64,000 nt of DNA, taken from contig CAXXKA010000004.1 of assembly GCA_963668625.2 (NCBI GenBank), forward strand, positions 192,001 to 256,000, written 5' to 3'. Origin of the DNA: an uncultured candidate division Zixibacteria bacterium. GTDB taxonomy: Bacteria > Zixibacteria > MSB-5A5 > UBA10806 > 4484-95. The position numbers and the translations under genes are program-made. Shown in pieces: positions 1-64,000 of the stretch. A model generated the notes under the pieces. That model did no database searches, was not told the DNA's origin, and saw nothing but the letters and a program-made list of their open reading frames with translations. Each line of letters begins with the position of its first letter. Within the stretch, counting starts at the first letter, position 1.

Positions 1-232
1 TTTCTTTATTAATTCCCGGCTATTTATCTTAATGCAAAGTGCATTCTGAAGGATTTCCCTTGCCATTCAACATTTTTATCTTATTGCATAACAACGAGAT
101 ACCCCACTTATGCAAACCGTTACACATTTCGACCGGATACTGAACAGGTATAATTATACTGTCAAGCAAACGATTCCGTAACGCAATCGTAACTTATTAT
201 ATATAAAGCATTTACAACTATTTACATGATTA

Positions 233-248
233 TGGCACAGTAATTGCA
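233..248 (+). promoter_or_regulatory. sigma54 (-24/-12) promoter of the PEP-CTERM gene
   Basis: TGGCAC-AGTAA-TTGCA matches TGGCAC-N5-TTGCW exactly, 46 bp upstream of ATG 295. Confidence 0.85.
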
Positions 249-294
249 TATTAACTAGTCAAATTATTGAAATCAGTTTAGAAAGGACAGCAAA

Positions 295-1131
295 ATGAAG
301 AAAATCGTCGTAATCGCTCTGGCACTCGCGCTGGTATCCGGCGCTGCCTACGCTGACCCCAGCGGTTATCTATTGAATGATTATTTCGGTGTTAATGATC
401 TGACAGTTGGCAGTGATGGCAACTTCGATATGGATTGGAGCCCTGCAACCGGTTCGTACTCGGTTCAGGATTGGCCGACTAACGGCAACGCTCCCGATCC
501 GGGCCCCCGTTACTTCATCTCCGAGGCTTTCGATCTTGAAGCCACTTATATTGATGTTAACAGAGATCAGGAGATGGTTTATTTCTCGATAGTTACCTCG
601 ATGCCGAACACCGGTTTCTCGCATACCCCGTGGTATGGCAGTTACGTGTTCCGCACCGGCGATATCAAGTTCAATGTCGGTGGCGATCAGTATGTCCTCG
701 GTACTTACGACCAGAGTTATGGTGCCGGCTACTACGGCAATCTCTACCACAATCCCGAAATGGCCTACTATGATGGTCATCGTGGTTTTGGTGAACGCGG
801 CAACCCGATCATGAGCACTAACAACAGTGTTGGCAATGCAATGTCAGTCGGTTCGGATTTCGAGTTCAGTTATAGAGAGTATCTTGATGAAAACGGTAAC
901 TCGGTTTACGAGAACGGTTATGCCACCTACGTAATGGAGGGTTGCATTTCCTTTGACGATTTCGGATTCAACGTTGCCGAAACCGGTATGTCGATGGAAT
1001 TGGCGATGAGCTGCAATAATGATATGCTCGGCACCAGTGTCGATCCCGTCCCGGAGCCGGGTACGATCGCTCTGATGGGCATGGGTCTTCTGGGCCTTTA
1101 CGCCGGTCGTCGTCGCTTTACCAAAAAATAA
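295..1131 (+). CDS. PEP-CTERM sorting domain surface protein
   Basis: Signal peptide (AAYA/D); C-terminal VPEPGT + TM helix + RRRFTKK basic tail; RBS AGGA. Confidence 0.93.
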   Translation: MKKIVVIALALALVSGAAYADPSGYLLNDYFGVNDLTVGSDGNFDMDWSPATGSYSVQDWPTNGNAPDPGPRYFISEAFDLEATYIDVNRDQEMVYFSIVTSMPNTGFSHTPWYGSYVFRTGDIKFNVGGDQYVLGTYDQSYGAGYYGNLYHNPEMAYYDGHRGFGERGNPIMSTNNSVGNAMSVGSDFEFSYREYLDENGNSVYENGYATYVMEGCISFDDFGFNVAETGMSMELAMSCNNDMLGTSVDPVPEPGTIALMGMGLLGLYAGRRRFTKK

Positions 1132-1164
1132 GATTTAAAAATTTCCCGTGATATTCTTCCTTGC

Positions 1165-1197
1165 AGCCGGTCGAAGCCCTTCGATCGGCTCTTTTTA
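1165..1197 (+). terminator. Rho-independent terminator
   Basis: AGCCGGTCGAA..TTCGATCGGCT hairpin followed by a T-run. Confidence 0.75.
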
Positions 1198-1553
1198 TGT
1201 CTGTGATTTTATATAATTAGGGGCGGCGCGAGTAGGTCAGGAGCACTAGATAGAAGCCTCGTGTTAAGGCTGGCAGTTGATATTGGCGGCTGGCAACTGA
1301 AAAGCCTACTCGGGGTTCGACTGACCTGCATATAGAATTGCAACGTTAATTGCATGAATTGACCTATCAGTATCCCGGTAGCCTTGACAAGTGATGATCT
1401 GAATGAGCGATTTATGAGGTCGAAAACTCAGGCGTTTAATCCTACAATGCTAAAAAGATATTATCAATAAAAGAATTCCGGTATGCTATTATTCTGCTTA
1501 AACGATAAATCGACTTTGCCGTATGTCGATTCCTGATAACTAAACTGGTTATT

Positions 1554-1793
1554 CTATGAGGTAGCCTGTTTTTTCTTGTAATCTTCTATCCCCTGCTGAA
1601 TATGGCTCTTGAAGCCATGAGGAGCTACTCGGCCGCAATAACCTGATCCGTCGATATTCGGCTTACATATACGAAAGCACCAGGGCGATCTATTTTTAGT
1701 TAATGGGCATCCCAGATATGTGTATTTTTTAAATCCTTTTCGGATGTTGACTAGTTTGTATCCTTTAGGTGGTTTTTTTAATCCCATTTTCAT
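1554..1793 (-). CDS. Small basic protein with 4 Cys (C-x9-C-x3-C-x9-C), hypothetical
   Basis: GAGGGG RBS before ATG; clustered Cys pattern. Confidence 0.65.
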   Translation of the reverse strand: MKMGLKKPPKGYKLVNIRKGFKKYTYLGCPLTKNRSPWCFRICKPNIDGSGYCGRVAPHGFKSHIQQGIEDYKKKQATS

Positions 1794-2097
1794 CCCTCGT
1801 TGTCTTTTTTAAATACAGATACTATTGCCATCGGTTCTAAAACTATACCTTGTAACCCGCGGTTTCCGACTTATCGTAATCGAATCAGAAACATTATAGA
1901 GTTTATTCTTTTCCCTTATTACTCATTTAAATAATACTTATGTTTAGCCTGGTTCAATATGATTGATTCGTACAATCAACCGATTTATAAGCCCTGCTTT
2001 TATAATTATAAATATATTGTAATTGGATAATACAAATGCGCAAACGGTTGCATTGACAGTATATCACCACCGCCGGCATAGCCTCTAATGCACTATA

Positions 2098-2150
2098 TAT
2101 CAATCACTTATTATTAATTCACAACAAATCAAGTTCGGCATGGATATTGC
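2098..2150 (+). promoter_or_regulatory. IHF site plus sigma54 promoter
   Basis: TATCAATCACTTA (WATCAANNNNTTR) at 2098-2110; CGGCAT-GGATA-TTGC at 2136-2150. Confidence 0.7.
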
Positions 2151-2161
2151 CTTATATGTAA

Positions 2162-2275
2162 GTGCATGGGTGTTAACTGAATTAAATAGTCTGCAAGATG
2201 TAACAGACTGGCGGTTTTACCGCCGAAACGAGGCCAGCCTTTCCTCTCCCTCCTTGGGGCTGGCCTTTATTTTTT
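2162..2275 (+). ncRNA. Candidate sigma54-dependent small RNA
   Basis: Downstream of a -24/-12 promoter; three hairpins; the last is a terminator with a CCUCUCCCUCC loop and U-tail; no credible ORF. Confidence 0.55.
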
Positions 2276-2289
2276 AACTGATTTTCTCT

Positions 2290-2585
2290 TTTCTCGATAC
2301 CAAACTCCGTTTGGTAACACCCGTGTTTGAGAAACTCCGTTTCGATTCTTTGTGGCTAGCAGACGTCCTCGTCTGCTGCATTTGCCACATCCCATTTACT
2401 GCCAAGGGACACACTCGGATGTCTGCCGCCCACAGAAACCTGATCTACAATCTGTCATCCCCATGAAAATGGCGGTTTTATGATTATACCATCATGTACA
2501 ATTAAGAGATTCCTGATTTTGCGAAAATAACAGACGCAGGTAAGGTTCACCTCGGAGTGAAGCGGAGAGGTTAACCTTACGGGAT
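2290..2585. repeat. Cluster of mixed REP-like palindromes
   Basis: ACCAAACTCCGTTTGGT, GTGGCTAGCAGACGTCCTCGTCTGCTGC, and GTAAGGTT..AACCTTAC hairpins. Confidence 0.55.
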
Positions 2586-2618
2586 GCACATAGAAACTAT
2601 CCATCCAAATCAAGTTAC

Positions 2619-3941
2619 TCAATTGAATTTCCCGATCCCCACCAGTGTCGGCATCACCCGTTTATCGTGTTCTTTAGCCGCCCACAGTGCCAGCGCCAGC
2701 GCACATACACCATCCCCGGCATTTATATAGGCCGAATCAAGGGCCCGAAGCTCATCGGCAAGCGACCATGTTGAACCATCCGGTTGTTCGATAGCCTGTT
2801 CGTATAAGGCTACTTCATCGGAGAAAAACGCCCGCTCCAGATTCGCCAGAAGTCGTTCCCTATTACCACCGCCGAAATTGAATCCCTCGGCCGCGATATC
2901 CTCCAGCGAGGCCATGACAACATCACCAATACCGGTCGAATCAATCAGCACCTCACCGCCGTAAGTTCGGTAAAGATGTTTTATCCGGCCGATAATCTCC
3001 GGCCAATCCCGTTGATATCTCTCGACATGTACCACCTGGTATGGAATTTCGGTGATATCGATCACCACGCCAACCGTGTATGTCAGCTTGCGGGCTAAAT
3101 CCCACCCATGCACATAATGGCGTTTGGAGTCATATCCCGATGCCCCTCTGCCCCTCGATATTGCCTTGCCCAGGAGTTCCTCCGGCAGAAGCCTGCCCTC
3201 GAATGAGGAGAATTGCCCCAGTATATGTTGCGCGGCTCTCGCCGGAGTCATCGACCGGCGAAGATAATCAAGCGATTCTTTAGGTAGATACGGGTTATCG
3301 TAAGATGAACCATGATAGACATAGCCGCGTTTTTCTTTTTCTATCATCTTATGGCGATGGTAAAACCAGTTGTAGCCATTAGGAGTGGAACTATAATCGA
3401 GCGAACCGGCTCTGTCGGCCAAACGCATCTTGAGTACGCCCTCAACAACCGCCTCGGGTTGCGGTTCGTAGGCGACCTCATCGAAATTGACATAATCGTA
3501 ATCCTGCCCCAGAAGATACTCCCCACGATTAGCGCTGGTACGCGCCGAAAGCTCCGAGCCGTTTCTAAAGACGATAGTTGCATACGGCGTGGACCTGATT
3601 TTCGAGACCATCGCCTTGATTTTCTTATTCTTCTCCAGCATCCCGATAATTTTGGAGAATATTATCTGCGCCTGATCGACCGTGATACTGACATTCATAG
3701 CCCGGTAATGCCCCGGCTTATCATATGCCAGATTACGAATCTGGAAAATACACCGATGGATTAATTTCAATGCCTGAATCTCCGATTTACCCCATCTATT
3801 GCCGGTGATCAGGGCGTTTTCTTTGCCGATCGAACCGTTTAGCCATTTTATCTGCCCGGGATGAGGCTGGAAATCGAGGTAATGCTTGGCGAAGTGGACA
3901 GGATCGTGAATAGCCTTTCGCCAGGAGGGATTATTTGTCAT
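2619..3941 (-). CDS. terL: Phage-type terminase large subunit (ATPase + RNase H-like nuclease)
   Basis: Adenine-binding PHPGQ, Walker A GNRWGKS, Walker B VNFDE, coupling motif STP, DNPYL linker, nuclease GWDLA / IDSTGIGD / D..CALALA. Confidence 0.9.
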   Translation of the reverse strand: MTNNPSWRKAIHDPVHFAKHYLDFQPHPGQIKWLNGSIGKENALITGNRWGKSEIQALKLIHRCIFQIRNLAYDKPGHYRAMNVSITVDQAQIIFSKIIGMLEKNKKIKAMVSKIRSTPYATIVFRNGSELSARTSANRGEYLLGQDYDYVNFDEVAYEPQPEAVVEGVLKMRLADRAGSLDYSSTPNGYNWFYHRHKMIEKEKRGYVYHGSSYDNPYLPKESLDYLRRSMTPARAAQHILGQFSSFEGRLLPEELLGKAISRGRGASGYDSKRHYVHGWDLARKLTYTVGVVIDITEIPYQVVHVERYQRDWPEIIGRIKHLYRTYGGEVLIDSTGIGDVVMASLEDIAAEGFNFGGGNRERLLANLERAFFSDEVALYEQAIEQPDGSTWSLADELRALDSAYINAGDGVCALALALWAAKEHDKRVMPTLVGIGKFN

Positions 3942-4040
3942 ATGATAGTATTCCGATCTACTTTTATTCAGAGTTTAAAGATAAACTGATGACCCCATCT
4001 TGTATCCGAAAGGCTCGAACGGGTTCACCTGATTATGCAA

Positions 4041-4463
4041 TCACGCCAACTCCTGCTGCCTGATCTCATTGAGTAATTCCAATAACAGGTTTTCGACATC
4101 GGTCTTGTCGGCAATCTTCTGCTTTATCTCGATTGCCTTAAAACCATGCTCCAATTTCAAACTGTATTTTGATTCGGCCAACTCCTCGAATACCCGTCGT
4201 ACTACCTCATCCAAAAACGCGCTATCCGCATTAGCCTCTGTCTTGATAGCCAGCCCATTTTTTTTATCGGAGACGGTCTTTTTCGGTGATTTCTTTTTGG
4301 GCTTCTTTTCGGATTTCGGGGCATGTTCGGCAAAATGATTCGATAAATCATCCTCGGTGATTTTCAAACCACGCCTGTTGGCCCAATTGACCACCCGGTC
4401 AGGACGCCAGTTTCGCTTCTTATTGATTTCGCTTAGCAGATCGCTAGAACAGATATCGCACAT
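4041..4463 (-). CDS. Putative terminase small subunit (N-terminal CxxC..HxxxH Zn/HTH, basic linker, helical C-terminus)
   Basis: Lies between portal and terL; translationally coupled to portal (TGATG overlap); TerS-like architecture. Confidence 0.6.
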   Translation of the reverse strand: MCDICSSDLLSEINKKRNWRPDRVVNWANRRGLKITEDDLSNHFAEHAPKSEKKPKKKSPKKTVSDKKNGLAIKTEANADSAFLDEVVRRVFEELAESKYSLKLEHGFKAIEIKQKIADKTDVENLLLELLNEIRQQELA

Positions 4464-5695
4464 CAGATAATACCCGGCTCGATCTTTTCGAGCTTATCTT
4501 TGGCCTCGTCCTTATCCAATAACCCGGCCTTGTACTGCTCGATAATATTCTCGCCCATAATACTTTCGGCCTTGTAGCGCTCCAGCGAACCGAACACCCG
4601 GCGATTATCGAAACAAACATCAACCTCCCCCGATACTCCGCGTAAAGCCATTTCGAGCTCTAAAAGCCATTTCAAAAAGCCTCGGGCTTTCTCCTGTACC
4701 GCTATAATCTGACGCATCATTAACTCGAATTTGAACTTGGCCCAGGTCTGGGTAGTACCGAAAGAATAGCCCAGCATGAACGGATCGAGATGCATCCCCG
4801 CGCAAATATCCTCAACCAGTGCGCGATGGTACAAATACCAGCCGCTGGTAGCCGTACCCGAGGGGCTGATGGTGTTGATTTTCACGTCATCCCAGGTGAT
4901 TGCCGAATCGGCGGGTTTGAGATCGCCCATCAATGAAACGGTATCATCGAAATAGCGATTAGCCCGTTCGATATAATCTTTGTTCGACTCACCCGGCAGT
5001 TTCTCGGGCTTGGTAAGCTGTACCTGCACCCGCTGATAGCCCGAACGCTCGAGTGACTGCGACATATCGTTTATCAGTTTCTGCTCCAGATGCGAGATAA
5101 ACCCGATAGTGGAAAGCATACTGATACCACGCGGATCGAACGAGGACGAGTCCATACCCGTATAATAAAACGATCCCGGCTCGAGTTTTATTCTGCGAGA
5201 GTCTTTCTCGAAAAATATCTGCCAGCCTTTGCGCGTATTCTCGAACGACAGCATCCGGGCATCGCAGGCGTTGAAATCCTCGATACCGTCTCCGGAGTGA
5301 TTGAGTATGACCTCGCCCGCGAAACAGCCATCGATGAAAAGCGAGCGGAAGAAAAGGTTAACCAGAGATTCGATCCCGCCGGTTTTCTGGTATGCCAACG
5401 GCGAGAGAATCCGGTCGAAATGTTTGACGATTCTCTGTCCGGCCACGCTCGTGGCGCTGTCGAACTTGAACTCGACCGGGGCGGCGCATAGCCGTGTCCA
5501 GAGCCAGATCGAGCCGTTAAGTATGGGGATATTTTCAGTCAAAAATCGATAAATACTTATCCTGTCCTGGCGACGGTAACCATAACCATCGGGCAGATTA
5601 ATCTCGAAACTTCTGATACGAGGATTTTTCGCAGGCGTTAAAGGATCGACAGTTTTCGATCTGGCAAGCAGCGATTTGAGCTTATCTTTTATCAT
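4463..5695 (-). CDS. Phage portal-like protein
   Basis: About 410 aa; portal-like segments (L.IDG.FAGEV, DPRGISML, EDICAGMHLDPFMLG..TT.TWA); in an operon with the terminase. Start moved to ATG 5695 (GGGAG RBS). Confidence 0.78.
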   Translation of the reverse strand: MIKDKLKSLLARSKTVDPLTPAKNPRIRSFEINLPDGYGYRRQDRISIYRFLTENIPILNGSIWLWTRLCAAPVEFKFDSATSVAGQRIVKHFDRILSPLAYQKTGGIESLVNLFFRSLFIDGCFAGEVILNHSGDGIEDFNACDARMLSFENTRKGWQIFFEKDSRRIKLEPGSFYYTGMDSSSFDPRGISMLSTIGFISHLEQKLINDMSQSLERSGYQRVQVQLTKPEKLPGESNKDYIERANRYFDDTVSLMGDLKPADSAITWDDVKINTISPSGTATSGWYLYHRALVEDICAGMHLDPFMLGYSFGTTQTWAKFKFELMMRQIIAVQEKARGFLKWLLELEMALRGVSGEVDVCFDNRRVFGSLERYKAESIMGENIIEQYKAGLLDKDEAKDKLEKIEPGII

Positions 5696-5804
5696 ATCCG
5701 CTCCCGGGGTAAAAATGATATTATGATATTTTAACAATCCCGGATTGTGGAGGATAATGCAGATTGCATCAATAGTATCCGTAGTGTTTTACTATGTGAA
5801 ATAC

Positions 5805-5924
5805 ACCTCAGGATATCGTACCTTCCATCCCGAGGCATCGGGTTGTGGTGAGTTATGTTAATAGATAGTCCTTGTTTACGTGAACAGGATGTGTCAGGAT
5901 GACAGCGGAGCGACATCCTGACAC
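5805..5924. repeat. Composite REP pair (CCTCAGGAT..ATCC(C)GAGG + GTGTCAGGATG..CATCCTGACAC)
   Basis: Two palindromes; homologous composite at 18312-18419. Confidence 0.8.
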
Positions 5925-6092
5925 TCGTTCTCCCATCCTCTGAATCCCAAATCATGTTTGGCATGATATCCCGCTTTATTTATCTATCTGATAATAAGAT
6001 ATAGAATGTGGAAAATCTTGCTTTTCAACCGATCAGTAATAATAGTATACTATACGAAATGTTGTTTACTCGTAAAAGAAATGGATGGTAAG

Positions 6093-7613
6093 ATGAAAGC
6101 TTTATTGATCAGATACCTTATACCCGTCACGATAATTCTGGGTTTATTCATAAACTGCAGCGAAAAATCCGATCTGGCGATTCGCTATGATATGGAGAAA
6201 AAACTCAGTGAGACGGATAAGCTTCAGGAGCAGTTCGCTATTAAGACCGATCAGCTAACCGACTCCGAGCTAAACCAGTTAATCAGTAAATATCTCGAGG
6301 TCGCCGGTATGATCGATTTACCCACTGACAGCGCCGAGGTACAAAAAGCCGATGCCGAACGCAAGCACACCTGGGAACTGGCGATGCTGGCTTACACCAG
6401 GATCGGGGCATTGTATTATGATCATCGCAAAATGTACGATAAAGCATATGAGTATTTCGAGAAAATCGTAAACACACCGGTATCCAGGCCGATCCAGAAA
6501 GGCGCTGCCCTCAACTATATGGCATCCTGCCGAGAGGAGGCCGGAAGCTACGAGGAGGCCGCGGCGATTTATGAAACCCTGGCCGATAGTTACCCTCAAT
6601 ATATCATACCGGAAAATCCCAACATCGATGCTCTAAACGCGCCTATCAAGGTTGCCGAGATGTGGCAAATTTTAGGCGGCGAGCCGAAATATTTTACCAA
6701 GCTCGAGGCCGCACGTAAGTATTACGATAAATTACTGCCCATGCATCCCGGCTCACCGTTCGAGGCCGCCGTGATGGGCAAAATCGTAGGCACGTATCTT
6801 CGCGAGGACAGGTATGATGAGGCGGTCGAGCTTCTGGAGGATACACGGGATGAGAAAACCGGTTTACTCTCTCCCCGTATCATGATGATTCTGGCCGACC
6901 TGTACATGAAAAATATCAAGAACTATCGCAAAGCAGAAAAAGCTTATCGCGATTTCCTGAAACATTACCCTGATTATAGCTCAGCCGGCCAGATGACAAT
7001 GGGACTGGGTGTCGCACTTTATGAGCAGGGAAAGTACAGTCAGGCCAGGGAGGCAATCAAAGATATCGAAAAAATCAAGGGCGTTCGCGGCAGCACGGTC
7101 AGCGAATCGTATTTCCTGACAGCCCTGTGTTATGAGAAGGAAGGCAGTTGGGGCAGGGCGCTAAACCAGTTTAACCTGATCCAGGCGACTTTCGCCGGCA
7201 CAGAAAAAGCGTTCGAGGCCGGTCTTTATGTCGCTAACTATTACCGCAGAAACGGCAAGGATAAACTGGCCGATAACAAATTCAACGAGACAATAGAGTA
7301 TATTACCAAATACACGAATCCGCAAACCTCCAATCCGCTTCTGGCGGCACGGGCCTACGGTTACCTGGCCCGGGCATATACCGAAATGGGCAATCTGGAA
7401 AAAACGATCGAGACGTTAGAAACTGTTTTCAACCAATATCCCCGCTCGCCGGAGGGACGGCTGGCGCCTCTTCGCATAGCGGATTTGTACGAGAACGAAC
7501 AGGGCAAATACCAGGATGCCGCCGACTGGCTGAGAAAGTTCATAGACCAGAACCCCGGCGCGGCTGATACCGTTAAAATAGTAGCGCATATAAAAGAGCT
7601 GGAAGGTAAATAA
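6093..7613 (+). CDS. TPR-repeat lipoprotein
   Basis: Lipoprotein-like signal (LFINC); many TPR repeats (YfiO/BamD/CpoB-like YP.S motifs). Confidence 0.85.
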   Translation: MKALLIRYLIPVTIILGLFINCSEKSDLAIRYDMEKKLSETDKLQEQFAIKTDQLTDSELNQLISKYLEVAGMIDLPTDSAEVQKADAERKHTWELAMLAYTRIGALYYDHRKMYDKAYEYFEKIVNTPVSRPIQKGAALNYMASCREEAGSYEEAAAIYETLADSYPQYIIPENPNIDALNAPIKVAEMWQILGGEPKYFTKLEAARKYYDKLLPMHPGSPFEAAVMGKIVGTYLREDRYDEAVELLEDTRDEKTGLLSPRIMMILADLYMKNIKNYRKAEKAYRDFLKHYPDYSSAGQMTMGLGVALYEQGKYSQAREAIKDIEKIKGVRGSTVSESYFLTALCYEKEGSWGRALNQFNLIQATFAGTEKAFEAGLYVANYYRRNGKDKLADNKFNETIEYITKYTNPQTSNPLLAARAYGYLARAYTEMGNLEKTIETLETVFNQYPRSPEGRLAPLRIADLYENEQGKYQDAADWLRKFIDQNPGAADTVKIVAHIKELEGK

Positions 7614-8737
7614 TGAAACACCTGAGGCTAATAGCATCCGCGATATTCGTTCTAGCTCTCATATTAAACTGCTCGGAAAAACAGGAGCAATCGCTTTCAC
7701 GAAATTGGCCGTGTTTCAAAGCGAATAATTATCGCACCTCTAATAACGGCAACCCCGGATTGAAATTACCCTTGAGCAGATCCTGGATTTTCGAGAACGA
7801 TTCACCGTTCCAATCATCACCGGTAATTTACGATAATATCCTGTACTGCGGGGCGGATAAAGGCCTGTACGCAATCGACCTGGCAACCAAGAAGGTGTTG
7901 TGGAAATTCGAGACGGCCCAAAAAGTTTATTCTACACCGGCTGTAGATAGCGCCATGATTTATTTCGGTTCCTGGGACTACCATTTTTACGCACTCGATA
8001 GGCTTACCGGCAAGTATAAGTGGAGCTATGCCGATACGGGCGCTTTCTCGAGCTCGCCGTTAATTGATGGTGACATGGTATATGTCGGAAATTACAGCGG
8101 CAATGTCTATGGATTCGACAGAACCTACGGTAGCCTGGTTTGGAAATTCACCGCAGGTCATTATGTAGCCAGTTCGCCGGCAGTTTATGATGATAAACTG
8201 CTGATTGGCAGTTCGGATAAACATCTTTATTGTCTCGATAAAAGCGATGGCTCTTTGATCTGGAAATATATTACCAAGGGCGATATCGTATCCTCCCCTG
8301 CTATCGATAGCGCTGCCGGATACGTATACATAGGCAGTCACGACAACAATATATACTGTATCGATATCGACACCGGATCGAAAATCTGGTCATTCGCCAC
8401 CCGCGATATGGTTGCCTCCTCGCCGGCGTTATACGACAACCGCATACTGGTGGGCTCGCTCGATTCCACGTTTTATTGTCTCGATGCCAAAACAGGCGAT
8501 CCGCTATGGAGCTATAAAACGTATGGCGATATCTATTCCAGCCCGACACCGTTCGATAGCGTGGTAGTTTTCGCCTCGGATGATTTGAATGTGTATATGC
8601 TCGATATCAATAATGGCGCGCAGCTTTACGTGTTCGGTCTCGGCGGTGAGACGGCAGGAAATCCCGCACTCTACGGAAGACAGCTATTTTTCGGAGATAA
8701 GAGCGGACGGCTTTACGGTTTTAGCGAGAGATTTTGA
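7613..8737 (+). CDS. PQQ-like beta-propeller repeat lipoprotein (BamB-like fold)
   Basis: LILNC lipobox; repeated SSP...GS.D..YCLD..TG...W motifs; coupled to the TPR gene (TAATG). Confidence 0.9.
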   Translation: MKHLRLIASAIFVLALILNCSEKQEQSLSRNWPCFKANNYRTSNNGNPGLKLPLSRSWIFENDSPFQSSPVIYDNILYCGADKGLYAIDLATKKVLWKFETAQKVYSTPAVDSAMIYFGSWDYHFYALDRLTGKYKWSYADTGAFSSSPLIDGDMVYVGNYSGNVYGFDRTYGSLVWKFTAGHYVASSPAVYDDKLLIGSSDKHLYCLDKSDGSLIWKYITKGDIVSSPAIDSAAGYVYIGSHDNNIYCIDIDTGSKIWSFATRDMVASSPALYDNRILVGSLDSTFYCLDAKTGDPLWSYKTYGDIYSSPTPFDSVVVFASDDLNVYMLDINNGAQLYVFGLGGETAGNPALYGRQLFFGDKSGRLYGFSERF

Positions 8738-11251
8738 TCGCCCGATGACCAGGCGATAGTTGCCGGCGTTATCCGATTCGATACTTATATTACCCAAATG
8801 CTCGATAGCTTTCCTGAGTTTGTAAATATATTTCACCTGGTTTAATCCGCTATCCAGTGAATTTTTATGTAACCAATTATTATCATTATAATATAATTGT
8901 TGAAAATATTTGAACAACCGCGGCTGTAAAATAACCGGGCGTTCATCCAACTCGACTACATAGTTGACCCCGTCACGAATGGCTCTAAGCGGTGGACGGC
9001 AACTTTTCGATATCAGCTTATTATCGGCTTTTAGCTTACGGCAATTATCGGTGCATTCTTTGAAAAGCTTCTCGGCTACGGATTGCGGTATTGCGGTTAG
9101 CAGCGTTTCGAAATCGGAGTCGATTACATCCCTACGTGTATTTATCCCGATAGCCGATAACCTCAGTATGAAATCCCGCTCCAGAAACGGAATCTGCAAC
9201 CTTGCCAGAGAAATTACCTCTTTGGGCACGCAATGACAAATAGCTCGAGCAATTTCTCTCAAATATTTTAGCTGATTTTTATTCAATCCATTCGCTTTGC
9301 CAATATCAATAGCAGCCCGCAACATTTTCGAGAAATACTCGCCATACTTTTTCAATCTCCCCCAACCGACATCATACTTGCGTTCCAACTCGATAGTTGG
9401 GATTGGCTGAATGATATCTACCAACATCATAGTTGTCATCAGCCGCCTCGAATCGACCTCTACCTCGGGATAATCCAAATACTGTTTTAATGGCCCCGTT
9501 TCGTTCTCTTTATGAGCAACCAAACATGAGCGTAAATAAATATCGATAGGCTCCCTGAAAATAACATTCTGTTTCCCTATCAATTCCCTTTGGCATTCGG
9601 GTATTCCCGTGAGATAATACAGCCAGCTAATGAAACCATCCTCGAGCCCATGACGATCGAATCCATCCCTGATAGACGCCGCCGTGTGCAGCTCTATGTT
9701 ATGCGATACGGCCGCCTGTCCTATAGCCGTGCATTCCAGTCGGCAGCCATTAATGGTTGTGAAACCTTGCCTGATTAACTCATCAACGATTTCGGTGGGG
9801 ATTTGCGTCTCGATTTTCTCCGCGAATCCCCGAAGTGATCGCTTAAGCTGATTTTTAGCCTCGCCATAGTCCCGAATGATACCACAGCTAATCAGGCCCA
9901 GTGTGAATAATGCCAGTTGCTCTTTTGGAGAGACCCCGGGCCGAGCGCTGATCGTGTTATTAATGAAGTAATCACGGATATTTTCCCTGTCGTTATCATC
10001 CTCGGCTATAATCACCGCCCGCCCGAAATTATCCTCCTGCCCCAGGCGGCCGGCTCGTCCCGACATCTGGTTGTAATCGTATTGCTTGAGTATCTTCAAT
10101 ACCGGAGTACCATCCAGGGCGCTGTAATATCTCTGGGGATTAATAAACACGTTGCGCGAGGGCAAATTCACCCCCATAGCCAGGGTCGAGGTACATATCA
10201 GCAGACGAATCTCTCCCTCGCGAAAACCAGTCTCGACTATTTTTCGCATCGAAAGCCCCAAATCCGCGTTATGATAGGCTACCCCACTCTTTAAGCATTC
10301 GATCAGAGCCGTCTTCTGCAGGGTTTCCGGCAACAGGTTCAAATTCTCGATTGTTCCTCTTGCCTCGGGAATATCAAAAACCTCGGCAATAATCCGCGCC
10401 AACCCTAAACTGCTCGATCTATCCGGCACGAATATCAAAGCCTGTTCATCATTATTTACAATATACTTTATCGAATTCAATTGATCCGTGTTCAAACCAT
10501 CATGCTCGGACACGATGCAATTATCATTACTTTCAGCCCTAAAATACTCGATACCCTCGGTATAATCGTTATATCTCTTATAGTAAAATTTACCGTTAAA
10601 CAACACTCCCCGGTGAAGTTCAACCGGGCGATTAGTGGAGTTCAAAACGGGGATAGCAAGCCATCTCTCCAGAAAAGAGCATTCCGTGTACCCGCCAAGC
10701 AATCCCACGATTTGGATAGAATCGTTATAGTGACGAACTTTAGCCAGCGCCGATTCGCAGACCAGCCCGCGACCGTTTTCACATATAAGCTGGAACTCAT
10801 CGAATACGACCGTTCCCACCGATTCCAATAGCTTCAAATCGGTTGAACTCAAACCATTAAACATTTCATACACAACGATTGCTATATCATATTTCGCCTT
10901 CAAGAAAGGTTCTTTATTATTAGGATAGTCTGAACTGACAATTAGTATTTTCGACTTTAACTTACGATATCGCTTTCGCAATTCATGATATTTCTCGGCA
11001 GCTATAGCTTTCAAAGGCACGAGTATTATCGCTTTTTGCCTTTTAGCTACCGCCCGCATGGCTGCAAGCTCGCCGCATAATGTCTTGCCCGAGGAGGTAG
11101 GGCCGTTGATCAGCAACGACTTACCATCCAGCAAACCGTAGCTTTTGACAGCTGCAGCCTGTAACGGCAGAAGAGTCCTGATACCATCGTCACGCCACAC
11201 CTCGACCACACCGGGCGGCATACCGAAACTGACTATATCCTCAACCCGCAT
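8684..11251 (-). CDS. Ski2/Hel308-like SF2 helicase with C-terminal winged-helix-like extension
   Basis: Q motif LLPLQ, GPTSSGKT, PLKAIAAEK, DEFQ, RPVEL, YHNADL, TSTLAMGVNLP, QMSGRAGR. Confidence 0.88.
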   Translation of the reverse strand: MRVEDIVSFGMPPGVVEVWRDDGIRTLLPLQAAAVKSYGLLDGKSLLINGPTSSGKTLCGELAAMRAVAKRQKAIILVPLKAIAAEKYHELRKRYRKLKSKILIVSSDYPNNKEPFLKAKYDIAIVVYEMFNGLSSTDLKLLESVGTVVFDEFQLICENGRGLVCESALAKVRHYNDSIQIVGLLGGYTECSFLERWLAIPVLNSTNRPVELHRGVLFNGKFYYKRYNDYTEGIEYFRAESNDNCIVSEHDGLNTDQLNSIKYIVNNDEQALIFVPDRSSSLGLARIIAEVFDIPEARGTIENLNLLPETLQKTALIECLKSGVAYHNADLGLSMRKIVETGFREGEIRLLICTSTLAMGVNLPSRNVFINPQRYYSALDGTPVLKILKQYDYNQMSGRAGRLGQEDNFGRAVIIAEDDNDRENIRDYFINNTISARPGVSPKEQLALFTLGLISCGIIRDYGEAKNQLKRSLRGFAEKIETQIPTEIVDELIRQGFTTINGCRLECTAIGQAAVSHNIELHTAASIRDGFDRHGLEDGFISWLYYLTGIPECQRELIGKQNVIFREPIDIYLRSCLVAHKENETGPLKQYLDYPEVEVDSRRLMTTMMLVDIIQPIPTIELERKYDVGWGRLKKYGEYFSKMLRAAIDIGKANGLNKNQLKYLREIARAICHCVPKEVISLARLQIPFLERDFILRLSAIGINTRRDVIDSDFETLLTAIPQSVAEKLFKECTDNCRKLKADNKLISKSCRPPLRAIRDGVNYVVELDERPVILQPRLFKYFQQLYYNDNNWLHKNSLDSGLNQVKYIYKLRKAIEHLGNISIESDNAGNYRLVIGRSKSLAKTVKPSALISEK

Positions 11252-11257
11252 CGCCCC

Positions 11258-11452
11258 CTACCCGCACAAACTATACCCGCAGTTCATGCAATTAAAGCAT
11301 CCCCCGGAGGCTACGATATAACCATAGCATTCCGGGCAGTAGAGATTATTGCATTCACTGCACATATAAAATCTGCCATCGAAAACAAGCTGCCCGCCGC
11401 AACGGCATGTTTTCTGGCCGGCTAACAACTCGTACTGCATTGGTGATGCCAT
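11258..11452 (-). CDS. Small double zinc-ribbon protein
   Basis: GGAG RBS; CxC, CxxC, CPEC..GGC.xCxxCGYS.CG motifs. Confidence 0.75.
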   Translation of the reverse strand: MASPMQYELLAGQKTCRCGGQLVFDGRFYMCSECNNLYCPECYGYIVASGGCFNCMNCGYSLCG

Positions 11453-11552
11453 TTTAAACTCCTTGATTAAAGCTCTGGTTCAGGGTGACGGCCGGGCTTC
11501 TATGCCCGACCGCCGGAGGGGTTCCGCCCTGAATTATTAATACCTGCACTTA

Positions 11553-11581
11553 ATCATACTGAACATTTGAACCCTTGTCAA
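11553..11581 (-). promoter_or_regulatory. sigma70 promoter of the Zn-ribbon/helicase operon
   Basis: TTGACA-N17-TATGAT on the minus strand. Confidence 0.7.
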
Positions 11582-11636
11582 GTGTTTTCGGCAAATATTT
11601 CTTGACTATTAGCTAAATTTGTATATTTTGGCGGTC

Positions 11637-11843
11637 ATGAAGATTAAAAATAAAATCCGTGAAATGCGCCTGAAAAAGGGTCTGTCGCAAGCCGAACTCG
11701 CTGAAATTATTGGAGTTAGCCGTCAAACTATTATCTCCATAGAAAAGGGAGCCTGTGTCCCATCTACCCTGTTGGCGCTAAGATTATCTAAACTGTTCGG
11801 CAAAACAGTAAACGAACTTTTCTCACTCCTCACCAAAAAGTAA
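11637..11843 (+). CDS. XRE/Cro-family HTH transcriptional regulator
   Basis: LSQAELAEIIGVSRQTIISIEKG...PS..LAL.L HTH_3 signature; start at ATG 11637. Confidence 0.9.
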   Translation: MKIKNKIREMRLKKGLSQAELAEIIGVSRQTIISIEKGACVPSTLLALRLSKLFGKTVNELFSLLTKK

Positions 11844-11860
11844 TTTCCAGGAGGCAAACA

Positions 11861-12664
11861 TTGAAGAAGGCTTTAATATTCATCCTCATGCTTACAGTAG
11901 TCTCTATAGCATCCGAGGGTAAAGTCACGATCTCGATCGATGGTATGTCCTGCAACGCTTGCGTTGGCAAGGTCACATCCACACTCGAGAAAATCGATGG
12001 GGTAAAATCCGCTCAGGTTACTTTAAAACCAGGGGCTGCCACAGTCATCTTCAATGATCAAAAGGCCGATTCCAAAAAGCTGATGCAAGCGATCTCCGCA
12101 CTGGGTTATAAAGCCAGTTTAGGCGATCAAACACTCGGCCAGGCTACACACTGTCAGGAACACGAAACAGCTGAGGTAATCGTAAAACCGGCTCCCGGGC
12201 CGGAACCTAAACAGATTACCGTAACAGCCGGCTGTGATCCCACCAAATGCAAAGTTACGAACTGCAGAGCTAAAGCCAAAGCCGCGCCCTCTAAAGAGTC
12301 CGCGCCTGAGGCTTCAACCTCCCACGCTGACGCCCACACTTGCCCTACCATTAATGAGTGCAAAGAGCTGATCGCTTTTCATGAGGCCATGCACCCCATG
12401 CATGAGGCTTTAGCCGCCGGTAATTATGACAGAGTACGCGGTGGTTATGAGTTGCTCGATGACAAAGCTCAGGCAATTGCCAAAATGAATTGTGACGAGA
12501 AATGTGTAACTGATGTGAAGAAATTCAAACAACTTCGGAAGAACTTGCTTAATGATGTTAAAGCGTTAGGCAAGGCAGTACGAAAAGATAATAATGATAA
12601 CTTAGCGATGGCATTCAACAGGATGCATGAGACCTACGTTGAGTTAGGAACCTTAGCCAGGTAG
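11861..12664 (+). CDS. Exported heavy-metal-associated (HMA) domain protein with Cys/His/Met-rich C-terminal domain
   Basis: GGAGG RBS + TTG start; signal peptide; GMSCNAC motif; HEAMHPMHE. Confidence 0.85.
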   Translation: MKKALIFILMLTVVSIASEGKVTISIDGMSCNACVGKVTSTLEKIDGVKSAQVTLKPGAATVIFNDQKADSKKLMQAISALGYKASLGDQTLGQATHCQEHETAEVIVKPAPGPEPKQITVTAGCDPTKCKVTNCRAKAKAAPSKESAPEASTSHADAHTCPTINECKELIAFHEAMHPMHEALAAGNYDRVRGGYELLDDKAQAIAKMNCDEKCVTDVKKFKQLRKNLLNDVKALGKAVRKDNNDNLAMAFNRMHETYVELGTLAR

Positions 12665-12697
12665 TAACTATTTTAGTAGAAATTTATTGGAAGTATT

Positions 12698-12725
12698 AAG
12701 CGGGTTGGAAAGGCCCGCTTTTTTT
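12698..12725 (+). terminator. Rho-independent terminator
   Basis: AAGCGGG..CCCGCTT hairpin + T-run. Confidence 0.75.
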
Positions 12726-12857
12726 GTGGGTAGCATCGCCAAAATCCCACCCAAAGCCAGTCATTGCGAGGACCGGAGGGACGAAGTCCCGATAGGGATC
12801 CCTATCTTTGGGACAATCTGTTGAAATCGAGCAGTAACCTTAAGATATGTAGAAGGC

Positions 12858-14801
12858 CTATTTCTCCTCACAAAAAAGCTGAAGCTCTGTAAGAGATAAT
12901 TTTTCCTGTTTTATTAGTCCTAATATATTCTGTTTAGTATATACTTCTAATGCTAAATTAAAGTGATATCTTGCTTTCCCACAATTTACTTCCTTATTAA
13001 AGCTTTCAGCTAAGGTCCAGTAAACAAGTCCAACATTATGTTGTGTATATGCAAACAATATCGGAAATCGTTCTATTGTTCTTGTCCTTAATGACTCTTT
13101 AAAAGCCATTAAAGCTAAATCACAATTATAAGATTTATCTTTTTCTTCACTTAGGTTACGATAAGCATTTCCAAGATTGTTGTTAGTTATCGCATAATTC
13201 ATTGGGAATTGCTCGTATTTATAAATTCTAAGCGCTTCTTTGTAAGCTTCTATTGCTAATTCACTATTTAATATCTTATCTTTCTCTTCACACAATATTC
13301 GATAGGCATTACCAATATTATTTTTAACCATCGCATAATTAAGTGGATAGTTACTCAATGTGTATATTTTTAAAGATTCTTTAAAGGAGTTTATTGCTAG
13401 TTTACAATTATAGACTTTATCAACTCTTTCGCTTAATGCTCCATACGCAACACCTAAATTATTTTGTGCCATTGCATAATCCAAGGAATAGTGCTTAATA
13501 GTAAATATTTTTATTACTTCTTTGTGACATTCTATAGCATTTTTATTATTTTTTTCTTTATTTTCAATATCAGATAATTTCCTGTATACTACGCCAAGAT
13601 TGTTTTGAACACTAGCATATTTAAACTTGTTATAATTAAATGTCCAATATTTTAGCACTTTAGTATATACATTTATAGCTAAATTCATATATTCGCAGAT
13701 CCTTAGATCATATTGACCTAATTCATCAGCTTGCACTCCAATATAAAACAAAACATCTGGATCATCATTAAAGATACCATACAGCTTATTTAGATTATCC
13801 AGTTGATCTATATCTTGAATAATAAACTCTTTAAGATAAGTCTCCTCAGCCCAGATATAATCATCTTTATATAATATAAATCCGTTTTCTTTAAGCTTAT
13901 TGAACATATCCACATATTGGTATTTCTGCTTTTTCATACCTAACATTTCTTCAGAGACTTTTATAATACGAGATAACGAGAATACCTCTTTTGATTGATA
14001 AACACCTCCTGAATATAAACACTTTATTGCAATGAGAATATTTCTCTCTTCAGGAGTCAATTTTTTGTCATAACGAGTAGCCATCTCCTTAAGATCTAAA
14101 AAGATAGTTCCGATATTGCCATCATACCAATTTGGTAATTTTCGTCCTGTACTTTTCGCAACTTGTTTAGCGCTATCTTTATCAAATCTTGGAATTTCAA
14201 TGACTTCATCAAAATATGATGATATTTTTTCACCTAGACAATTAAGATTCTTCCCCCCACGGCAGGTAGCTATGACAATACCATTATCATCATTGCTGCG
14301 CACATACTCGGAAAGCAAATATTCAAAGTTTGTTTTAGCCATGTATTTATCTATATCATCGAATAAAACGATTTTCTTCCGCCTGAATAGCCAATTTAAA
14401 GGCTTACGAAAATCCTTTGTTGATACATCAGCGACTTTGGGGATTAAAACGCTATATGTATCTTCGCTATCATGGAAGTATTGGTATACCGATCTTGATT
14501 TTCCAGAAAGCGGATTTCCGACAACTAGGATGTTTTTCTTATTCTTGATAGCTTTTTCAATAGCTTCATCAATAATTTTTCTTCTGTGGTAATACTTATG
14601 AAAGCCATGCTCTAATAATGCTCTGTTACCCAGCACCTCATCTGGTTTAACTCTTTTAGAACTTTTCCAAACCGCTGAATAAGTATTTCTAATAATTCGC
14701 CAACGTTTGAAATAAAAACCGCAAAAGGCAATAAGTATTGCAGAAGCTATAGCAATAATTTCGCCGATGGTTAAATTGATATTAAGCAAAATCAAGCTCA
14801 T
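12858..14801 (-). CDS. TM-anchored P-loop (STAND-like) NTPase with C-terminal TPR repeats
   Basis: N-terminal TM; GNPLSGKS, LFDD, IATCR; repeats YAM.QNNLG.AY..LS; markedly AT-rich. Confidence 0.75.
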   Translation of the reverse strand: MSLILLNINLTIGEIIAIASAILIAFCGFYFKRWRIIRNTYSAVWKSSKRVKPDEVLGNRALLEHGFHKYYHRRKIIDEAIEKAIKNKKNILVVGNPLSGKSRSVYQYFHDSEDTYSVLIPKVADVSTKDFRKPLNWLFRRKKIVLFDDIDKYMAKTNFEYLLSEYVRSNDDNGIVIATCRGGKNLNCLGEKISSYFDEVIEIPRFDKDSAKQVAKSTGRKLPNWYDGNIGTIFLDLKEMATRYDKKLTPEERNILIAIKCLYSGGVYQSKEVFSLSRIIKVSEEMLGMKKQKYQYVDMFNKLKENGFILYKDDYIWAEETYLKEFIIQDIDQLDNLNKLYGIFNDDPDVLFYIGVQADELGQYDLRICEYMNLAINVYTKVLKYWTFNYNKFKYASVQNNLGVVYRKLSDIENKEKNNKNAIECHKEVIKIFTIKHYSLDYAMAQNNLGVAYGALSERVDKVYNCKLAINSFKESLKIYTLSNYPLNYAMVKNNIGNAYRILCEEKDKILNSELAIEAYKEALRIYKYEQFPMNYAITNNNLGNAYRNLSEEKDKSYNCDLALMAFKESLRTRTIERFPILFAYTQHNVGLVYWTLAESFNKEVNCGKARYHFNLALEVYTKQNILGLIKQEKLSLTELQLFCEEK

Positions 14802-14954
14802 ACTACACCCCTATACTATCAGTAATAGCATTATACACTCATTAATACACGAAGTCTAGGGAATTATTCAATATGGCAGCTAATGCGGGACAGGAATGCC
14901 CCGGCTCTTAGATGGTGGAACCGCCGATTTTGATGCGACATCTCGTATAAAATA

Positions 14955-15043
14955 GTAGGGGCTGATCTAAGACCAGCCCGCTAATTACCACTATATTTTA
15001 TGCTGTGAGATAAACTGCGGAGCGATCTTAGATCGCCCCCTAC
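14955..15043. repeat. Inverted GTAG-type REP doublet (REPIN-like)
   Basis: GTAGGGGCTGATCTAAGACCAGCCCG ... GCGGAGCGATCTTAGATCGCCCCCTAC. Confidence 0.7.
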
Positions 15044-15063
15044 GAGCTTATCTGTTTGACAGC

Positions 15064-15573
15064 CTACTCCCCATACCTATACGCCGGCATTACGATATCA
15101 ACATACTTGGTCATCTGCATGTTGTCGTAAGGCTGGGCCTGCGCGTAGCTGATTGTCGCGACCTCCGTATCATACCTGTAGACGTTTACATCCGTTCGGT
15201 CCGGGACATAGTAAACCTCAGCGGTTATCCTCACGTAATCCTCGGTATTGTGAAGGTTATACCCTATCGGTGTCAGATAGTAAAGATTATCCTCGCCGGT
15301 ATCACACTGGTCGTAGTTGAAAAAGCCTTTCTCCTCGCCATCACACAGAACCTTGTTGACATAGATATTCAAAGCGGTATTTTCCAGCGGTTGACGTTCT
15401 TCGCCCTCGACCTGATAAAAGGTCCTGACTATGTAATGAAAATCAACACTGATCTGGGGTGCGATAGACGAATCGCAAGCGTCCTCATCATCCGAGCCGA
15501 ACAGATTACAGCTGACTATTGGTATAATTAATATTATCAATGATGCGTAAATGATGTATTTAACCGCGCGCAT
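15064..15573 (-). CDS. Lipoprotein, paralog of the adjacent gene
   Basis: IVSC lipobox; GGAGG RBS; shares motifs with 15666-16172. Confidence 0.8.
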   Translation of the reverse strand: MRAVKYIIYASLIILIIPIVSCNLFGSDDEDACDSSIAPQISVDFHYIVRTFYQVEGEERQPLENTALNIYVNKVLCDGEEKGFFNYDQCDTGEDNLYYLTPIGYNLHNTEDYVRITAEVYYVPDRTDVNVYRYDTEVATISYAQAQPYDNMQMTKYVDIVMPAYRYGE

Positions 15574-15665
15574 TTAACATTCCTCCTGCCATTGTTGATA
15601 ATGTATCTATATTGCCTGTATCGTCTCTATAGACAATGTTTTTAGAGAAAAGATTAATATAGCAA

Positions 15666-16172
15666 TTAATCTTCGCTCGATAAAGCATCAAACACGATAT
15701 CGATATTATAATTTAAATACTCGCCAGCCTCATCGGCCTGGGTATAGGTAATTGTCTCCATTTTCTGCCTATCGAACAATTGCACGATCGTCGTATCCTC
15801 AGGCATATTCAGCACCTCAGACTCTATATTGATCACGATCACATCCTCGGTATTACTCATACCATAATTGACATAATAGCTAACTGAATTACCTTCTAAA
15901 CCGGTATGGCTGTTGGGATATTCGAAATACCCCTCTACATTATCTTCACACTCCATCTTCCAAATCTCGACTTTTAGATACGCATTGTTTAAGGGATGTC
16001 TTGGTTGGTCATATACCTGATAGTAAGTTGATATGTTTAGATGCACTGTAACACTAATATGGGGAGCCTCGGTTTTCTGGCATTCATCTTCCGGATCATC
16101 CGGCTCACATGCTATAATACTCAGGCATAAAATACATATCATTATATATAATGCTGTCTTGAATAGATACAT
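15666..16172 (-). CDS. Lipoprotein, paralog of the adjacent gene
   Basis: IIAC lipobox; GGAGG RBS; shared AP.ISV, YQV, R.PL.N, NTED motifs. Confidence 0.8.
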   Translation of the reverse strand: MYLFKTALYIMICILCLSIIACEPDDPEDECQKTEAPHISVTVHLNISTYYQVYDQPRHPLNNAYLKVEIWKMECEDNVEGYFEYPNSHTGLEGNSVSYYVNYGMSNTEDVIVINIESEVLNMPEDTTIVQLFDRQKMETITYTQADEAGEYLNYNIDIVFDALSSED

Positions 16173-16557
16173 CCTTAATCCTCCCGGTCATCTTTTGTTA
16201 ATACTGCTGCTTTTAATTTTGAATTATGTCGCGGGATACCCCGAGAATTCAAATACTGCGGTTTAATCAGTTCCCATCAAGCAGGAATGATTAATTATAC
16301 ATATACAAATATGTTATCGTCAAGATGATTAAACAAATTTTATTAAATCGATATTGATTTAATCTCCCGTATAGCCGCATCTTAGCTGCATTAACGGGAT
16401 GCTCGAGTGGGGAGCTGCCCAAAAAATGCTTGACAATAATTAATTATGATGCATTATTAAAGTGGGATCAATGGAAGTCGCCGCGAGTCCCGCATACCCA
16501 ATATGCAGAAATTACCTTTAGTTTGTTTAGTTTTAAATGTCCGGGAGGTTGTGTTAT

Positions 16558-16764
16558 ATGCCGGTCGGTAAGGTAAAATGGTTCAATGATAAAAAAGGCT
16601 TCGGCTTTTTAGTTTCCGATGACCAAGACAATCAAGACGTATTCGTTCACTACAGTTCAATCGTTGGCGAGGGATTTAAAACATTGAATCCGGGCGATGA
16701 TGTCCAGTTCGAGTTAATCCAGGGGCCCAAAGGACTGCAGGCACAAAACGTATCGAGAGTGTGA
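16558..16764 (+). CDS. csp: Cold-shock domain protein
   Basis: [14 protein letters not shown] and DVFVHYS RNP motifs; GGGAGG RBS before ATG 16558. Confidence 0.95.
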
Positions 16765-16864
16765 AGCGAGGGGATATTTTAATCTTCGATATTGATGCTT
16801 ACTAATATCCAACAGTAATCGATGTAAGGTCAAGCTTCGCTGGAGAATTTTTCAACATTCCATA

Positions 16865-18133
16865 TTATTTCTGATAGGATGGCTGAGGTTGGATAATCGT
16901 AGCTTTGCCTATACCGGTGTCCTTGCGGAAGAAGGTCAAAGCTACTATACTGACCCCCGCGTACAGAACAATCGTTGTCAGCATAACCGGAACAAAACCG
17001 TAATGCTCGATTATCCTGCCGCCTATCAGCGCTGATACCATCCACGAACCATTCCAGGACAAGCTCAGAAGGCTGTTTGTTCCGGCGTGATGTTCCGGTT
17101 CTACTTTCTCCATGGCGAAATTATTATATAGCGGCCAGGCCATGTTCATAAGCGATCCCCTGAACCAGAAAGCAACCAGGGCCGGCGCCAGGTATGGAGT
17201 GAACGCCAATATCAGGAAAAATGGTATCGAGAGAAGCTGCGAGAATACCACCGATTTTATCAGCCCGAATTTCTTGGCCAGTACTGGCCCCAGCAAAAAG
17301 CCAAACACGATGAAAACCTGCCCGACCGAGAATGCTTTGCCAATCGCTGAGGAGTCGAGGTCGAACCTGTTGGAGAAATAGATATTCAGAAATGGGATAA
17401 CCAGCCCCGCTCCCAGACCTATCAGAATATAAGGCATGCATAGCTTTCCGGTAGTGGCCCAATCGCGGGCTTTGAGATACTTTAACCAGTCAATCTTTCC
17501 CGACTTGATCGGCATTTTAGCCTCGATACGCCAGTAAAACATCACCGAGGTCAAGGCGAATATCGCCGCCATCAAAAGGCTGACCCGGTAACCCATCACT
17601 ATTCCAATTCCCCAGTGAGAGAGTATTTTGGGTATATAACCGCCTATAAGCGCGCCTATAAATCCCGCAGCCATACTCATCGCGTAATTTATGCTAAATA
17701 GATGTGTCCGTTCTTTGGGCGAGGAGTTACGCATGAAAAACGGCGAGGCTACCACGAACTGCACGGTGTATCCGGCCCCAACCATCATAGCAACAACTTT
17801 TAATATGTTTATATCCGTAATAAATGTCATCAACACGAATGCGACCGAGTTCATCAGGCTGGCGGCGATCATTATCTTTTTCAGGCGTATGTAATCGATC
17901 GCGATTGCCGCCGGCAAAGCCACGATAAGCGTACCCAACCCCTGAAAAAACAGGATATCCCCCATCACGCTCTCGGAATAGCCCAGCTCTTTCAAGTATA
18001 GATTGTATAACAGCCAGAGTATTGAGGTGGCATATCCCATGAAAAACGAGCCACCGAGATAGAATTTAGCATTACGGGAGAAAAGATTTATGGCGTCGAG
18101 GTATTCCCTGAGGTTAGTCTTAAACATAGTCAC
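16865..18133 (-). CDS. MFS transporter
   Basis: About 12 TM segments; MFS-like loop motifs. Confidence 0.88.
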   Translation of the reverse strand: MTMFKTNLREYLDAINLFSRNAKFYLGGSFFMGYATSILWLLYNLYLKELGYSESVMGDILFFQGLGTLIVALPAAIAIDYIRLKKIMIAASLMNSVAFVLMTFITDINILKVVAMMVGAGYTVQFVVASPFFMRNSSPKERTHLFSINYAMSMAAGFIGALIGGYIPKILSHWGIGIVMGYRVSLLMAAIFALTSVMFYWRIEAKMPIKSGKIDWLKYLKARDWATTGKLCMPYILIGLGAGLVIPFLNIYFSNRFDLDSSAIGKAFSVGQVFIVFGFLLGPVLAKKFGLIKSVVFSQLLSIPFFLILAFTPYLAPALVAFWFRGSLMNMAWPLYNNFAMEKVEPEHHAGTNSLLSLSWNGSWMVSALIGGRIIEHYGFVPVMLTTIVLYAGVSIVALTFFRKDTGIGKATIIQPQPSYQK

Positions 18134-18311
18134 TAATAAACGATAAAATACTTATAAAGGTTAGAAGATTTTACATCTTTTTTGTACTGATTACAAAATA
18201 GTGGAATTGATGGATATAAACCCGGGCTGCAATTCTAATTTAGGATTAAATTGTCACAATAAAAATTGGATTATCTCTATAAGTGATTTCCACATGATCA
18301 TTAGGTTTTTT

Positions 18312-18419
18312 GTGTCAGGATGTCGCTTCGCTTTCATCCTGACACATGTGCCCATGTATACTAAGGCTATATATACATCACCATTATGCCTCAGGATGGA
18401 AGGAACGACATCCTGAGGC
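18312..18419. repeat. Composite REP pair flanked by 26-bp direct repeats
   Basis: GTGTCAGGATG..CATCCTGACAC + GCCTCAGGATG..CATCCTGAGGC; DRs at 18281-18306 and 18470-18495. Confidence 0.8.
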
Positions 18420-18565
18420 GCTCTTCAACATAAGGTCAGCCAGTTGTGTAAAAATACTATAATTTTCACAAGTGATTTCCGTATGATCATCAGGTGATAC
18501 CTCTTCCCCGCTCAATCAGCGAATTTGTAAGTGTAAACGAAACACTTAAGCTGATTGGGGGATCG

Positions 18566-19066
18566 ATGACACAGATCTACATTGACCATCAACTGTTAGC
18601 AAAGATAGCCGGGAGTTCGCCGGAAAAGGCTGCCGATAGTGAGGATTATCTGGCATTCCTCGGCAGAATCAGGCGGGCTGTCGAGGCTCTTCCTGAAAAT
18701 CACTCCAAAGTGATTACAGCCTATTATTTCGAGACCCGGGTGATCGATGATATCGCCGAGGAAATCGGCCTGCCCGAGGAGGATACCAGGCGAATTCTAC
18801 GGGAGGGACTACTGAAACTCAAGCACGCCCTGGCGGATGAGGTTAAAACCAGATGGCCCGACCGTTTCGGCGATATTCGTATCTGCCCGATATGCAATCA
18901 CCCGGAGAGAGTTGCAATAGAGACGCTTATAAAATCGAAAAAGCGTAATGAGAGCTGGGGCGTCGTTAATCGACGTTTGAAAAGCAAATTCGGGGTTAGT
19001 TTCAATCCACCCTCGGTGATTATCAGCCACATGAAATATCATACGAAAGATAGTGAGGTAAAATAA
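18566..19066 (+). CDS. Sigma70 region-4-like HTH protein with C-terminal CxxC..HxxxH Zn module
   Basis: AVEALPE...VITAYYF....IDDIAEEIG....TRRIL..GL.KLK; CPICNHPER...SHMKYH. Confidence 0.75.
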   Translation: MTQIYIDHQLLAKIAGSSPEKAADSEDYLAFLGRIRRAVEALPENHSKVITAYYFETRVIDDIAEEIGLPEEDTRRILREGLLKLKHALADEVKTRWPDRFGDIRICPICNHPERVAIETLIKSKKRNESWGVVNRRLKSKFGVSFNPPSVIISHMKYHTKDSEVK

Positions 19067-19281
19067 TGGCAACGGATATTCATCACATACAAATAAGAAC
19101 CACGCCTGAGACTCGAGAGAAAATCCGGTCACTGGCCGAAAACCACGAACGTTCGACCGCCGATATAGTCAGAAGTTCGCTGGATATCGGCCTTAAGGTG
19201 CTCTCGAGACTTCTGGAGGCACAGGCTGATATGGTAAACGAGTATATAGCGCTGCTTAAAAAAGATGCCCGGGGACGGTAG
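19066..19281 (+). CDS. Ribbon-helix-helix (CopG/Arc-like) protein
   Basis: IQIR beta strand then two helices (EKIRSLAE..ERSTADIVRSSL); coupled by TAATG. Confidence 0.7.
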   Translation: MATDIHHIQIRTTPETREKIRSLAENHERSTADIVRSSLDIGLKVLSRLLEAQADMVNEYIALLKKDARGR

Positions 19282-19366
19282 CTCTGCAAGGTTATTTTAT
19301 ACGTTGGGAACCCCAGCGTTTCGCAACGAGAAGGAAATACCGGACAATAGTGATACGGAACTAAAA

Positions 19367-19819
19367 CTAATTCTTACGCATTGATTTCTTGAAATCGTAC
19401 TCGCAGTGAGGACAAACTTTAACCAGTGTACTAAGATGCGCGCCACAGTCAGGGCAGATTTTAGTGATCTTCGGACCGGCCTCCACCCGGGAGATCATCG
19501 TTCGAATATAACCGGCCATCTTGCGGGCATCCTCTTTTTTGATCTGCTCGAGTTTCAGTTCGTTGCCATCTTTTAGCTTTACATTAACCGTAGTGCGGCG
19601 CCAGCCCTCATCGAGCTTGATTTTATCGAATCGCGTGGACGGGTAGTCCTCGTTGGTGATACGGTTACCGAAACTGTGCTTGCAGAGGACGATACGATTG
19701 GGAGTGATCGCTACCGAGTAATTCTTCTTCTCGATCTCAACCTCCTCTATAAGCTGGAAAATATCCTCGCCTGGCGGTAGCGAATCGGTGATCGCCTCAA
19801 TTATCTCCTCGGTTTTCAT
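19367..19819 (-). CDS. Bacterial PH-like domain + C-terminal zinc ribbon
   Basis: VAITPNRIVL PH-like motif; CPDCG..CPHC. Confidence 0.75.
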   Translation of the reverse strand: MKTEEIIEAITDSLPPGEDIFQLIEEVEIEKKNYSVAITPNRIVLCKHSFGNRITNEDYPSTRFDKIKLDEGWRRTTVNVKLKDGNELKLEQIKKEDARKMAGYIRTMISRVEAGPKITKICPDCGAHLSTLVKVCPHCEYDFKKSMRKN

Positions 19820-19932
19820 ACCCTGATTGTGAGGGATTACGCGGATTTTGTCAATGGATTTGTATGGTAGAATATAAAGAGGATGACCTTTTACAGGCAT
19901 TTTTTTCAATTAATTATAAGTCTTCCAGCTGG

Positions 19933-20126
19933 TCAGTCAAGCCCCGAGTGGGATTGACCTACGACTGAATTCCAAAGTACGTCGAAACCGCAGGGGTTTC
20001 AACCTACTCGGTTAAGGTATGTCGAAACCGAGTGAGGGGCGACATGCTTGGTTTGTGCAGATATATTTCGAGGATGTTTGTGATTTCTTACGCGGGTTAG
20101 TCAAGCCCCGAGTGGGATTGACCTAC
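19933..20126. repeat. Cluster of ..GACCTAC-ending REP palindromes
   Basis: AGTCAAGCCCCGAGTGGGATTGACCTAC occurs twice, plus GTCGAAACCG variants. Confidence 0.75.
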
Positions 20127-20137
20127 AGCTTAGATGC

Positions 20138-20170
20138 AAAAAAGGATGCCCTGCAACAGGCATCCTTTTC
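20138..20170 (-). terminator. Terminator of ptrB
   Basis: AAAAAAGGATGCCCTG..CAGGGCATCCTTTT. Confidence 0.8.
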
Positions 20171-20199
20171 ATATCTGATTTTTAATTTCTTGCTTACCC

Positions 20200-22329
20200 C
20201 TATTTAGCCAAACCGAATAGATCGAGAATCCAGGTATAACTAAAAGCTATCTCTTTATAATAATCATACCGTCCCGAGGCGCCCTGATGGCCTGCTCCCA
20301 TGTTAGTTTTCAGCAGGAGCCGTTTGTTATCGGTTTTGGTTGCTCGAAGCTTTGCCGCCCACTTGGCCGCCTCCCAGTACTGTACCCTGGTATCGTTCAA
20401 ACCGCACTCGATCAACATATATGGGTACTCATGAGGAGCTACATTATCGTAGGGAGAATAAGATTTCAGGTACCAGTAATACTTCTCGTTATTAGGGTTA
20501 CCCCACTCATCGTACTCCAGTACTGTCAGCGGAATGGTCTCATCCAGCATCGTGTTCAGCACATCAACGAACGGCACCGAGGCAACTATCGCGTAAAATA
20601 AATCGGGTCGCATATTAGCCACTGCTCCCACGGTCAAACCGCCGGCGCTGCCATCCCAGGCGATAAGCTTATCTTTAGAGGTGTAACCCTCCTGAATAAG
20701 CTTCTCAGCGCAGGCGATGAAATCGGTAAATGTATTCATCTTCTTGAGGAATTTCCCATCCTCGTACCACTGCTCACCCATCTCGCCGCCGCCTCGTATG
20801 TGAGCTATGCCTACAATAAATCCTCTATTTAGAAGGCTTAACCTTATCGAGGAGAAATAGGGATCGGAGCTTATACCGTAGGAGCCGTAACCGCTTAACA
20901 CCATTGGATTAGAGCCGTCCTTTTTCAAACCCTTCTTGTAAACGAAAGATACCGGCACCTCTACGCCATCTTTGGCCTTAGCGTAAATCAGCTCAGCCTG
21001 ATAATCATCAGAATTAAAATCGCCGAGCACCTCGTACTGTTTCAATAATTCACGATCTTTAGTTTTCAGATTATAATCGTAAATCGAACGCGGCGTGGTA
21101 TATGACATATAGTAAAACCTGAGCAGGTCGGCGTTGATATCCTCATTGTCCTGTGCCCGCACCCTGTAGATTGATTCCGGAAAATCAATATGGTAATCGG
21201 TTTCCTTGTTATAGCTCAATACCCTGACTTTAACCACACCCTTGATTCTCTCGAAAGCCACGAAATAATTCTTGAACTCCTCGAAATCCTCGATTTTTAC
21301 CTCATCCCGGTAAGCAATAAAATCAGTCCAGTTCTTGCGAGCAGGATCTTTGACAGACACCGATACCACCTTGTAATTCTTCGCGCCATCGGCATTGGTC
21401 AGGATGTAGAATCGTCCACCACGCTCGGTAACCTGGTATCGCAAATCTTTCGTGCGGGGGGAGATTACTTTAAAATCACCGTTCGGTTTGTTAGCATCAA
21501 GGTAGTAAACTTCGGATGTTATTTTCGAAGACAATCCCAATATGATATGGCTCTTACTTTTAGTTTTATAAGCGTACAGATAGAAACGATCATCTTTTTC
21601 GTGATATTTCATCACATCATCGGCGGTGTCCTCGCCCAGCTTGTGGCTCCATATCTTGTTGGGCAGATTAACCTCGCTGAAAGTGATATAAAATACGGTC
21701 TTGTTATCGTTCGCCCAGATGACTTCGTTATCGCATACGGTGATGGTATCGGGCAAATATTTGCCAGTGCGTAAATTCTTGAAATAAGCGGTGTAATTCT
21801 CATAGCCCGTCGTATCGACCGTGTAAGCGATAAAATTATGATCATCACTAACCGAGTACGCGCCGATATCAAAAAACTTATGATCACCGGCCAGCTCGTT
21901 CGGATCAACCAGTACCTGTTCGGGAGAATCAAGACTGCCTTTCTTGCGGCAATAAATCTTATACTGCTTGCCCTCCTCCGAGCGCGAGTAGTAATAGTAG
22001 TCATCTATTTTAACCGGGACGTCAACGTCGGTCTCTTTGATACGCGATTTGATCTCCTCGAATAGCTTCTCCTGAAACTCCTCGGTGTGTTTCATGACAG
22101 CATCAGTATAGGCATTCTCCGCCTCGAGATAATCAATAACCTCAGGATTATCACGATCTCGCATCCAGAAATAGTTATCAACACGAATATCTCCGAACAT
22201 CGTATCGGCCTTCGGTACGATTTTAGCTATCGGTGGTTCGGGTTGTTGAGCAAAGCTGTAATCGGTCATCGACATAACCAGCGCCCCCAAAATAAGTAGA
22301 CTAAAAAGTCTTACCGGTCTATTCATCAA
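20200..22329 (-). CDS. ptrB: Oligopeptidase B (S9A, protease II), exported
   Basis: DNYFWMRD, GYGSYG, GSAGG nucleophile, D-TRV, GAGH catalytic triad; signal peptide. Confidence 0.93.
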   Translation of the reverse strand: MMNRPVRLFSLLILGALVMSMTDYSFAQQPEPPIAKIVPKADTMFGDIRVDNYFWMRDRDNPEVIDYLEAENAYTDAVMKHTEEFQEKLFEEIKSRIKETDVDVPVKIDDYYYYSRSEEGKQYKIYCRKKGSLDSPEQVLVDPNELAGDHKFFDIGAYSVSDDHNFIAYTVDTTGYENYTAYFKNLRTGKYLPDTITVCDNEVIWANDNKTVFYITFSEVNLPNKIWSHKLGEDTADDVMKYHEKDDRFYLYAYKTKSKSHIILGLSSKITSEVYYLDANKPNGDFKVISPRTKDLRYQVTERGGRFYILTNADGAKNYKVVSVSVKDPARKNWTDFIAYRDEVKIEDFEEFKNYFVAFERIKGVVKVRVLSYNKETDYHIDFPESIYRVRAQDNEDINADLLRFYYMSYTTPRSIYDYNLKTKDRELLKQYEVLGDFNSDDYQAELIYAKAKDGVEVPVSFVYKKGLKKDGSNPMVLSGYGSYGISSDPYFSSIRLSLLNRGFIVGIAHIRGGGEMGEQWYEDGKFLKKMNTFTDFIACAEKLIQEGYTSKDKLIAWDGSAGGLTVGAVANMRPDLFYAIVASVPFVDVLNTMLDETIPLTVLEYDEWGNPNNEKYYWYLKSYSPYDNVAPHEYPYMLIECGLNDTRVQYWEAAKWAAKLRATKTDNKRLLLKTNMGAGHQGASGRYDYYKEIAFSYTWILDLFGLAK

Positions 22330-22569
22330 TTCCTCCTGAATTATTAAAACGCGATTGTTAGAACATCTTATAAAAGTACGGTATTATAACGAATATTGTT
22401 TACAAAATCTTGATAAATATTATATAATGTTTCAGGAACTTAGATCGATAAAACCGGTACAAGAATATGGATGAGATGATTAATTAATTGTGGCGAGGTA
22501 ATTATCGAGCAAATGATATAGTTTTTTGTTAATTTTATGTATAGTTAGACCCTTTAAAGGGAGAAATTA

Positions 22570-23421
22570 ATGAACAATTATATCAGATTCAGGGCATTGA
22601 TGGCCCTGGCATTCGTTATCATCTTATTCAGCAGTTCCTTTCCCCGGCTTTCCAACAATGAAATTCCAGAAGTTAATATGACATTTAAAGCGCAATGGGC
22701 TTATTTTAATGATCTCCAACACGTAACGCGAAAATCTCATACCGTAATGGTTTCCGGTTTTAAAAGCAATGGTACGGGCTATCGAATTATCTGGGATATT
22801 CCCTTCACCTATGGTTACATCCAGCATTTCAGATCGGGCTGGGACGAACAATCATCTCATTTCGATGAGGTCATTATGGGTAATCCCTCGGCTGGCATAG
22901 CCAGCGAACCGCAGAACTCGGGATTAGTATATTTCATGAGAATGCGCCTGCCCACACGTTCCAGGAATACGGCCAATATCGCTGCCGTATCCGCCTACAC
23001 CGATATCACCAATATAGATGCTTACACGAATAGATATTATACCCTTGATTTAGGCGTAGAGTACGCCACCGGATTATTCGATTACCTGAGCCTTACCGGC
23101 AAAGCCAATCCCACGGTCTGGTTCGAGAAAGGTATCAAATCCGATGATAACCTCGACTATGAATACTCGATTGATTATGATATCTTAGTAAGGTACAATT
23201 TTAAAAAACTCGAGTTAGGCCTGGGTTTGAATGGCATTTGTTTCGCCCATCGAGATAATATTCTCGGTGAGAAACGAAATCACCTCCAATTGAAAATCGT
23301 ATCCGGGCTGACAATAGTCCGGGGTATGCAGATACGATTCGATTTCAGCAAACCGTTGAGCAACGAGCTTGACGATGTATTAGGCTACGTTATAGGAACA
23401 TCGCTGTCATTCAGCTATTGA
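22570..23421 (+). CDS. Hypothetical outer-membrane beta-barrel-like protein
   Basis: Signal peptide, amphipathic strands, aromatic C-terminus; paralogous to the next gene. Confidence 0.65.
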   Translation: MNNYIRFRALMALAFVIILFSSSFPRLSNNEIPEVNMTFKAQWAYFNDLQHVTRKSHTVMVSGFKSNGTGYRIIWDIPFTYGYIQHFRSGWDEQSSHFDEVIMGNPSAGIASEPQNSGLVYFMRMRLPTRSRNTANIAAVSAYTDITNIDAYTNRYYTLDLGVEYATGLFDYLSLTGKANPTVWFEKGIKSDDNLDYEYSIDYDILVRYNFKKLELGLGLNGICFAHRDNILGEKRNHLQLKIVSGLTIVRGMQIRFDFSKPLSNELDDVLGYVIGTSLSFSY

Positions 23422-23431
23422 AGGACTGATA

Positions 23432-24292
23432 ATGCGGATCGTAACACTACTTTTTTATTTCGGCTATGCTATTGCGATCATATTACTTTGCCCGGAATTT
23501 GCAGGCGCCGGAGCCAATTTGATAACATTCAGTAGTAAAAGCGCTATTTCCGCCGAGGATAGCCTGCAAACCGGAAAAAGCGAAAACATCGAGCATATCG
23601 AAATCGAATCCACCGTCATGGTAAGCTCGATTGAGTTGGAGCCGGAAAATCCCCTGCCTGTTGAATGGCCTTTAAATTCCGCTTCAAGCTTATGCCTTAT
23701 TGATGACATCCTCCCTGGCTGGGAATTAAAATACCGGCAGAACAGCCCCTCGGATGATACCTTATTGAATACTTATTATAGTGATGGGTTCAAGGAGTTT
23801 CACGGCTTCAAATTCCGGACTCCATCACAGGCGCAAAAACAAAATGACATCGCCAGAAGCTCTAAATACTCTGATGCTTTCAACGCTTACAACTATAACA
23901 CTGGATTTTACACTTTCAAAATATCCGCCGATATGTTAACCCCGCCCGTGAAAGATTTCTGCCTGTTCACTACAATAGTCCCGGCTCTATGGCTCGAAAA
24001 ATCGAATCCGAATATTATTGAAAAGAAACGCAACCTGTCATTCGGTTATCGTTTTTTGATGACCTATAGTAAATCTCATCTGGCTTTTAATGGAGGAATT
24101 TCCGGAATATTTTTTGTCGATAAAGATAATGTAGTAGGTGAGGAGCGAAATCATATGAACTACGATTTAAATACGGCTATTGCGATTATCGAAACTACTC
24201 GATTCTCTTTCAGAATGAGATATCCGATTACCCGGGAATTGCGCCAAATAGCCGAACCGAACTATACCGTATTATTAACAAGAGGATTTTAA
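23432..24292 (+). CDS. Hypothetical outer-membrane-like protein, paralog
   Basis: Shares DN.(L/V)GE.RNH and AY....YT motifs with the previous gene; ends in F. Confidence 0.65.
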   Translation: MRIVTLLFYFGYAIAIILLCPEFAGAGANLITFSSKSAISAEDSLQTGKSENIEHIEIESTVMVSSIELEPENPLPVEWPLNSASSLCLIDDILPGWELKYRQNSPSDDTLLNTYYSDGFKEFHGFKFRTPSQAQKQNDIARSSKYSDAFNAYNYNTGFYTFKISADMLTPPVKDFCLFTTIVPALWLEKSNPNIIEKKRNLSFGYRFLMTYSKSHLAFNGGISGIFFVDKDNVVGEERNHMNYDLNTAIAIIETTRFSFRMRYPITRELRQIAEPNYTVLLTRGF

Positions 24293-24297
24293 TTTTA

Positions 24298-24876
24298 ATG
24301 ATTAGATTTAACTATTCAAACGGCCTTAAACTAGTTTCACTGATTTTGATTTTATCCATTCTAGCCTGTTCCGCTCCGGCAAGGCAAAACAACTCAGAGG
24401 ATAAACTATCGATGACTCCAGATAAGGCTAGCATGATGCTAACCGGGCTGAAAACAACCCGTCTCATGCGAGGCAATGATATAGTTTTCGAGGGTCATAT
24501 AATCGGTTGGAATAAGCAGGGTTTCATTGGCCAAATCAACGATAGAGTCATTACGATTAAATATGATCTTCTCGGCAATACGATAAATATAGAAACCGAA
24601 CAAACCCTTTCTGGAAAAGGCGCTTTGACCGGCGGCGGTATCGGGATGTTAGCCGGTTTGTTTATTGCTGTAATAGGATCAACTTGCGATATGAATAGAG
24701 ATGGCAAGGATGATAATCCGTTATGGTATATTAAACCTGTTTTTATAATTGCCGCCTGTGGTTCGGCACTTGGAGCAGGTATTGGAACGTTTAGTAAGAA
24801 ATACCGCGAATACGAATACAACAAAGAGGAATTTATCAATAAACCTTTCGAAACAAAAGATAAAGAGAGTAGTTAG
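24298..24876 (+). CDS. Lipoprotein with Gly-rich TM hairpin
   Basis: LACS lipobox; KGAL.GGGIG..AG and G..LGAGIG. Confidence 0.7.
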   Translation: MIRFNYSNGLKLVSLILILSILACSAPARQNNSEDKLSMTPDKASMMLTGLKTTRLMRGNDIVFEGHIIGWNKQGFIGQINDRVITIKYDLLGNTINIETEQTLSGKGALTGGGIGMLAGLFIAVIGSTCDMNRDGKDDNPLWYIKPVFIIAACGSALGAGIGTFSKKYREYEYNKEEFINKPFETKDKESS

Positions 24877-25521
24877 ATGTTTGTTATAAAAAACGCTATT
24901 ACTATAATACTAATGTTATCAATAATCCTTCCCGGATGTTCCTCAACGGCCGTCAAACACAATTATGTTAACGACAACAATCTCAGTCCGCGCCGGGCAA
25001 TGAATATCAACTGGAATGATAGGCAAGTTACCTTAACCACCCTGAACGGCGATAAAATTAACGGTTATTTGCAAGGATGGTCGACTAATGGTTTTATTTT
25101 AAATACCGGCAAAAAAATCGAAATGCTACCATACGAAAGTCTCAGGGATTATATCATTATTCAGACTCGTGATAAAAACAGCAAAAAAGGAGCGAAATAC
25201 GGGTTTTACAGCGGCCTGGGATTGGCTGCAGCCAGTAGCTTTTATCTACTCAGAAAAGCTAATAATGATAACAATGAAAAAACTGTCGGTGATCCGCTGG
25301 TCGATGACGCCAAGTCGAATAATTCCGGCTACGCCTATTTAGCCATAATCACCGCTCCTCTAATCGTAGCGGTTTCCACTGGAGTAGGATCACTGATAGG
25401 CAATACCTCATACAGGCACGAGAAATACTATTTTAATACGAATAGATATTCAATGACTCCATACATGATAGACAAGCCGACCGCGCCGCCTCAAGACCAT
25501 TTAAATAATGATAATCGCTAG
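24877..25521 (+). CDS. Lipoprotein with Gly-rich TM hairpin, paralog
   Basis: LPGC lipobox; shares G...GW...GFI and KGA..G motifs with the previous gene. Confidence 0.7.
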   Translation: MFVIKNAITIILMLSIILPGCSSTAVKHNYVNDNNLSPRRAMNINWNDRQVTLTTLNGDKINGYLQGWSTNGFILNTGKKIEMLPYESLRDYIIIQTRDKNSKKGAKYGFYSGLGLAAASSFYLLRKANNDNNEKTVGDPLVDDAKSNNSGYAYLAIITAPLIVAVSTGVGSLIGNTSYRHEKYYFNTNRYSMTPYMIDKPTAPPQDHLNNDNR

Positions 25522-25590
25522 ACTAGTAATACCGGCAGGGTTAGAATTGAAGTTAGGGTATCTTATAAGCATTCGAATATTTTACTATAC

Positions 25591-26778
25591 TTAGCCGCGT
25601 TCCAGCACGATAATCGGTAATTCCTGCGGACATCCAAGCCTGAACGGGAACCAGTGCCCCATTCCACAACTGGTGTAAAGCTGACTGCCTCCGGGTTTCT
25701 CATACTTACCCCATAAATATTTCCCCGGCATCATATACTCGAAAATCGAGTTATTGCTGAAACCTATCTGGCCGCCGTGAGTATGCCCAGCCAGGGTCAA
25801 TTCTACCCCGCGCCGGGCGGCTGGCTCGAATCCCTGCGGGCGATGGCTCATAAGTATACGAAACGCGCCCTCCGGGGCCAGGTTCAAGCTTTCATCAACC
25901 GTCGATTGAAAGAACCTGGAGCTTCCCCGGCTCAAAAAACGAGGATCATCCGAACCGGCAATGAAGAGTTTCGTATCATCATCAATATTCACAGGTACCC
26001 CGGTACCGACAAGCAGCGGAATCGAGCTTTCGCTGAACGCTTTTATCACCTCATTGATTCCCCTGTAATATTCATGATTGCCCAGGCAGGCATAGGCGCC
26101 AAATCTCGGCTTAAGGTCACTTATCATGCCAAGAGCGTATGGAAGAGCCGTCAGGTTATCGGCAAGATCACCGGTTATAGCAATCAGATCGGGCTTATGT
26201 TTCGCGGCCTTTTTCAAAGCCTCCTCGAGATCCTCCAGTATGACGTAGTACCCCAGGTGAGCATCAGATATTTGCAATATTTTTAGGCCGTCCAGGCCCT
26301 GGGGCAGGCCAGGATATCTCATCCTCTTTAGCGGTATATTGACAGGGCTTCTAGAATTAGCTACGCCGAAAGTACCGGTAGTCATCGCCGCTACCGGAAA
26401 AGCGAACGCCGCTGCTTTTAATATCTTGCGACGTTTGGGATCGATTTTCTCGCTACTGATTATATTCTTTTTCAGGTGACGAAGTACCCAATGATACCCG
26501 CCTGAGATCGGTAACGATAACAACATTGCCAGTTGAACTACCACCGCCAACGCCACTCCGCTGGCACCGATACCGTGGAAGACCTGTACATTCCAGAGCG
26601 TACCCATTACCCAGATAAGTATGCAAAAAGTCCCGAATATCGGCATATTATACGCGCCCATCCTGATCCATCTATACTGCCACCAGGAGGGCACTAATAA
26701 CCGCAGAAACACCACAGTGACAACCGAAACAATAGCCATGAATACGACGCCAAATACTATTGGCAAGAACTCAGACAT
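25591..26778 (-). CDS. Membrane-anchored metallophosphoesterase (YkuE/YaeI-like)
   Basis: SDAH, TGDLAD, GNHE, SHRP, AGHTHGGQ motifs. Confidence 0.92.
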   Translation of the reverse strand: MSEFLPIVFGVVFMAIVSVVTVVFLRLLVPSWWQYRWIRMGAYNMPIFGTFCILIWVMGTLWNVQVFHGIGASGVALAVVVQLAMLLSLPISGGYHWVLRHLKKNIISSEKIDPKRRKILKAAAFAFPVAAMTTGTFGVANSRSPVNIPLKRMRYPGLPQGLDGLKILQISDAHLGYYVILEDLEEALKKAAKHKPDLIAITGDLADNLTALPYALGMISDLKPRFGAYACLGNHEYYRGINEVIKAFSESSIPLLVGTGVPVNIDDDTKLFIAGSDDPRFLSRGSSRFFQSTVDESLNLAPEGAFRILMSHRPQGFEPAARRGVELTLAGHTHGGQIGFSNNSIFEYMMPGKYLWGKYEKPGGSQLYTSCGMGHWFPFRLGCPQELPIIVLERG

Positions 26779-26781
26779 AAT

Positions 26782-27078
26782 TTATAGTATTCTCTTTCCC
26801 ACGTATTCGTAAACAGCATCCCGGGCGTATTTCAAAACCTGTTCGGGACTCTCTCCCGGCTCGGCGAAATCAGGAGTCTCCAGAATATCGGTGACCATCT
26901 CCGACCACCAACCGGCCTTCACGGTGTGATCTATCATCTCCCGGTCGAATCCCTCCCCCATCAAATCCTCGGCGGATGGCTCATCAAACAGTATTATCGG
27001 CTTTTCGCTGTTCGCATCCAGCGTTACCCTCTCCTGAAGAAGACTTATGATCTTTTTGATCATTTCGCTTTGAATCAC
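26782..27078 (-). CDS. Hypothetical protein
   Basis: Compact ORF 3 bp from the phosphoesterase gene, same strand. Confidence 0.65.
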   Translation of the reverse strand: MIQSEMIKKIISLLQERVTLDANSEKPIILFDEPSAEDLMGEGFDREMIDHTVKAGWWSEMVTDILETPDFAEPGESPEQVLKYARDAVYEYVGKRIL

Positions 27079-27351
27079 GATTCATACCCTTTCATCATTA
27101 AGCGATTGTAATAAGCTATCACCTGTTAGTCAATAGCATTATTATTTTGATAATACTCGAGAAAGCCCTGGCATAATATTTATTTCTGCTAAGCCTATCT
27201 CCTGAAAGCACTTCCGTCCCCAGGTAAAGAAAAGTTCATTTTTCTTCACGAATTCGGTTAATTTTTCAAATGAGACGGCCGACATACCAACAGATTTAGA
27301 AAATTGATGACTAAAGATATCCTTCAAAATGTATATTTACCGGAGGTAAAG

Positions 27352-27525
27352 ATGTTTTGCGCACAATGTGACGATTTGATCAAGAACCATGCTTATGTCT
27401 ATGATGGCGAGGAGTATTGTTCGAGTGACTGTCTGGCGGCCGCTCATGATGATATCGAAGGCGACCTGGAAAAGTATATTGAGGAGTGGGAGGAAGAGTT
27501 CGAGGAATTCGGCGAGTACTCCTGA
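27352..27525 (+). CDS. Small acidic TRASH/MYM-type Zn-binding protein
   Basis: GGAGG RBS; CAQC...YCSSDC; followed by a terminator at 27551-27578. Confidence 0.75.
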   Translation: MFCAQCDDLIKNHAYVYDGEEYCSSDCLAAAHDDIEGDLEKYIEEWEEEFEEFGEYS

Positions 27526-27660
27526 TCAATAGCGCTAATAATAGAATACGAGCCCTGCCGATGCGGGGCTTTTTTATTGCCATAAAAAGTGTTTTGATTT
27601 TATGAAACACTTGGCTATGCTTGTTCGTTTTAAAGGCTCAACCGGTGTAATTGGGATGAA

Positions 27661-28541
27661 ATGGAAAAGACCGCTACAAACAACAACAGAGAATACCTGG
27701 CGCTGATAATCGGAGCGTCCCTGATCAGCTTCTCCCCCGTGTTCGTAAAAATAGCCAATGTCGGCCCGACTATGGCCGGCGTATACAGAAACCTCTTCGG
27801 AGCGATTTTCCTGCTAATCTATGCCCTTGCCTTGAAAGAAAAATTCTGGCGTGGCTTACCCCAATTTCTTATTGCGGCGGTAATCGGCCTGGTGTTCGCT
27901 ATCGACCTGACCTGTTGGCATAGAAGCATTCTCTATATCGGTCCCGGCCTGTCGACTATATTAGGTAATTTCCAGGTATTCATCCTTACCGGTTATGGTG
28001 TATTGATATTAAAAGAGAAACTGACCTGGCGTTTTCGCCTGGCCGTGCCTATGGGCATGATGGGCTTGATTTTGATTTTTGGCTGGGATTGGAGCAACCT
28101 GGGATTCGATTATAAGCTGGGTTTCGCGTTAGGAATTGGTACCGCCATCACCTATTCCATATTCACCCTGACCCTGCGCCATAGCCAGTCTCGGCCCAAT
28201 CCATTATCGGCGCTGGTTAATTTAATCTATATCTCCCTTTCAGCCGTTTTTTCATGGCTATTTTCAGCTTGATACAGGGGGAAAGTTTCGTCATCCCGGA
28301 TTTGACAAGCTGGGGCGCGATGATCGGCTACGGCGTTATCTGTCAGGCTATCGCCTGGCTGATTATATCGAAAAGCCTTCCCAGGCTGCGTGCTTCACTG
28401 GTGGGATTGATACTATTGCTTCAACCTATACTGGCTTTCATCTGGGATATCACCTTATTTAGCCGGCCTACGACAATCTACGAGATAGCCGGTGTGGTCA
28501 TTGCGCTTATAGCGATTTATCTCGGCAGTTCTAACGAATAA
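27661..28541 (+). pseudogene. EamA/DMT-family transporter split by a frameshift (or sequencing error)
   Basis: Two ORFs give the N- and C-halves of a DMT protein; one extra T in the T6 run at 28247-28252 joins them. Confidence 0.8.
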
Positions 28542-28588
28542 AGGCGACTTTCGCCGCCCTCTAAACTAATTCCGAATTTCAAACCAGT

Positions 28589-28882
28589 TTATTTTTCGAC
28601 AGTTACGGTACGCGAATAGACGGTAACCATACTGGTGAAAATGTTGATCACGACATCAAGAAAAGTCTGCTCTGTCTTGATAGTGTAATCCTGAGCATCA
28701 GCAGCCATGATATTAGTGTCGACATTGTTGATCGGAACAAGGCCAAAAAGCACGTACCACTGGCGTTGCTGTTCCATCATGCCGGTTTGGGCGCCATTGC
28801 CCACCTGATGGATATGAGCCTGACAGCCCATCAGCGAAATTAACACTAACATCACGACACCAACCTTAAGCAGGTTTTTCAT
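28589..28882 (-). CDS. Bor/Iss-like small lipoprotein
   Basis: LMGC lipobox; QWY.LFGL.P, TEQTF.D, SRTV.V pattern. Confidence 0.7.
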   Translation of the reverse strand: MKNLLKVGVVMLVLISLMGCQAHIHQVGNGAQTGMMEQQRQWYVLFGLVPINNVDTNIMAADAQDYTIKTEQTFLDVVINIFTSMVTVYSRTVTVEK

Positions 28883-28897
28883 TTCTAAGCCTCCTTG

Positions 28898-29518
28898 TTA
28901 ATTAGTTGAAACGGTTCCTATGGATGATTCTATTTTCTTTATCAGAGCCGGGTAGTTTTCTTTAGAGGCGAAATACTGCAGTTCCAGCGCGGGTGACTTT
29001 TCAGACATGCACAGCAACTGGAATCGTATATATTGATCGCCGGTCACCAGGTAATTATTCACCAGAATATCATTAACCACATAATTTCCGGTTTTGACAT
29101 TGTCCTTGCCATAATGTTTATAAAGCGCCTCTGTATATTTATCGATGAAAACCGAGGTATCCTCCATCAGCAAAAGGCCAGAAACCTCTGAGACGATGAG
29201 CCCGAAATTATTTGTCGAATCGACGAACATCTGGGCCATCTCTATCTCGCCGAAATCCGCTGCGGCCAATTTCTGCCTCTGTTTGAGCAAGTCCAGAAGC
29301 GAATCGGCTATGGGAATGCAGTCAATGGGCGGACAGACCGCCTTATTGGCTTTCTCCACCATGAACGCCGTCCCGATCAATGAGTCAACGACATCGAAAG
29401 ACAAACGCTCGACGCCATACAGGTTTTCTTTAGGTTTATCACATCCGGGTGATAATAGCATTACGATAACGATTACGAGGATAAAAGATACGAGCCTGAG
29501 ATTCAGATTAATCAACAA
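28898..29518 (-). CDS. Hypothetical lipoprotein
   Basis: SPGC lipobox-like signal; GGAG RBS. Confidence 0.7.
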   Translation of the reverse strand: MLINLNLRLVSFILVIVIVMLLSPGCDKPKENLYGVERLSFDVVDSLIGTAFMVEKANKAVCPPIDCIPIADSLLDLLKQRQKLAAADFGEIEMAQMFVDSTNNFGLIVSEVSGLLLMEDTSVFIDKYTEALYKHYGKDNVKTGNYVVNDILVNNYLVTGDQYIRFQLLCMSEKSPALELQYFASKENYPALIKKIESSIGTVSTN

Positions 29519-29716
29519 AATACTCCTTCGCCTTTCTAATATTAAATGCCAGTATTAATTTCCCTGATATCCGTATTTTAGGCTATTCGAACGATGAGAG
29601 TCAACAGATAATTTATGATAATTGCTCACTAGTATCCGATGTTTTACCAGTCAATTGCTTGATTCCACCAGAAATCGTTGATGAAAATTATTTTTTGATA
29701 AACTCATATGGTAAAC

Positions 29717-30030
29717 GTGTCAGGATGCAGTTCCGCTTTCACCCTGACACATCCTGGTGATGTAAAGTTTAACTGTATATTCCGTGGCTGGCAGACGTCC
29801 TGAGGTTGTCCCAAAAGACGCGTGGTTGGGGAACATCCTCGCTTGCCCGGGCGGCGCACCAACTGGTCTGCTTGCTAACAAAAGCTGGCGGGTGAGGATG
29901 TCCGCTGGCCACAGCGCCGGTGGTTTTTATCCTACCGGCTTAAGCCGGAAATGTCATCCTGAACTTGATTCAGGATCCAGGGGTTGAGGAAGGGCCGTAC
30001 CGGTTACAAAACTCCGAGGTAATGACAGAT
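29717..30030. repeat. Mixed REP cluster
   Basis: GTGTCAGG..CTGACAC, GTGGCTGGCAGACGTCCT.., TGTCATCCTGAACTTGATTCAGGATC. Confidence 0.65.
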
Positions 30031-30232
30031 ATAGGATAGTAACGCTATTGAGAGACTTAGTCGTCGCTGTGGATAATTAAATATTATGCAAATGCTTCGC
30101 CTCAAACGGACACACCGGCTAAATCGGTGTTTTTAGTACAAACAAAAACCCCGCCTTGCGACGGGGGTTAGAACTTAAAAGATGTTGTGGTTGTGGTATT
30201 TTATACACCCGAAATTTAAATCTGTTCCCGGC

Positions 30233-30686
30233 TTATTTGTCTTTCTTAGCCTCGTTCTCGGCCATAGTCATTTTTTCCGTTTTCTTGCTCATCTCGGCAG
30301 TTTTAGCTTTAGCTGCCTTGGCATTCGAGTCACACGGGGTATCGCATTTTTACCGAAGCCGGACACTCATAACCGGCGGTTTTAGCTTTCATATCGCTGG
30401 ATTTAGCCTTCATGTCGGCTGTCGTAGCCTTAGCTTTACCGGCCGGGCAACATGAGGAGCTATTGGCGGTTTGAGCCTTAGCCTGCTTGGTCGTCGAACA
30501 TTCCGCTTTATCGCCTGTTTTTTCCACATTGGCGTCATAGTTTTTAGCGGAGGCCATTACAACTTTACCATCGGCCTTGGATGCATCCACCTTTTTGGCC
30601 GTACTGTTTTCATCACCGCAGGCGTAAGCGCCCACCGAACCGAAAATAAAGATTACCGCGATAGCCAGTACTGTCAATTTCTTCAT
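30233..30686 (-). CDS. Secreted Ala/Lys/Cys-rich low-complexity protein with an apparent +1 frameshift
   Basis: Signal peptide AYA/C; removing one base from the T5 run at 30347-30351 continues CDTPCDSNAKAAKAK..KKDK* to stop 30233. Confidence 0.7.
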
Positions 30687-31409
30687 AGCTTTCTCCTTGA
30701 TGCTTACAGTGAAGTGATTATAATTTTCAATTTCATTTACATATACGAATATCAAGAGCTTTTAGTTCCCGGCTAACGTAACTTATAGCAATTATTTATA
30801 GCATTTGGCATGGTGATGTTGATGCCTGTTTAGCTGATAATCACGAGAAGTTTACAGAGTTGATATTGATTATTATCTTGGCTATGATAATTCAAACCTC
30901 GTCTGATAGAGTTTCATACTTCCAATCAATAACACGAGATGGGATTTAGCTGTGGTGTCAGGCGGACGGAATCCTTTGTTCATCCTCAACTGACACTTGA
31001 TTTCATGCAGGATATTGCCGGGAAAGGGATTCCAACGACCCATGAGACATACTTTTCCAACAATCTCCATTACGAGGTGTTGGAGTCGATGCTGTCCCGA
31101 AGATATCCCTTGAGGAAATAATCTGGTTATTTATAGGATAGCCTCAGATGAACCTCAGCCATAAGTATATGAAGACAGCCTCAATTGTAACGCCACTCAC
31201 CGCGTATATCATGGACATCTTATATCTTCTAATAAAGAATACAATGGCAGGCTTCAAACTATAAATACTTGGTTTAAAACTACTTATTATAATGATTGAT
31301 AATATCCAGTCTATGAAGTATGTATTCAAACGAATCTAATTCAATAAATCTATTGACTCGGACGGTCGTTTTTAATATTAATGGCAGGACTTAGAATTTA
31401 GGATTATTC

Positions 31410-32222
31410 ATGAAATACTCGATTATCGTAAAAAAGAAATTTGCTTATAATAATTTGATTATCGATTATGTACCCGAGTGTACCTTCAAACTACCTCTTG
31501 AAAAAAACAATAAAGCCGGCACTATCTGGCGGGAGCGTCAGAAATTCGCTACCGAGAACAATATCAGGTTTTACGATGGAGCATTATATCGTCTCAATCA
31601 TTTATATCTCGATGGTAAAAACGTCAAACTCGAGCTCGGCAATTGTTCCTACCGGGATTATGTAGTAACGCGCACCCGGAACATATCCGATAGCAACGAC
31701 CAGCCGGTTTTCGCCGACCCTCTGGCTATTTGTAGCGCCGTTATTACCTCCGATGATAAAATTCTGATCGGTAAACGGGTTGGTGTGGATGGTTCGATCG
31801 ACAAACTTCATGTGGTTGGCGGTTTCGTGGAAAGAACCATGGATGACAACAATCATAATCCATCCCCATTTCACGCAATAAGCAGAGAGATTAATGAGGA
31901 GGTTGGAGTTGATATCCCTGTAGACGATATTCTTTGCCTCGGAATAGTTTATGTGGAGACATTACCGCACCCGGAGATGTGTTTCTATGCCAGAACCGAA
32001 CGGAGTTATGAACATATCAGCAAGCTAACTCCCCGGGATTTAGAGGTGGAGAACTGGGATTATATCGAGGATAACCCCGATAGCCTGGCTGTTTTTATTG
32101 ATGATAACTACGATAACATAGCCTCACCCGGTATAGCTACGCTTCTCTTTTACGGCGAAATGCGTTATGGGCAAAAATGGTTGAACAGTATCAGAAGAAT
32201 ATATAAGAATAGGTTGATATAA
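31410..32222 (+). CDS. NUDIX-family hydrolase
   Basis: GG.VE...AISREINEEVG Nudix box; NUDT22-like N-terminus. Confidence 0.8.
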   Translation: MKYSIIVKKKFAYNNLIIDYVPECTFKLPLEKNNKAGTIWRERQKFATENNIRFYDGALYRLNHLYLDGKNVKLELGNCSYRDYVVTRTRNISDSNDQPVFADPLAICSAVITSDDKILIGKRVGVDGSIDKLHVVGGFVERTMDDNNHNPSPFHAISREINEEVGVDIPVDDILCLGIVYVETLPHPEMCFYARTERSYEHISKLTPRDLEVENWDYIEDNPDSLAVFIDDNYDNIASPGIATLLFYGEMRYGQKWLNSIRRIYKNRLI

Positions 32223-32233
32223 AATACTCGAGC

Positions 32234-32716
32234 ATGAAACAACCGGAAATCACCATTAGAAGATTCGCGGTTGATGATTATGATGAAGTCAAACGATTAA
32301 ACGACCTGGTGTTTGCTCCTCTTGGTATACATGGCTATAGTGCGGATCGTTTTAAAGATTTAGATGATATTTATACTAACTATTACGATAATAACGGCGA
32401 ATTCCTGCTTGTAGTATCAAACAGTAAACTGATTGGTATGGGCGGTCTTTACCGTTATGATATTAATACCTGCAAGCTAAAGCGGATGAGAATTCACCCG
32501 GATTATCAGCGAAGTGGTCTCGGAAAGCGAATCCTGATCCGACTCGAACAATTTGCTCGAGAGACTAACTATATCAGGATAGTATTACGAACCTCGCCTA
32601 AATTAGAAAGCGCCTGTCTTTTCTACGAAAAAAACGGTTACAGCCGTATTGCAAACCCTGATGGTGATAATTTATCCTGGTACGAGAAGATACTCGAGCC
32701 ATACCAGAGCGCTTAA
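32234..32716 (+). CDS. GNAT acetyltransferase
   Basis: HPDYQRSGLG acetyl-CoA motif; FYEKNGY. Confidence 0.9.
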   Translation: MKQPEITIRRFAVDDYDEVKRLNDLVFAPLGIHGYSADRFKDLDDIYTNYYDNNGEFLLVVSNSKLIGMGGLYRYDINTCKLKRMRIHPDYQRSGLGKRILIRLEQFARETNYIRIVLRTSPKLESACLFYEKNGYSRIANPDGDNLSWYEKILEPYQSA

Positions 32717-32775
32717 CTCAGAGCTATGGCTTCTGAGGATTTTCCTGAAGTAAAGAACTGATAAACTGAAGTTAC

Positions 32776-32905
32776 GCGGAGCCGGAGGCAACACAGTCCC
32801 GGGGGCTCCCTTATCTGTCTGTTTACGGGACACCCTCGGGAAGTCAGCCTTCCACGAGGACTATACCTTACAAACGGGCTACATGCCTTCTCGCCTCGCT
32901 TTTTG
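32776..32905 (+). ncRNA. Candidate structured RNA (rod-like)
   Basis: GC-rich island whose ends pair (GGAGGCA/TGCCTTC, CCCG/CGGG) with inner hairpin CCTCGGGAAG/CTTCCACGAGG and a T-tail. Confidence 0.4.
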
Positions 32906-33176
32906 TTGAGAGCCACAGTTCATTAACCTACCCCTGGCCAAAGAAGAAATAATTACTTAAATATACTGATTTATCAATCAGATTCATCGTGATATCGATT
33001 TCCAGCTCAAGTTAAGCCAATCGTAGTCATCATGAACCGGAGTACTCCACGATTATAAAAAATCGACTAAACATAATAATAAGTGTTGACATTTATATAA
33101 TTATATTTTATCAAAGTAACGTTATTATTATGCAATTAATAATTTCAGGATATTTAACCAAAAAGAGAAGGGAAAC

Positions 33177-33596
33177 ATGATGCTGTCAGTTAGTGAGGAT
33201 ATCGCTGTTAAAGCGATGGTAAGCATAGCTGCCGCAGATGGAAAGCACCAGTGTAGCATAAACAAGATCTCGGATAGGGAGAAATTGTCGCGCGAATACC
33301 TGGCTAAAATCCTGAAGCGGTTAGTGCAGAAAGGACTGCTCATTTCAAGCCTTGGTTTGCATGGCGGTTATAAACTGGCAAAGCCGGCTTCTGAAATTTC
33401 CATCCTGGATGTCATCGAGGCAATAGATGGCAGCTACGGGTACATCGTCGATTACAGCTCGGATGAAATAGCTGATGCCAAGGGCGGCGCGGCTTATGAT
33501 TTCTGGAAAGACGTACATAAGATGACCAGGGATATGATGGCCAACCAGACCCTGGACAAATTCGATTTCGTCAAGTATTATCCTGATTTTCAATAG
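33177..33596 (+). CDS. Rrf2-family transcriptional regulator
   Basis: YLAKILKRL...GL..S..G..GGYKLAKP..EISILDVIEAIDG; no Fe-S Cys triad. Confidence 0.9.
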   Translation: MMLSVSEDIAVKAMVSIAAADGKHQCSINKISDREKLSREYLAKILKRLVQKGLLISSLGLHGGYKLAKPASEISILDVIEAIDGSYGYIVDYSSDEIADAKGGAAYDFWKDVHKMTRDMMANQTLDKFDFVKYYPDFQ

Positions 33597-33768
33597 ATAA
33601 TATTTAAATAGATTTGAAAGAGCGGGAGGTGAATAGCTTCCCGTTTTTTAATGTTACAAGTGGCGCAGAAGCTGCAGTTCCTGAGGCCTCTGGTGGCACA
33701 ATGGCTAAATAGTAGCGCGTGAGACGCAGTCGGGTCAGGCGACCTAACTACACGGGGATAAAGATGTA

Positions 33769-34530
33769 TTACCCTTTGCTTTCGATCGGCGCCTTATCTG
33801 CTCTTTCGAGATTTAGCGATACAGTATTGCCCTCCGATTCTCCTAACATCTGGATGATACGCAGATACAATAGATTCGGGTTGCTCTCGGCCATCTTGGC
33901 GGCGTTGGCCAGGCTACGCATAGCTGCAGTCTCGCCACGGGCTCTCTCTAAGGCGGCGTTGGCCTCCTTGCGGGCTTTTACCGATTGAGCGAACATCTTC
34001 TTGAAATCACCCGGTATAACAATATCCTTTATATCAGCCGATATCAGCTTGATCCCGAACTGCGAAACCTCCTCAGCGATCTGGGCGGTGAGTTTCTCGC
34101 CAAACAAGCTGCGCTCGGTCAGGATGTTGTCTATCTCGGTGGTGGAGATTACGCCTCTCAATGCAATTTGAATGCTCGAATATAATTCATCCTCATACGA
34201 TTGGGTGTTGTGCAAAGCCATGACCGGATCATTAATTTGATATTTTACGACCATGCTGACTTTCACGCCAATACCATCGGAGCTGGGTAACTCCTGCGGT
34301 TTAACATTCAGCACTCTTCTACGGATATCCATTTTCTTGAAAGTCTTATTTTTCCCTATTATCTTATGCTTTCCCGGTCCCAGTGTTTTTATATGTTCTC
34401 CGTTTTTATAAACGATGCCTTTCTCATATTCAAATAACACAACTGTCTTGAAATAGATTTTATATATACCATAACCAAATATAAACATAATCACTATCAT
34501 CAGGAAATTTAAAAAGCCATCATGAAACAT
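33769..34530 (-). CDS. SPFH/band-7 (slipin-like) protein
   Basis: TM, LFEYEKG, LGPG, GETAAMRSLANAAK..ESNP.LL.LR; start ATG 34530 with GGAG RBS. Confidence 0.88.
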   Translation of the reverse strand: MFHDGFLNFLMIVIMFIFGYGIYKIYFKTVVLFEYEKGIVYKNGEHIKTLGPGKHKIIGKNKTFKKMDIRRRVLNVKPQELPSSDGIGVKVSMVVKYQINDPVMALHNTQSYEDELYSSIQIALRGVISTTEIDNILTERSLFGEKLTAQIAEEVSQFGIKLISADIKDIVIPGDFKKMFAQSVKARKEANAALERARGETAAMRSLANAAKMAESNPNLLYLRIIQMLGESEGNTVSLNLERADKAPIESKG

Positions 34531-34624
34531 ATTATTCTCCTTTTTAATTTCTCCAATTCCGGGGAATATCAAATCTCCGCGGAGGTCTTAACCTGCATGG
34601 CATCGACTCAATCTATTATCCCCC

Positions 34625-34740
34625 GGAGTTGGAATTTGGCAACGGGAATTGAACCCGGTCTTTATAGGACCCACCTGAGGAAGAAGACTACACGCAGGAC
34701 ATTCCCGGTTGACTACCGGGATAGCTGCTGATTCTTCCAT
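34625..34740 (-). ncRNA. tRNA-like structured element upstream of the SPFH gene
   Basis: CGGG-TTCAATT-CCCG T-arm, GGTC-CTATAAA-GACC anticodon-like arm, upstream long hairpin. Confidence 0.4.
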
Positions 34741-34856
34741 GTAACCATTTAATATTTCGGCACTATTATGAATAATATTATATAATGTAAGTATCAATGA
34801 AAATTGCCGCAGATATTGCCTTATACTCGGATTTCTCCGGCAGGAGTCTCAACCCG

Positions 34857-35564
34857 TTAATTGCCCGTGTAATTAATACGCTCGAAAAACGAATCGCGAT
34901 AGCTGTCGCCTATCGGGATTTTCTGATTATTAATTATTATGAAATATTTCTCTATAACCTCAATCTTACCGAGAGCGACGACGTATGATCTGTGTATCCT
35001 GATAAAATCATCTGTTGGCAGGTTCTCCAGAAGCTCACTCATACTCAAACGAGATAAATACTTCCTGGAACTCGTAACGAAATCAATATAGTGACCATCT
35101 TTTTTCATATACAACAGTTCATTTATATCAACCTGATGGTATTTCGTACCGCTTTTGATGAAAATATGTGATGATTTATTCGAGTCATTGTTAATCGAAT
35201 TGACTGATTCGATTCTCTGCTTTGCTTTGGCCACGGCATTAGAAAATCTGTCGAAAGGAATAGGCTTAAGCAGATAATCAACCGCGTCATATTCATAACT
35301 TTCAACCGCGTATCTCGAATACGCCGTACAGAAGATAGTCAATATTCCTCTGGTTCTCATCAACTCCGAAACCTGTAAACCATCCAGGCCGGGCATATCA
35401 ATATCGAGAAACATGAGATCGATATCATTTTTCGTCAGATACTTTATCGCCTCTATAGGATCAAGGTAACTTCCTGCCAGCTTCAACTCGGATGATCTCT
35501 GAATGTAATCGGTTAAAATATCAATAGCCCCGATCTCATCATCTATAACGATACAACTAATCAT
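34857..35564 (-). CDS. LytTR-family response regulator
   Basis: IDDE, FLDIDMP, TAY, DYLLKP, FIRIHRSY. Confidence 0.95.
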   Translation of the reverse strand: MISCIVIDDEIGAIDILTDYIQRSSELKLAGSYLDPIEAIKYLTKNDIDLMFLDIDMPGLDGLQVSELMRTRGILTIFCTAYSRYAVESYEYDAVDYLLKPIPFDRFSNAVAKAKQRIESVNSINNDSNKSSHIFIKSGTKYHQVDINELLYMKKDGHYIDFVTSSRKYLSRLSMSELLENLPTDDFIRIHRSYVVALGKIEVIEKYFIIINNQKIPIGDSYRDSFFERINYTGN

Positions 35565-35567
35565 AAT

Positions 35568-36659
35568 TTATTCTTTCAGGTTCAAAATTAATTCCACCGA
35601 AAATCTATCCTCCGTTTCATCAATAACTAAATCATGACATTTGGGAAATATCAACTCCAATCGTTTTCGGGGGTTCGATAAACCGATACCCGAATGTTTC
35701 GAAAAAGCCCTTTGTGATTTATGCTTGGAGTTTTGTATCTTAAATACGAGATTGCCATTTTGCCGATTAATTTCTATATGAATAAAACTTTTAATATTAG
35801 GCCGAAGACCATGTTTTACGGCATTTTCAATAAACGGCACGAATAACAACGGCGCAATCTGTACATCACTGAAATCTCCGTTTCTGATAAATCGCAAATC
35901 GATATAATCATTCTGAGGAAATTTCAGACTCGCCAGTTCAAGGTAATTTTCAATATGCTCCAGCTCCCTTTCCAGTTCGATTTTCTGCGTGTTGCTGTCA
36001 TATATCATGTATCTCATAATTGATGAGAGCTTTAAAATCGCCTGGCCGGTTTCCTCATCCCTGTTTCTGATAGAGATAGCATAGATATTATTTAATGAGT
36101 TGAAGAAAAAATGCGGATTAATTTGCGACCTGAGGAAGTTTATATCCGCTGTCATCTTCTCGTTAATTAATTTCTGCTGGTTTCTTGTCTTTTTAATCCA
36201 ATCACGGCAGATACCATAAATAATGCCTGAAATACATGCTCCAACGAAAACCGGCAGCTCATATAAGCTGATCTTATGCTGGTTTGGATAAGCAAGCATT
36301 TTATCCGAAACTATATCGGGGACCGTCGGTAAATTGAATAATCTCAGCACCTGATAATCCAGTCCTCTTTTAATGACTAATACGGAAGTAATGGACAACA
36401 ATATCAGCAAGATAAAATGCATATACTTCCTGTTTACGAGAAACTCAGGAACGAGATAGAATGCCGAGAACAGATACAAAACCAGAGCTAAACAGCAATA
36501 TATAAGGCCGGCTATATAAATACTGTTATCGATGCTGTTATATTCGCCCATAAAAACCGGCAAATCGGGATTATACAGGATACTTGCGGTTAAGCCCAGA
36601 AAAATTACAGCTATAATTGATATCTCAATTACTGATCCTTTAAATACTCTACTCATCAC
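35568..36659 (-). CDS. LytS/YehU-type sensor histidine kinase
   Basis: 4 TM segments; QINPHFFFNSLNNI, IENAVKHG, GIGL.N. Confidence 0.93.
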   Translation of the reverse strand: MMSRVFKGSVIEISIIAVIFLGLTASILYNPDLPVFMGEYNSIDNSIYIAGLIYCCLALVLYLFSAFYLVPEFLVNRKYMHFILLILLSITSVLVIKRGLDYQVLRLFNLPTVPDIVSDKMLAYPNQHKISLYELPVFVGACISGIIYGICRDWIKKTRNQQKLINEKMTADINFLRSQINPHFFFNSLNNIYAISIRNRDEETGQAILKLSSIMRYMIYDSNTQKIELERELEHIENYLELASLKFPQNDYIDLRFIRNGDFSDVQIAPLLFVPFIENAVKHGLRPNIKSFIHIEINRQNGNLVFKIQNSKHKSQRAFSKHSGIGLSNPRKRLELIFPKCHDLVIDETEDRFSVELILNLKE

Positions 36660-36890
36660 TTAAACTATACGAAAAATTCATGCTTTTGATACCTGAATGA
36701 CCTGAAATACGCTATTTTTGTCATAAACAGCTCAAATTTTCAAAAATCCGAGTTTCCTACAAATCAGGATAACCCTGTATAGCCGATTCATGCCAAACAT
36801 CCGGTGGTTCGTGCAATCCGTGTTGATCAAATGCGATTTTTTCGTAACATAAAGCGAAACAAAAAGACAATTAAAAGAAAGAAATACGTC

Positions 36891-37565
36891 ATGATCAACC
36901 TAAGAAAAACCCAATCCGGAATTATAGCGATCCTGCTGTCTATCCTTTTTCTCAACTCCGCTATAGCTCAATCGGCGGAGGCGGATTCAACCGAGATCGG
37001 TAAAGTAACAATTAACCGCTCCGGCTTTTTATCCAAGGATACGACCATCATTCTCTATCGCAAATACGATCACAAGATACTCCAGGTCGTAGAAAACGGT
37101 AAGGAAGTTGCCGAAGACAAGCTGTACAAGTATGAGAATGAGTTAGAAAATGCCCTGGATAATGATGTTCTGGTGCAAAAGCTTCCAGAAATTGATGAAC
37201 TTGAGAAACGGTTGGATTCACCTGATTTCCCCGATTCCGCGAAATTAGCCGAAATCAAAAGAATCCTTGAAAATATGGATGATATGAAATCGGAGATAGG
37301 CTCGATTAAAGTAAATATGCTCAAAATTCGTAGGGAGATTTTAATAGCCAGAGTCCTCAGGAATGAAATAAGAAACCTCCTTGAAAGCAATAATTTTAAT
37401 CCCGGGGATAATGTGAAAACATTGGAGTTAAGCCGAGGCAAATGCAAAATTGATGGCGTTGAACTAGGGTACGATTTAGCCTGGGAGGTCAGGAAGATAG
37501 TCAATAAATATCGGTTTAAGAAACTTGGCGAGGATGAGTCTATTCAATACGAATTTGATGATTAA
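36891..37565 (+). CDS. Secreted hypothetical protein (possible target of the LytTR system)
   Basis: Signal peptide AIA/Q; divergent from the two-component genes. Confidence 0.7.
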   Translation: MINLRKTQSGIIAILLSILFLNSAIAQSAEADSTEIGKVTINRSGFLSKDTTIILYRKYDHKILQVVENGKEVAEDKLYKYENELENALDNDVLVQKLPEIDELEKRLDSPDFPDSAKLAEIKRILENMDDMKSEIGSIKVNMLKIRREILIARVLRNEIRNLLESNNFNPGDNVKTLELSRGKCKIDGVELGYDLAWEVRKIVNKYRFKKLGEDESIQYEFDD

Positions 37566-38734
37566 AACCTGTACGAAACACGTATATACCCCTTGATGAT
37601 ATCATCCTCATCAATGATGCGTAACTCGGAATCCAAATCCTGTTCACCGTTTTCATCCTCCTCGGCACGACCGTTCGTCCAGCTCCGTCTCTCCCACTCC
37701 AATCCGAAAGTCGTGCTGATCTGACCGTTCTCATTATTGTAATAATTATACCAGCATCCGGCAAACAATGAGATGAAACCTATATCGTTATCGGTCAGGT
37801 CGTCCTCGTAATCGCAGCAGGCGTTTTTTATCCAGCGTTTGGATGACCCGGACATTCGCGCCGCCAGATCGAGATTCAAGCCCTCCTTGCCTCTTTCGAT
37901 CGTGCTAAAACCAATGATATACCCCTCGGCGTAATACTTGGTGGCAAACAGATAATAATCGTTGTTGATATTGCGCAGGTGAAAATAATCCGATGGCCGT
38001 TCCCATTCCGAGTGAAAATAGCCTACTCTTACCGCGTGACGTTTGAATTCTTTCATACTGCCAAGAGAGAACGTGAACTCGTAATCATCGAATATGGTCT
38101 TAAACGATATCTCCTCCCCCGCGTTCACGAATTCGAGGTTATCGGTATCGAAATTGAAATCGATATCATACGGTACGTAGTACAAATCACGCAGCGCGGC
38201 AGCATCACCGAAAAACGCCTCCCGGGTGTACTTGAACCGTAATGACAAAAGCGGTTTGATAAAATAACGTTTCAGCCGCGTATTGTCCCCGCAGAAATAA
38301 TCTGCGAATGGCTCCATCGAGATATCGGCTGTATATTTTTCCAATCCATGCTGATAGCTGGTATTGGTCTCGAACAGCTCTTTCTGGCGATCTGTCGGGA
38401 TAATCGGTCCCTCGTAGGAAAACGATGCCAAATCGATATTAGCCAATACCGTTCCTACCTCGACATTCCCCTGATGCAGCCCCTCGGTTTCGAATGCCAA
38501 TAAGGCCATCTCGCGTTTATGAATTTGCCAGCTCGAGAACTGATAGCCGCCTTTGGCGTAAACATAGAACGATTCCGAGAACTTCCTTTTAAGCTCTTCT
38601 TTTATTTCTTCCTTATCGATCTCTATAGCATGCAACTTGGTGATTCTTAACCCCGGCAATGAGACCGGCATTATCACGAACGCGACAAGACAGATAACTA
38701 ACACCAGTTTGGTAATTGAACGTGTCGTAATCAT
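37562..38734 (-). CDS. Hypothetical outer-membrane protein
   Basis: Signal peptide; C-terminal YIRVSYRF beta-signal. Confidence 0.7.
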   Translation of the reverse strand: MITTRSITKLVLVICLVAFVIMPVSLPGLRITKLHAIEIDKEEIKEELKRKFSESFYVYAKGGYQFSSWQIHKREMALLAFETEGLHQGNVEVGTVLANIDLASFSYEGPIIPTDRQKELFETNTSYQHGLEKYTADISMEPFADYFCGDNTRLKRYFIKPLLSLRFKYTREAFFGDAAALRDLYYVPYDIDFNFDTDNLEFVNAGEEISFKTIFDDYEFTFSLGSMKEFKRHAVRVGYFHSEWERPSDYFHLRNINNDYYLFATKYYAEGYIIGFSTIERGKEGLNLDLAARMSGSSKRWIKNACCDYEDDLTDNDIGFISLFAGCWYNYYNNENGQISTTFGLEWERRSWTNGRAEEDENGEQDLDSELRIIDEDDIIKGYIRVSYRF

Positions 38735-38843
38735 TTAAAAAACTGAGTTCGAAAGTTTATCCCTGTACTTAGAGATAATATAAGAATTCGAATTAAGAGA
38801 ACAAAGGACAATTTAATAATTATCGAGCGAAACTATGAAATAA

Positions 38844-38915
38844 GTAGCTCAGGAGCTGTAGCTCCTGAGGAGCCGAAGGCGATAGGAACAGTCCACCGAT
38901 CTCTCGCACACCCGG
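38844..38915 (+). repeat. Partial GTAG composite repeat
   Basis: GTAGCTCAGGAGCTGTAGCTCCTGAGGAGCCGAAGGCGATAGG. Confidence 0.8.
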
Positions 38916-38984
38916 CAACAAAATCAATAAGAATACGTATTGCTTTAATTATGGGCATCATCAATGAAAAAAAAGAGGATTGAT

Positions 38985-40406
38985 ATGAATGAATTGACCG
39001 GATCGAAACGTGTCATCTTGTGTTTTATCGTACTTTTTCTTGCAGCATTAGGTACTCGGGCTTTCGCCTGCACCTCATTCACCCTGAAACAAAACGGCAA
39101 CCTCTATTTCGCGCACAGCCTCAATATGGGCAGTTTCGAAAGCATACCGGGAAACGTCTTTATCAATAAACGGAATGTCTGGAAGAACGGCTACAGTTGG
39201 GAGAACCTCCAGCAGACCGATCATAGGACGCCCTCCCTGGTCTGGAAATCACGCTACGGCTCGGTAACATTCAGCCCTTTCGGGCATGAGCTTCCTGATG
39301 GCGGCATTAACGAGGCGGGGTTATTTATCTATGAGATGGGATTCAATCCGACTGTCTATCCCGATGATCCGGCCAAACCAAAGCTGTTTCAGATGCAGTG
39401 GATGCAATACGTTCTCGATAACTTCGCCACGACTAATCAGGTAATCGCTAACTCCTATGAGATGTCCATCGATGGCTGGGGCTGGCATTACTTCGTTTCA
39501 GATAGCTCCGGCAATTCTGCGATCATCGATTTCATTGACGGCAAACCTGTCGTATACCATGACGATAATCTTCCCCTGCCGCTGTGCTGCAATTCCTCCT
39601 ATGATGAGGCGATGAAATTCCTGACTCAACATAAAGGTTTCGGCGGTACGTTGGAGATCGAACAAAATTTCGAGGAGATTCCCCGGTTTATCTACGGCGC
39701 TAAACTGCTATCCGAGTTTTCCGATCATAATCCCGTTGACTACGCTTTCATGATGCTTGACCGGATGAGTACCAATGTCCGCTGGTCAGTCGTTTTCGAT
39801 TTAACGAATATGACCGCGTACTTCAAGACCAATATCAACCAAAGCGTAAAAAGCTTCTCATTTTCAGAAATCGATTTCAACAATGGTCGCCTGGCTGAGA
39901 TGACGGATATCGAGCACGCGGACCCGGGAGATATTCGTAACAGCTTCATTCCCTACGATAGGCGGAGAGACAGTCAGTCGGTTCAAAATATACTGCAGTA
40001 TTTCTTCGGTGACTCCGTTGATATCGAAAAGCTCGCTAACAGCATAGTCGATAGAATTCATGTGTCCCCTGATTTCAAGGGCTGCCATATTCAAGATGAA
40101 TGGATCGGAACAATCGAATACCAAACCGCTGATGGCGCAGTCGGCGCTCATCCTTTTGAGTTGACGATTCGATACGGCAATGGTGTACTGCTTGGCACGA
40201 TTAACGACAGTATTCATTTCAACGATACACCTCTGTCGAATCTATCCTATGAAGGCGGCCTGCTCAATTTCACATCCTTTATGGCCGGTAACAGTGAGTT
40301 AGCCTATTTCAGTTTTTACACTAATGGTGAAACTATCAAGGGAGCTATGAATATATGGAACTGGGAACAGCCGGTAACCGCGACGATTGAATTACATAGA
40401 AAGTAA
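38985..40406 (+). CDS. Ntn linear amide C-N hydrolase (choloylglycine hydrolase family), exported
   Basis: Signal AFA then nucleophile CTSF; DGGINEAGL; QYVLDNFAT; HY..SD..G. Confidence 0.88.
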   Translation: MNELTGSKRVILCFIVLFLAALGTRAFACTSFTLKQNGNLYFAHSLNMGSFESIPGNVFINKRNVWKNGYSWENLQQTDHRTPSLVWKSRYGSVTFSPFGHELPDGGINEAGLFIYEMGFNPTVYPDDPAKPKLFQMQWMQYVLDNFATTNQVIANSYEMSIDGWGWHYFVSDSSGNSAIIDFIDGKPVVYHDDNLPLPLCCNSSYDEAMKFLTQHKGFGGTLEIEQNFEEIPRFIYGAKLLSEFSDHNPVDYAFMMLDRMSTNVRWSVVFDLTNMTAYFKTNINQSVKSFSFSEIDFNNGRLAEMTDIEHADPGDIRNSFIPYDRRRDSQSVQNILQYFFGDSVDIEKLANSIVDRIHVSPDFKGCHIQDEWIGTIEYQTADGAVGAHPFELTIRYGNGVLLGTINDSIHFNDTPLSNLSYEGGLLNFTSFMAGNSELAYFSFYTNGETIKGAMNIWNWEQPVTATIELHRK

Positions 40407-40470
40407 ACGACCGCAATAAACATCACGATATCACTGGTTAAATCCCGGCAAATGTGAGAACTTGCTTATC

Positions 40471-40887
40471 TTACAAAAGGCATCTTTCGAACGCCTGTTT
40501 CAGAGCGGTAATATCTTTCGTCCAGATAATTATTAGATCGGGAATATCTTTTCTGTTATGATAAATCTTTAGCCCCTGAGAAATCATTCTGTTTATATGT
40601 TCAACACCTCTTATCTCGCCTTTTTTAAAAACAATAGTATTACGCGGATAAGCGACCACCGCGAATCCCTCATACACGGCAACGCGTACGAATGGAATAG
40701 TCCAGTTGATAGCATTAAACCGTCCCCCGGCTTTCTCCTGATACACCGGCCATTGCCCAATCTCCTCCGGGGCCAGTCGTTCGCAGTCTCGACGGGTCTT
40801 ACGCAAAAAGATAATAAATACTATCGGGATAAGTGTTAGTAATACAATCGATATTATTAGACCGACCATACCTGGAGTTCCTCTCAT
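40471..40887 (-). CDS. Hypothetical membrane-anchored protein
   Basis: Real coding part starts at M 40887/40869; the upstream ORF extension is repeat-derived. Confidence 0.65.
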   Translation of the reverse strand: MRGTPGMVGLIISIVLLTLIPIVFIIFLRKTRRDCERLAPEEIGQWPVYQEKAGGRFNAINWTIPFVRVAVYEGFAVVAYPRNTIVFKKGEIRGVEHINRMISQGLKIYHNRKDIPDLIIIWTKDITALKQAFERCLL

Positions 40888-40945
40888 GTTTATTCTTAAT
40901 CTAATATATAATAATCTGATAATATATATAAATAAAAATGACAAA

Positions 40946-41230
40946 TAGCTCCTGAGGAGCCAAAGGCGATAGGGATGCCCGCAAATCTTCCGCATTCCCC
41001 GCCCCATGTCGGGAGCTGGCGTAGCCATCCCTACAGGACACGGCTCTCCGACCTGCGCCACCGCCCTGTGCTCGCGGGCTGTACTACTGCAAAGAGGCCT
41101 CAGGATGTCGTTCCTTCCATCCTGAGGCATGTGTGAATTTTCTATCCAGCTACAGTAGCTCAGGAGCTGTAGCTCCTGAGGAGCCAAAGGCGATAGGGAT
41201 GCCCGCAAATCTTCCGCATTCCCCGCCCCA
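40946..41230 (+). repeat. About 200-bp composite repeat plus a tandem partial copy
   Basis: Near-identical to 46222-46425 and 51357-51556. Confidence 0.9.
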
Positions 41231-41301
41231 CAAAAAAAGCGCCAGGATGTCATCTCTTCCATCCTGGCGCGCGTAATGAGCAAGCTGCAATTTTCTGATC
41301 G

Positions 41302-44300
41302 TTATTTGATCAACACCATCTTCTTAGTAATCGTATTATCATTCTGAGAGAGCTTGTAGAAATAGATCCCCGAACTCACCTTATCGCCCGAAGCGTTCGT
41401 GCTGTTCCAGATAACGTTGTGGGTTCCGGCAACCAGTTCCTCATCAACAAGCGAGGTTACTTTCCGGCCGAGGATATCGTAAATATCCAGGCTGACATGC
41501 CCCGACCTCGGCAAGTTAAACATTATCTCGGTAGTCGGATTGAAAGGATTCGGGTAATTTTGGTTTAAGCTGAACACCAGAGGCAACGCCGATTCGTTAT
41601 CGTCATCGATATCAACCGTACCGACTCCCAGACTACAAGCAACAGTATGTGTCCTCTGATAGGGATCGTTAGTGGTGAAATAAATCTCGCCGAAATAATT
41701 TCCATCGGGAAGATCGGTGGCATCGAAAGTGATACCAAGGTTTTGCGAGCCATCCGGGGGGATAGTTCCTGACTGGGGATCTACACTCAGCCAGAATAAC
41801 GGGTATATGAACTCGATTGCGAAATCATCCGGCAGGCCACCAAATAAATCCCTGGGATACCCGAGCCCGACAAATCCATCGGATGATTGAATTCCTATGA
41901 CAGAAATTAATTCACCGAGCGTTACATTGTCGTACTGCATCACTATTGAATTATCATCACCATCGAGAATTACCTGGAAATTGTAATGACCTTGAGGTTC
42001 CATCTCCTCCTTCCAGTTTACCCACGATATGATAAATCGGTTTTCATCAGAATCATGAAAATAAAAGCAGGTTCCATCCGCATTACTCTGCCTCCCCCAC
42101 ATAGCGGCGATAAAATCAGTATTCTCATCTCCATAGACTGGAATACTCAAGGGGTCTGGCATGAACATCGTGCAGGTATCGAAAACCACGCAGCCGCTGA
42201 TAGTGATTGTAACGGCGGTTTTCTCCTCACCGTAATACATGAAAGGCATACCCATCGAAATCGTATCGGAACAGCCCTCCATATCGATGCCGTTAAATGA
42301 TACGGCGGTACCGACATCCGTGATATCGATCCAGTCGTAATCCGGTCCGCCGGGTTCATCCGAATCGTACAGGAAATATCCAAAGCTATCCGGGCCGCTA
42401 GTGGAGGAGATTACATCAAGATCAGTATCCCCCTCTTCCTGAGGTTCATTTGCCGCCAAGATATTTTGCCTTGCGGGATACGTTATGACTCTGGTATCGT
42501 ATTCGAGATCTCCAAGCCCCTCGTTTAAAAGTGGTATAGATTCCATCCGACTATCACCACTTTGTACATCCACATCAACGAAGGTTTGAGAAAACTCCGC
42601 GTCGGGGGCAACAATAGAGGCGCCATCGAACACGAAACCATCGATATACCAGCCATACCAATTTTCCAACTCGCCGCCCGCGCTTCCGAAATGGAATCTG
42701 AGTTGTACGTCTTCATTCACATAGCCATCCAACTCGAACTCTACGAATTGCCAGACAAAAGATTCGCCGCTGAATCCGGGCTCGCCATCAAGAGCCTCAA
42801 GGCTTGAATAGGGATAGCCTCCCACCGGAGTTAATAAATCCCAGGAATCGCCTTCATCGGTTGAAATCTGGAGATTACCGCCATCCCTGCCGGTATAAAT
42901 ATCGAGCCAGTGGTAGAATGATATTGTGGCATTGTTATCGGTAACATGATAAAAAGCGGTGTACAGGGACTGCTCACAACCGTTATCACCACACCAGGGA
43001 TCATAACCGGCAGTTCCGGTACACCAAACTTTCAAGCCATGATAGGGAAGTTGTCGATGGGAAGTTGCCAGTTTCCACAGAGATCCCTCAGGGGCGGTGA
43101 AACCACCATCGGCACGCTCGAACGAATCAAACCACCTTAGCGTTATATCTAACCTGGCGGTATCGGCGGCTGTTACGGCAACAGTATCAAGGAAATAATC
43201 GTGATTGGGACTGAAAGTGTTAATCGTGTACGTTGCGCCGGCAGCGATATTTTCGAATATGTAGTAGCCGTCGCTATCGGTAGAAACGATATCAAGCGGA
43301 GTATCTTCAGCGATAACAGAAATACCCTCAACCGGATTACCGTCCTGATCGGTAGCATAACCGTGCAGAACACCGCTCGCCGCGATCTCGAGTTCGAAAT
43401 TCGCGGTGGTTGTATCCCACGCACTCGTCTCTATGCCTGTTCGAGTAGAGACATAATAACCATAATAACTGGCTGTCAGGGTAAATGAGGAATCGGCTAT
43501 CAGTCGTAATCTGTAATAACCGTTAGCATCGGTAAAAACCTGTTTAGTCGTGCCATCAGCCACTACTAAAGCGCCGGCAACCGGATTATCCGTGGCATCG
43601 TCATAAACGTAGCCATCGATATAACCTATACCCGATGAGGCTAATAAACACGCCTGATAAACATCCAGACAACCCTGGCCATAGCTGTTATCGGGTCCGA
43701 TATCGCCCAGATCAATCGCGCATGCCAGCAGGACTTCTTTAACCTGATCGACATCCAGGTTGGGGCTTGCCTGACGGATTAACGCGACTGCTCCGGCCAC
43801 ATGCGGCGTCGCCATTGAGGTTCCGGACATATAGCCATAACTGTTATTTGGCATAGAGCTTCTAACAATCAACCCCGGGGCTGATATTTCAGGTTTAATA
43901 GCCAGCGCGCTGTCACCAGTACAAAGGCTTGGTCCTCTCGAGCTAAACTCGGCTATCTCCAAATACTCGTTATTGCCGTTAACCGCTCCCACGGAAAAAC
44001 AGTTAAGCGCTGTCGTGGTCCTATCCGCCGGCGATCTCATACTGCTGGGATTCCCCTCGTTTCCAGCGGCAAAAAGTGCTACAGTACCGGCTGCCTCCAG
44101 ATTATCTATATATGTCCAGAACGACTCATCACACGGATAGATCCCCATGAAGTATGGGATCAATCCCCAAGAATTATTCACGACATCGGGATTATCCTGT
44201 GTCTCGGAGTTATTATCGGGATCGACCAACCACTGGAAAGACTCGATGATATCCGATATTGTCGCGTTAGTATTATAAGGATCACGATCAACAGCAGTCG

Positions 44301-45087
44301 AGGCTATCCATTTGGCATCGATAGCAACACCGATAGTATCGCCGGCTTCCGTACGCCCGCAAATCGTTCCCATCGTATGAGTGCCGTGAGAATACGCATC
44401 CCGAGGGAACTCCCAGTTGGTTTCATCGAAAGGATCGAGCCAGCTCTCATCGTAGTCGCCGTCCTCATCGGTATCCCCCAGAAAACGGTCTGCCAGCGCC
44501 GGATGATTGCCATCAACGCCGGTATCGACATTGGACACGACCCTGCCCGCTCCGGTAAACCCGGCAGCCCAGGCTGCGGGAGCGTTAATAGCTTCGAGCC
44601 CGGGTTCTATCGAGGCTGTCAGTGGAATATCCTCCGATGGTACATCCACCGGTTGTATATTCTCTATCTCATACGATAAAGTGATTTCACCGATATCATT
44701 ATTCTCGGTCATTGCGTATACACCATTCGGCGTCGCCGTCACGATTGCCATATTGGCCAGCCACATAAGTTTATAATCCGTAATATACCCCTGAGATTTC
44801 AGTTGCTCGAAATAAACCGAGGCTTCATCTTTTGTTTTGGATGCCGTCTCTTTCAGAGCTGTCACAACCCGCTTGTTACGTTCTGCTAAAGTCGCTCTCT
44901 CAGTTTTTAACTGCTCATCCAGACTACGGATATCGGCTTGTTCGGAAAACATCACAAGCACCTCGACATCCGAATCACTCGCTGAAGTTTGAAGTTGTTT
45001 CTCAAGTGATAGACTGATCTCGCCTGCCAGGCAGGGACAGGTCATCAGGATGGCTAATAATAAGCCCGAGCACATAATTTTAAGCAT
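41302..45087 (-). CDS. Multidomain S8 subtilisin-like serine protease (bacillopeptidase F-like) with NYPNPFN C-terminal domain
   Basis: DTG, HGTHTMG, AAGNEG, GTSMATPH; carboxypeptidase-regulatory-like repeats; NYPNPFNPTT..SGIYFYKL..KMVLIK. Confidence 0.93.
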   Translation of the reverse strand: MLKIMCSGLLLAILMTCPCLAGEISLSLEKQLQTSASDSDVEVLVMFSEQADIRSLDEQLKTERATLAERNKRVVTALKETASKTKDEASVYFEQLKSQGYITDYKLMWLANMAIVTATPNGVYAMTENNDIGEITLSYEIENIQPVDVPSEDIPLTASIEPGLEAINAPAAWAAGFTGAGRVVSNVDTGVDGNHPALADRFLGDTDEDGDYDESWLDPFDETNWEFPRDAYSHGTHTMGTICGRTEAGDTIGVAIDAKWIASTAVDRDPYNTNATISDIIESFQWLVDPDNNSETQDNPDVVNNSWGLIPYFMGIYPCDESFWTYIDNLEAAGTVALFAAGNEGNPSSMRSPADRTTTALNCFSVGAVNGNNEYLEIAEFSSRGPSLCTGDSALAIKPEISAPGLIVRSSMPNNSYGYMSGTSMATPHVAGAVALIRQASPNLDVDQVKEVLLACAIDLGDIGPDNSYGQGCLDVYQACLLASSGIGYIDGYVYDDATDNPVAGALVVADGTTKQVFTDANGYYRLRLIADSSFTLTASYYGYYVSTRTGIETSAWDTTTANFELEIAASGVLHGYATDQDGNPVEGISVIAEDTPLDIVSTDSDGYYIFENIAAGATYTINTFSPNHDYFLDTVAVTAADTARLDITLRWFDSFERADGGFTAPEGSLWKLATSHRQLPYHGLKVWCTGTAGYDPWCGDNGCEQSLYTAFYHVTDNNATISFYHWLDIYTGRDGGNLQISTDEGDSWDLLTPVGGYPYSSLEALDGEPGFSGESFVWQFVEFELDGYVNEDVQLRFHFGSAGGELENWYGWYIDGFVFDGASIVAPDAEFSQTFVDVDVQSGDSRMESIPLLNEGLGDLEYDTRVITYPARQNILAANEPQEEGDTDLDVISSTSGPDSFGYFLYDSDEPGGPDYDWIDITDVGTAVSFNGIDMEGCSDTISMGMPFMYYGEEKTAVTITISGCVVFDTCTMFMPDPLSIPVYGDENTDFIAAMWGRQSNADGTCFYFHDSDENRFIISWVNWKEEMEPQGHYNFQVILDGDDNSIVMQYDNVTLGELISVIGIQSSDGFVGLGYPRDLFGGLPDDFAIEFIYPLFWLSVDPQSGTIPPDGSQNLGITFDATDLPDGNYFGEIYFTTNDPYQRTHTVACSLGVGTVDIDDDNESALPLVFSLNQNYPNPFNPTTEIMFNLPRSGHVSLDIYDILGRKVTSLVDEELVAGTHNVIWNSTNASGDKVSSGIYFYKLSQNDNTITKKMVLIK

Positions 45088-45166
45088 AAACTCCTCACTT
45101 TAAAATTACGCTTAGGTTAGTATATAAAAACACATTGTTGGTCGGACTGACAGGTAAATAATCCTG

Positions 45167-46078
45167 TCACTTTTTCTTCCCTTTCCTTTCTTTTATAATT
45201 TTATCAAGTTCCTCTTTATCTTTAGCCTTTTGCCATATTGTCTCGTAAAGGATTTTAAAACTTTTTGCCAATCGCGTATGTCGAATTACCTGGAAAGTTG
45301 TAGAGGACTGAAGCGAAACCGGATCCTCGAGTTGGAATAATACCGTCTCCTCATCGACGACCGTCATCTGAACGGGTATCTCATCGATAACCCGCACATG
45401 CTCACCCAATCTCGTTACCGCATCAAGATAGTCTTTCAACCATTCTATATGTTCGATCTTTTTGGGGATTTCATATATCGATGACCAGTAAGCGTTCTTA
45501 TTTTGTGGATGATGTTCGGTTTCCGTTTCCAATTGCTCTTTTATCATATCGGTTGATACTTTATCTGGCGCGGGGCAAAATGCCAATAATTCGCTTTTCA
45601 CCGAGGAGCAAAGCTCAATGATTTTCTTCCTGAATTGATCGCGGTCCTTTATTATCTCGATATAATCGATATCCTGCTCATTGCCCCGGCTGTCCTCATA
45701 AATCGGCGAAAGCCTATCGACTATGGTGTTCATATTTTCTATTCTATTATTCAACTGCTGCTTTTCTTTTTCGATCTCCAAATCGAATTTGGCTTTCTTG
45801 GAATCGATTTTATCCATCCTCAACTTGATAAGCGTTTCTTTAAGACGGGATGGATTTGCGGCCGAATAAAGCTTGGTCTTGCCGGATACTACCTCGCACA
45901 AACCTTTTAACTCGAGCGACCTGAGACAGTCATAGACACGACTTCGTGGTACTCCCGATAAATCCGCGACATCACTGGCTTTAAGGCTTCTCTTATTGAG
46001 CAGCGACAGATATATCATTGCCTCATACTTGGTTAAGCCAAACCAGTCCAGATGCTTGATTACTGATTCATCCTGCAT
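45167..46078 (-). CDS. TrmB-family transcriptional regulator
   Basis: GLTKYEA.IY..LL, SGVPRSRVYD.L.SLE.KGL; C-terminal PLD-like effector domain. Confidence 0.9.
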   Translation of the reverse strand: MQDESVIKHLDWFGLTKYEAMIYLSLLNKRSLKASDVADLSGVPRSRVYDCLRSLELKGLCEVVSGKTKLYSAANPSRLKETLIKLRMDKIDSKKAKFDLEIEKEKQQLNNRIENMNTIVDRLSPIYEDSRGNEQDIDYIEIIKDRDQFRKKIIELCSSVKSELLAFCPAPDKVSTDMIKEQLETETEHHPQNKNAYWSSIYEIPKKIEHIEWLKDYLDAVTRLGEHVRVIDEIPVQMTVVDEETVLFQLEDPVSLQSSTTFQVIRHTRLAKSFKILYETIWQKAKDKEELDKIIKERKGKKK

Positions 46079-46124
46079 GATTAATGCCCTTTTATTCTGT
46101 TAACAAAAACCTTCCGTGATGTGT

Positions 46125-46183
46125 CACTACTATATTATATAATAGTAGTGCCTTATAATAATACTTTTCGGTATATGTGTCAA
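46125..46183 (-). promoter_or_regulatory. trmB promoter with palindromic operator
   Basis: TTGACA-N17-TATTAT (46183-46155); CACTACTAT-N8-ATAGTAGTG at 46125-46150. Confidence 0.7.
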
Positions 46184-46221
46184 GGATATTATTGTATTAA
46201 TCTGATTTTTGAGATTATATA

Positions 46222-46425
46222 GTAGCTCAGGAGCTGTAGCTCCTGAGGAGCCGAAGGCGATAAGGGTGCCCACAAATCTACCGCATTCCCCGCCCCATGT
46301 CGGGAGCTGGCGTAGCCATCCCTACGGGACACGGCTCGCTGACCTACGCCACCGCCCTGTGCTCGCCGGGCTGTACTACTGCAAAGAGGCCTCAGGATGT
46401 CGTTCCTTCCATCCTGAGGCATGTG
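46222..46425 (+). repeat. Full-length composite repeat
   Basis: GTAG palindrome, central GC block, CAGGATG..CATCCTG palindrome. Confidence 0.9.
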
Positions 46426-46510
46426 ATATGTTATGTTTTCTTCTTATATCTATTATCGGTCCGACAATTGTTAAAGCGGGAAACTCTGCTATTTATTTTT
46501 TAATACCTTT

Positions 46511-47776
46511 CACTAGTGTCCGGGCTTTGAGGCTGGCTTGACAGACCTCCTATAATAAGGGTGTAAACGCTAATTATAACACCTTTGTTTACAGGAGGTT
46601 AAAAATGCAAGGGAAGGTTACAATACTTCGCCAGATAACGCAAATGATTTCTCGATACGATTTCCAAAAAGCAGTTTCGACTGGCAAAGGGCGGCATTTC
46701 ACGGTTTCTTTCGGCTACTGGTCGCACCTGGTGGCGATGATATTCGGGCAATTATCGGAGCAGCAATCGCTGCGTGATCTGGTCTTGAATCTTTCCCGTC
46801 AGGCGCATAGGTTTTACCATCTGGGTATGTCAAAGATACGCCGTTCGACTTTTTCGGATGCCAACAATCATCGGCCCTCGGCAATATACGAGAACTTGTT
46901 TTACATATTATTGAATCGTTACGGTTGTCATTTTCAAGGCAAAAACCGGAAGCTGGGGAATAAATTATACTCAGTTGATTCGACGGTCATAGATTTGTGT
47001 CTGGGGTTATTTTATTGGGCTAAATTCAGAACGACCAAGGCCGGTGTCAAGCTTCATGTCAGGTTAAACCATGATGGTTACATCCCTGATTTTGCGGTTG
47101 TCACCAATGCCAATATTCATGATTCCAGAGTCAGGAAGATGTTCAATTTACCGGCTGGCAGTATCGTGACTTTCGACAAAGGCTACAATGACTACAGTCT
47201 TTTCAAGTTATTAAATGATAAGGGGATAATCTTTGTCACGCGGCAGAAGAATAACGCTAAATACAAAGTAATCAAACGGTGTAGAACTAATCGTAAGCAA
47301 GGAGTCACCTCCGATCATTGGATTGAATTTACCGGTTTTTACTCCAAGCAAAAATGTTCGATTAGGCTGAGACGAATCCGTTATATCGATAAAGAAACCG
47401 GTAAAGTTTATGTATTCCTGACCAATGATTTCAAACATGCCGCCTCGACTATTGCCGACATTTATAAGCAGCGCTGGCAGATAGAATTGTTTTTTAAAGC
47501 GTTAAAACAGAACCTTGTGATCAAGACTTTCTGGGGTACCTCCAAGAACGCAGTATATTCCCAGATCTGGGTGGCTTTGATAATCTATTTGTTAATGAGC
47601 GCGCTGAAATACAAATACAAAATATCGGCCTCAGTTGGAAAGTTAATTCAGAGAATCCGGTCATTCGTGTTTGAAAAAGATGATGTCCTGAGATTCCTTA
47701 AAGACCAAATACCAATCCCAATACAAATCGCTCAAACATCTCAAATTAACCTGTCCCTAAAGGCCGGACACTAGTG
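46511..47776 (+). mobile_element. IS4-family insertion sequence
   Basis: TIRs CACTAGTGTCCGG / CCGGACACTAGTG; 9-bp TSD AATACCTTT at 46502-46510 and 47777-47785. Confidence 0.95.
46605..47774 (+). CDS. IS4-family DDE transposase
   Basis: VDST, FDKGY, YKQRWQIELFFK (YREK motif). Confidence 0.95.
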   Translation: MQGKVTILRQITQMISRYDFQKAVSTGKGRHFTVSFGYWSHLVAMIFGQLSEQQSLRDLVLNLSRQAHRFYHLGMSKIRRSTFSDANNHRPSAIYENLFYILLNRYGCHFQGKNRKLGNKLYSVDSTVIDLCLGLFYWAKFRTTKAGVKLHVRLNHDGYIPDFAVVTNANIHDSRVRKMFNLPAGSIVTFDKGYNDYSLFKLLNDKGIIFVTRQKNNAKYKVIKRCRTNRKQGVTSDHWIEFTGFYSKQKCSIRLRRIRYIDKETGKVYVFLTNDFKHAASTIADIYKQRWQIELFFKALKQNLVIKTFWGTSKNAVYSQIWVALIIYLLMSALKYKYKISASVGKLIQRIRSFVFEKDDVLRFLKDQIPIPIQIAQTSQINLSLKAGH

Positions 47777-48678
47777 AATACCTTTATTAGTTTTCTTATT
47801 TCTTCTTTTTGTTCAGTATCATTAGTATCATAATGCTTACTATAATTTCTAAATCCCTTAGACAACTGGAACAATTCTTCAACGTCATAGTACTCGGATA
47901 AATCAAAAGTAATATTTGCTAAATCGATTGATTTCATTCTAAATGATCGTTCCAGACTTATTATAAGCTTATCTTTTAACTCCTGCTCATATATTTTGCT
48001 AAAATTTAAAGACAGTATTTCTTTTGTAAACCAATCTGTTGAGTCAGTAAAGAGAACATTCATTAATCTATTTTTTTGATCTGTGTTGAGCAATTCACTA
48101 AAATGTGGATCATCATAAGAATCGACTCGGATCATCCCCTCATCGTATTTAAACAAATCATATAGCCCATCCCATTGAGTTGCCGAAAATTCCACGCATT
48201 GCACCAAACATTCAGTTATATTAGTATCATAATTTGAATCGTTGTTGATGTTAGTCGCAAGAAACATATTTATAAGTTCATTATATTTTTTATGACTCTG
48301 GCCACGGACTACTCTGGTTCCATATCCAAACCCTATTGTATTGTAAGAATTCCCTTTATCGTTTTTATTTAAAAATGCAATAACATCAAAGCCCTCCGGA
48401 TATATTGGCGGTAATGGGAAGTTTCTGCTTTTTCTAAAATGCACTTTAATTATTGAGCTATTCATGTTTCCTTTAATTACTTTATTTATTTTAAGAATTG
48501 CCTGATATCTATCACTTTTAAATAGCAAATGCCGCTTCGACACTTTTTCAACCTCGGCAATAGCTATATACTCGCTATCAATACACAATTTCCTCAACGG
48601 ATAAGGCTTTGACATATAACCGGCCTGCGTAATGGCTGATATACAGCTTATTAATAGAAGTACAGATAATTTTCTCAT
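47746..48678 (-). CDS. Secreted hypothetical protein, last codons replaced by IS4
   Basis: Signal peptide from M 48678; original end KVLKNK* continues to TAG 46489-46491 across the IS. Confidence 0.75.
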   Translation of the reverse strand: MRKLSVLLLISCISAITQAGYMSKPYPLRKLCIDSEYIAIAEVEKVSKRHLLFKSDRYQAILKINKVIKGNMNSSIIKVHFRKSRNFPLPPIYPEGFDVIAFLNKNDKGNSYNTIGFGYGTRVVRGQSHKKYNELINMFLATNINNDSNYDTNITECLVQCVEFSATQWDGLYDLFKYDEGMIRVDSYDDPHFSELLNTDQKNRLMNVLFTDSTDWFTKEILSLNFSKIYEQELKDKLIISLERSFRMKSIDLANITFDLSEYYDVEELFQLSKGFRNYSKHYDTNDTEQKEEIRKLIKVFTSVRPLGTG

Positions 48679-48876
48679 AACATGCCTATCCTTATAAATA
48701 ATACAATGATAAATTATAATTATTCCAATATTCTTTTGTACTATCAGTATAACAAGTAGCTCAGGAGCGGTAGCTCCTGAGGAGCCGAAGGCGATAGGGA
48801 TGCCGCGAATCAGCCGCATTACCCCCCCGCAACGAGAACCTGATTTTAAGCTGATATACCTTAAGCCCGAGCTTTA

Positions 48877-49602
48877 CTATTCATCCCCGCCCAACCGCTG
48901 CGCTATCTTCAACCACGCCTCAGACTCGAACAGCCCCAGCGGCGCATCCTCCTCCATCTCGAGGAAAGTCTTGAGTGGTACCGTGAACGTCAAAATATCA
49001 GGCGGCAGGATCTTACGCGAGGTCAAATCGAGGTTGCCGATAATCGCGCGCGGGTACTCCTTATTGATCTCGTTATACGGCAGCACGCAAACCGATTGAC
49101 ATCCAGAGCCAAACGGCGCGGTCACATGGTCATTGCCTTTGCGACGGTAATTCACCAGCATCGCCAGGGGCGCAATCTGGTCGGCGTTAACCGGAAACGA
49201 AACCAGCACTGGCTTTTCCTTAGCGGCGTCGATTTGATCGAGCGGCTTGAATATTACGTACTTGTACGGGATATCGGCATAAGGGAGATTATCCATGAAA
49301 TCATCAGCCAGTGCATGGCTTTTGAAATATCCCTCACGGTCGGCTAGAAGCTTCCTCATGAAATCCTCACTGCCTTTGAAGGTATTCCCGAAACACAGCC
49401 CGACACCACCTCCGATACAGCCGTAGGTATCGCGATCGAACGCCGAGGTCTTCCCCAGCTTCATCACGACATTGTAGAGGGCCATGACGCAGCCCCATTT
49501 ATGCTCGCGAAACTGCATGGCCTCATCGGGTTTATCATCGGTAAAAAGGATTGCTACCGGATTATATTTCATTTTCAGTTCTTTAGCGATTACGCTTTGC
49601 AT
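48877..49602 (-). CDS. DUF169-family protein
   Basis: PVAI...D.KP, GC.GG.VGL.FG, PFGSGCQS, IGNLD...R. Confidence 0.8.
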   Translation of the reverse strand: MQSVIAKELKMKYNPVAILFTDDKPDEAMQFREHKWGCVMALYNVVMKLGKTSAFDRDTYGCIGGGVGLCFGNTFKGSEDFMRKLLADREGYFKSHALADDFMDNLPYADIPYKYVIFKPLDQIDAAKEKPVLVSFPVNADQIAPLAMLVNYRRKGNDHVTAPFGSGCQSVCVLPYNEINKEYPRAIIGNLDLTSRKILPPDILTFTVPLKTFLEMEEDAPLGLFESEAWLKIAQRLGGDE

Positions 49603-49740
49603 GAGATATAATAACAGCTTTTTAATATTGATGTCAAGCATGGAGTTGCAGACCGAGTCGAGTAGCTCAGTACGCAGGACCAAATGCGGGAGCTGCGGGC
49701 ACGTAGCTCAGGAACCGTAGCTCCTGCCAATAGGGATGCG

Positions 49741-64000: not shown

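Follow-up and report, generated by a model that had tools for sequence, protein, structure and literature searches.

A candidate GTA-like particle locus of probable short-tailed phage origin in the chromosomes of Zixibacteria

A packaging operon at the edge of a larger cluster

At the left edge of the window, the 64-kb stretch of DNA analysed here (G000:C4:192001-256000), three intact and co-oriented minus-strand ORFs code for a portal protein (4463..5695), a small protein of 140 amino acids (aa) (4041..4463) and the large terminase TerL (2619..3941). The first two are coupled by a TGATG at 4463, in which the portal stop overlaps the start of the 140-aa gene, just as an earlier note on this DNA had described from the ORF calls. 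The same note took the operon to be stand-alone, a reading that we reject for this genome: capsid and short-tail genes follow immediately beyond the window edge, and the operon looks isolated because this edge cuts the cluster. The next cluster gene (g244) starts 11 bases left of window base 1 on the same strand; altogether, the minus strand left of the window carries a protease-like gene, a cement-like gene, the gene of the major capsid protein (MCP) and eight more cluster genes. The whole virus-derived cluster covers about 14.7 kb (C4:183284-197964) and runs in the order portal, small helical protein, TerL, a lineage-specific insertion, protease-like g244, two small proteins, cement, MCP, propeller hub-like g475, g127, adaptor-like g270, variable g443, g462 and, as the last gene, holin-like g128. 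Public records annotate these genes as "hypothetical protein". Features left of the window are located below in L003 coordinates (window coordinate + 11000).

The composition of the cluster is host-like, as the earlier note held. Its GC content is 48.8% versus 45.2% in the genome (1.7 sd above the mean; sd of same-size windows, 2.1%), and its tetranucleotide distance is reached by 10.7% of 150 random windows. Pfam scans of the other ORFs of at least 100 aa in the 64 kb found no capsid, tail, integrase or lysis families, again in line with that note. The region L003:2000-17100 gave no Rfam match at E <=0.1, and a scan for promoter-like and terminator-like sites in window positions 1-6200 (17 and 7 sites) was uninformative, since shuffled sequences give similar numbers (12.5, sd 3.7, and 5.4, sd 2.2, respectively).

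The portal, the first gene of the cluster, is 410 aa long from the ATG at 5695 (the longest ORF, 424 aa, begins with a TTG at 5737). It matches phrog_3753 (E 1.5e-32) and phrog_30703 (E 4.4e-16), with no match in the Pfam scan, and a profile HMM found homologues in 64 of the 102 loci searched. TerL (440 aa), present in a single copy in this genome, has ATPase and nuclease domains and matches phrog_2 (E 4.9e-27) and PF03237 (E 1.4e-5; 25.3 bits, cut-off 22). In 28 aligned sequences, the stretch G47-S53, which we take to be the Walker A motif, is nearly invariant, while D149/D154/E155 and four acidic residues that by our own reading belong to the nuclease (D281, D334, D340 and D410) are invariant.

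In the 140-aa protein, a Lys-rich linker joins a lineage-specific N-terminal region, which has a single CxxC, to a helical domain of about 60 aa at the C-terminus; conservation among the protein's 66 homologues is limited to residues ~80-140, in this C-terminal domain. The Pfam scan found no family, and the weak match to phrog_614 (E 0.0067) points to a group of unknown function. The earlier note had labelled it a Zn-finger, TerS-like protein. We rejected the Zn-finger TerS identity: neither a Zn finger nor an N-terminal DNA-binding domain is supported in a region that has one CxxC, matches no Pfam family and is not conserved among the homologues. The gene also changes place, lying between portal and TerL in 20 of the 66 loci and after g127 in the other 46, so it is adjacent to terL in the clade of the window only. 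A complex prediction for TerL and the 140-aa protein scored a weak 0.33 against 0.00 for the best control (partner pLDDT at least 58, contact agreement at least 53%); of 80 solved complexes, 58 reach the mark applied to such predictions, as do 2 of 110 mismatched pairs, and at values of 0.60 or lower only 7 of the 80 do so. A TerS-like role is possible but unproven. The protein's lack of a conserved DNA-binding domain would fit the TerS proteins of GTAs, which are reported, in the sections of a GTA review that we drew on, to have no such domain either (PMC11841831).

Between TerL and the head genes, the cluster is split by the lineage-specific insertion. It includes an 825-bp non-coding spacer directly after TerL (1794..2618; no ORF of at least 60 aa and no Rfam match), where the order-level relatives G010 and G012 have ~450 bp between TerL and the next cluster gene. 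Next to the spacer lies a Cys-rich ORF of 79 aa (1554..1793, minus strand) with no Pfam or PHROG match; its only homologue is in its own locus (1 locus), and judging from this distribution it is not a conserved member of the cluster. The insertion further contains a plus-strand gene for a PEP-CTERM protein (295..1131; PF07589, E 8.4e-8), which this family has between TerL and the head genes (same position in G001 and G003), and a last spacer (1..294) leads to the left window edge and the rest of the cluster. Elsewhere in the phylum, the PEP-CTERM homologue lies upstream of the portal, divergent from it and at most 5 kb away in 9 of the 19 loci with enough upstream DNA. In the window, the divergent neighbour of the portal is a plus-strand gene for a TPR protein (6006..7613; TPR families in Pfam). 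Where loci extend 3.5 kb or more upstream of the portal, 12 of 19 have a homologue of it placed divergently in the same way; the gene may be either conserved chromosomal context or cluster-associated. A 726-aa protein is another conserved neighbour (16 of 29 loci).

Head and tail genes left of the window

The gene following the insertion, g244 (L003:10256-10990, minus strand, like all those below), is protease-like (phrog_16951, E 1.3e-14; 80 of 102 loci). Its H83, S136 and CxxC..CxH are invariant, and its nearest named Atlas clusters are Peptidase_S78/S77, which we use as a lead only. After two small genes, g94 (L003:9968-10252; 78/102 loci) and g137 (L003:9568-9981; 50/102 loci), comes the cement-like g138 (L003:9139-9555), which matches phrog_4588 (E 5.4e-9), has homologues in 90 of 102 loci and, likewise as a lead only, an Atlas match to DUF2190/Phage_cement. 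The MCP (L003:8026-9132; 94/102 loci) matches phrog_3922 (E 8.1e-61); its hit to PF25209 (E 1.3e-5, 26 bits) is below the 27-bit cut-off.

The tail genes are assigned from fold matches and their labels are used here as putative. The AF2 model of the propeller hub-like g475 (L003:6549-7976; 92/102 loci; pLDDT 92.6) has as its top PDB match a chain of the portal-tail complex of phage LME-1 (E 7.1e-11), followed by sialidases; several BFVD rows are labelled P22 Gp10, and for the propeller itself, cellular sialidases score about as well as phage proteins. Beyond g127 (L003:6169-6552; 79/102 loci) is the adaptor-like g270 (L003:5360-6172; 82/102 loci; pLDDT 84.7). Phage neck or adaptor chains fill 8 of its top 10 VIA rows, at Z 8.1-9.9, values that are middling for helical folds (under ~13, a match can reflect a common arrangement); one further fold match is to a chain of the RcGTA virion (6tba_2A, Z 7.7), and Foldseek gave weak, mixed matches only. 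Searches of PDB sequences with the g244 and g270 profiles returned 0 matches at E <=1. The remaining genes are the variable g443 (L003:4096-5427; 28/102 loci), g462 (L003:2708-4096; 69/102 loci), which has a hydrophobic N-terminus and CarboxypepD_reg-like matches in 5/5 orthologues (1 above the Pfam cut-off), and the holin-like g128 (L003:2284-2670; hydropathy maximum 2.06; 48/102 loci). Pfam scans of 45 orthologues of the unannotated genes added only sub-threshold BNR_2 (3/7 g475 orthologues) to this CarboxypepD_reg. We recognised no tape-measure or tail-tube gene in the cluster, and the adaptor-like g270 and hub-like g475 point to a short tail.

Together, these genes suggest how a particle might be built. 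The host would make capsids, with the protease maturing the MCP shell and the cement protein decorating it; TerL, seated on the portal, would use ATP hydrolysis to pump in DNA, which its nuclease domain would cut; the head would be closed by the adaptor and hub, which would also form the short tail, and the variable proteins would bind recipient cells. The small protein may serve as a terminase small subunit without sequence specificity.

Similar portal, HK97-type capsid, cement or decoration, adaptor-like and propeller-containing hub or nozzle-like proteins are found in T7/P22-like phages such as Legionella phage LME-1, as far as the parts of the LME-1 study used here describe them (PMC12407071). 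The cluster probably derives from a tailed phage of this short-tailed, T7/P22-like type, and the cluster itself was already present in an early ancestor of the Zixibacteria. Unlike such phages, it encodes neither a DNA nor an RNA polymerase, lacks a lysis cassette as well as replication and integration genes, and is fixed in host chromosomes.

Distribution, co-divergence and selection across the phylum

Of 41 relatives, 39 carry TerL, among them 32 of the 33 high-quality genomes, and none of the matches is interrupted by a stop. The MCP profile covers 255 of the 285 genomes of the phylum, 189 of the 198 high-quality ones and 118 of 130 genera, almost always with one match, and in the window's genome both genes, and hence the cluster, are single copy. 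The MCP is absent from 30 of the 285 genomes, including nine high-quality ones and both members of family f6, so the system is dispensable. Submitters' labels point to other taxa in 26 of the 80 best genome records (Ignavibacteria-type in 24, Acidobacteriota-type in 2) and in a further 9 read only "uncultured bacterium".

Gene order is conserved as well. The same order was found in 13 of 20 TerL-centred loci and in the long MCP-centred loci, and the position of the portal as first gene, which the earlier note had singled out as unusual, is real and conserved across the phylum. In some relatives, the packaging and head halves have come apart: they are 34 kb apart on the same strand in G019, 11 and 20 kb apart on opposite strands in G004 and G022, and in G021 the packaging operon lies among respiratory genes, 91 kb from the head genes. 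Of the 48 loci centred on the MCP, 12 lack a TerL within 9 kb. Both halves of the split loci are intact. A packaging operon detached from its head genes, as the earlier note had envisaged, is found in relatives but not in the genome of the window.

A defective prophage in decay, without any present function, would account for the missing lysogeny and replication modules and for the host gene and the 825-bp non-coding stretch that interrupt the cluster. However, the reading frames of all 13 conserved genes are open in this genome as well as in its relatives, the matches listed contain no stops, and the cluster is kept across a phylum in which RpoB falls to 64% identity. Selection tells against decay too. 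In the comparison of G013 with G021, dN/dS is 0.03-0.21 for 11 cluster genes, with 0.047 for TerL and 0.042 for the portal against 0.052 for rpoB, so that TerL and portal appear to be under purifying selection as strong as that on rpoB. These values rest on this one pair because dS is saturated in all others, where pN is 0.10-0.38 against a pS of ~0.75. The conservation and selection data refute a decaying prophage, and we consider this explanation hardly credible.

The cluster has also diverged along with its hosts. Identity to the window's genome falls with kinship, dropping from 82.9% to 53.4% for the MCP and from 82.8% to 63.8% for RpoB. The p-distances of TerL plus portal follow those of RpoB (Mantel r 0.94, 171 pairs; none of 9999 permutations reached this value), and the FastTree trees of the two share two big clades and five sister pairs, so the cluster appears broadly congruent with the RpoB tree. 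Several nodes with weak support (G003/G004, G019 and G024/G032) are placed differently in the two trees; occasional transfer within the phylum is therefore possible.

These differing nodes could also be claimed for another explanation, in which widespread temperate or cryptic phages integrate repeatedly at one conserved site and the vertical signal reflects co-speciation of phage and host. The structural genes are all phage-type and stand in a phage-like order, and the single matching locus in IMG/VR is a contig carrying an MCP at 59% identity. On the other hand, scans of the ORFs ~20 kb on either side with Pfam and PHROG revealed no integrase, recombinase, repressor or replication families (several small ORFs carry no annotation), there is no tRNA in the 20 kb at the cluster, and a search for attachment-site repeats around it found only short ones of chance size (no longer than 29 nt, at 79% complementarity, or 26 nt, at 85% identity). 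Only 5 of 50,697 INPHARED phage records match the MCP, all weakly (<=33% identity), and the best full-length phage match of TerL is 27.7% identical (31.7% for a shorter match over 68% of the query); the cluster genes appear from these comparisons not to be nested among known phages. Recurrent integration also sits poorly with a locus that is single copy in nearly all genomes, has taken up host genes, has an MCP about as conserved as RpoB and stays intact with its halves up to 91 kb apart. An active temperate phage is largely refuted by the absent mobility genes, the single copy and the split but intact loci, and we rate recurrent phage integration as very improbable.

The preferred reading is that the cluster is a domesticated, vertically inherited particle locus, which we hold with high confidence. 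Since its origin, it has been passed down vertically in the chromosome, as one copy and under strong purifying selection; genes for integration, replication or lysogeny are absent, and the locus tolerates both host-gene insertions and the separation of its halves. The proposal in the earlier note of a host-retained, domesticated GTA-like system rather than a decaying prophage agrees with what was found on every count that it had named: presence in relatives, synteny, broad congruence with the RpoB tree, non-neutral dN/dS and distance from free phages.

A possible GTA-like function

The GTAs known from experiments belong to only a few lineages. Like them, the Zixibacteria locus is a chromosomal cluster of ~15 kb with head, tail and packaging genes of phage origin and no replication or integration genes, passed on vertically throughout a large clade, subject to purifying selection and tolerant of splitting into several loci; no module for self-propagation was found in it. 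Unlike them, it appears to be an independent domestication in another phylum, with different nearest phage families (phrog_3753, phrog_3922 and phrog_2), the portal first, no recognised tape-measure or tail-tube gene and an indicated short tail; the Zixibacteria particle is predicted from its genes, and the likeness to RcGTA that was seen is in the fold of g270. The GTAs (viriforms) named in the portions of the review consulted are RcGTA of Alphaproteobacteria, BaGTA, VSH-1, Dd1 and VTA (PMC11841831). With prophages, the cluster shares phage structural genes inside a bacterial chromosome, but it has no integrase or att site and no pseudogenes, is not patchy (255/285) and co-diverges with its host.

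What the particle would do depends on its content. Since TerL, with intact ATPase and nuclease residues, is conserved together with the portal, DNA is probably packaged, and since the element cannot replicate or excise, this would be host DNA; GTA-like DNA exchange is therefore the most likely function. A domesticated particle could instead serve killing or competition, the export of DNA for a biofilm matrix or the delivery of a specific cargo. All the evidence for domestication fits such uses equally well, the conserved neighbours are of secreted or envelope type (PEP-CTERM, TPR and a subtilase-like protein), the hydrophobic N-terminus of g462 leans the same way and the sialidase-like propeller of g475 might be enzymatic. 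Against them, the conserved TerL and portal imply DNA packaging, and no cargo gene is evident. Tailocins, which are killing particles, are not known to have heads or terminases. We regard a use other than gene transfer as unlikely, if well short of negligible, and lean towards the complete statement that the cluster encodes a domesticated short-tailed phage particle of phylum age with a GTA-like function. It may thus be considered a candidate new GTA-like particle.

A bolder version, which we offer tentatively, is that of a host-owned, short-tailed packaging particle that exchanges chromosomal DNA throughout the phylum, domesticated once before its radiation and independently of the known GTAs. 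It would be the first podovirus-type viriform kept by a whole phylum, its halves could operate from separate loci, with the small helical protein as a terminase subunit free of sequence specificity.

Judged by titles, a literature search (GTA, terminase, prophage) found no paper on this particle locus in Zixibacteria. There is also a practical side: virus-mining tools will mis-call the cluster as a prophage, as the IMG/VR contig already shows. Whether GTAs are outliers or prevalent across clades is posed as an open question in the passages of the review cited here (PMC11841831), and the cluster bears on it as an apparently independent phage domestication fixed across an uncultured, sediment-dwelling phylum, with an MCP about as conserved as RNA polymerase. 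Should the particles prove to contain host DNA, a major route of gene flow in Zixibacteria would run through them, and they would give virus-to-organelle-like exaptation a second large-clade model.

Gene content of the virus-derived cluster

The three co-oriented phage packaging genes described in the earlier note, the first two coupled by TGATG, were confirmed: all lie on the minus strand, and PHROG profiles recognise both the portal and the large terminase (TerL). The portal gene (4463-5695, minus) has an ATG start, with the longest ORF beginning at a TTG at 5737, and matches phrog_3753 (E 1.5e-32) but no Pfam family. TerL (2619-3941, minus), whose catalytic acidic residues are invariant, is matched by phrog_2 (E 4.9e-27) and, barely above the cut-off, by PF03237 (E 1.4e-5). 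Between them lies the ORF of a 140-aa small protein (4041-4463, minus), for which Pfam and PHROG profile scans gave no match of known function; TGATG is the overlap of the portal stop with the start of this gene.

The operon was also thought to stand alone, which is wrong in this genome (G000). The flanking DNA carries further cluster genes on the same strand, beginning 11 bases left of the first base of the window, among them the major capsid protein (MCP) and other head genes. In locus L003 (C4:181001-201000; subtract 11000 for window coordinates) these are, all minus, g244 (10256-10990; phrog_16951), g94 (9968-10252), g137 (9568-9981), g138 (9139-9555; phrog_4588, "virion structural protein"), MCP (8026-9132; phrog_3922, E 8.1e-61), g475 (6549-7976), g127 (6169-6552), g270 (5360-6172), g443 (4096-5427), g462 (2708-4096) and g128 (2284-2670), which brings the cluster to about 14.7 kb in all (C4:183284-197964). 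The interval between TerL and g244 holds 825 bp of non-coding DNA, a 79-aa ORF and an opposite-strand PEP-CTERM gene (295-1131, plus), which in the family of the window lies inside the cluster, between TerL and the head genes. The Cys-rich, Lys-rich 79-aa ORF (1554-1793, minus) has neither a family match nor a homologue in any of 101 further loci; it is possibly not a real gene.

No tRNA was found near the cluster, no att-like repeat flanks it, and Pfam and PHROG scans of ORFs over about 20 kb on each side revealed no integrase, repressor or replication family. The surroundings are those of an ordinary host chromosome, as had been noted, with cellular genes and two transposases in the Pfam scan of the window and no further phage family. 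The transposase genes (46605-47774 and 60529-61800, both plus) are DDE_Tnp_1 with DUF4372, and Mutator family. A DEAD/Helicase_C protein of 855 aa (8684-11251, minus) is encoded about 3 kb upstream of the portal and is not conserved adjoining the cluster in relatives. Two very large subtilases with CarboxypepD_reg domains, of 1261 and 1431 aa, are found at 41302-45087 (minus) and at L001:6629-10924 (plus); a T9SS sorting tail is present on one of the two. Downstream of the cluster, several relatives also carry a subtilase-like gene. GC drops to 28% at 13-14 kb and again at 52-53 kb.

Predicted roles of the cluster genes

The small protein had been labelled a Zn-finger protein. Its conservation is limited to the C-terminal 60 or so residues, and the N-terminal CxxC falls outside this part and is specific to the lineage of the window, hence the Zn-finger reading fails. 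A small terminase (TerS) role is possible. PMC11841831 reports that a DNA-binding domain is missing from the putative TerS proteins of known gene transfer agents (GTAs). The predicted complex of the small protein with TerL is weakly supported, at a median score of 0.33 against 0.00 for the best control.

Among named Atlas clusters, prohead proteases S78 and S77 lie closest to g244, in which H83, S136 and a CxxC..CxH motif are invariant, and g138 resembles DUF2190/Phage_cement clusters; we take both as leads only. The predicted fold of g475 (pLDDT 92.6) is a sialidase-like propeller plus a beta-sandwich, whose best match among solved structures is a chain of the portal-tail complex of Legionella phage LME-1 (E 7.1e-11), with cellular sialidases next; several of its viral matches carry the label P22 Gp10. 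Two distant loci (L082 and L090) have two consecutive g475-like ORFs, which may reflect either duplication or frameshifting of the propeller gene. According to PMC12407071, the LME-1 tail is T7-like and consists of portal, adaptor, nozzle and fibres. In a representative-wide search with the predicted fold of g270 (pLDDT 84.7), phage neck/adaptor chains took 8 of the top 10 rows, at Z values middling for helical folds (Mu 9.9, GP4 8.9, T4 gp13/14 8.8, HK97 gp6 8.3); one virion chain of RcGTA, the GTA of Alphaproteobacteria, resembles it at a Z of 7.7, again middling for such folds. Since g270 is adaptor-like, g475 is hub-like and the cluster yielded no recognisable tape-measure or tail-tube family, we consider with moderate confidence that the particle is short-tailed. 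The hydropathy of g128 (hydrophobic N-terminal region, charged tail) would fit a holin-like protein.

Distribution and gene order in the Zixibacteria

TerL is present in 39 of 41 relatives (32/33 high-quality genomes, 25/27 genera), nearly always as one copy, as in G000, and without internal stops. Its identity to the window copy falls stepwise with kinship, from 78% within the genus through 65-75% (family) and 53-58% (order) to 40-50% (class). A profile built from 13 capsid proteins detected MCP in 255 of the phylum's 285 genomes (189/198 high-quality genomes, 118/130 genera); neither genome of one family (f6) gave a match. Public sequence records yielded 241 confirmed stretches among 264 pattern matches, the best 80 being labelled Zixibacteria (44), GN15 (1), Ignavibacteria-type (24), "uncultured bacterium" (9) and Acidobacteriota-type (2); the Ignavibacteria label on at least two loci that probably fall in the class of the window (L066 and L073) looks like a submitter default. 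MCP matches 874 protein clusters; the best 120 are all at least 58% identical, and the seven of these with an organism name are all Zixibacteria, annotated "hypothetical protein".

MCP was matched by 5 of 50,697 phage records, all uncultured gut contigs at no more than 33% identity; the full-length phage match to TerL was Meiothermus phage MMP17 (27.7%), and a single related locus was present in the 2.9 million contigs of IMG/VR. Nesting among recent free-phage sequences was absent from the INPHARED and IMG/VR collections searched.

Synteny is conserved in relatives. By tblastn of G000 proteins, the G000 order was found in 13 of 20 relatives' loci, those with head genes, and iterated profile HMMs over 102 loci resolved two architectures: portal, small, TerL, g244, g94, (g137), g138, MCP, g475, g127, g270, (g443), g462, g128 in the clade of the window, and portal, TerL, g244, g94, (g137), g138, MCP, g475, g270, g127, small, (g443), g462, g128 in most of the phylum. 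Of the 66 homologues of the small protein, 20 are encoded in the portal-TerL gap and 46 follow g127. The product of g462 has about 750 aa in the commoner form, where g244 corresponds to the N-terminal portion of a protein of about 620 aa. Neighbours are partly kept: where upstream DNA sufficed (19 loci), a TPR gene diverges from the portal in 12 and a PEP-CTERM-like gene lies next to it, upstream of the portal, in 9 (e.g., L109:1682-2488), while a gene for a 726-aa protein converges on g128 in 16 of 29 loci. The PEP-CTERM gene may belong to the conserved surroundings or encode an envelope protein associated with the cluster.

The detached packaging operon, not seen in G000, does occur in several relatives. 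The two parts are 91 kb apart in G021 (TerL at C1:2,987,135, MCP at C1:2,895,948), where the neighbours of the operon are cytochrome, Rieske/cytochrome b and NrfD genes, 34 kb apart on the same strand in G019, and 11 and 20 kb apart on opposite strands in G004 and G022. For G009, G031, G032 and G040, the 8-14 kb examined on the downstream side of TerL contained no head gene. Of 48 MCP-centred loci that extend 9 kb or more upstream, 36 contain TerL and 12 lack it. With its packaging and head genes so far apart, an element could not function if it depended on excising and packaging itself. TerL of G022 (C6:1336546-1337901) and its rpoB were both matched as several adjacent pieces, which suggests frameshift-type assembly errors, not gene decay.

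Inheritance, selection and nature of the system

MCP is about as conserved as RpoB (identity to G000 of 82.9% versus 82.8% in the genus, and 53-61% versus 64-66% in the far class). Distances of TerL plus portal follow those of RpoB (p-distances, Mantel r 0.94, 171 pairs, 19 genomes; 0 of 9999 permutations as high), and the two FastTree trees have both large clades and five pairs (G000/G001, G006/G009, G013/G021, G028/G037 and G030/G039) in common and disagree at some weak nodes. Most pairs are saturated at synonymous sites (pS about 0.75 versus pN 0.10-0.38); in the one unsaturated pair, G013 (contiguous cluster) and G021 (split cluster), dN/dS was 0.047 (TerL), 0.042 (portal) and 0.052 (rpoB), and 0.03-0.21 across 11 cluster genes, indicating purifying selection in that pair despite the difference in layout.

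No paper describing this system was found in a search, mostly at title level, of the Zixibacteria literature. The earlier note had proposed a host-retained, GTA-like system. Its domestication and vertical inheritance are borne out; particle formation, DNA packaging and DNA transfer would be expected from the conserved machinery. Among known kinds of system, the cluster comes closest to the gene transfer agents, of which it is a candidate member.
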